NCBI GenBank assembly: GCA_963765895.1
Contig: CAVXZB010000057.1
Coordinates: forward strand, 1-42,121
From: an uncultured Nitrososphaeraceae archaeon
GTDB lineage: Archaea; Thermoproteota; Nitrososphaeria; Nitrososphaerales; Nitrososphaeraceae
Length of the DNA stretch: 42,121 nucleotides
Direction of reading: 5' to 3'
Position 1 is the stretch's first letter. The number at the start of each line of letters is the position of its first letter. Below are positions 1 through 42,121 of the stretch, piece by piece. The position numbers were made by a program, and so were the translations under genes. A model generated the notes under the pieces. The model did no database searches and was not told where the DNA came from. It worked only from the letters and a program-made list of their open reading frames with translations.

Positions 1-294
1 AAGTTTGTCTTTTGGTGTTAAATTGCCATTATTCTGTCCTTTGAATATCTCCCAACCTTTTCTTCTAACCTCTTCAATTCCATCAATACATTGTTTGTAA
101 TAATATACCAAGTCAGACGTTGCTAAATCAAATACAAATCGCTGTGACAGTTCTTTTAATACTTTGATATCTCTACTAATTGTTGATTGGTCCACCTTTA
201 GTTCATCTGCTATCTCGGTTTCTGTCATTGACTGTGCTAATAATGTTGCAACTTTTCTATGTCTGTCTTCAATTTCAAATTTATGCGTTACCAA
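1..294 (-). CDS. HTH-domain protein (runs off the window edge; absent from ORF track)
   Basis: Manual translation from TTG at 294 gives MVTHKFEIEDRHRKVATLLAQSMTETEIADELKVDQSTISRDIKVLKELSQRFVFDLATSDLVYYYKQCIDGIEEVRRKGWEIF..., open to position 1. Contains the HTH signature EIAxELxVxQSTISRD. Confidence 0.85.
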   Translation of the reverse strand, partial: MVTHKFEIEDRHRKVATLLAQSMTETEIADELKVDQSTISRDIKVLKELSQRFVFDLATSDLVYYYKQCIDGIEEVRRKGWEIFKGQNNGNLTPKDKL

Positions 295-343
295 GATTGT
301 TATATGTAATATTCTATTAGTGAAGGTTATGTTTATACATTTT
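151..343. repeat. ~190-bp diverged direct repeat, copy 1 (copy 2 at 2775-2967)
   Basis: Colinear match at a constant offset of 2624 bp, covering the HTH 5' half and its upstream region (e.g. ttatgcgttaccaagatt and tattctattagtgaagg occur in both copies). Confidence 0.9.
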
Positions 344-467
344 GAGATACAGAACCTCCAACCTTAGATAGTATTTGTAACTGTATCACAGCTTCCTAAT
401 TCAACCTGCTCTTAGCTAGATGCAAATAAGATTTTCGAGTCACTATTTGTGATTACCAATACCATTT

Positions 468-720
468 TTATATATATCGGCTTAGCTTCACTAAGACCGC
501 TTTTCTTTGCTCCTCATTGAATAGATAACACTGTCGTATTCTGGATATTTTTTTGCCTTTGCCCCAATGTCCCCCAATTTTTTCATGTCTAACCACGTAT
601 TTTATTAAATCTGGTCTTTCCTGGTACGGTCTAAAACTATTTACTCTACCCTTCTTTCCACATTTTGGACAGACTATTATATTTGGCTTTCCAGTTTTTC
701 TGGCTCCTGACCTCCGTTCA
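468..720 (-). pseudogene. Small C2HC zinc-finger protein lacking an obvious start
   Basis: Open frame GKPNIIVCPKCGKKGRVNSFRPYQERPDLIKYVVRHEKIGGHWGKGKKISRIRQCYLF...RYI*. No in-frame ATG, GTG or TTG upstream of the CPKC motif before the stop near 770. Confidence 0.55.
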
Positions 721-957
721 ACAATTCTCCTACTAGGTGCATAGTACCAATGCTGTCTACGTATCCGTTAGTTGATGTAAATTTAATAGTCTCATTAGTA
801 GGAAGGTCGGTAACATCCTAGGTAACATTTGTGCATCTGCTTTTTGGTAAGATTGTATTATGGTAACAAGAATAATCTGACTAAAAAATATGGTCATCAA
901 AACTATGTGAAAGAATGTCTGTAGTTTTACATAGCGTTTACAATAGCAAAGCCACAT
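690..957 (-). pseudogene. Truncated secreted FxLYD-like protein
   Basis: Signal-peptide-like stretch (FFHIVLMTIFFSQIILVTIIQSYQKADAQ), then in a shifted frame TSTNGYVDSIGTMHLVGELLNGGQEP, which resembles the start of FxLYD domains. Ends abruptly. Confidence 0.45.
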
Positions 958-1194
958 TCTCTAAATAGATTATAGCACTTTTTTCTTATCTGCTCCAACA
1001 GGCTTAGAACTATAAGCCAAGACTAGGTTTTCTACTTAAAATGGCAATGTACAAATAGAGGACTGCCTGCCCTGCAATAGGGGCAAAAATGTGTAAGTGG
1101 TATATGTCAGCGCATCGACTCAAATGACCCTGCTTGTATACTGATACCATAAAAGATAGAGCAAGCCAAGAATGTGACATGGTGGGTGGCAATA

Positions 1195-2010
1195 CTATAC
1201 AGAATGCATTTGAAATAGTATTTTTTCTACCATATCTCTATTTCTATCTAAATATGCTGGTGATTCTGCATCTAACCATTCTGTGTCATCACCAATATCG
1301 TAGGAGAATAGATTTGCAGTACCGGCAATTTTGCTTAATACATCATGAGATAAATCAAACGTAGATATGTTGACCTTTTTAGTAGGTCTATCATAAGATA
1401 GATTAAAGTTAGCTGTTCCTTCCCTTGATCTTTTGTGTAGATATTCGAAAATTCTCTTGCTAAATAGGTATATGCCAAGTGCCTCTGGTTGTTCGAGCTT
1501 TACTCTCTCCTTTTCCATAAACTCTTTGATTTTGGAGTCCTGCAAAATAACTCGAGCTGTTTCCTCGCGTCTTCGCTTTCGAACTACAACCATACCTATG
1601 CTTCCTGTTCTTTCACTTTTCATATTTACCTGATGATATTTTTGTACGATTTGTTCTATCTTTAGTGCACAGAGGTTATCTGCAAACCATACCAAGAAGT
1701 ATTCATCTTGTATAACATATTTTTCAATCTTTAATAACGAGCCGCCAGTGCCATTCTTTTTATCTTCAACAAATGTTATGGGTTTACCCACAATAGATTG
1801 TTTTCCTTCAAAATAGTTAATTATCTGTTTGCCATAACTATCGAAGTTACATACTATGATTATTTCATTAATTTGGGAAAATTGCGCTATGTATTTCACG
1901 AGATAATCTATTATGGGCCGTCCATCCAATGGAAACATAGCCTTGGGAGCATAGTCCGTAAAGGGTCTGGCTCTACTGCCACTGCCTCCTGCCAACAATA
2001 TTGCTTTCAA
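1195..2010 (-). CDS. Sugar-phosphate nucleotidyltransferase (NTP_transferase family)
   Basis: N-terminal LAGGSGSR...PKAM signature, GTGG, WFADN and EFMEK motifs. Confidence 0.9.
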   Translation of the reverse strand: MKAILLAGGSGSRARPFTDYAPKAMFPLDGRPIIDYLVKYIAQFSQINEIIIVCNFDSYGKQIINYFEGKQSIVGKPITFVEDKKNGTGGSLLKIEKYVIQDEYFLVWFADNLCALKIEQIVQKYHQVNMKSERTGSIGMVVVRKRRREETARVILQDSKIKEFMEKERVKLEQPEALGIYLFSKRIFEYLHKRSREGTANFNLSYDRPTKKVNISTFDLSHDVLSKIAGTANLFSYDIGDDTEWLDAESPAYLDRNRDMVEKILFQMHSV

Positions 2011-2149
2011 ACGTATTTACCTTCTGTTTTCGAAGAAATCGTTAGCAATATATTATCATAATGCATTTTTCAACTTCTATTTTCTAGGTCTTTAACCACA
2101 ATATCTATCTGTCTTCATCAGACATCATCATCAGACACCAGGCTGAACT

Positions 2150-2253
2150 TTGAGCAGGAAGAATGAACAACTAAAATGGCGCAGGGTCAAAGTTATTGAA
2201 ATGAAGTCTAGGGGCTTAAGTCAAGTGGAGATAGCACATGAGCTACAGGTGCA
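2150..2253 (+). pseudogene. Truncated HTH protein N-terminus
   Basis: MSRKNEQLKWRRVKVIEMKSRGLSQVEIAHELQV breaks off before the recognition helix. The rest of ORF 2150..2380 looks unrelated. Confidence 0.6.
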
Positions 2254-2366
2254 AGAAATGGATTCCACATTTTATAACAGATTCTATTCAAAAGTGACCA
2301 AAGGCACTTTTATTGGGATGACTCGCTTGTCTTCAATATTAATAGCAGTATTCTTGATTGGAATTG

Positions 2367-2651
2367 CTACTTACTTTTAATTACTTTTTCTATTTCCTCA
2401 GCCAGACTAATATCTCGTTTTGTTATAGCATCAACATCAAATGACTTTAAAGAAAGTTTAACAGTCTTCCAGTTAATGGTGATAATTGGGTGATGGTCAA
2501 GCCTCTCAGCTATCCTTGCAATTTCATTTACAAACTCAATAGCATCCATAAAGCTACTGAATTGAAAAGATTTCACTATCTTTCCGTCTTTTAATTCCCA
2601 TCCATTATCTAAATCTGCAATTTTTGATTCTATCTCGTCATCTGATAACAT
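2367..2651 (-). CDS. phhB: Pterin-4-alpha-carbinolamine dehydratase
   Basis: 94 aa with FxFxxFxxAxxF and the AERLDHHP motif, plus C-terminal ITKRDISLA. Confidence 0.9.
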   Translation of the reverse strand: MLSDDEIESKIADLDNGWELKDGKIVKSFQFSSFMDAIEFVNEIARIAERLDHHPIITINWKTVKLSLKSFDVDAITKRDISLAEEIEKVIKSK

Positions 2652-2654
2652 ATA

Positions 2655-2918
2655 TTATATTATGTGATTATCTAGCGGTAGGGTTAAAAATACTTTCAAG
2701 CTCAGACTGATTGGCATATCCGTATTGTGTGATAGCGAATCGAATAATAATAACAATACATAATTATTCGATAATTCTTTTAGCACTTTGATGTCTCGAC
2801 TAATAGTTGATTGATCTACTTTCAACTCCTGTGCTATTTCACTTTCTGTCATTGACCGAGCTAATAGAGTTGCAACTTTTCTGTGCCTGTCTTCAATTTT
2901 GAATTTATGCGTTACCAA
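2655..2918 (-). pseudogene. Truncated paralog of the HTH gene at 1-294
   Basis: First ~50 aa are nearly identical to the 294-start gene. Homology ends after KELS. Confidence 0.8.
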
Positions 2919-2967
2919 GATTAGTTTATGCAGTATTCTATTAGTGAAGGTGATGTTTATGCATTTT
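2775..2967. repeat. ~190-bp diverged direct repeat, copy 2
   Basis: Matches 151-343. Confidence 0.9.
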
Positions 2968-3105
2968 TAGAGTACGTGGGGGGGACAATACCTATGTTTG
3001 CCATAGCTTTGGCGGCTCGTTAGTTCTTCTCATATTGATATAGTCTTAGAGTCACCGTTTAGCAAGATCCACTAGTCTATGAAAACTGGATGTAGCAACA
3101 TGTTT

Positions 3106-4548
3106 CTAAAAAATAACTAGATCTTTTGTGTCTTCTTCTCCCTCTTTTATCAACGCCTCTATTGTTTGTATCGTTATATCAGCTCCATTAAATGAAGTGC
3201 TAGTAGCAGCATCATGTTTACGCTCTATTCGCATTACCTTAATCTCAAATCTGCCTCTGATTAGATCTTCGTATTTGACATCTTCCCCAACTGTATCTGA
3301 AGTACTCTTTGCTCTTTTATTTTTTAGTGCTTGAAACTTTTGTTGAAATGCATTTCTTTCATTATCATCCTTTATATGATCGCTAGCAAGATCTTGTAAA
3401 CTTGTTATAAAGTCATTATAATCCGTTATAGTTGAGAACGAACATTGATCACGGTAGGTTCTGTCTCCATATAGTATATCTATATTCCTATTTTTCACTT
3501 CATCATACTGATTAGGTATGTCCTTATCTTCTATTCTGGATGGATGTACATTTACTATATATATCTCTAGATCTGGAACATCTTTATTTTCAACATTTAC
3601 CCAATAGTCTTTATGAGCAGATAAGAGCTCGTTAAGTGGTGTATTAACTAACACGCCTCCATCCCAAAACTTACGTCCACTAATCTCCTTTGGATCATAA
3701 AGTTCTGGTAATGCTCCACCCGCCATGACTTGGTCAATAGTAATGCCATCTTCATATTCTATGACTATTGGCTTGGAATTCTGCTCATCATTTTTTCGTC
3801 CATACTTTCTTCCTGGATAGTATACAGTTTTTCTTTTGCCATCTGCCTTTTTGTAGCTATCAAATGTTACGGCTATTCCCTCTGCTATATCAACCGCAGT
3901 TATGAGAAGTCTAGGCTCTCCTTTATCGAATCTTGTAGCTATTGGTAAGTCTCCAAATAATTCTATTTGTGATTGCAGGGGAGCATCATCAAGTACCATC
4001 CACTGAGCAAATGGCTCTTTATTCAGGAATTTATCGTCTGGTCTGAAAGTTTTAATTGAGAACACTTTTTTTCCTACGTAGACAAACTCTGTTGTAGAGT
4101 AATACCTTCTAGCAGCTTCCTTTGAAGCGATACTTACTATTTTTTTTCTATCAGGTTTCCAGTTTCGAAACTCCTCCGTCCATGGTTCCCACCAAGGGTA
4201 CATTGAAAAATTATCTTCAGGTGGAATGTCGTAATTAATCCTATCTGAACCTTCTTTTAAGGCTATTCCTTCTGTCCAAAACTTTTCAAGATCTTCTACG
4301 GCCTTATCCCAAGCTTTGCCTTTTTTCACAACGTTACCCAAAAGTACAGCTGCGTTCATCGCGCCTATAGAGGTCCCAGCAATAATATCAAATAAAGGCC
4401 CATTAGTAGTACCTTTCTTCATATCTTTTTCCATAACTTTTTTGCATAACACCTTGATGACACCTACCTCATAAGCGCCAAGTGCACCTCCACCCTGAAG
4501 AACAAGTGCCCTCTGTTTGCTATTGTTTGAACTTGCTCGCTCTATCAT
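3106..4548 (-). CDS. Patatin-like phospholipase
   Basis: GGGALG oxyanion motif, GTSIG nucleophile elbow and DGG catalytic Asp. Confidence 0.92.
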   Translation of the reverse strand: MIERASSNNSKQRALVLQGGGALGAYEVGVIKVLCKKVMEKDMKKGTTNGPLFDIIAGTSIGAMNAAVLLGNVVKKGKAWDKAVEDLEKFWTEGIALKEGSDRINYDIPPEDNFSMYPWWEPWTEEFRNWKPDRKKIVSIASKEAARRYYSTTEFVYVGKKVFSIKTFRPDDKFLNKEPFAQWMVLDDAPLQSQIELFGDLPIATRFDKGEPRLLITAVDIAEGIAVTFDSYKKADGKRKTVYYPGRKYGRKNDEQNSKPIVIEYEDGITIDQVMAGGALPELYDPKEISGRKFWDGGVLVNTPLNELLSAHKDYWVNVENKDVPDLEIYIVNVHPSRIEDKDIPNQYDEVKNRNIDILYGDRTYRDQCSFSTITDYNDFITSLQDLASDHIKDDNERNAFQQKFQALKNKRAKSTSDTVGEDVKYEDLIRGRFEIKVMRIERKHDAATSTSFNGADITIQTIEALIKEGEEDTKDLVIF

Positions 4549-4862
4549 ATAGTAATTGTCATAATATTTGCTAGGCTCTATTATACTATGGTGATATTGT
4601 TTGATACCTTTTCAAAGCAGCTGCTTATATTTCATTTCTGGTTATGATAAGAGAAATAAGGTGTACTGACATTCTCATATGATAACTGTGAATTCTGATC
4701 GAGTTTGACCATTTATACCCTTTCATCAAGTTTTGTAATTTCTCCTATAAAACAACCAGCTAATAATATAATTATGCTATTATTGACTGGCTAAAAATTG
4801 AGATTGATGCCATTAGTGGCCTGATAGAACAAAGATCAAAAAATGGTGATATTATATGTATT

Positions 4863-5051
4863 TTAGTGATGTTTGATGTATTGTCTATAGTAATGTTTAA
4901 ACTGCGGAGTTATATCCTCAGCTTTCATACCATGTGCTTTTATTAGATGCTCTGTGCCATTTCTCCAAATCTCTTCTTCCGTTTCTCCTTCAACCACATA
5001 ATCGCAGCCAAGTGCTCCTGCGCCTGTGTCACGGCACCCTAAAGATAACAT
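4863..5051 (-). CDS. DUF1059-family small metal-binding protein
   Basis: CRDxG...CDYVVEGETEEE...H...HG pattern. Confidence 0.8.
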   Translation of the reverse strand: MLSLGCRDTGAGALGCDYVVEGETEEEIWRNGTEHLIKAHGMKAEDITPQFKHYYRQYIKHH

Positions 5052-5397
5052 ATTCTGTCATTTTTATCATCATCATATATTCCTTTTTTAAATTGTGTGT
5101 GAAAACGACACTCTCCCCATACGTTACTCTGAAAGGACATTTAAAATGAGTCAAAATAGAGGCCTTTTCGAGTCAAAATGATCAACAATTTTGCTTCATC
5201 CACGTGACATTGAAAATGTTTGAATAAATATCTTCCTGCGTGTTAACTGCTCTTATAACATTTAGAGTATTGTCTCAAACAGACAATGAACAAGTTAGAA
5301 TAGTGTACTGGAATGCGTGGGCATAATTCCTATTATTATGACTATGCGTGTTACTACCGCTCGAAATGTGTGTTTGCTTAAACCATTGAGATGAGTG

Positions 5398-6657
5398 CTA
5401 ATCCCGGTTTCTTTCTTCCGGAGGCTTTATACTTTTAAAATTAAAATATAATGCGACATCGTATACAATTTTCAATGCTCCTCCCAATACAAAGGGGGCA
5501 GATAAAATTGACAGTGATTGTAGTATATAGCCAGCTATTGATGGAGATATTGATTGTGTGATATTTCTTGAAATATTGGTTATTCCTGCTGCTCCGGTTC
5601 TTTCATTCTCTTTAACTACTGCAACCAAATATGATTGCCTTGTGGGTACATCCATTTGAGATAGGGCCATTCTGGCAAGATATAACGCTACGGCCAGTGG
5701 AAAGGTAGGGGCAAATGCGACAAGTATAATCAAAATATTAGAAGGGATATGTGTAAAAACCATTGTATTGATCAGTCCTATTCTATCAGCAATTTTTGCG
5801 GCTGCCAGGTATGAGAATGCGGTAAGAACTCCTGCTACAGAGAAAATATAAGATAGTGTTGTTAAATCAACACCAAATTTAGTAAAAAACCACAACGATA
5901 CTATACTTTGAATGACAAAACCACCAGCGAAAGAATCTAGGGCAAAAAGAGAAGATAGTTTACCGACGATCTGCTTGGATTGTGGTGATAGGGTTTCTCT
6001 CAGTGGTTTATGCCTCATACTATTGGTCTGCACCTCTACTTTATTTGAAATCAAATAGTAAATGCCTAATACTGCAAGTCCAATGATACTATAAAGTAGA
6101 AATAATGGTCTAATGGATTGGATTTGGTTTAATCCGTACTGCTGTGCAAGTATTTGTGGTAAACCGGAAAGAAGAACACCAGCAGACATTGCAAAGGTTC
6201 CAACCATATTGTAAAGAGCATAGACCGTATTTCTTTTGTTTATGTCATTAACCATTTGAGGTAATACTGCTTGTTCTATTGATAAGAAAGCACCTGTTTC
6301 AGTTCCAGTTACATTAATTGTCCCTATCAAAGCAGATATGATTAATGCTATATAATTAGTTGTTAGGAAAAATATTAATCCAGATAAAGACATTAACGCT
6401 GCATACATGATTAGTATTTTTCTTCTACCTACTCTATCTGCATAAAAACTAGCAATTAAAGTAAAGATTACACTATTTACTAAGGTAGCAGTTAGTATTA
6501 AACCAATGTAAAAATCCTCAAATCCAACTAACTTTAGATAGATTGCAAGAATTACGCTCAGAAAACCATACGCAAATGTTCTTAGCGTTCTTGCGGCTAA
6601 AAGTAGTTTGCCATCTTTAGACAACCAACGAAGTGAGGCAATTATTTTGGCGTCCAT
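5398..6657 (-). CDS. MFS transporter
   Basis: About 12 hydrophobic segments, with motif A as ADRVGRR and ADRIG. Confidence 0.92.
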   Translation of the reverse strand: MDAKIIASLRWLSKDGKLLLAARTLRTFAYGFLSVILAIYLKLVGFEDFYIGLILTATLVNSVIFTLIASFYADRVGRRKILIMYAALMSLSGLIFFLTTNYIALIISALIGTINVTGTETGAFLSIEQAVLPQMVNDINKRNTVYALYNMVGTFAMSAGVLLSGLPQILAQQYGLNQIQSIRPLFLLYSIIGLAVLGIYYLISNKVEVQTNSMRHKPLRETLSPQSKQIVGKLSSLFALDSFAGGFVIQSIVSLWFFTKFGVDLTTLSYIFSVAGVLTAFSYLAAAKIADRIGLINTMVFTHIPSNILIILVAFAPTFPLAVALYLARMALSQMDVPTRQSYLVAVVKENERTGAAGITNISRNITQSISPSIAGYILQSLSILSAPFVLGGALKIVYDVALYFNFKSIKPPEERNRD

Positions 6658-6896
6658 TCTAATTCCATACGAATTTCAAGCTTGTACTTCTCTTTTGCAT
6701 AGAGAAATTTAAAGGCTATTGGGATGATTGGGGTTATAATGGGATTTAAAGTCTTATCTTTAGATTGAAAAATGTCACCTGGAGTTATTTCTTCTTGTAC
6801 TGCGCTGGTACATTTCATTTTTTGTTATCTTGTATTTTTAAGGAATAGATCTGCTATACATTAGCAATAGTAAACCTGCATTCACTTAACAAGAGT

Positions 6897-7409
6897 TCAT
6901 TTCGTTGTTTGCGGATGAGTCTCAAGCCATTTACTGGCTCTAATGGATAGTAGTTCAAAGTTTTCTCTAAATTGTGGATCATCCCATTCTTTTCGTATCC
7001 CCATAATAACATCCTTGGATCTTTCCCATTCAGTACGTAAACTTCCAAATCTATGAAAATAAAGATCTTCATTAAGGAAGCCATATTTGATTAATAATCC
7101 TGCCAGTTCAAATTTCGAAGTAAACCTTTCAAAAAGCTGGAATTCTCTGCTGCCCTGAGGGTATTTATCCTTAAATTCTTGGATTGATGATGGAATTTCG
7201 TCTCTATGCATTTTAGCCCAAAACCATTCTGCAGCCTCAAAGTCTATAGCCGTATTATACAGCTCAGCTAATCTAAGGAGTATATTAACATCATCTATTG
7301 TTGGTGTTTTTGTTTTAATCGCTTTTCTGACTCGTTCCATATTTTTTCTTTGTTTTGAAGTATTTTTTGTTAATGATACTTTAGAAACAGTTTTTTGTCG
7401 CCTAGCCAT
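6897..7409 (-). CDS. Hypothetical protein (DUF4760-like); probable ATG start at 7409
   Basis: Basic N-terminus followed by a helical domain with FELAGLLIKYGFLNEDL...FRENFELL. Confidence 0.6.
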   Translation of the reverse strand: MARRQKTVSKVSLTKNTSKQRKNMERVRKAIKTKTPTIDDVNILLRLAELYNTAIDFEAAEWFWAKMHRDEIPSSIQEFKDKYPQGSREFQLFERFTSKFELAGLLIKYGFLNEDLYFHRFGSLRTEWERSKDVIMGIRKEWDDPQFRENFELLSIRASKWLETHPQTTK

Positions 7410-7514
7410 ACTAACACATACTTGCAACTGTAGCAATTAAATATATCCAGATAACTTGATGGAAGAAACAAAAAATCGGAAACACATAGGATGGTTTGGT
7501 TTGTTTATCTCTAG

Positions 7515-7724
7515 TTATCTTTTCATACTTTCCATAACCTCATCTGACACTAATATACCATATTCTTTTTGATATCGTTCGAGAAAACGTATAATCAGAT
7601 ATCTTATAAGCTGATTCTTATCACTCAATGAATACTTTTTTGCGACATTGGTCTTTAGAAACTTGTCAAGGGATTCAGCCATTTGCTTGGAAATTTGAAT
7701 ATATGTCCAATCTTGTCTTGCCAT
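7515..7724 (-). CDS. Ribbon-helix-helix (CopG/Arc-like) regulator
   Basis: 69 aa. Beta-strand WTYIQIS followed by two helices (KQMAESLDKFL / DKNQLIRYLIIRFL). Confidence 0.7.
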   Translation of the reverse strand: MARQDWTYIQISKQMAESLDKFLKTNVAKKYSLSDKNQLIRYLIIRFLERYQKEYGILVSDEVMESMKR

Positions 7725-7772
7725 CCTGCATTAACCTTTATTCTATTAATTGCTGAATCAATTAAAAATAGT

Positions 7773-7851
7773 TTACCTTTTGCTCTGGGTAAGAGCCTTA
7801 CCCATATGCAGTGGTAAGGTATTTATTTGTCTTACCCGTATGTAAAGGTAT
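7773..7851. promoter_or_regulatory. Three TTACC-N10-GGTA(A/T) operator-like boxes in a divergent promoter
   Basis: 7773-7792 TTACC ttttgctctg GGTAA; 7798-7817 TTACC catatgcagt GGTAA; 7832-7851 TTACC cgtatgtaaa GGTAT. Confidence 0.75.
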
Positions 7852-7908
7852 GACAAAGAATTGCATGTATAAATCATCCCCACATAAAGGGAGAGAACAA
7901 TTGGTGGC

Positions 7909-8263
7909 ATGAATATTCTAGAAATTTTTTATCCATTAGATTCTACAATTATAGTCGGAGGACTTATAGGCTTTATGATTGGCTATGTTATTCGCAAGAT
8001 TATTAAAGTTATTTTGTTTGCTCTAGGCGGAGTGTTTTCATTTATAATATACTTGCAATATCGAGGACTAATTAGTGTGAATGACGATAAAGTCCAACAT
8101 TTTACCTATGCTCTAACTAATTCCATTGCAAATTCTACTACAAATATCCTATTATATCAAGGAAACAAGTTTACCATCATTCCTTTTTGGATACCTGATT
8201 TAACTATTCCATTTGCAGGAAAGTATGGCAGTTGGTGTTACTGCTGGATTTATGAGAGGTTGA
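7909..8263 (+). CDS. FUN14-family membrane protein (+1 frameshift near 8221)
   Basis: GGLIGFMIGYVIRKIIK...LQYRGLISVN pattern. Removing one A in ggaaagt restores the typical end AGSMAVGVTAGFMRG*. Confidence 0.8.
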
Positions 8264-8270
8264 AGGAAGT

Positions 8271-8997
8271 ATGAATTTCAACATATTAAATAAAGTATTC
8301 CAGAAAATTTCGGTCCAAGAGAATAGCCCCATTAAATACGGAGTCAGACAGGTTAACAGATTATTTGATCCTGTCATTGGCTTTGATGACATAAAGGAGA
8401 TATTTCAATTATCTTTACATGCAGACAAACCCGTTCATATCCTGTTAGTTGGACCCCCTGCGATCAGCTAAATCGTTATTTATGAGCTGTCTTACCAAGT
8501 TGGAACGATCTTATTATGCAGTAGGTAGTAGCTCCACTGGATCTGGGATATTTGATTATCTGTTTGAACACAGACCAAGGTACTTCATAATGGACGAAAT
8601 AGAAAAGATGAGTAAAAGAGATCAAGCCAGTCTACTAAATTTAATGGAATCTGGCTTGCTATCTGAATTAAAACATAGGCAACAAAGAACAACTCAATTA
8701 AAGACATGGGTTTTTGTTAGTGCAAATAACACAGATAAACTGTTAGCTCCATTATTAACAAGGTTTACGGTCATACACCTCAAACACTACGCTAGAGAAG
8801 AATTTGTAGAAATTGCTGTTAGTGTCTTGAGAGATGAAGGAATTGAGAAAGATGTTGCTAAATTTATAGCTGAATTAGTATTCGATAAATTGAGCAAAAA
8901 TATAAGAGAATGTATCAGAATTGCTAGGTTGGCAGACAATAACATTGCAAAGGCTCAACGAGTTGTCGATATGCTAACTACATACGGTAATAGATGA
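8271..8997 (+). CDS. Small MCM-like AAA+ ATPase (+1 frameshift in Walker A near 8462)
   Basis: Joining the two ORFs gives HILLVGPPASAKS (Walker A), IMDEIEKM (Walker B), SANN (sensor 1) and LLTRF (Arg finger); about 241 aa. Confidence 0.85.
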
Positions 8998-9071
8998 GTA
9001 AAACTATAGGGATATACTAAGAAGATCTCCATATACCTTTTACTTTAATTTTAGGGTATTACTATACCCGC

Positions 9072-10220
9072 TTATTGGAGTGGATCTTCCTTCTCGTTCC
9101 CATATGTTTGTATAGGAAGCACAGCCTTTGAAGCTAGAAGCGACTTTTTAGTCAGCTGTGAAGACATTGAACCAGAAATAAATGCTTCTATTAGTCGGTT
9201 AATACATACTTGCTCCATCTCTTTTACCATCCTATTAAAGAATTATTCTGCTATGTCTACTAGAACCTTCGAGGAAGCAACGTCATCAATAGCATTTTCT
9301 TGTTGATAGCATAACTGATCATTTGTAGACGGTCCATAATTATACTGTTCAATCATATCAAATTCCGCTACCCGTGTCTCAGTTGTTGTCAATGCTGCCA
9401 CTGATAAATTATAATAAAGAATATTGAATTTTACAGGATCTCTTCGACATGAATCTATGATCGATTGAAGGGCTATTAGCAATACATGTCTATGATTCAT
9501 TAAATTTTGTTCAATTATTTGTTTGACTAATTCTTTAATCCTTTTAAGACTTTCGTTGTTATCATGAAATTGTCTAATAACAGATTCTAGTTTTTCTTTT
9601 TGCAATCGCAATTTAGCTAGCTCTAAACATTCTTCCTTGCAGGATGAACGATATTGATTTATTATCTGTGATTCTTCTGATATGTCGTTGCTTAATTGTT
9701 GAAAGGTTCTAGCTGCATTCAAATTCCTGGCGTTTAATGATGCCTCTTCAAGTCTGAGGTCTTGGCATTTTCGTTCAATTGATTGAATATCATTATTAGC
9801 TATTTTAAGCAAGTTAACCACATGTGGTACATTCATTTTTGCAGCCTTTGCTGCTTTACACAAATTTACAAAATATGATATGTCATCCTTGAATTCTAAA
9901 TACAGCTTGGTAATATCATCAAGTTCGCGTAGCTTCAAATATTCCATATAGTATTGAGTTACCTGAGCTTCTCCTAGGTTTAACTTGATGGCTGCTTTAA
10001 GCGTTGTATTACCTTTAGAAAAAAGTTCATAGGCTTGTACGAACAAGGATTTATGTTCCTGTCGCTCTTTTTCTTCCTTTGCCTTGTTTATAATCTCCCC
10101 GATATCACGAAGAGATATTTTCATCTCTTTAGCTATCTGCCTATAATTTTTGTTCTGATTAAAGTGCATGTCTAAAACACGTTCTTCTCTCTTTCTTGCC
10201 CAATATGCGATTTGAATCAA
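9072..10220 (-). CDS. HTH + coiled-coil hypothetical protein with an in-frame stop at 9243
   Basis: N-terminal NYRQIAKEMKISLRDI HTH and a long heptad region. The frame stays open for 56 codons after the TAA at 9243, to a stop at 9072. Confidence 0.7.
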
Positions 10221-10567
10221 AAACTGTTCTCATGTCAATCCATATTATAAAAGCTGCATTTAAAATGAAAATAACCTATTACCAGCTTGTACACCCTGCT
10301 ATCAGCATTTTTTCATATGTAGCCTAGTTGTATCCTCTTATTTTCATGTTGTTGTCATCTATTATCACCTGTTTTCGTATGTTATCATACAATTTTTGCT
10401 GAACTCAAAAATTGGTTTATGAAGACAATCTATTATGGCTAAAAAAATTTGGATTAATTATATAATATTGAACAAACGCAATAGCAACAACAAGAAAATG
10501 ACTCTACATCATCAACCATAATAGAGCTTAATATCTATTCTAAATATTTTCAATCACACTATACTTA

Positions 10568-11460
10568 GAGCCTATCCCAAAATTATCCTCCTGTATATAA
10601 CAATACAACAACCCAAACATACTAGCGCAAAATAGTTTTCTAACTTCTTTTCGTATCTGACCAAAAGTTTTCTGAACCTGTTGTGCCAGGAGTTAGTTCT
10701 CTCAACAACCCATCTTCTCTTAATATGATGATTGCTGCGTTTTGTTGTAGATTGTTCTCCTCTATGTCGAATGTGTGATAAGTATCCTTTCTTGATAACA
10801 TCATCCTTAGTCTCCTGAAAATCATATCCTTTGTCAAGACAAAGATTCTGTTTCTTTTTAAACATCTTAGAAGACGGTCTTTTAATTACGATGTTATCCA
10901 ATGTGTTTATAGCTGCCTTCATATCGTGCGTATTAGCCGCAGTAATAACAACAGATAATGGAATACCCTGCCCATCAGTTAATACATGACGTTTTGTTCC
11001 TAACTAATTTGCCTCTGTCTGTAGGATTAGGGCCGGTCATTTCCCCCCTAAAGATGCCTTTACAGATACACTATCCAGTGACTGCCAGTTCCATTGAATG
11101 CCTGCTAGATTATCATATACTCTTAACAATCTAGTCCATAATCTCTCAAATACCTCAGATATTGACCATTGCTGAAATCTTCTATGACATGTAGAACCTG
11201 AGCCATATTCCTTTGGCAACATCTTCCATTGACATCCAGTTCTTAATACATATAGAATGCCATCCAGTACTTTCCTAAATGATACTGCTGGACGTCCGAT
11301 TGTATTATCTGGCTTTTCATGTGGAAGGATCATCCTGATTTCATCCCATATTTCATCCGGAATTCTTTTGACAGTGGGAAGATACTTGACCCTATCGTAA
11401 GCCACACATATGAGCAGGATAGTCTCAAGCTATATGTCTATCTATTTTTGGGATAGGTTT
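10568..11460 (-). mobile_element. IS5-family insertion sequence (two-ORF, IS427/IS1031-like), 893 bp
   Basis: TIRs GAGCCTATCCCAAAA (10568-10582) and TTTTGGGATAGGTTT (11446-11460) match at 13/15. TTA flanks both sides (10565-10567, 11461-11463). Confidence 0.92.
10572..11405 (-). pseudogene. IS5-family transposase (OrfA/OrfB), disrupted
   Basis: OrfA has GILYVLRTGCQWKMLPKEYG and ends at a GGGGGGAAA slippery-type site. OrfB has TGPNPTDRGK, DKGYD and RWVVERTNSW. An extra TTAG at 11000-11007 breaks OrfB. Confidence 0.88.
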
Positions 11461-11992
11461 TTACTATCATTACGATCCTTACTTGCATAGACAAAGTTCA
11501 ATTTCTGCGCTTAAGATATCCGTAATATTTAGAAAGCATGGTAAATATAGTACGATACAAAGTTTCTGAACTCGTCAGGCAATCCTGAATGTATTGCATT
11601 GTACGGCATACCAACTGATTATAATCTAATTAATGTTCCCTGTCTATATGAATTCATTTAATTCGCTAAGTATGCCTCTTTATGACTCCAAATTCAGCTC
11701 TTTAACTTAAGTAAAAAAGCTAAAAAAGGAAAATAACAACCATTTATAACAACTATATATGAAAAGGCAATCTTTACTCATTAAAATATCTTTATGTAAA
11801 AAATAATGACATTGAGAATACATCATTAATAAATTATAAGAACTCTGATAGAAGATCCTAAAGCTAACCTGCTCGAGTTCAGAAATACAACTTTTGCATC
11901 TGGTGAAACATCGCTAGATTTCATACTTGAAATAACGACATCAGTCTGACTGAACAAAGTATTCTAGAAATTCCGCTTTAAGTTGGGACCTA

Positions 11993-13111
11993 TCAATGCC
12001 TTCCACGAGGGGGCCTATTCAAGGTCTCGCACAATTCTTCTAGCAATTCATTATTCCCGAATGGTCTACTAATAACGTCCAACTTATCATTTGGAAAATC
12101 CATAATGTTGTTCCTAATATTCTGAGGTGTCCTATTTACTATTACCATTCTTGCTTCCGATCTTCTGTTTAACGCATTCCTAAATGCATTATTAATCGAC
12201 GAGTCTCTGAATGAGAAACCTATAACAACATACACATCGTGATAATTCAACATCTTGCGAAAGTAATTAAACAAATATGAGGAGGGATCCTCTGAGACAT
12301 GTTTGTCGTAGACAGGATAAATCATCTGCCTCCTGAGATATGTCTCCCCCACAAGAGATGTCGGACTTTCTCTCGCAACTACCTTGTTGTCTCGGGACCG
12401 AATCCACCAATCGATAGAACCATGCAGCTTAAGGTCCTGGATTTTCGATAAATCATAATCAGAATCATCCAGGTCCAGATATGGCTCGTTCCAAATATAA
12501 TCTCCAGTAGTAAGTGCTCTCTGCAGGGAATGCTTTGGAGGAGCTACTCTATTTAGATCATATCTTTCAAGAACAAGGTCGTAATTTGTAGTTACAATAT
12601 GTTTAAACAGTAGACCACGGGGATGTTCATTGAGGGCGTTTACATAGGTTGGAGTTATTGATGACTCTAGTGTAAATAACCGACTGTAGTATTCATTTGC
12701 GAGTCGAAAGTTGTAACTGTTGCATGATTCTACTGTCTTCTCTTCAACGGCAGTTCTAATATTATTGTACTCGTCTCTACTAGGTGTTGGTTTTGAATAA
12801 GTAGTGCCCGTGCGATGTGCTAGTGTATAAATATAATGTGTAGAAATTCCTATCTGAGCAGGAATTAATTCCGGTGCTGTTAATAAGTCTAATATTGACA
12901 AGATTACTTCTATATCTATATCGTTTTCGTTTTCAAAGCGTCTATCATTAGGATTCCCAATGAGTGTATCGTAGATATGAGCAAGCAAATCGCCATATCC
13001 CATATCCCTAATGATCTGTGTTGTGATTGTGGTAAGATCACTTAAATCGCCTATTCCAAAAGCCTTAGAGGCTCCAGCGCCCAAAAATAACAATGTCTGC
13101 GGTTGTTTCAA
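11993..13111 (-). CDS. SIR2-like (SIR2_2) domain protein, putative defence NADase
   Basis: LFLGAGAS, TTNYD, KLHGS and IGFSFRD motifs. No sirtuin Zn-binding cysteines. Confidence 0.85.
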   Translation of the reverse strand: MKQPQTLLFLGAGASKAFGIGDLSDLTTITTQIIRDMGYGDLLAHIYDTLIGNPNDRRFENENDIDIEVILSILDLLTAPELIPAQIGISTHYIYTLAHRTGTTYSKPTPSRDEYNNIRTAVEEKTVESCNSYNFRLANEYYSRLFTLESSITPTYVNALNEHPRGLLFKHIVTTNYDLVLERYDLNRVAPPKHSLQRALTTGDYIWNEPYLDLDDSDYDLSKIQDLKLHGSIDWWIRSRDNKVVARESPTSLVGETYLRRQMIYPVYDKHVSEDPSSYLFNYFRKMLNYHDVYVVIGFSFRDSSINNAFRNALNRRSEARMVIVNRTPQNIRNNIMDFPNDKLDVISRPFGNNELLEELCETLNRPPRGRH

Positions 13112-13232
13112 GTTCTTTGATAAATAAATCTTGAACTTAATAGCATTTCAGATTATCCCTTAATCGCCTGATATTCGAATTGGTATAGCAACTCATTCAT
13201 TTTCGTCATAAATCATTGTCAGAAACAAATTT

Positions 13233-13553
13233 TCATTCGTCATTTAGTAATTTTTTCAGTGCTTCGAAAGCTAGGTTCTTTTGAGGCATTTCCTTTACTT
13301 CTGCTAAAAAGCCTTCTGACAAAATAGAAAGTTCTGGCTTACGTATTCCCGCGGCTTCAAAGATGTCGATCATCCTGTCCGAAATGATTGCCTTCGACAG
13401 ACTTTGCTTTATAGCCGTATCAAATTTCTCTTCTTGACTTTCTATATCGGTTTTTGTACTCCTTTTTATTGCAGATTTTATAGCTTGGAATAGACTTACA
13501 TATTCTTTTATTGCGAGAGCATTTTTGTGAGGAACTGACAGAGAAAATGCCTT
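13233..13553 (-). pseudogene. hsdR: Type I restriction enzyme R subunit C-terminal fragment (DUF3387-like)
   Basis: Start-less open frame KAFSLSVPHKNALAIKEYVSLFQAIKSAI...AIKQSLSKAIISDRMIDIFEAAGIRKPELSILSEGFLAEVKEMPQKNLAFEALKKLLNDE*. Confidence 0.85.
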
Positions 13554-13621
13554 TTTCGTTCAATTCTTTATTAATAGTAATTTCTAATTTTTCGTCTAGA
13601 TAGATCCCCTGCTGCCTGTGA

Positions 13622-14947
13622 CTAACCAGCATTTCTAGGAAAAGATGCTGTTATGTTTGCCCTAGCTTTATCATAGGTAACTGGATCAATCTCTATACCT
13701 ATCCCTTTTCTCCTTGAGCCATAGTTTAGCGCAGCTTTTATGTTAGTACCAGCCCCCATCATCAAGTCCAATACTACATCGCCAGTGTCTGGGAATGTTA
13801 GTCTAGAAATGATTTCTTCTGCCTCTTTGGTGCTTTGTTGCCATTCATGAAGATCTTTTTCTGGTCTTTGTGATGTAATAAGGTTTTGTAGTTGACCATT
13901 TGTTATTAACTCAGGGCCCTTATAATACCACAGCAGATCTTTTTTCTTCCTTGAAATATGTAAATGTTGGTCATGACTGAATGGTCCCTGGAGCTGTACT
14001 GAAATATCTGTATTATATATTAGACCTTCTGCTTCCAAAATATTCATATATCTACGTTTCATTATGTCTCCAAATAATGAGACGAAATGACCGTTAGGTT
14101 TTAGCTTGGCCATGGCTATTGGTGGGATAGCCTCATAAAGGTACCAAAAATCTTCTGCATATGGAGGGTCAAGAAGTATCAGCGAAATTGAACCATCAGG
14201 TATTTTGGCAAGTATTAAAGGGTCGCGGAAATCACTACAGTAAATTGTAACTCCATCAGGAATTTGAAATTTAGCATTTATTCCGATGGATTGTTGAGCT
14301 AATTTCTCCTGTTTCTTGGCAGCTTTAATCTTTTTAAACAGGTCATAAGGTTCTATTTTGCCTTCACTTAGAGCTTTTAACTGTTGTTCACTAGAGTTAT
14401 CCTTAACTTGTTTCCACTGCCAAATAGTTGTACAGCTAACTCCAACAATATCGCCAATTTTACGATTTATTCTACCGTCTTTCTTCTCAAGGTCGTTTGA
14501 GATAATGTCATTATTATCATCAATAATTCTAGTTGGCGTCAAATTTTTGACACCAATTGGCTGTGTGCCCTTTTTACCCTTTTGGTATTTTAATTCTTGG
14601 TCAGCCTTGACTTCGGCTTCAAACTCATGTCTTATTCTTTCCGCTGCCATATACAATTCCCACTTGTTACAATGACGACGTGCATAGTTAAGCTGGTTTA
14701 TAGCTCTAATCTTTTGTTCTTCGTTATGATATTTTCGCACTTCTACCTTAGGTTTTATACCCAACTCTTCATAGACCTTTAATCTATGATGTCCATCTAG
14801 AATACAATTTTCTTCATCTATGATTATTGGCAGTTCTTGACCTACTCTTATAGAGTCCTTTAACCTCTTGTATTCACTAGTAGTATAAGGACGGGTTAGG
14901 ACTTGATATTTAGGATTGATTTTGAATTCTGGATTAATAGTAGTCAA
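13622..14947 (-). CDS. ParB/Srx-domain + N6/N4 DNA methyltransferase fusion
   Basis: ParB box ILDGHHRL. MTase motif IV DPPY precedes motif I VLDLMMGAGT (beta-class order), followed by GIEID. Confidence 0.88.
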   Translation of the reverse strand: MTTINPEFKINPKYQVLTRPYTTSEYKRLKDSIRVGQELPIIIDEENCILDGHHRLKVYEELGIKPKVEVRKYHNEEQKIRAINQLNYARRHCNKWELYMAAERIRHEFEAEVKADQELKYQKGKKGTQPIGVKNLTPTRIIDDNNDIISNDLEKKDGRINRKIGDIVGVSCTTIWQWKQVKDNSSEQQLKALSEGKIEPYDLFKKIKAAKKQEKLAQQSIGINAKFQIPDGVTIYCSDFRDPLILAKIPDGSISLILLDPPYAEDFWYLYEAIPPIAMAKLKPNGHFVSLFGDIMKRRYMNILEAEGLIYNTDISVQLQGPFSHDQHLHISRKKKDLLWYYKGPELITNGQLQNLITSQRPEKDLHEWQQSTKEAEEIISRLTFPDTGDVVLDLMMGAGTNIKAALNYGSRRKGIGIEIDPVTYDKARANITASFPRNAG

Positions 14948-15141
14948 TTTAGCTATTTCTGCCTCCAGACTTGACTAGATCTTGTGTAGCCATATTTCAT
15001 GTGGCTATTCAGTCTCCTTTCTTAGAATATGCTCTATGTCGTGCCTGACTTGTCTTCTAGATTTCTCTGACAACTCGTCTCTATAGCAAGAATTAGCCAT
15101 TGTTTTACTTCTCTTGAGATAATAGAGAATTCTACTAGACG

Positions 15142-15292
15142 ATCCTGTATGCGTTATACATGCAGGTTTTATATTTGTCTTGATTTTGTCACCAAAACAC
15201 CGATTTTTCTGTATAGGTATTACAGAAGAATAGTATATTTGAAAGCAAAATCGGATACAATCAATAAATGACATGTATAATGCATACAGGAT
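15142..15292. repeat. Nested inverted repeat, candidate replication origin
   Basis: atcctgtatgcgttatacatg (15142-15162) versus catgtataatgcatacaggat (15272-15292), 20/21 complementary. Inner pairs ccgatttt/aaaatcgg and ttctgta/tacagaa. Confidence 0.7.
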
Positions 15293-15293
15293 T

Positions 15294-17939
15294 TTATAGA
15301 ACATTCTTACTACTACTCTCCTTAACAGACGTGTTGAATACTAGAGTAAGCGGATTTATGTTTACAATCGATATTAGACCATCACCAACTAAGCCCTGTT
15401 TGAAACGATCCGCGATATCCCTGTATTTTGAGCTGTTATTGCTAACAGGACTTTTTCCTAAATAAGTCTCAACTAGGCTATTTTTGCTAGCTGCATAATT
15501 TATGCAGTCCTGAAATTCAAAAGGCATATTGGGACTTTCCTGCAAGAATTTTGCTATTTCGTGACAAGTAGCCTCCCGTGGATCTTCTACCACTACTACA
15601 TTACTGTCAAAAGCCTGATACATTTTGGGCAGGAAATCGATTGCTTCTTTTGCAATTTCAGATGTAGCTATGTTTGAAAAATGCAGTCTTGCAAAGGCAA
15701 GTGACGTCCTTATAATGGTCTCAAGAACCCTGTTAGTTGGAAAAACCGTGATATTTGGGCTAGACCAATAGTCAGTTATCATAGCCTCTGCTTCCTCGCT
15801 TAATATTGGCTTGAAAGTCTTTGCATGTTGTATTACCTTACGAAGAAACGTATGATCTTCCTTTATATCCTGGGATTTTAGAATAGCCATCTTCCTTTTT
15901 GCGTAGCTTATCTTCTGATTCCTATCCCTTAGTGGTTTAAATACAAAGAGGAGATCATATCTATCCAAAAGCTCTTTGCGTAAAGGTATCTGCCCTTTGT
16001 CAATAACATCCATATACCAATTACCATGCTCAGGATTTGTTGTTGCTAACACTGTGGTGGGAGAGTCTATCTCCTTATGAAATCCGTACTTATCTAAAGT
16101 TAATATTCCTTCTTCCATAACGTCAAATAGATGTCTTTGATCCTCCATGGACAGAGAACCGATTTCATTTAGAATGCACATAGAGTTCCTTGCTTGAGGT
16201 AGTACTCCGTTTCGTAACACATACGAGTCGTTTTCTTTATCCATAATTGCCGTAATGCTTTTGCCACTAGCTCCCTGAGTTGAAGAATATCTACTATTGG
16301 GTTGACCTAACTTGTAGGCGGCTCGTCCCAATTTTGATTTTGCGGTTCCAGGAGGGCCTATAAACAGTCCATGAATTCTGCCTCGAAAATCTTCAGTCTC
16401 TGGAGCACCGATGTACATTAAAATTATTCCCAATTTTTTGTCCTCATGACCGATTACGGTAGGTACAAGCATATTCACAAGCTTGGCTATCATCTCTGGC
16501 TGTTTTGCAAATTCCTCAACTTCTAAAACATCTTCTTCAGTCACTACAGTACTCTCATTTTGGGGTGTTTCATATTCAATTTGATTTGCAAAAAGATATG
16601 TCATTCGTCTTGCATTTTTACCACTACTCTGCTGAATCACATGGAGCTCTCCAGCGATCATAGCTTTTTCGCCGTTCCTTACATTGAATGTATTATTATC
16701 AAATAACACCACGTTGAGATTTTCCAGTTCATTCTGCTTTTCTACGTCCTGTAACTGAATAATCATCGCGCTAACTTCACTATGGTGTATGAGACCATAA
16801 CTGGCTGAATTACAAGAAATACATTTTCGCTTATTACTATTGGAGATGGAATTTGGCAAAGAGAATAATAGCGGGCTATGGCTCTCAGTATCAGATTGGC
16901 CGCAGTTAGAACATTCGAATTCTGTCTCCTTTATAACTTGAATGACAGAAGATAATCCCACAATGAGTCCACTTACTGCAGCTTTGCCACTACTCCGTCT
17001 AATTGCTTCTGCAACTGATATCAATTCTGTTCTAGCACCCACAGAGTTCATAGTATCGATTTCCATCTCTTGATTTGCTACATGTGTTACTGCATCACTC
17101 CACATACTTTCGAATTCTTTGATATCCAAAGGTGGCCTGCAAAAGAGGTTATTAAATTTGATACATAGTTGTCTCATTTCTTCAAGTGTTTTTGTTCGAA
17201 TGAATTCATGAAGCTTTGCATTCATCTCTTTTAACAGTTCGATATGTCGTGAGCCTTCGTTAACAGTCTTTGCAGACTCATTTTTTTCTTGAATCCCCCT
17301 ACTTCGAAGGTCACCGTTAGTGAGATACTCGATGCTATACTTCGAAAGAATATCATTAATGATCTGCTCCAGGTTTTCTGATAGTCCAGGGATGATTTGA
17401 TTAAGGAAACTGTATCGATGTCCACCTTTGTGCATAGATGGTGTACAGAACATTAATCGATTGGGCCCTTTGACTTCGATGGCTGGCATTGTCTCTTTGT
17501 TAAACCACATCCTGCCAGCTTCACTGTCTTTATTTTTGAATGGATGCTTGGAATAGACATAAATATGAAGTCTTGTCGCATCGTCGGGATGTTGCTCTAT
17601 TAATGTTGATGCAGCAAGCTCTTGTAGTGTTGCTGTCTTTCCATCAATTATACTTGCATTACAGATTTCATCGATTGCTTTCTGATTATCCAGATCTATA
17701 CCATTAAGATAATATCCAAAATGATCACCTCGCCAGACCTTTCCGGTAACTACTGCTGCACCCCTGATGAATGCTCCATTTTTCTTTAAATCTTCAAATT
17801 CCTCAGATGACATAGCCGAGTTTTGCATTGGTTTCCAACTTTCAGATACCCTCTTATTTCTAGTATCTACAGGACACACATTTGCGCCAATAGTATAGAA
17901 CCAAAAGTCTAACGTGGAAAAATATTCTGATGTGATCAT
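15294..17939 (-). CDS. PrimPol (AEP) - PriCT - MCM helicase fusion replication protein
   Basis: AEP motifs GIDLD and RLHIY; PriCT-like EGSRH...CRPPL; Zn finger CSNC...CISC; Walker A GPPGTAKS; Walker B-like ILNE; Arg finger LLDRYD. Confidence 0.9.
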   Translation of the reverse strand: MITSEYFSTLDFWFYTIGANVCPVDTRNKRVSESWKPMQNSAMSSEEFEDLKKNGAFIRGAAVVTGKVWRGDHFGYYLNGIDLDNQKAIDEICNASIIDGKTATLQELAASTLIEQHPDDATRLHIYVYSKHPFKNKDSEAGRMWFNKETMPAIEVKGPNRLMFCTPSMHKGGHRYSFLNQIIPGLSENLEQIINDILSKYSIEYLTNGDLRSRGIQEKNESAKTVNEGSRHIELLKEMNAKLHEFIRTKTLEEMRQLCIKFNNLFCRPPLDIKEFESMWSDAVTHVANQEMEIDTMNSVGARTELISVAEAIRRSSGKAAVSGLIVGLSSVIQVIKETEFECSNCGQSDTESHSPLLFSLPNSISNSNKRKCISCNSASYGLIHHSEVSAMIIQLQDVEKQNELENLNVVLFDNNTFNVRNGEKAMIAGELHVIQQSSGKNARRMTYLFANQIEYETPQNESTVVTEEDVLEVEEFAKQPEMIAKLVNMLVPTVIGHEDKKLGIILMYIGAPETEDFRGRIHGLFIGPPGTAKSKLGRAAYKLGQPNSRYSSTQGASGKSITAIMDKENDSYVLRNGVLPQARNSMCILNEIGSLSMEDQRHLFDVMEEGILTLDKYGFHKEIDSPTTVLATTNPEHGNWYMDVIDKGQIPLRKELLDRYDLLFVFKPLRDRNQKISYAKRKMAILKSQDIKEDHTFLRKVIQHAKTFKPILSEEAEAMITDYWSSPNITVFPTNRVLETIIRTSLAFARLHFSNIATSEIAKEAIDFLPKMYQAFDSNVVVVEDPREATCHEIAKFLQESPNMPFEFQDCINYAASKNSLVETYLGKSPVSNNSSKYRDIADRFKQGLVGDGLISIVNINPLTLVFNTSVKESSSKNVL

Positions 17940-18157
17940 TAAGCATCACTTTTCGATCTGCTGTGACATACGCAACTACAAATTACAGTATGCGTACCTA
18001 TGCAGCTTTCATATCGTCCTCTGCATTTATTATGTGGTGCCAAACAGGTAGTTACAGTTATTGTAATGATTTCTTTTTGGTTGGTAGTGTCATTATCTTC
18101 TGAAGATAAAACCTTATTTCCCAGTAAATCGCTATTATTCAAGGTATTGAATCGCAC
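17939..18157 (-). CDS. Small Cys/His-rich (putative zinc-binding) protein
   Basis: CLAPHNKC...C...CSCVCH. Its stop overlaps the PrimPol-MCM start by 1 nt. Confidence 0.6.
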   Translation of the reverse strand: MRFNTLNNSDLLGNKVLSSEDNDTTNQKEIITITVTTCLAPHNKCRGRYESCIGTHTVICSCVCHSRSKSDA

Positions 18158-18390
18158 TCCTCTGTGGTTCCGATACTAGGAACACAACCAGCTACCAAAG
18201 CCGAGCGGCCAACTCTATTCTTTGGTTGTTGGGATCCTTCCTTTTCTTTTCCTTCGTATTCAACAGCTATATCCAATATTTTGGAAATAATTTGATCAAA
18301 AGATTGTCCCTTCTTTCCTAAATCACAGAGGGCTTCTCTTGTCCTTCTTGATATTGCTATAGTTGTTGCATTATTTTCTAATGAAGGCAT
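18139..18390 (-). CDS. RHH/CopG-like regulator
   Basis: TTIAISRRTREALCDLGKKGQSFDQIISKIL pattern. First gene of the replication operon. Confidence 0.75.
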   Translation of the reverse strand: MPSLENNATTIAISRRTREALCDLGKKGQSFDQIISKILDIAVEYEGKEKEGSQQPKNRVGRSALVAGCVPSIGTTEECDSIP

Positions 18391-18403
18391 AAGATATAGA
18401 GGC

Positions 18404-18418
18404 TATAACGTTTATAAG
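18404..18418. promoter_or_regulatory. Shared bidirectional TATA box
   Basis: TTTATAAG (+) / CTTATAAA (-) at 18411-18418 lies 21-28 nt from both divergent ATGs (18390 and 18439). It overlaps the palindrome tataa-cgt-ttata. Confidence 0.6.
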
Positions 18419-18438
18419 TTCAATATTTTTTACCCCCC

Positions 18439-19772
18439 ATGACAATGCCTTTCAGAAGACATAATTTAGGGTTCAAATGCCCTGGCTGCGGATGCCAAAA
18501 TGGCTCATTGAGAAGGAAGATTATCAAACTTAGTCAAGAAACCTTAACTGAAAAAAATATGCCAGCTAAGAAGGTGAAAAGGTATATTCTTGGCGATAGA
18601 TTATTACGTGAAGAAGCTGTTTTGCTTAAAAAAAATGCATATGTGTACAAATATGACACTTTTTTTGGGTTAGATGACCAAGATCGAAAACCAATTATGA
18701 ACTTATCTGAAAACGACATAAGTAAAGTCCCTAACACATTCATACAAAAGATACAAAGAATCACATTAACTCTTATGACGATTACTGATATTTTACCGTA
18801 CCTTCTTCAAAAATATCCTGAACTACGAGCCGGTTTTGAAGAATTTATAGCCGCCAATAGACTGCTTGTAGAGTACTCCAAGCCAATTATAGATGGGCGA
18901 TATGATAGGAGCTGGCCTGAATGGCTGCAGATTGGAGAATATGCAAACACCATGGGATATAGAGCTGCTTCCAGAAAGTATTATTCAATAAAGGACGGAA
19001 AACGTCAGTACATCTCTCCCACACACATCAAGCAGAAAATAAAATTACTAAATGAATTTGAAACGAAGTTGGAAACTGTCCCAGATATGGTAGAATACTT
19101 TAAACGATTGATGAATATAGTAAGTAATGATTCTGAACTTTCAGAAAAATGCAAGCAAATAGGAAAGAAATATGCTGAAAATATCACCTCGACTGTGATG
19201 CAATCTCGCGATGAAGGATACAGGATCTATTCATACATCTATTATTATATCAGACATTATGATTCAAAAATATATAAAAAAAGGATGTCTGATTACAAAA
19301 AAGGAGAATAAAAAAATCACAGGTCACAGGTAAGCAGGAATGCGGCCCATTCAAAGAAAATGATATTCTTAAAGCGAAACATGAATATTCTCAAATTAAG
19401 GAAATGAATAATACAACAATAGGATTATGCTCTAAAATTGCCTTTATTCTCTCCATTCAACCATCCTCAGCCACATTATTAACAGAAATTATAGGAAACG
19501 AAACTAAAGATGTGATTGAACTGTCGTTGGAGGTTCTTAAAGAAACCGGCGTAGTGAAAAAGATTCATTTAAACAATAAATCAGAAAGCTATGATGTACT
19601 ACATGAGAACATCAATACTTCGTTTTGCGAAGGTTTGTATTACACACTAGATAAATCCAATCCCAATGTAGATCCAATGCTTGAGGACTATATGGGTCGT
19701 TGTACTACAGAGGAAATAGAAGGCATTGTAAATAAAATATCAGAGTATCAGAATACTAGAATAATAAGATAA
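18439..19772 (+). CDS. Hypothetical protein with split C2HC zinc-finger motif (one A missing near 19308)
   Basis: Adding one A in ggagaataaaaaaatca fuses the 290-aa and 122-aa ORFs through GEIKKSQVTGKQECGPFKEN...KEMNNT. Confidence 0.7.
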
Positions 19773-19829
19773 TTTTGGAATAACCTACTTAGAAAACTAC
19801 AAAAATTCTAGCTTTATAAATTATGTTTA

Positions 19830-21320
19830 TTAGGTCTCTGTGACATTCAATATTCCTGATTCGTAAAGCATTTTTGCAGTTTGATTTATCTGATTTTGGT
19901 TTTTGAGGGCTCCGAGTGCAGACATCAGATTATGTAGTTGGGATTGCATGTCGTTAAATCTCTTCTCAATAATATCCAACTTATTTTTTTGCTGCTGATC
20001 CAATTCAAGCGTCTCGTTATAGGCATCATACGTTAATACCATTCTACATTTAGCACAGAATTTGCCATCTGGTTTGTTTGGTTCATTGCAATTTGGACAC
20101 TGTTTTGGCCTAAGTACATCTGATAATTTCTGATCCTTTGTGATAATACCATATGCTTCCAACAGACTTTCACTTGCTTCATTTCCAAAGTAATGAAGGT
20201 ATTTTTGTGGCATGTTTGAGCCTGTAGTCCAGCCCGCAAATTGTCTTAGGGTATGTTCTTTTAGTATCTTTGATTTCTCTGTTAATGCACTATGTCTTAT
20301 TATATAGGGGTTCCATGGTTTTTGTAGTATCTCTTTTATCTTACTCTTATCCTCTAGTGATACAGAAGAATTTTCTAATAATTTTGGAAAAAACTCCTCC
20401 TTGTATTTGTTATATATCTGATAAATAGTTCCAACACCTATTTTCCTGCCTAGACTTTTTCCATTTCCACAGATAAGTGTTGAGTTTGGATTTCCACTCT
20501 GAGGATGCTCATGATCAAGGTAATCCTTCAAGTATGGAATAGAATTTATCAAAGGGATGTGCCTAGTACCAGTTTTGCCATTGACTAGAACCTCAGCGTA
20601 CTGATGATTGCTCGCAGTTTTGAATACAATATCTTTTATTTTTAACCTCAATATTTCATGAGGCCTACAACTAGTATCACGCGAAATAGTGTGATAGCAT
20701 TTTATACGTTTAGTAGGACAGTATCTTAAGAAGATCCTATCATCTTCCTCAGTCCATAAATCAGTGGGTTTGTAAATTGATTGTTCCTTTCTTTTCAATG
20801 TTGATATATTCTCAATAGCTTCTGGCTTTGGTCTCTTGTTAGGTTCAAGATCAGGGTAGTACAACCATTTGAAAAACCTAGTAAGATGAATTCTATAGAT
20901 ATTATATGTACCAACCCACTTATGCAACGAATCTATCTCCTCTGGCTTGCGAAAACTATCAAGAAACGATACAAGATTATCTTTTGTTACGTGCTTAAAT
21001 AATTTATTATTACAAAAAATTGAAAGATTGGCCAGCACCTTAACAACGTCTCGTCTATAATTATTAGTCAGATTCATCTCTGTTCTCATGGACATAATAT
21101 AATTTGCAATTGTCCAAGCATTTTCTTTTGGTAACTTATAAAGCAATTTCTGAAAATATGGAATTAGACCTGCAGTGACATCTTGGATTTTTCTGTCAAA
21201 TAATACATCATTATCACATGTATGCCTATCAGCAGATGGATTTAAATTGAAAGCTGATCTAGTAACCGTTCCTGTTTTCAAAATACGATCATAACAAGAC
21301 TGGACGAGACATATAAACAT
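19830..21320 (-). CDS. Tyrosine recombinase/integrase with C-terminal zinc ribbon
   Basis: Catalytic SCRPHE, GKTG, YIIRHS, AGW and KYLH motifs, followed by CPNC...CAKC. Confidence 0.92.
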   Translation of the reverse strand: MFICLVQSCYDRILKTGTVTRSAFNLNPSADRHTCDNDVLFDRKIQDVTAGLIPYFQKLLYKLPKENAWTIANYIMSMRTEMNLTNNYRRDVVKVLANLSIFCNNKLFKHVTKDNLVSFLDSFRKPEEIDSLHKWVGTYNIYRIHLTRFFKWLYYPDLEPNKRPKPEAIENISTLKRKEQSIYKPTDLWTEEDDRIFLRYCPTKRIKCYHTISRDTSCRPHEILRLKIKDIVFKTASNHQYAEVLVNGKTGTRHIPLINSIPYLKDYLDHEHPQSGNPNSTLICGNGKSLGRKIGVGTIYQIYNKYKEEFFPKLLENSSVSLEDKSKIKEILQKPWNPYIIRHSALTEKSKILKEHTLRQFAGWTTGSNMPQKYLHYFGNEASESLLEAYGIITKDQKLSDVLRPKQCPNCNEPNKPDGKFCAKCRMVLTYDAYNETLELDQQQKNKLDIIEKRFNDMQSQLHNLMSALGALKNQNQINQTAKMLYESGILNVTET

Positions 21321-21636
21321 GTATTCTAAGTATTATAATTTAGCGATTATAATATATGAAGCAAAAGCTTGAGTTATGATCTAAAAATGTTATCGAGCCT
21401 CGCTGTGTTAAAGAAGATAATTCATAAGGTCACCGTCTCGGTAACCACGTAGGTCCCCAATAAAGTGCAAAGTTCCTGGGCGTGTTAGCGATTGAATTAC
21501 TAATAGTGACAATTGTTTGGACGGTACAGGTGCATGAATTGGCACGCCATCATGAGTAACCACATATTAACCTAGCATGATCTGATGTATGACAGGCAGG
21601 GCGTCGCACGCGCAAATGGCTTAGTTACAAATGAAC

Positions 21637-21664
21637 TGTTCTCATCAATGTGTTCTCATCAATG
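21637..21664. repeat. Perfect 14-bp tandem duplication
   Basis: tgttctcatcaatg x2. Confidence 0.85.
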
Positions 21665-22217
21665 TCTATGTATATTGAACAGTCAGTCTATACATATGAT
21701 ATCTCATTTTCGGAAATATTTATAATGTGGTATGCTTCATATCGTCTTAGAACAGTTTTTCCTATATAACTAAACCGGATTTGAATCAAATACTATCCTA
21801 TGTTAAAACTTGCTAAAGAACTAGATACTTTGCTTTACAATCACTAATTGCTACTATCTATAGGTATCGGAATTTGTACTGTCGCCAGATGTTTCTGAGC
21901 CAGTGAATCCGTTATAAGTACTGATAGTTTTAGCGTTTATTGAGCTCAGATTAATTTTGTCTTCTATATGCATAGATAGTTTGGTTGGGAAGTAACACGT
22001 GGATATATTCTATTACGAAAATATGTTCCTAAAGTATATATCATAAGATGAAAAGGATTAAGTGCTATCCTGAATTCACTAAATTATATCAAGCAATCAA
22101 ACAACAGCAATCATAGCAAGAGTCAAACCTGAGAACAATCCTTAAAGCTCTTCAGTGTGTTATAGTATAAAGCTTTCATTCATAGAATGTATCTTGCAGA
22201 AAGTAACCATTTATAGT

Positions 22218-22622
22218 CTAGAATCTGAGGCGTTCAAATTCGCCCATAATAAACTTAGCATCAGGAGGTAGTAAGGCCATAGATTGTTTCATCGATTCGC
22301 CCATTCTTTCATCTTTTTCCATCTTTGACATTACTTCCTTCATATGTTGTCGATCTTTGTAATAGATTGACTCAATCCATACTTCCTCGTCTTGGTTTGC
22401 TGAAACGGTATTGGCAATGTTATCAAACCCATCCATTGGTACATTGTTATTGCTTAACATAAAAATGTCATAGTGTAGAATGCCATGTTGCTTCAGCATA
22501 TTGTATGCTTCATTGCATAGCTGCAACATTGCGTCATGATTGTTTTTAGAAACCCGGTAGATAATATGTGAAACTAGACTGTCACCTATTAAATCAAATT
22601 TGCTCATGAAGTTATAGTACAT
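22218..22622 (-). CDS. DUF1428-like dimeric alpha/beta-barrel protein
   Basis: DEEVWIESIYYKDRQH...MEKDER...FIMGEF pattern. Confidence 0.65.
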   Translation of the reverse strand: MYYNFMSKFDLIGDSLVSHIIYRVSKNNHDAMLQLCNEAYNMLKQHGILHYDIFMLSNNNVPMDGFDNIANTVSANQDEEVWIESIYYKDRQHMKEVMSKMEKDERMGESMKQSMALLPPDAKFIMGEFERLRF

Positions 22623-23173
22623 TTGATTGGTATAAAAATGGTTAAGGGATCAAAAGTATAGTAGCTGCACTGAATCGATGCTTTTTATTAAGATCCAAAG
22701 TTATCTTTCTTTCCGAAAAAGGGCCTTTAACGGCTCGTTATGTCATTCTATTTCATAATCATGAAAAACGATTCGAATCTATCAGCGGCTTACCCGCACC
22801 TTTAATCATTTATGAGTTCGATATGACAATATTTGGCGCACCTCATGATATATATGCATAGAGGAATTCCGAGTTTATCTGCTACTCACCGTCTACGTAT
22901 ATCCACACGTTGTTCTATACATCTGATATCCCATTTTATCTGATGTTTATAAACTCATTCGCACCACATCTGTATAGTAGAACTTCTCCCGATACACTTG
23001 TCTTGTCTTGTCTTGACAATATCCGATATTGGTCTAAATTAGATTGATAGTGCAAGAATAAGTTATGAGTGCCTAAAATTACCTTTACATTCTATAATGA
23101 TAATTAATCGCCCGTGCAACAAGGGCTTATTTTTTAATAATATCAGAGAAAATATGTTTAATTATTTTTATAT

Positions 23174-23548
23174 TTGATCGTCCAATCAATAATTATGGAT
23201 TACGGTAAGTTATGTGAAGACATTTTTAACTTGGATCCAAGGATGCGTTTTGCGGGGGTCTGTGATGATACTGGCGAAATAAAATATGGTGGACAACGCG
23301 AAGGTGTTAAGAACTTGCTTATGCCAGAAGAAACAAAAAAATCAAACATTCAAGCAATAGCTATGTGGGGATTGCGTAAATCTCTTGCGTCACGAGTTGG
23401 AAAAGGTCTATACGCTATGGCTGAATATGAGAAAATAAAGCTTATAACGTTTCCACTAGAAAACGATCATTTCCTTCTTGTCACAACAGAGGTAGAGTCA
23501 GATCATAACAATATCATAAGCAATGTTCTCAAATTACTGAAAAGCTGA
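23174..23548 (+). CDS. Thaumarchaeal roadblock-like protein (DUF6659-like); probable ATG start MDYGKLC
   Basis: IFNLDPRMRFAGV...GGQREG...YAMAEYEK pattern. Confidence 0.75.
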   Translation: MIVQSIIMDYGKLCEDIFNLDPRMRFAGVCDDTGEIKYGGQREGVKNLLMPEETKKSNIQAIAMWGLRKSLASRVGKGLYAMAEYEKIKLITFPLENDHFLLVTTEVESDHNNIISNVLKLLKS

Positions 23549-23903
23549 ATCCAAGTATTGAGAATTTCAAAATTCATTCTGACCTTTTATTAGTAACGAT
23601 TCATTTAAATGTCTTTTTCTAAAGGACCAACTTATGCCATTGCTACAAGTGACAATGCATCACACAACAAATTTCCTATAATCAACCAACGGAGTTTGCA
23701 ACAGTTTTTCTATCCACCCAGATTTTAGTTGAATTTGTGGTCTGGGCGCGCTCTCTATTAGTAAACCTAGATTGTACGAGTTTTGCATCTATGAGCCATC
23801 TTCTGAAATAGCGCAACAGATAGTTTATCGCAGGCCTTTGACCATCCCACCTTTGCATGATTGTGACTACCTGCCCACATTTTGAATTGATGGTCCTAGG
23901 GAT

Positions 23904-24411
23904 TCATGTATCAGGCAGTATTTCTACTAATGCATCTATAATAACTGGAAGATTTACTGGTAAAGCCTGTACTCCTATAGCTGAGCGAGCATGCGCACCT
24001 ACTTCTCGACCATACAATGTAAGGATTAATTCAGAAAAGCCATCAGCTACATCAGCTGTCTTAGTAAACCCCTCAACCGTATTTATCATAACTCTAACCT
24101 GCAGCCATGCTCCAACTTTGTCCAGCCTACATAGTTCACGTTTGAGACTACCTAATATCGATAAACCAGCTAATTTTGCAGATTCATATCCTTGCTCAAC
24201 AGACACATCGTTTGTTCCTACCTTGCCATAAGGTCCAGCAGCAACAGAACCATCATGATTCTGCGGTCCATGACCTGAGATATATGCTTTATCTCCTCCA
24301 AGCCGAACCCATACAGAAGGGGTTTTAACGTCTGATGGTACTTTTAGTGGTTGTGGAATTTTGGGACCAAGAGAATTAAGTTTAGATTCTATTTGATCCA
24401 GGTAGCTACAT
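23904..24411 (-). CDS. RidA/YjgF-family protein (extra T directly after ATG)
   Basis: The frame extends upstream of the listed ORF (YISGHGP, GKVG) to ATG-t-AGC at 24411. Contains the HARSAIG catalytic Arg motif. Confidence 0.85.
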
Positions 24412-25037
24412 TATATTTCAATAATAGGGTTATTATCAAGTTCTATAACTATGTTAAAAATGTAAGTGAATTCCAATCCAGCTTCTTGATAACCTTTCAT
24501 GATCTACTCAATATATGGATGGTTAAAAAGTCATCAAACTTGAAATCAATTCTTATCTACAGAATATATCGTTTGGTGCGCATGCCTCTTTCTACATATA
24601 TGCGAGAAAATAAATAATTGCGGGTACTCATTCTGGCCTACATGTTCCTAAATTATCGAATAGAGTTAGTTGCAAGTCAAATTCACCGCAGACGAGGATT
24701 TCAATCTTAACTCCATTCCTGAACTCAGTATGCCAAAGATGGAAGAAAAGCTATCAGTGGTTCTTGGTAGGGACCAACAGTCATAAGATTTGCAGGCAAC
24801 CAATTCGAAAGCCATTTTCAAGTAACCAATTAATTACTTCATGATTACGAGCAGGAGTAAAGAAACCAGAGCGACTATTGTAGACGCGCTAGCAATTATC
24901 GCCTTGAGCTCATTATTTGACTTTGCAACTGCAAAAAGCTAAGATATCAGCCACTATAAAAGCTATCACATATATCTTTACCAATCTACTCAGTTTTCAG
25001 GTGTTATGTTTAAGTAATTAGCTGTGCCTTTGTAAAC

Positions 25038-25485
25038 ATGGTTAATACAATTTTTTCACAGAAGGATTCTGACTATTTGAAATCCCAACGTCTTGCAAGA
25101 ATAGCCACGGCCGCACCAGTCATCAGAAGAAAATGGAACTATACAACCAGATGTTGTACCTGTCGGTTTTGATTTCGACGGCGAAAATATTTATGTAGGT
25201 GGAATGAACCTTGCCAGATCTACAAAATACAAAAATGTTCATAAAAACAACAAAGTTGCCATCATCATTGACGACTTGAAAACCATTGAGCCATGGGATC
25301 CTCGTGGTATAAAGATCTACGGAACTGCAGATATAGTTACCCGTCAAGGTGGATATATGGATGAAACTGGACACTCTAATAATCAATATATTCGAATAAC
25401 TCCTTACAAGAAATGGAGTTGGGGAATTGAAGAGCCTGTCTTTGTTGAGGGAAAATTTAATGTAAAGAAAGCCAAAAGAAGTTAA
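25038..25485 (+). CDS. PPOX-class F420-dependent oxidoreductase (+1 frameshift near 25118)
   Basis: YLKSQRLARIAT...QPDVVPVGFDFDG...KYKNV...IIDDL...WDPRGIKIYG. Confidence 0.85.
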
Positions 25486-25711
25486 AGAAGCCCTAGAAAC
25501 CTATTCAAATGGTCCTTCTGAACGCATCAGAATAAAACTACTGCAACTCTTGGTATGAATAGAACCCGGCAGTATGGTTAAAAGATAATGTTTTAATGGA
25601 CCTTCTAATTTCAAATAGTCTAGGAATGCTTTTAATCGGCGTGGGTATTATCGTCTAGTCTCTGGGGCTTTCAATGCATAAGGAAAGTTCGATGGAGGAT
25701 CTTGATATTGT

Positions 25712-25791
25712 GTTGTTATAGTTGTTATAGTTGTTATAGTTGTTATAGTTGTTATAGTTGTTATAGTTGTTATAGTTGTTATAGTTGTTAT
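25712..25791. repeat. 9-bp minisatellite (GTTGTTATA) x ~8.9
   Basis: Eight perfect units plus 8 of 9 bases of a ninth. Confidence 0.97.
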
Positions 25792-25809
25792 CATTGTAGT
25801 TGCGTCTGT

Positions 25810-26045
25810 GACAGAGGGACAGCAGCTACCATAGAATGCATTCACTTAATCACATATCTAATAGACACTAAAGTAAACATGTTATTCGTAGATGAGCCTG
25901 AATTGTGTTTGCATCTTTATGCTCAAAAGTTGATTTCAAATCTAATCAAGGAATCTTCCAATAACAATCAAATCATATGCGCTACACACTAGTTAATGTT
26001 TATGAATATGGATAGTATCGAGAAAATTATCATAGTACGTGACAC
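25810..26045 (+). pseudogene. ABC-type ATPase remnant (OLD/AAA_15/AAA_21-like)
   Basis: LFVDEPELCLH (Walker B/D-loop), QIICATH (H-loop), then a stop and LMFMNMDSIEKIIIVRD. No Walker A seen. Confidence 0.7.
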
Positions 26046-26499
26046 GGCTGGCCCAGAGATGTGTGAATCAGATTTGACTTTATGTTAGGGCTCAAAATAC
26101 ATCTAGATAAGACTGTCATTGAAAATAAGCGTTTGATAATGATGATCCGGCGAAAATTCATACATAGATCTGCTCTTAAATAAGTTTCCACGCCGCTCTA
26201 GTACGATATAACTTTCAAAGTTTAAAGGCTTTCCAGTCCTCGATAGAGTGAAGATGATATAGAGTAATTTATTGTTTAAATCAAGTACAATTTAAGAATT
26301 TGATGATGAACTTGAATTTTTCTTGATATATTCGACAGTCCTCAGTTCATGTTCCTTAACTTCATTGCTTATGTCAGACATGCTAATGACCCCATTTGTG
26401 GCGCCAATAGCCTTCTCTCAGCATTTTGCTGGAGTATCGACAGCCTGGTCTGAACAACTGGCTCACAGACTGTATGCTGGAATTATAATATTACTGTGA

Positions 26500-27041
26500 T
26501 TAAGGTATATTGAATCTGGTGACTACTGTATTCTTACCGATCTCAATCCTAGGCATGACCCCGATAGTAGTTTCCATTCCATATTCTAACCAGTTCTTAA
26601 GAAAGTTTGACCATTTTTGTCCCATATTGTGAATTATAGTAATTGTGTAGTTGGATTTAGACTCGTCAATATTAATTTCATATTCACCAAATCCGTTGTA
26701 TCTACATACTAAGGAAAGGTATCTAAGATATGATTCTAGATCAGAGCCCTCTTAAACCAAAATAATAGAAATTGTTTGGGTATCAAAGCGCCTATCTCTT
26801 TGGCAATTTGTATAAGTTTGTCATCTTCAACTCCTTGAATGATAGAACTAAAACTTTCTTGTTTTAAGGTGATAGTATCGTATCTCTCATTATATCTATC
26901 CATTTCAACATACTTTGTCATTATGATTCCAATAAGAGAATTGATGCTAATACCTTTTGCTCTGGCATCTTTTTGCAATATATCATCAAGTTCTTTTGTT
27001 AACCTAATACTCCTTATGAGTGTCTTACTTTTAGCCGACAA
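26500..27041 (-). CDS. RHH-like N-terminal domain putative regulator (frameshift near 26745)
   Basis: RSIRLTKELDDILQKDARAKGISINSLI. The shifted frame continues DLESYLRYLSLV...HNMGQKWSNFL...FNIP*. Confidence 0.7.
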
Positions 27042-27138
27042 ACACACTACTTCCAGACAACAAATAATATGTATTACAATATAAACATCTGTAGTCAATG
27101 TAAACCTCCTACATAATAGAGGATATCACTAAATTCTA

Positions 27139-28033
27139 TTGATGGAATCCAAAGAACAGAATGAAATAAAATACAATGGTAGAAAAGTCGCCTCATCTAT
27201 TTTATTGGCTGGACTAGTTCTAAGCTCCGTGCTAGCTGTACTTCTTTATTCTCTGTCCTTCCCAAATTACGCTATTAGCACTGCTAGAGCTCAAAATATA
27301 CAACACAAAAATGTACTTATTGTCACAACAAGTTATAACGTATTAGGAAAGACAGGTTATCCTACAGGTTTATGGCTACCTGAAATGACCCACCCATTTT
27401 TCGCATTGCAAAATGCTGGATTTAATATTACAGTTGCAAGTGTTAAGGGAGGTAATGTTCCTATAGATCCATATAGCGTCCCTTCCAATCCACAAGGTAC
27501 AAACAGCGATGATCCAATCACTGATAAATTTCTGCATACACCAACTGACGTGACAAGGATAAACCATACCGTCCCTATTTCCAATGTTGATCCAAATGAA
27601 TATTCTGCTGTAGTATTCCCAGGTGGAAATGGAGCAACATATGACTTCCCTTGGGATAAAAATGTAAATAAGATTGTTGCTGATATTTATGAACATGGAG
27701 GAATTGTAGCAGACTGTGTGTCATGGTCCTGCAGCTCTTCTAAATGCAACATTATCTAACGGACAATACCTAATAAAAGGAATGAAGGTTACTGGCTTTT
27801 CAAATGAAGAAGAAGCAATAACTGAAATACTAATTGGCAAAAAACATGTGTTACCATTCTTCCTAGAAAATGAACTTCCTAAGCGTGGAGCGACCTATGA
27901 GAAGGTATACGTACATGAACCACTTGTTATCGTGAGCGGTAATGGAAGGCTAATAACAGGACAGAATCCTGAATCAGCCACAAACGTCGGTGAAAAAGTT
28001 GTTGAAATTCTTAAGGGAGGACAAGCAACATAA
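27139..28033 (+). CDS. DJ-1/PfpI (Hsp31-like) protein with N-terminal signal/TM segment (+1 frameshift near 27712)
   Basis: TGLWLPEMTHP, PGGNG, AVCHGP nucleophile (after correction), TGFSNEEE and TGQNPES. Confidence 0.88.
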
Positions 28034-28638
28034 ATACAACTCGGTTCAAATCTAAATCTAAAATTGCAGGAAAACTCTATGCCGCCGAATTTTTCCAGCG
28101 TTACGTTGGTTTGTCAGACTTCTTCTGTAAGGTTTGTATAACTCGTTGCAAATTTGGCTCGATTCATTTTCCTAAAGCACGCTAATCCAATAAAATCTCC
28201 GTATAAAATGGTTGTTCGTTAGTTTGTCTCGGATGCATACTGAGTGAAGTACTACCTCTATAGTCAATATACGATATGGTTCAATTACGTGAAATCTGAT
28301 TTTGTTGGATCATCATAATGAACAATCTGCTCCTTTTGCAATACTGAGAAAAGCAGATGGATGGCGATGGTATTTCTATTACTTTAAAACAGCATATGGC
28401 TTTGTGGATAATAGTTATCATAGAAATCAAAGATGCTGAGATATCGACTGCGATATTGTCATTTGACAATTACGATAGTACAAGTTCATGTAATATTAAA
28501 TGTAATTTGATCGAAATTAAAGCATGGTCTTATTATTTTTTATATTCTGATTCATTTCAGTTCTCATTCGCGAGAACTGATTTGTAGTTATATTTTTTTT
28601 AAAACCATCTATTATTTCTAGATTATTAGCCTAATCAA

Positions 28639-29370
28639 CTAATAATTTTCACAGTCGTCTGTTTTTGTGTCCCCCTCAAATGGATGGAAATCTCGTATTG
28701 TATCATCTCCTGGACCGCAATCAAAGTAATCTGCATCTGGGCCTCCAATAAGTATATCGTTTCCTGGACTACCAAATAATATATCGTTACCTGCACCACC
28801 GTAAAGAATATCATTCCCGGGACTACCATCTAGGATATCATTATTTAGCCCACCACATAGTGCACGGTCGGATTGATTATCGCTACCACCCAAAACTGAA
28901 ATGATGTTATTGGCGTCGAAGCTTTCCGCTGTACCATCGTCACCTGTTAGAGTATCCCTTGCTGAATTCAGACTAATAGAGCTATTACTTGATGCTATAC
29001 TTTGATTCAAAGTATTATAATTAATACCAACATTCGATTCTCTACTAATACTCTCGTTGATACTATTGTCATTGATTTCGATAGAATTAGAATGGTTGTT
29101 GTCATATGTTATATTTTGAGTTCCACTAGAAGTAGTGGATGATAGATCACCGCAGGAAGAGACGGTTGTTGCTACTGTATGATTCATACTTCTCAGAAAA
29201 TTTTTAGTAACATTCTTGATTCCGTCGTGTTCGATCTTTATATTCCTAGAGTTAATGCCGCGATCGTTTTTATTATTGATGGTAGCATTAACTTGGTCCA
29301 TACGATACAAGCTCGTAAATATATCTAACATTAATATTATTAGTAGAGGCACAAAAATTTTAACCATCAA
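28639..29370 (-). CDS. Secreted protein with RTX/hemolysin-type Ca-binding nonapeptide repeats
   Basis: Signal-like N-terminus, then GGLNNDILD/GSPGNDILY/GGAGNDILF/GSPGNDILI/GGPDADYFDCGPGDD. Confidence 0.85.
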   Translation of the reverse strand: MMVKIFVPLLIILMLDIFTSLYRMDQVNATINNKNDRGINSRNIKIEHDGIKNVTKNFLRSMNHTVATTVSSCGDLSSTTSSGTQNITYDNNHSNSIEINDNSINESISRESNVGINYNTLNQSIASSNSSISLNSARDTLTGDDGTAESFDANNIISVLGGSDNQSDRALCGGLNNDILDGSPGNDILYGGAGNDILFGSPGNDILIGGPDADYFDCGPGDDTIRDFHPFEGDTKTDDCENY

Positions 29371-29966
29371 AATCCCTAGTCTTCCACCTGCCTAATTCCA
29401 TTACCCTATCTGAATCGCAATTATTTTAGGATGACGTAAATTCATTTTCATCACTTTTCTATGCGGGCATCTAAGTTATTATTGATGATATGAAATATAA
29501 AATAATTTATGAATGCTGCAAACGATCGATATACTATCACAAGACCGCCACTCAATTTCTTTATTGGCCTATAGCAATTGCTTACATAATATTTTAAAGG
29601 TATATACAAATACCAGAAATGGGTTTCATATATGGTATTCAGACATACTGACTAGCAATGTAATGAAAAATTTGCAAATCAGTATTGATTAAGGACCATT
29701 TGAATATTGGTTACACAAAATATTTTAACGATCTGAGATATTCGCTAATGTTATTTTCATTTCCGAAAATAGATATCCTTATTCATATCCATATCAAATC
29801 TCCATAGTAAATTGGTATAACTTGGTATAGTTTGCTAAAAGAAAGAGCAATCCTGCAAAGTATCCCAGTCGTGTCAATGGTAGGTTGACAGTCGGGTTAT
29901 AATCGAATCAAAATAGATTATCATGTAGGTTATTCTGAATTTGCGTAGGCTTATCGCCACATGAAG

Positions 29967-30305
29967 TCAGGTACTTGGTGAAGTTAATGAGATGAGTTCA
30001 ACGATTACACCTTTACTCCATCCATATTTCTTGCTCATTAATATAGAGACTTGAGCAGCCAGGCCAGATTCTTTCTCCCGATTAATTATTCGTGCCGTTC
30101 CTTGAAAAAAGGCGTTATCTATAGAAAAGCAAACCTTTGGATTGTGAAGTATATTTTGTACCCAATGTGTATTATTTTCGCGTTCTGAAATTATATAATA
30201 TCTTCCGTCGTGTTCTACAAACCAAATCTCTATCTTATGTTTCTTGCCAGTCTTCCAGCCCGAAGTGCCTAAATAAAGAAATTGTGGTTCGGCCTTGACT
30301 GCCAC
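29967..30305 (-). CDS. Deazaflavin (F420)-dependent nitroreductase-family protein
   Basis: YLGTSGWKTGKKHKIEIWF...WVQNILHNPKV. Confidence 0.8.
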   Translation of the reverse strand: MAVKAEPQFLYLGTSGWKTGKKHKIEIWFVEHDGRYYIISERENNTHWVQNILHNPKVCFSIDNAFFQGTARIINREKESGLAAQVSILMSKKYGWSKGVIVELISLTSPST

Positions 30306-30310
30306 CGCAC

Positions 30311-30931
30311 TTATTTTACTTTATCGAAACGCGAAGCCGCATCGTCCCAGTTTACAACATTCCACCAAGCAGAGATATAGTCGGGCCTTTTGTTTTGATA
30401 TTTGAGGTAATAAGCATGTTCCCAAACATCACATCCTAAGAGTGGGACTAAACCTTCCGTCCTAGGACTTGTTTGATTTGGCACGGACTTGTAGTCTACT
30501 TTCTTGGAAGATGGATTATAGACTAGCCATCCCCAACCACTGCCTTGAATCAATGCAGTAGTAGAAGAGAATTTTTCCTTAAAGCCTGAAAAACTTCCAA
30601 ATGATGTATTAATTGCATCTGCGATAGATCCCCCTGGTTCTCCACCACCATTTTTCTTCATATTGTTCCAAAATATTCGATGGTTATCAAATCCTCCACC
30701 GTTAAAGTTAATTGCACTTTTTTGATCTGCTGGCACTTGATCAAGGCTTGATAATATTTCAAGGATGTCTTTTTCTTGAATTTCTGGAGAACTTTTATCT
30801 AGAGCAGCATTCAGTTTGTCGGTATAAGTTTGATGACGTTTTGTATGGTGTATCTCCATAGTTCTTGCATCAATATGTGGTTCTAATGCATCGTAGGCAT
30901 ACGGTAAAGGAGGTAATTCATATTTTTTCAT
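30311..30931 (-). CDS. sod: Fe/Mn superoxide dismutase
   Basis: LPPLPYAYDALEPHID, NHRIFW, GSGWGWL and DVWEHAYY. Confidence 0.97.
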   Translation of the reverse strand: MKKYELPPLPYAYDALEPHIDARTMEIHHTKRHQTYTDKLNAALDKSSPEIQEKDILEILSSLDQVPADQKSAINFNGGGFDNHRIFWNNMKKNGGGEPGGSIADAINTSFGSFSGFKEKFSSTTALIQGSGWGWLVYNPSSKKVDYKSVPNQTSPRTEGLVPLLGCDVWEHAYYLKYQNKRPDYISAWWNVVNWDDAASRFDKVK

Positions 30932-31657
30932 AGTTGATAGAGAGCAATGGTCATAAATAAAGTATGATGTTTACAAGTCATATAGTTTATAAGAGTTATA
31001 GTTCGAAACTTCGTCGTTTTCACAACTGAAAATAGAGGAAATGAAAACACATCGAGTATAAAGTAGAAGGTGGTAAGGTGATAGACAATATTGATAATGG
31101 CGATGGGAGCACCTTACTTATCAACCACGATACTAGATAGAGTGACTCCTGCTAATAGAAAAGGAAATTTTGCGACTGGTGTAGCAAATTCAAAAGGATT
31201 TGAAAGACAAGAGTATGAGACAGTGCTGGACAGCACAGATCTTTGTCAAATATCAGAGGAGGAAAATAGCAAATTGAGAAGCACCTAAGAGACAACCAAA
31301 AATGGTTATGGGCGATTGGCGATGAAGTTTCATTATAATGAAGAGAATATCTGGAGTTGGGCTAGCTAACGTTATGCAGATTAAACTGTTTCTTGATCAA
31401 GGCTTGAATTCTATCTGACATACTCCTTCTTGCGTTTAAGGTCGCAGGAGCATCTTTTCCTACTATGAATGTGAAATCAAGATTATCTGACGTAACTGCT
31501 TGTAGAATCACTTTGCAACTTCAGTTACTGATAGAGAAGTTAACAGCTTTCCGGAAGAGATAGCCTAGCATACGGGTTGCAACCGTCGACAGAGAAGATT
31601 GCCTCAAATTCGTTCTACTGGGGTATTCGAATATCAAATTTGAAATTCGGATTTGTC

Positions 31658-31678
31658 CTTAAATCTTAAATCTTAAAT
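31658..31678. repeat. (CTTAAAT) x3 at the TATA position of the MFS gene
   Basis: Three perfect 7-mers ending 23 nt before the ATG at 31702. Confidence 0.8.
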
Positions 31679-31701
31679 GGAACGCTATAATTACCTAAAT
31701 A

Positions 31702-32992
31702 ATGACTAGTCTAGTAAAACAGCCTTCACTTTTTCCTCTATTATTGGTTAATTTCGTAGGAACTCTTGGCTTTAGTATTGTTTTGCCTTTCCTAGTTTTT
31801 GTAGTTATGAAATTTGGAGGTAACGCTATAGTTTATGGTCTGCTTGCCGCTACTTATCCTGCCTTCCAACTTATTGGAGCCCCAATATTAGGAAAATGGT
31901 CTGATATTTATGGAAGAAAAAAGGTTCTTCTATTAAGTAATATTGGAACAGCGGTTGGTTGGATATTATTTCTTTTTGCATTATTTTTGCCTGCTGAAAA
32001 ATCTAGCATTGATATCATCTTCTTCGGAACATTTGTTTTTATTCTTCCTTTGCTGATCTTATTTCTGGCCAGAGCTATCGACGGCATTACTGGCGGGAAT
32101 ATCTCTATTGCTAATGCTTATCTTGCTGACATTTCATCAGATAGCACTAGGAGCAAAAACTTTGGAAAAATGGCCATATCTTCCAATCTTGGATTTATTC
32201 TAGGTCCTGCACTAGCCGGAATTCTAGGGGGAACTATTTACGGAGCAATATTACCGGTTCTAGCAGCACTAGTTCTATCATTGGTTACATTACTCGCAAT
32301 AGTCTTACTGTTAAAAGAATCCAAGCCCCCATCAAAAGAGATAGTGGTTCCGGAAGAAACAACTGTTAGAAAGGTTTTTTCACAGGAATGCAGGGACTGC
32401 TATTCAACTGTAACTACTACAAAGCCTAGATTGCGAGATGTTTTCAAACTAGAGCAGATTTCTTTTTTACTTGTGCTATATTTTTTGATATTTCTTGGAT
32501 TTAATATCTACTACGCGGCCTTTCCGACTCATGCTCGCTAACGATCTAAAATGGTCAGTAACACAGCTAGGAATATTTTATGCAGTATTAAGTGGAATAA
32601 TGGCCTTGATTCAAGGTCCGGTTTTACGTAAGGCAATAAAAAGATTCTCAGAAGAGAAATTAGTCGTCATTGGTAGCATAATTTTAGGTACAAATTTTGT
32701 TCTATTTGCATCAAATAATATTGTCTCAGTCAGCTTGGCCCTAATACTATTTGCTGTTGGTAACGGCCTTATGTGGCCATCTTTCATGTCAATACTATCA
32801 AGGCGCGCAGGATCAAAACTTCAAGGAGCAGTACAGGGTGTTGCGGGCAGTTTTGGAGGCTTGGCTAGTATAGTTGGACTAACTTTGGGTGGATTTTTAT
32901 TTAATTCAGTTGGAGGAGCCACTTTTCTAATTAGTGGTGGAGTAATATTCATAGTTTTTATCATGTCTTTTAGACTACTGAAAATGAAATGA
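31702..32992 (+). CDS. MFS transporter, TetA/DHA1-like (+1 frameshift near 32535)
   Basis: GKWSDIYGRKK, RAIDGITGGN and GFILGPALAG. The two ORFs join at THAANDLKW. Confidence 0.88.
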
Positions 32993-33195
32993 GCAGGCCT
33001 GATGTAAACAAATTATGCCTTGACAACAAGTGTCAGTTGGCTAGCTGTTAAAGTGTTATCTATACAGGGACGCTGGACACGATATCTTCTATGCGGTTAG
33101 AAACAACTGGCAGTTTATCTATATGATTCCTGAAAAGATATATAGTATCATAATAGGTAACAAGAAAAAACCATAGCCATTACCCATTATCAGGA

Positions 33196-34191
33196 CTAGC
33201 TGAGTTCCAATACTTGTTCTGGCTGTTGTTTTTGTCTTATTTTCTTTTTCTGATTCAGCCTTTTCTCTATCTCTCTTATCATCCATCCATCGTAGGAAGT
33301 AGTATCAGCAAGCACAAATAATTCAACTCTATTTACACCGGTAAAGGATTCTATCTCTTTGAGTATACCATCTGCTGTAAAAATGTCCCGACTGAATAAA
33401 AGTAAAGATATCATGTCGTCTGGGTCAATTATAGGAGGCTGACAAAGAATATTGTCTTTTAATCCCCCATAAATACGCTCAATTATCTGGTTGTTGAAGG
33501 CCTTATCAACAGTATTTATTACGAGTACAAACTGAAAATAACCTAAAGTAGAGACTGGATTACACAGAATAAAGAATTTCAATACATTATTATCTCTTAA
33601 CCTCGCTAATCTTCTATTAACCGTTCTTGGTGATATTGATATTTTTTTAGCTATATCGTTCATATCCATCCTGGGATTCGTAAAGAGGCAATTTATTATC
33701 TCCAGATCTATATCAGAAAGATCATATCTGCTACCTAGATATGACGATGGCGACGTAAACATAAAATGGATATTGGCAGGTTTGAGTGAATCTCGCAAAA
33801 GTTCAAGCTTATCTTCTTGCCCTTCTTTAATTGCCAAACAGAATGTGGAGATTCCTCCCATACATTTAGAGTGAAGGGATACATCTCCAAGAAGATTAAG
33901 CCGACTAACTATTTCGTCTGTGTGAGAAGCATGCTCCCGTACTATCAACATACAGGACATTGCATATCCAAGTGACGCAGGATTAACTTTAACAACGAAT
34001 TTTTTTATTACTCCGGTCGAAATCATTGTATCAACCCTTGCTTTTACACTCTTAGAAGTCATACCGACCGCAGATCCTATACTCATAAACGACGCTCTAC
34101 AGTCTTTTGACAAAATGCTAATAATCTTTAGGTCAGTTTCGTCAAGAAAATGCCGTTCCTGTTGCATAACTCTATTTATGACATCTGTCAA
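33196..34191 (-). CDS. Lrp/AsnC-family regulator with two wHTH-effector repeats
   Basis: LDETDLKII...DCRASF and LSDIDLEII...NPRM...ISPRTVNRR. Confidence 0.88.
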   Translation of the reverse strand: MTDVINRVMQQERHFLDETDLKIISILSKDCRASFMSIGSAVGMTSKSVKARVDTMISTGVIKKFVVKVNPASLGYAMSCMLIVREHASHTDEIVSRLNLLGDVSLHSKCMGGISTFCLAIKEGQEDKLELLRDSLKPANIHFMFTSPSSYLGSRYDLSDIDLEIINCLFTNPRMDMNDIAKKISISPRTVNRRLARLRDNNVLKFFILCNPVSTLGYFQFVLVINTVDKAFNNQIIERIYGGLKDNILCQPPIIDPDDMISLLLFSRDIFTADGILKEIESFTGVNRVELFVLADTTSYDGWMIREIEKRLNQKKKIRQKQQPEQVLELS

Positions 34192-34583
34192 TTATTTAAA
34201 TATAATGTCCGTTATTCGGAGTATTACTACCATCAACGCTAAATAACGTAGATACATAACAAAAGTAATGAGCATTAAATACTACAGAACGCTTACGTTA
34301 GACTACGATTACTGTCAAAAGGACAAATATCAACAAAAGATAATGAAATGCAGAGGTATAGACATAGCCTCTGAGAATGATCAAAGTGGAGGGTTTGTAA
34401 GCAAATAAAAAGAGAAAAGAATTTGATTTGGGAGAAGTTGTTTAATGTACAAGAGATTTAATCCTTCAGCTTCCAATGCATGGACATCTATTAGATGTGA
34501 CTCAACATACTGCGAGGAATGGACGGCGGCTTTACTCAGTAATATCAGATCACCCTTCCTAGTATTATTGGATCTGAATAGTC

Positions 34584-35673
34584 TTGATATATGATTATAA
34601 GATCAACGTTAAAGGGAGCGTCAATTTAAAGCAATTCGATAAGGCCCTGGTCATAGGACTGGGTAAATTAGGCCTTCCTGTAGCACGGTATGTAAAAGAA
34701 AAAGAATTTGACACCTATGGACTTGATTCAAATCCAAAAGCTGTTGAGATGGCGAGGAAAGCAGCGATTGAAAAAGCAGTTAATTTTAGTCAGTTTGATG
34801 TCTTTATCATCTGTGTTTCTACACACAAACCAGATGACATGTTTTCTCCACAAATAGATGGTCTATTATCTATAATTGAAAAGATATCAAAAGAAGCAAA
34901 GAATGGAGCACTAGTTTCAATAGAAGCATTCCAAAAGGTACATCAAAGAAGGTATTTGAAATGCTTAATCATAGACTGCATGTAGCTCATGCACCTCATC
35001 GCTGGTATGCATTAGAACAAGAAGAACACGGTGTCAATCAACTACGAGTACTTGGTGGAGTCTGTCAATGCTGTCTAGATGTAGCTATGGAGTTTTATGA
35101 TGGTAGAGTACGAATAAATGGAGAAATAAAGGGTCAAGCATACGGAATAGAAATAGAATCAGAAAAGAAAGGCAATCTAGATAATAATAATAAATAATAA
35201 TAATAATAATAGATAAAGAAAATGGTGAAAATAACGGTGAAAATAATAATTATTATGATAACATCGTCATAGATGAAGAAGAAGAACAACTACAACAACA
35301 ACAGAGCTAAATGAATATTCGTATGCATGCAGTACCTCAAATAGAAATTGCTGAAATTACAAAGATTGCTGAAAATGCTCACAGATATCTACAAATAGCA
35401 TTTGCAGAAGATCTGTATCTTTACTGTCAAGCAAATAACATAAACTTTGCAGAACTACGAGATGCACTAAATACAAAATGGAATGTGAATATACTTGAAC
35501 CAAGAGATGGAATAGGTGGTCATTGTCTACCAAAAGATACTAAAATGTTTTTACAGTCATCAAACGGAAGTAAAAGTAAGATACTAATAGCCGCTATGGA
35601 AGTCGATCGTGATTATCGAGAGTACAGTGACAAATTAGCAAATCAGTTAAATAAGAATATGGTAACACTTTGA
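34584..35673 (+). pseudogene. Nucleotide-sugar (UDP-glucose/GDP-mannose family) dehydrogenase, fragmented
   Basis: GLGKLG Rossmann motif, ICVST, PHR, KIAENAHR and GIGGHCLPKD. Broken near 34925, in an AAT tract near 35190, and by TAA at 35308. Confidence 0.8.
35181..35305. repeat. AAT/GAA/CAA low-complexity tract inside the dehydrogenase
   Basis: ataataataataaataataataataataata ... gaagaagaagaa ... caacaacaacag. Confidence 0.85.
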
Positions 35674-35736
35674 TAGTCTCAACAGAAAAGATGACACATT
35701 TCAAAGAAGAGATAGCAACATGATCGTAGGATATGG

Positions 35737-37110
35737 ATGGTAAAGTTGAGCCTTAAAGAGAATGCACACGGTGATGAAACTAGCGTATCGACAACAAAAC
35801 CAGGAAACGTATTTTCTACAATACATCAAAAGAAACCAGAAAAGCACCACTATGGTAATCTCAAACAAATATTCATTCTAGCATTTGATGCACTAAGAGA
35901 AAGGAAAGCCAGATCCATATTGACAATATTAATGGTTGTTACAGGTGGTGGTTTAATGGTTGCACTTAATGGAATGAGTGCAGGCGTAGCTAATCTAATT
36001 AATAAGCAATTAAGTATCTTGGCACCTAACGTCCTGTTTGTCAGTCCGGGCCAGATTAATTTTCGTGGAGGACCATCACCACCTTCTACGTTAATCTTTA
36101 ATTCTGAGGTAGTAAATCGAATAAAATCTCTACCATATGTTCAGGAGGTCATCCCTTCATATCAAGGTCAGTTTGAGCTCAACGCTCAAGGAAATATTTT
36201 AACGACTCCAGTCCTTGCAATGGATCCAACTAAACTTCACTTGATTAGTCCTTCATTGGCGCTAGTTCCTGGTTCATCTATACAGGAAAACAATCCATCA
36301 GGTATGATTGTAGGTGATACTATAGCAAATCCCCCAGGAAAAACTAATTTTGTAACGGTTGGCCAAAATATCAAGGCAACATATTCATTTGCAGATCCTA
36401 GTACAGGAAAGCTACAACACCAGTCACGAAGTTTTGTGATAAGTGCGATAATGGAACCTACAGGTAATTCCTATATAGATAGGTCAATTATGATCAATTT
36501 ACCAACTGGCAACTCGTTATTCAAAAAAGGAGGCAAGTATGATCAAATGGCAGTAATTGCACTTTCTGGTGATTATGTTAATGTTGTTCAACAGGAGATC
36601 ACTAGTCTATATGGAAGTAACAATATTGGAGTTACAACACCAAAGGCCATAATTAAAACAATACAGGGAGCTCAGGGTGGAAATAGTTCATTTCAAACAG
36701 GTATAGCGTTTATTGCATTACTTGTAGGAGCCGTAGGAATTATTACCACTCTGTACACATCTGTTAATGAACGTATAAAAGAGATTGGAACTATGAAAGC
36801 TATAGGTGCAAAAAGTAGATTTATTCTTGCTCTATTTCTAAGTGAGGCTCTAATAATTGGTCTTTTAGGCTCAACACTAGGACTATTAACAGGTGTTGCA
36901 GGTGCATATGTACTAACTTCTGGTATGCTGGGATCTGGATCTGGATCTGAAGGAGGCGGAGGAGGAAGTGCACCTCATTTTGCACCCATCTTCCTTCCAA
37001 ATGATCTTTTAAATGTCTGGTTGCTTTCCCTAGCTTTAAGCTTGGGAGCAGGAGTCTACCCTGCTTGGAAGGCATCACGTCTATCTCCACTAGAAGCTCT
37101 AAGAAGATAG
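35737..37110 (+). CDS. ABC transporter permease (MacB/FtsX family)
   Basis: RKARSILT, a large extracellular domain, SVNERIKEIGTMKAIGA and YPAWKASRLSPLEALR. Confidence 0.93.
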   Translation: MVKLSLKENAHGDETSVSTTKPGNVFSTIHQKKPEKHHYGNLKQIFILAFDALRERKARSILTILMVVTGGGLMVALNGMSAGVANLINKQLSILAPNVLFVSPGQINFRGGPSPPSTLIFNSEVVNRIKSLPYVQEVIPSYQGQFELNAQGNILTTPVLAMDPTKLHLISPSLALVPGSSIQENNPSGMIVGDTIANPPGKTNFVTVGQNIKATYSFADPSTGKLQHQSRSFVISAIMEPTGNSYIDRSIMINLPTGNSLFKKGGKYDQMAVIALSGDYVNVVQQEITSLYGSNNIGVTTPKAIIKTIQGAQGGNSSFQTGIAFIALLVGAVGIITTLYTSVNERIKEIGTMKAIGAKSRFILALFLSEALIIGLLGSTLGLLTGVAGAYVLTSGMLGSGSGSEGGGGGSAPHFAPIFLPNDLLNVWLLSLALSLGAGVYPAWKASRLSPLEALRR

Positions 37111-37386
37111 ATGCTAGTAAGACAATTAGTGAAAATGAAAACAACTATAATCTTGTCATCACTGTATGATGTGAAGATATATCCATTCTTAGTTATCTGA
37201 AGTATCACTATCAATAGATTATGCATAAGTTTGGAGAGCTTTGGAGCAGTGCCTTTGGCACTATGAAGATTATGATAATTAACTACCGGTGAGACCGATG
37301 TAAAGTACGACTATCCTTTTCACTGCGAATCGCAGCTTCATGTTGACGATGCCGTCGAGAGACCAATTTTGGAGAATTGCAGGTAT

Positions 37387-37830
37387 GGTGAAGTCTGTGG
37401 ACTTACCATAATCTTATTCTTTTGTATTACTGGTTTGCAGCATGTCAGCGTTGCCTGCGAGTGATCTGAGTCGAGTAGGGCTTACTTTACTTGCTACAAA
37501 TTGTAGCTTAGGCTATGCTAGCTATGGATCCTCGGAATTGACTGACCCACCCTAATCTTCTCTTCAATACTACGGCTCGCAACAGGTAGACAAGGGCAAT
37601 AGCATGCCAACACCGTCGGTATAGGACTTTAGCGTGTGTAGGAAGCCATCGTGTCATGTCATGCGTACCATTTTAAACGGCATAGTTTATGAAATTTGTA
37701 GTAGCACGGTGAAGTCATTCAATCCACCATGGTCTTGTCTTTTAGTACCATAGCTCGCAACATGCCGGCGAGGCCCAATAGCATCCCCAATCTTACTTGC
37801 ATGGACTATACGAAGTGTGTACAATCATCC
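37387..37830. repeat. Three diverged repeats in ORF-less DNA
   Basis: Units begin near 37387, 37533 and 37708. Shared words are ggtgaagtc (1st/3rd) and gctcgcaaca, caatagcat, gtgtgta (2nd/3rd). Confidence 0.55.
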
Positions 37831-38075
37831 GGTTTCTCGTTGTCAGTATCACTTAATATGTCAGATTTAAGAAGATTAGCCTCAATGTATGAAACAGTCA
37901 TAATATGAACTGCAATACAGCCAGAAGGAAGTAACGTGTCCTAGACATGGGTCTATTATGAATAGAGTAGAATAATTGAGGCAATGTATAGGTTGAGATG
38001 TACCGTGTAAGTATTTTCTTTAATAGCTTTATCCAACAAGTTAAATAATATAATTTATTCTCAGAAACCTAGTCT

Positions 38076-38471
38076 ATGTTGAAAAGTAATATGCCTGAAG
38101 AATTGCTCAACTTACAGGTGAAGGAATTCAATAAAGGAAATGTGAATTCCTTGATGACACTCTATGAAAATGATGCATGTTTTGCATCCAGATCAGGACA
38201 AGTTATTAAGGGTCTAGGAAGTATACGTCTAGCTCTACAAGATTTCATTGACATGCGATGCAAGTTAGAAGTCAAAGTGAAGAAAGTTCTTGAAGCAACT
38301 AACCTTGCTCTTATTGTTACTGAATGGTCAATCAAGGGAATAGAATCCGATGCTAAACCCGTGAACCTTACTGGTAGGGGCACGGTAGTTCTACGCCAGC
38401 AATCTGATGGCACATGGTTAATTGTCATAGAAAATCCCTGGGGATTGGGTAATCAAGATACATTTAGATGA
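38076..38471 (+). CDS. YybH/SnoaL-like (NTF2-fold) protein
   Basis: LYENDA...VLRQQSDGTWLIVIENPWG. Confidence 0.85.
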   Translation: MLKSNMPEELLNLQVKEFNKGNVNSLMTLYENDACFASRSGQVIKGLGSIRLALQDFIDMRCKLEVKVKKVLEATNLALIVTEWSIKGIESDAKPVNLTGRGTVVLRQQSDGTWLIVIENPWGLGNQDTFR

Positions 38472-38501
38472 AAGGTGATGATGGCGATGTCATTTTACTC
38501 A

Positions 38502-40002
38502 TCATCTATTGTATTTCAGTACAGACGCTGGTCTTTTCCTGAGCGCCAAGGCAAATACAACTGAGACTGCTGACAACAACCCCGCCGTAAGGAATACGAG
38601 ATTATATGATCCAGGTGTTGGGTATGACCCACCGAATTCAGCCGTCCTCTGATTTTCCATGTATATCCCTGCTAGAGCCGGGCCTATTGCCATACCTATA
38701 AACAACAAGAGAGCTCCCACTCCTACTGATATGCCAGTGAACTCTTTTGGCGATGACGATACGACCATGTTCCATGTTGCAGTTATTGTGAGCGACAGTC
38801 CACTGGCAATTACAGCCAAATTTGCAGATACTGCAAACTCAGTTGAATGGAAAGTAAGCAATCCAATGGCACCGATCAGGCTGATTATCCCACCAATTAC
38901 CGTTGGCTTCATGCTTCCTACTCTATTTATAATAAATGGAGTAATACTTGCAAACACCAGGAACATTACCATAAATGGTAGCTGAACGTTTGCAGCCTCT
39001 TCAGAATTCCCTCCGAATCCTAACGGGACTGGGCTCCTAACCAGCTGGACTATGGATGGATATATCATGAACATCGTAATCCCGGTGGCTATCAGTATAA
39101 TGTATGATCGCAGAAGGATCTTGTGTCTTAGTAACTTCAAGTCAAAGAAAGGTGGTTTGGCCCTTCTCTCTATAATAACAAAGACAATTAACGAAATTGC
39201 TGATGTTACGAATGCACCAGCGATCTGCGGCAGATTTTCAGAGTTTATACCTATCTGTATGAGTGTAAGCGCAATTATGAATGAGGATATCGTGACAGAG
39301 AGGGCTGGTACACCTTTAATGTCTATAGAAAGCGACGTCTGTTTTTTGTTCAAGGACTTTCTGGACTCTTGACAGTAATTGCATGATCTGGCCCCCTATT
39401 TTCTTTTACAAATATGGCGATCATTAGCGTAACCATGGCAGAAAAAGGAACTATAGCCAAGAAAGTTGAATGCCATCCAAAATTCTGAATAATGCTAGCT
39501 CCTGTCAAGAGGCCGACTACTGAGCCTGCAGAATATGCCGATCCGAATACTCCTACAGCAATGGCGAGTTTGGCCGGTGGAAATGTATCTCTAAGAAGAC
39601 TGAAAGCAGCTGGGACTGCGGCTAAACCGAAGCCTTGAATTATCCTCGTGACGAGCAGAAATGATATGTTATATGCGAAGCCTCCAGCAGTGAGTCCGGC
39701 TATATATATAATAAGTAACATGAGCAATACTTTCTTTTTCCCGTAAAGATCAGACAGTCTGCCTGCGACAGGAGTCATTACCGCAGCCACAATCAAGTAG
39801 GCACTGAATATCCATGAGCAGTTCCGTACGGAATTTTAAACTCCTTTATGATCTCCGGGATTGCAGGTAGAAGCATGGTCTCGGAGAAAAAAACTGTCAG
39901 AAGGGTGCAGCTAAGTATTGCCAGAGTGAACCACGCACGGTGGCTGACAATAATTCCTTCCTTGCTATCTTCCATTCCTCTAATGTTACCTTTTCTTGTC
40001 AT
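38502..40002 (-). CDS. MFS transporter (DHA2-like) split by two single-base deletions (~39817, ~39369)
   Basis: Three overlapping ORFs rejoin into one transporter with GRLSDLYGKKK, RIIQGFG and GWH. Confidence 0.85.
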
Positions 40003-40004
40003 GA

Positions 40005-40229
40005 TTATCTACTCTCTTGAACAAAGTCGTGTTGTTGTTGTTGTTGCCCTTGCCGATCTAGTAAGAAATTTTCCATATCGGCCACTTTTAATGTGTTTAT
40101 GGATTTTTCCAAGTTACGCCTCGATGCGTAAGTTTGAAATCCATTTTTCGATAACAGGAGCGACGATTCAATTCCTATGTCGCTGGAGATACTTGTTACT
40201 ACTGGGACTTTCTTGATACGATTAGACAT
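40005..40229 (-). pseudogene. SDR oxidoreductase N-terminal remnant
   Basis: KVPVVTSISSDIGIESSLLLSKNGFQTYASRRNLEK is a decayed TGSSSGIG...LARNGF.TYATMRN. Truncated. Confidence 0.75.
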
Positions 40230-40653
40230 TTTTTTAATAGTGGTTGAGGGTGTGTGTCTATATCCAGTGAGAATATACCTTTATATTTATATCGTTCATC
40301 TAAGATCCTCATCCTTATATATTGGCGCTATTTATCGTTGACTGAAGCAATACTCCGAATAGTGGACACAATATTCAGAATACTGACTAGGTTTTATGGG
40401 TAAAATTTGCAACAACTGCATTTCCATAATATATCGCTATCTCTATTTTTATCTTAATGGAATTGGCGGAGAAAACAGTGTAGATCAATTCTCACGCAGC
40501 GGTGGTTTAACTCTAGTAAATAGTTCAATAACTTGTCTCATTTAATATTTCAGCATATTACATCTAAAGACAAGCATTGGTGATTGCTGCATTACCACAA
40601 CTATAATCATCGATAATCTATAATTGTGCAGCAATTATATTCTGATTAATGGT

Positions 40654-41471
40654 ATGGACAAATTAGTGTCATCTTCTACTCGTATAGTTGATGTAAATTC
40701 TATAATGAGGAGATCTCAAACCAGAGTTTGGAAAACTCTAGAAGGAGAACCAGAATTTATTATTTCTGTTGCCGATACCCAAAATATTCTAGGAAAGTTG
40801 CTAAATCAAAAATGAATTTTGTTATTTTAAATGTCGATCTTGTGGCATCAACAAAGATGTCTATGACCCTCCCTTTAGATAAACTCACAATGATGATTCA
40901 AGCCTTCAATCAGGAAATGTCACTTGTGGTTAAAGAATTTGGTGGATTTATTCTAAAATATGTAGGAGACGCTGTTCTCGCCTTTTTCCTTGTTCCTAAC
41001 CATCAATCTCAACCAAGCATAGCATGTACCCATGCATTAAACTGCGCAAGATGCATGCTTCACGTAGCCAACGAAGGGATAAATCCAATTCTGAATCAAT
41101 ACGACTGCCCTGTAATGAATATAAGGATAGGAATAGACATTGGTGAAAATGCAATAATACAGAGCGGTTGGGACATTCACCCTAATATAACTAATGTAGA
41201 AGAAACTAGTAACAATAACAATATTTCCAAAAAAGAACAACCTCTCATAAAGAAACCAGTTTACGACATTTTAGGCTACAGTACAAGTATTGCAGTAAAA
41301 ATGACTGCACTTGCCAATCCTAATCATATGGTGATAGGTCAACTAGTTTATGATGTAATAGATGACAACCAAAAATCGCTTTTCGAACAGCTTACCATGA
41401 GTCGAGAAATTTGGAGTTATGTTAACACCAATACTGGAGGGAGTATTTATAATATTTATACAAATAAGTGA
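40654..41471 (+). CDS. Class III adenylate/guanylate cyclase-domain protein (one A missing near 40795)
   Basis: VDLVAST, KYVGDAV, IRIGID and YDILG. N-terminus MDKLVSS... is in an adjacent frame. Confidence 0.88.
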
Positions 41472-41499
41472 ATTATGCAGCTCCATTACACTCTCTATA

Positions 41500-41628
41500 C
41501 CCTGATGGCGCGTTGCCATATGTTACCACGACCGTAAAGCCGTTATGTGCCAGTCTTATTGCTATAGTGCCTTGGATCTCACGGAAGGCTCAGGTAACTA
41601 CAACGCTCTTGGTGAATGCATATCCCAT
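41500..41628 (-). pseudogene. Second SDR N-terminal remnant
   Basis: MGYAFTKSVVVT*AFREIQGTIAIRLAHNGFTVVVTYG resembles VTGASRGIG.AIA.RLA.DGF.VVVNY. Confidence 0.55.
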
Positions 41629-42121
41629 TAGTCCTGCACTCTATCCGCTCTTCACCGAACTCTAAAGCTTATCTTAAAATGCAAATGAAGTTCTGATCCA
41701 TTGGCGCAGTATTCTTTCTAATCGTGATGTTTCATCCATCGGGTTGCAAGCGTGGCCGGCAGTTCACCGGCGGTCACTGATAACTTCCAACATATAAGGA
41801 CTGATCATTTACCTCAATATTAATTCGGTAATTGGTAAGGTACGAAACCAAAATATCGGAAGCCCTGTAAAATGGAATGAACAGCAACTAATGCATAATG
41901 TATAGATAGCATCTATGATAATACCTCATTAACCCTGAAGGCAGCATATTACTCATACCCAATTTAACCCCTATTTACTTTCAATGACTATCCAAGTAAG
42001 GCGGTGTTCATAATCAACTTACCTAATAGTAATTCCTTGATGCAACGAACATAAAAGTGCCCCGATAGTATGTTACCAAAGTAGAGTCTAAACTAGGAGG
42101 ACAGACCAGTTCATGTCAGGG

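Follow-up and report, generated by a model that had tools for sequence, protein, structure and literature searches.

The locus is a copy of a cassette conserved in soil Nitrososphaerota, which consists of a small divergent regulator gene and a unit encoding a ~110-aa FUN14 protein and a ~245-aa stand-alone AAA+ ATPase (Table 1). In the window (the whole 42,121-base stretch of DNA analysed here), 7 nt separate the FUN14 stop from the ATPase ATG (8264-8270). The first-pass annotation had read this pair as FUN14 followed, in corrected frame and at that distance, by a ~241-aa ATPase, and ORFs, Pfam matches and motifs bear this out. Neither the literature searched nor PADLOC or NCBIfam gave a description of the cassette, which agrees with the earlier view of it as an undescribed module; no function is assigned to it. 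Two nearby genes were considered as further members and excluded on recurrence: a 325-aa HTH protein (9243-10220) recurs in one other locus only (L010) and a DUF4760 gene (6897-7436) in none. No Rfam RNA family was found in 6500-11600.

Table 1 Features of the cassette in the window
Feature	Position	Strand	Remarks
69-aa candidate repressor gene	7515..7724	-	ORF intact; divergent from the FUN14-ATPase pair
Three operator-like palindromes, TTACC-N10-GGTA	7773..7850		Sites 7773-7792, 7798-7817 and 7832-7850
FUN14-family membrane protein gene, ~117 aa, three predicted membrane helices	7909..8263	+	Pfam PF04930
Minimal MCM-related AAA+ ATPase gene, 241 aa if read through	8271..8997	+	Motifs, profiles

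The FUN14 and ATPase genes and their lesions

Membership of the window protein in the FUN14 family is clear from its profile match: the ORF as sequenced (7909-8274) matches PF04930 at E 1.1e-13 (51.8 bits, cut-off 22.5). The match is limited to profile positions 1-52 of 92 because a frameshift displaces the remainder. Alignment with intact homologues places one extra base within or next to the AAA at 8220-8222; the sequenced ORF then reads on in the wrong frame to 8274, and the missing C-terminal membrane helix, SMAVGVTAGFMRG, is found in the next (+1) frame, with its stop at 8261-8263. Full-length PF04930 matches (from profile positions 1-5 to 92) are present in five other loci (L005, L009, L010, L016 and L021). 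In the alignment, a long loop separates the second of the three membrane helices from the third. By the positive-inside rule, the K/R-rich turn between TM1 and TM2 and the last two or three residues would be cytoplasmic, and the long loop, which carries N-x-S/T sites, would face outward. This predicted topology would leave little surface for docking of a cytoplasmic ATPase and thus counts against the mechanism proposed below.

The ATPase gene as sequenced is two ORFs (8271-8471 and 8449-8997), which merge to 241 aa once GCGA at 8460-8463 counts as one step, so that the extra base sits inside the Walker A codons. The joined reading frame contains GPPASAKS, DEIEKM and LLTRF, exactly the motifs claimed for it earlier. 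All 14 homologues aligned (14/14) pass through the insertion point gap-free. An intact 242-aa protein, P0002, is identical to the window ATPase over its first ~148 residues save positions 64 and 149, and reads GPPGSAKS at Walker A.

One extra base is thus present in each of the FUN14 and ATPase genes, with the regulator gene intact; as sequenced, the window copy therefore makes neither full protein, and it is probably inactive. The first-pass annotation had foreseen a dead locus if both frameshifts were real. Both genes are frameshifted as sequenced, and that verdict may apply to this copy. Programmed frameshifting was rejected because homologues are unbroken at both sites and the lesions of other loci differ in kind and position. 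The ATPase is broken in 9/29 places and FUN14 in 4/9. L010, the closest locus, has stop codons and frameshifts, with multiple lesions in its ATPase; L015 has a TGA at the same Walker A codon and L007 a TAG. Truncated or frameshifted forms also occur among metagenome proteins of the clade to which the window ATPase belongs (P0015, P0016 and P0131).

Assembly error in a living locus is a somewhat improbable explanation of the window frameshifts that deserves to be taken seriously. At least four other window genes look split (MFS genes at 31702-32989 and 38505-39796, a UDP-glucose dehydrogenase gene at 34584-35670 and a DJ-1 gene at 27139-28030), a density high for a real genome, and the FUN14 insertion falls in or beside a run of A. 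Apart from its shift, the ATPase frame is clean and has no excess of private substitutions (2, against a range of 0-7 in the other 14 sequences, counted at positions where the rest of the 15-sequence alignment does not vary); one of the two, K90G, is common to P0002, whose existence as an intact protein, near-identical over the first ~148 residues, also fits assembly error. Against this, the ATPase insertion lies outside a homopolymer (G-C-G-A), and independent lesions are common in the cassette in short-read assemblies (L010, L015 and L007), the multiply broken ATPase of L010 being that of the closest locus.

Kinship and predicted structure of the ATPase

Profile and structure searches relate the ATPase to several AAA+ families. 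A family profile compared with the PDB places MCM chains at the top (best E 5.7e-22), which upholds the original description of the protein as MCM-like, and RuvB first appears at 6.3e-15. Pfam matches are the MCM P-loop, over residues 54-93 only (8.9e-08; 32 bits, cut-off 23.3), and AAA; NCBIfam gives only Lon and MCM matches far below cut-off, and a single-sequence PDB search finds the Lon AAA+ module (2.2e-05). The AlphaFold2 model (pLDDT 90; residues 1-30 of low confidence) has RuvB as its best Foldseek match (E 1.2e-11, TM ~0.65 over ~230 residues), followed by MCM and Lon, with ClpB also in the list, and many homologues are named RuvB by JGI. In this model a beta-hairpin (129-142) precedes the sensor-1 strand, helix 90-100 is predicted to be uninterrupted, which would leave no helix-2 insert, and the protein ends after a four-helix lid.

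K67 (Walker A), D108 (Walker B), N152 (sensor-1), R164 (arginine finger) and R212 (sensor-2) are invariant in the alignment (83/83), and E109 is kept in 82/83 aligned relatives. Position 90 is K or R in 75/83 sequences and K134 is kept in 70/83; an aromatic-hydrophobic pore-loop motif is absent across the 83 aligned ATPases. Because the two putative pore-lining loops have conserved basic residues and lack that motif, nucleic acid would be favoured over protein as the moved substrate, as judged by loop composition only. Identity is 60-90% among the best 120 matches, and mean column identity is 71% in an alignment of the window protein with 14 homologues. Such very high conservation is unusual for conflict genes and counts against the reading proposed below. 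A natural homologue, P0003, finds only unnamed AAA clusters from Nitrososphaerota in the ESM Atlas. Distant relatives of ~320 aa carry an N-terminal extension that is winged-helix-like by eye and has no Pfam match. Another relative, P0161, carries an intein and LAGLIDADG insertion, its best ATPase match picking up again near query residue 63, next to Walker A; inteins are common in replication proteins.

These properties bear on whether the pair acts in membrane-protein or protein quality control, with the ATPase as a remodeller that is tethered to FUN14, or acts on it, and is stress-induced by repressor release. Membrane-anchored AAA+ machines are known in FtsH, Msp1 and Bcs1, and the Lon and ClpB matches, the strong conservation and the ATPase-only orthologues in stable chromosomal contexts described below all fit a cellular role of this kind. 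The reading is nonetheless doubtful: MCM and RuvB, which rank highest by profile, are both DNA motors, the pore-facing positions (position 90 and K134) are basic, an aromatic-hydrophobic pore-loop motif is absent, no protease or substrate-recognition domain is present in the 241 aa, and pseudogenes as frequent as these, with multiple copies, are unusual for proteostasis genes.

Recurrence, regulators and genomic context

Loci were obtained from one pattern-based scan of genome contigs, with FUN14 called by a custom HMM on six-frame translations. FUN14 immediately precedes the ATPase on the same strand in 9/27 assessable Nitrososphaerota places (the window, L005, L007, L009, L010, L016, L018, L020 and L021), which fall in three well-supported ATPase clades; Pfam FUN14 is present in all eight linked loci other than the window. 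The adjacency of the two genes, on whose recurrence the first-pass annotation had made the module depend, is thus conserved in other genomes. Across eight pairs, the pairwise divergences of FUN14 and ATPase are correlated (Mantel r 0.79; reached by 0/5000 permutations), although a correlation of this kind between linked genes is not in itself proof of co-evolution. In L026, a weak FUN14-like remnant lies directly after a distant ATPase paralogue (35% identity); the remnant scores E 1.7e-4 and 0.002 against custom profiles and has no Pfam match. Seven genomes give 2-4 loci each, and flanking genes vary from locus to locus. Searches at E<=0.001 returned 1,580 ATPase and 1,217 FUN14 proteins, each a 90%-identity cluster representative.

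The remaining 18/27 assessable places have an ATPase without adjacent FUN14. ATPase-only loci occupy stable contexts in three clades, beside ribosomal protein S11 (L002-L004 and L006), a short-chain dehydrogenase (L008, L011 and L013) or an alcohol dehydrogenase (L014 and L017), so the ATPase evidently can work without a neighbouring FUN14 gene; it may have a cellular role. These unlinked ATPases are one argument that the two genes have no functional coupling, with the ATPase a soluble accessory of DNA repair or replication (a pared-down relative of MCM or RuvB) and FUN14 a mere inherited neighbour. The winged-helix-like extension of the ~320-aa relatives, the intein of P0161 and the limited meaning of correlated divergence point the same way. 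We consider this unlikely, because adjacency is kept in three clades though FUN14 identity falls to 29% among linked pairs, the genes share a strand and short spacers (7 nt in the window), a single divergent regulator with its repeat set stands upstream of both genes in 8/8 places, and a weak FUN14-like remnant adjoins even the distant paralogue of L026.

TTACC-N10-GGTA gives five matches over two strands at three sites, those at 7773 and 7798 matching both strands, and occurs nowhere else in the window; the mean in shuffled sequence is 0.16 and 0/100 shuffles reach five matches. The palindromes lie between the divergent start codons, and the proposed triple operator-like array accordingly stands as three sites that, within the window, are confined to the regulator-FUN14 spacer. 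Two inverted repeats (I1 and I3) and a direct repeat (D1) are called there, and A/T-rich TATA-like stretches are seen by eye at ~7820-7827 and ~7868-7874.

The small gene was first described as encoding an RHH protein. Its conservation and divergent orientation hold (52-100% identity across 66 proteins at E<=0.01, the window protein among them), and the RHH label finds no match: the product has none in Pfam even at E<=1, none in NCBIfam, none among PDB sequences at E<=10, none in Foldseek better than E=2, and none by hhalign to the regulators of L016 and L020, which are RHH-like. RHH regulators are dimers of chains with an N-terminal beta-strand and then two helices. The AlphaFold2 monomer of the window protein (pLDDT 78) is unstructured over residues 1-10 and helical at 13-23, 33-55 and 61-68, which would be compatible with an RHH fold without being diagnostic of one; such a fold is possible.

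The arrangement recurs with other regulators. A divergent small ORF is present in 8/8 FUN14-linked places having upstream DNA, with repeats in the spacers, in line with the divergent layout that the first-pass annotation described. The repeats of other cassette loci, palindromes or direct repeats, are different and regulator-specific; the window's TTACC-N10-GGTA is not found upstream of FUN14 in other loci (two unrelated matches in 36 loci). Regulators reach or exceed the Pfam cut-off as MazE/AbrB in L009 and DUF2080 in L007, and the L005 regulator is 48% identical to that of L015, whose own score attains the MazE cut-off. The L016 and L020 regulators match RHH models, though below cut-off (3.5e-4 and 3.7e-4), the model in L020 being Antitox_RHH, and MazE is matched in L001 as well as L015. 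The regulators of the window, L010 and L021 have no Pfam family; those of L010 and L021 are homologous (67% identity), and both spacers hold two copies of CCACGTGGATA.

Regulators of antitoxin type (MazE in L009, L001 and L015, Antitox_RHH below cut-off in L020, DUF2080 in L007) raise the question of a toxin-antitoxin-like or abortive-infection system, in which FUN14 would be a membrane-damaging effector, the ATPase would sense infection or control the effector, and the antitoxin-type regulator would silence the cassette. Consistent with this, the cassette has a patchy, multi-copy distribution and is often inactivated, and some loci have defence-type neighbours: L005 has an HsdM methylase, L022 has a DUF4062-NACHT protein next to its broken ATPase and, in the window, there are a SIR2 gene and a patatin-like gene (with a 39%-identical homologue in L010), the ORFs of both of which match PADLOC. 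Such neighbours occur, however, at only 3/9 FUN14-linked places (84 of 223 called ORFs scanned), and none of the three cassette proteins matches any of the 5,027 models of PADLOC-DB 2.0.0 at E<=0.01. Type II toxin-antitoxin genes are co-transcribed, whereas the small gene here runs divergently from its partners. No Pfam or PADLOC toxin family is matched by either partner, and both are far more conserved than typical defence effectors. A toxin-antitoxin-like or abortive-infection role is on this evidence improbable.

The link of the cassette to neighbouring mobile DNA is one of adjacency only. Searches by tblastn of phage records (50,697) gave no close relative and only two weak clamp-loader matches, plasmid records (72,556) gave no match, and PHROGs gave the three proteins only weak clamp-loader matches, to the ATPase. 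The words FUN14, RuvB and MoxR do not appear in those supplementary files of a thaumarchaeal mobile-element survey that were available. An attachment-site search at the neighbouring integrase/MCM element found no tRNA genes and a single candidate, a direct repeat of 22 nt (86%) at 10209 and 21778. This repeat, if real, would leave the cassette outside the element, and the placement of the cassette inside it was rejected. With flanks that differ between loci, no plasmid match and only the weak clamp-loader matches in phages, the tie to adjoining mobile DNA that had been suggested for the module is not supported. The roles put forward with it, DNA transfer, superinfection exclusion or abortive defence, are conjectural.

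Proposed mechanism and comparison with known systems

We propose that the cassette encodes a repressor-controlled AAA+ motor that works with a FUN14 membrane partner, is accessory to the cell and is inactive in the window, a reading that is plausible but short of probable. The regulator would bind the three palindromes between and beside the two promoters and keep the pair off. On expression, FUN14 would insert in the membrane and the ATPase would form a ring by means of its arginine finger R164. The ATPase would act at the membrane, FUN14 serving as its anchor or adaptor in a dependence like that of RuvB on RuvA. Multiple copies, varied neighbours, swapped regulators and frequent decay indicate an accessory function, which could lie in dealing with foreign or mobile DNA or in responding to stress, rather than core housekeeping. 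A bolder form of the proposal, in which FUN14 is ancestrally a membrane docking partner for ring ATPases and the pair in soil ammonia-oxidising archaea is a nucleic-acid motor, anchored in the membrane and gated by a repressor, for DNA import, export or exclusion, is quite unlikely. If true, it would describe an archaeal device for DNA handling or immunity that has so far gone unrecognised, and would offer a first hint of what the prokaryotic forerunners of the eukaryotic FUNDC mitophagy receptors do.

The FUN14 and ATPase families are both abundant in soil metagenomes and neither has an assigned prokaryotic function; their conserved, separately regulated pairing is a testable handle on both, and intact pairs exist in relatives (for example, L005, L009 and L016). 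The pairing bears on a bare MCM-type motor without DNA-binding domains and on FUN14 outside mitochondria. Ammonia-oxidising archaea are key nitrifiers whose accessory biology has been characterised by experiment only very sparsely, and their biology would gain in interest from either a DNA motor linked to the membrane or a defence-type cassette of a new kind.

Likeness of the window protein to the FUN14 family, which includes eukaryotic FUNDC1 and FUNDC2 and yeast Fun14, consists of Pfam membership in the window and eight loci and of the three-helix layout. FUNDC1 has an N-terminal extension that carries an LC3-binding motif, and the window FUN14 has no counterpart of it. Unlike FUNDC1, FUNDC2 and yeast Fun14, the FUN14 gene described here is paired, operon-like, with the gene of an AAA+ ATPase. 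One paper (PMC5526904) gives the family as present in archaea and bacteria with no assigned function, and counts 52 archaeal FUN14 genes, mostly from Euryarchaeota, whereas the cassette subfamily is from Nitrososphaerota.

The archaeal Ced DNA-import system comprises small membrane proteins and a HerA/VirB4-like ATPase. Likened to it by description only, the cassette would follow a similar logic, with the gene of a small membrane protein next to that of a ring ATPase, which would drive DNA through or along the membrane; the ATPase here is of AAA+ rather than HerA/VirB4-like class, and the membrane proteins would be unrelated. Mobile-element MCM-like helicases such as Cch carry DNA-binding N- and C-terminal domains, and the window ATPase has none of these. 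Its likeness to helicases of this kind, of which Cch of staphylococcal SCCmec is an example (cited in PMC6563490), lies in being an MCM-related AAA+ protein outside the cellular replisome, with mobile DNA adjoining the window copy.

With MCM proper, the ATPase has in common a GPPxxxKS Walker A, an SRF-type arginine finger and sensors 1 and 2; the beta-hairpin predicted ahead of sensor 1 in its AlphaFold2 model would be a further likeness. The N-terminal OB/zinc domain of MCM is absent, as the first-pass annotation stated: ~55 residues precede Walker A, and no Pfam domain is found there. The lid and C-terminal winged helix of MCM are also absent from the 241 aa (no MCM_lid match), whereas a true MCM-domain protein elsewhere in the window (15294-17939, 881 aa) has an MCM_lid match. 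The ATPase gene here pairs with a membrane protein gene, not with replication genes. Resemblance to RuvB is confined to the fold of the AAA+ core and lid, at a sequence identity of ~20%; RuvB has ~330 aa and a C-terminal winged helix that the 241-aa ATPase is without, the RuvB Pfam family (including RuvB_N) is not matched at E<=0.01, and no RuvA-like gene was found among the ORFs of 5500-11500. The analogy with RuvB and RuvA is that of a bare AAA+ ring needing a separate partner for its substrate, and the partner here would be a three-helix membrane protein.

Conservation of the FUN14-ATPase pair

One scan of species-representative genomes for the ATPase returned 36 loci, of which 28 are from Nitrososphaerota (L001-L028) and eight are ordinary MCM genes (L029-L036). 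With the window copy this gives 29 places, 27 of them assessable because the contigs of L019 and L022 begin at the gene. A FUN14 gene immediately precedes the ATPase gene, in the same orientation, in 9/27 (the window, L005, L007, L009, L010, L016, L018, L020 and L021), as detected with our own HMM on six-frame translations and confirmed by Pfam in 8/8 linked loci (84 of 223 called ORFs scanned). The FUN14-linked ATPases occupy three separate, well-supported clades of a maximum-likelihood tree (25 rows, built without the fragmentary L018, L023, L025, L027 and L028); the adjacency on which the first-pass annotation had staked its reading is kept in other genomes. Divergence of the two genes is correlated (8 pairs, without L018; Mantel r 0.79, reached by 0/5000 permutations), as linkage would lead one to expect; the correlation alone does not prove co-evolution.

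Several observations favour an accessory role: seven genomes carry two to four loci apiece, flanking genes vary among loci, and broken copies are frequent. The ATPase is broken in 9/29 places (the window, L010, L015, L018, L022, L023, L025, L027 and L028) and FUN14 in 4/9 linked places (the window, L007, L018 and L020), and both genes are complete only in L005, L009 and L016; broken ATPases of the window’s clade also occur among metagenome proteins. Arguing against an accessory role, the ATPase stands alone in 18/27 places and is strongly conserved across homologues; three clades have the lone ATPase in a stable context, its neighbour being ribosomal protein S11, a short-chain dehydrogenase or an alcohol dehydrogenase. 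On the same side of the argument, PADLOC gave no match to the cassette proteins, phage and plasmid collections yielded no close relative, and the words FUN14, RuvB and MoxR are absent from four supplementary files of a survey of thaumarchaeal integrated elements (PMC6563490). Separately, L026 (1339-2755) encodes a distant ATPase paralogue (297 aa, 35% identity) with a divergent RHH-like ORF upstream (RHH_6, 0.078), a truncated FUN14-like ORF that begins at the ATPase stop codon (our own profiles give E 1.7e-4 and 0.002; no Pfam match) and a second paralogue 1.6 kb further on.

Layout and state of the window copy

The window has ~35% G+C, and the nearest relatives of its proteins are from Nitrososphaeraceae. 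The layout of 7515-8997 was read from the ORF list and three-frame translation. It agrees with the first-pass annotation of a FUN14 gene followed, in corrected frame, by an ATPase of ~241 aa: 7 bases separate the FUN14 stop from the ATPase ATG, and when GCGA (8460-8463) is taken as a single step the product has 241 aa and contains GPPASAKS, DEIEKM and LLTRF.

Features of the cassette and its surroundings (window coordinates)
Feature	Position	Strand	Remarks
69-aa ORF, small regulator candidate	7515-7724	-	from ORF list
Spacer, 69-aa ORF to FUN14 ORF			184 nt
FUN14 ORF	starts 7909		last membrane helix SMAVGVTAGFMRG in next frame, stop 8261-8263
ATPase gene	ATG 8271		stop in frame 8469-8471, continues in next frame to 8997
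325-aa HTH protein	9243-10220	-	weak N-terminal sigma-70 region-4-like HTH, E 6.8e-4
Insertion sequence, two-ORF transposase	10572-11405	-	DUF4096 (1.1e-26) then DDE_Tnp_1_2 (1.2e-09)
Mobile-element-like block	11993-21320		SIR2_2, methylase, MCM-motor protein, integrase-like
Integrase-like protein	19830-21320		phrog_1, 1.4e-16
Split genes, adjacent ORFs	27139-28030, 31702-32989, 34584-35670, 38505-39796
Perfect 9-nt tandem repeat	25712-25791		8.9 copies, codes Cys-Tyr-Ser triplets within 96-aa ORF
Paralogous small HTH genes	1-294, 2655-2918	-	84% identical over 57 residues; flank nucleotidyl-transferase and pterin dehydratase genes

Fourteen homologues align across the ATPase break with no gap, and alignment with intact homologues places the FUN14 break within the AAA run of 8220-8222 or next to it; both lesions are thus single extra bases. 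The window copy is dead as sequenced. Four more window genes look split (DJ-1/PfpI, two MFS transporters and UDP-glucose dehydrogenase). So many broken genes in 42 kb is a high density, and suggests that the assembly is error-prone or else that the genome is rich in pseudogenes. Private substitutions are not in excess in the ATPase frame, and its K90G recurs in P0002, an intact metagenome protein; given these observations and the split genes, the extra bases may be recent mutation or assembly error, and the data here fit either.

P0002 (242 aa) has GPPGSAKS at the window’s ATPase break. Its first ~148 residues are identical to the window’s except at positions 64 and 149 and its C-terminal third is divergent (overall identity 90%), a pattern that suggests recombination between cassette copies. 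An intact ATPase homologue (P0004, 89% identity) and a homologue of the window’s 69-aa regulator (P0399, 93% identity) each list a longest contig of 7,132 nt from the same source; they may share one contig, which would then carry this very cassette in intact form. In L015, a TGA at 2151-2153 interrupts the Walker A motif (GPP*SGKS) where homologues have Ser or Ala. This lesion and the window’s insertion fall independently in the same codon, perhaps by chance or perhaps because loss of ATP binding was selected.

Regulator and genomic context

The window’s 69-aa gene is conserved (66 proteins at E<=0.01, its own included). The first-pass annotation of a divergent RHH gene stands as regards a divergent, conserved small gene, but the RHH fold was not confirmed by Pfam, PDB, AlphaFold2 model, Foldseek or hhalign. 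The predicted triple operator-like array is present as three TTACC-N10-GGTA palindromes in the spacer, found nowhere else in the window; by our own reading, the putative operator directly follows a TATA-like stretch. A divergent small ORF accompanies 8/8 FUN14-linked places with upstream DNA and the ATPase-only places L001, L015 and L026. Regulators reach Pfam cut-offs for MazE/AbrB in L009 and DUF2080 in L007, and that of L005 is a homologue of the one in L015, itself at the MazE cut-off. Those of L016 and L020 match RHH-type models below cut-off, and those of the window, L010 and L021 have no family, the last two being 67% identical. Each place’s spacer bears its own repeats, those of L010 and L021 having two copies of CCACGTGGATA in common. 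Because regulator families and spacer repeats differ in this way, the regulator has been swapped repeatedly while the layout was preserved.

Downstream of the cassette follow, in this order, the 325-aa HTH protein, an insertion sequence whose transposase is divided over two ORFs in IS4/IS5-type fashion, and a block of four genes or gene products: a SIR2_2 protein (PADLOC Aga_SIR2 match, 9e-25), a DNA methylase of N6/N4 type, an 881-aa protein and an integrase-like protein. In the 881-aa protein an MCM motor and lid occupy residues 473-770, and the ~470 residues ahead of them are unassigned. No boundary placing the cassette inside this mobile-element-like block was found in the window. A 22-nt direct repeat (86% identical; 10209-10230 and 21778-21799) brackets the insertion sequence and block. 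Its two copies may be attachment sites, in which case the cassette would lie outside the element. The 325-aa protein recurs only in L010, the nearest locus (8370-9347, minus strand; 28% identity), which also has the cassette and a patatin-like gene (39% identity) in common with the window. These shared homologues, gene order in L010 aside, hint at the same chromosomal neighbourhood.

Predicted mechanism and relation to known AAA+ proteins

The window FUN14 protein (Pfam E 1.1e-13) belongs to a large subfamily (1,217 proteins at E<=0.001). Its members have three hydrophobic helices; the turn joining the first two is rich in K/R, and a polar stretch of ~45 residues forms the loop ahead of helix 3. 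Taken as a whole, the most likely mechanism is that the small protein binds the palindromes beside the promoters and represses the FUN14-ATPase pair; FUN14, once made, would sit in the membrane as anchor or adaptor for an ATPase ring acting there on nucleic acid. We favour a nucleic-acid substrate because the two pore-facing loops bear basic residues (K or R at position 90 in 75/83 sequences, K134 in 70/83) and an aromatic pore motif is absent. Most ATPase homologues keep a hydrophobic-basic N-terminal motif, LF-x-RW-K/R-K (alignment A1), which may serve to bind the membrane or a partner; the window clade has NILNKVF in its place. The positive-inside rule speaks against docking on FUN14, since by this rule most of the FUN14 loop should face outward. 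We read the cassette as a putative AAA+ motor that depends on an adaptor and is controlled by a divergently encoded repressor. Archaeal FUN14 proteins have been noted, with no function assigned in the available text of PMC5526904; a full-text literature search gave no description of their pairing with an AAA+ protein.

Among more distant ATPase relatives, counted as 298 cluster representatives at E<=1e-30, a length of ~320 aa is common, with an N-terminal extension lacking family assignment. In P0161 there is an intein that includes a LAGLIDADG domain, and its best ATPase match picks up again near query residue 63, next to Walker A. P0130 has a bPH_2 bacterial PH domain match (2.3e-4) ahead of the ATPase and hydrophobic N-terminal stretches that look like membrane helices by eye.

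Catalytic residues K67, D108, N152, R164 and R212 are invariant in 83/83 sequences and E109 is kept in 82/83. In Pfam the matches are confined to generic AAA and, at residues 54-93, the P-loop region of MCM, in line with the initial description of an MCM-like ATPase without MCM N-terminal domains. The AlphaFold2 model (pLDDT 90) has a beta-hairpin ahead of sensor 1. We regard the protein as an MCM-related minimal AAA+ protein and not an MCM, because MCM chains rank first against PDB by a profile of 83 relatives (5.7e-22), yet the MCM N-terminal domain and the C-terminal winged helix are missing, Pfam gives no MCM lid match and the model lacks the helix-2 insert. RuvB, second to MCM by profile (6.3e-15), is nearest to the model in fold (TM ~0.65); MCM, Lon and ClpB come next.
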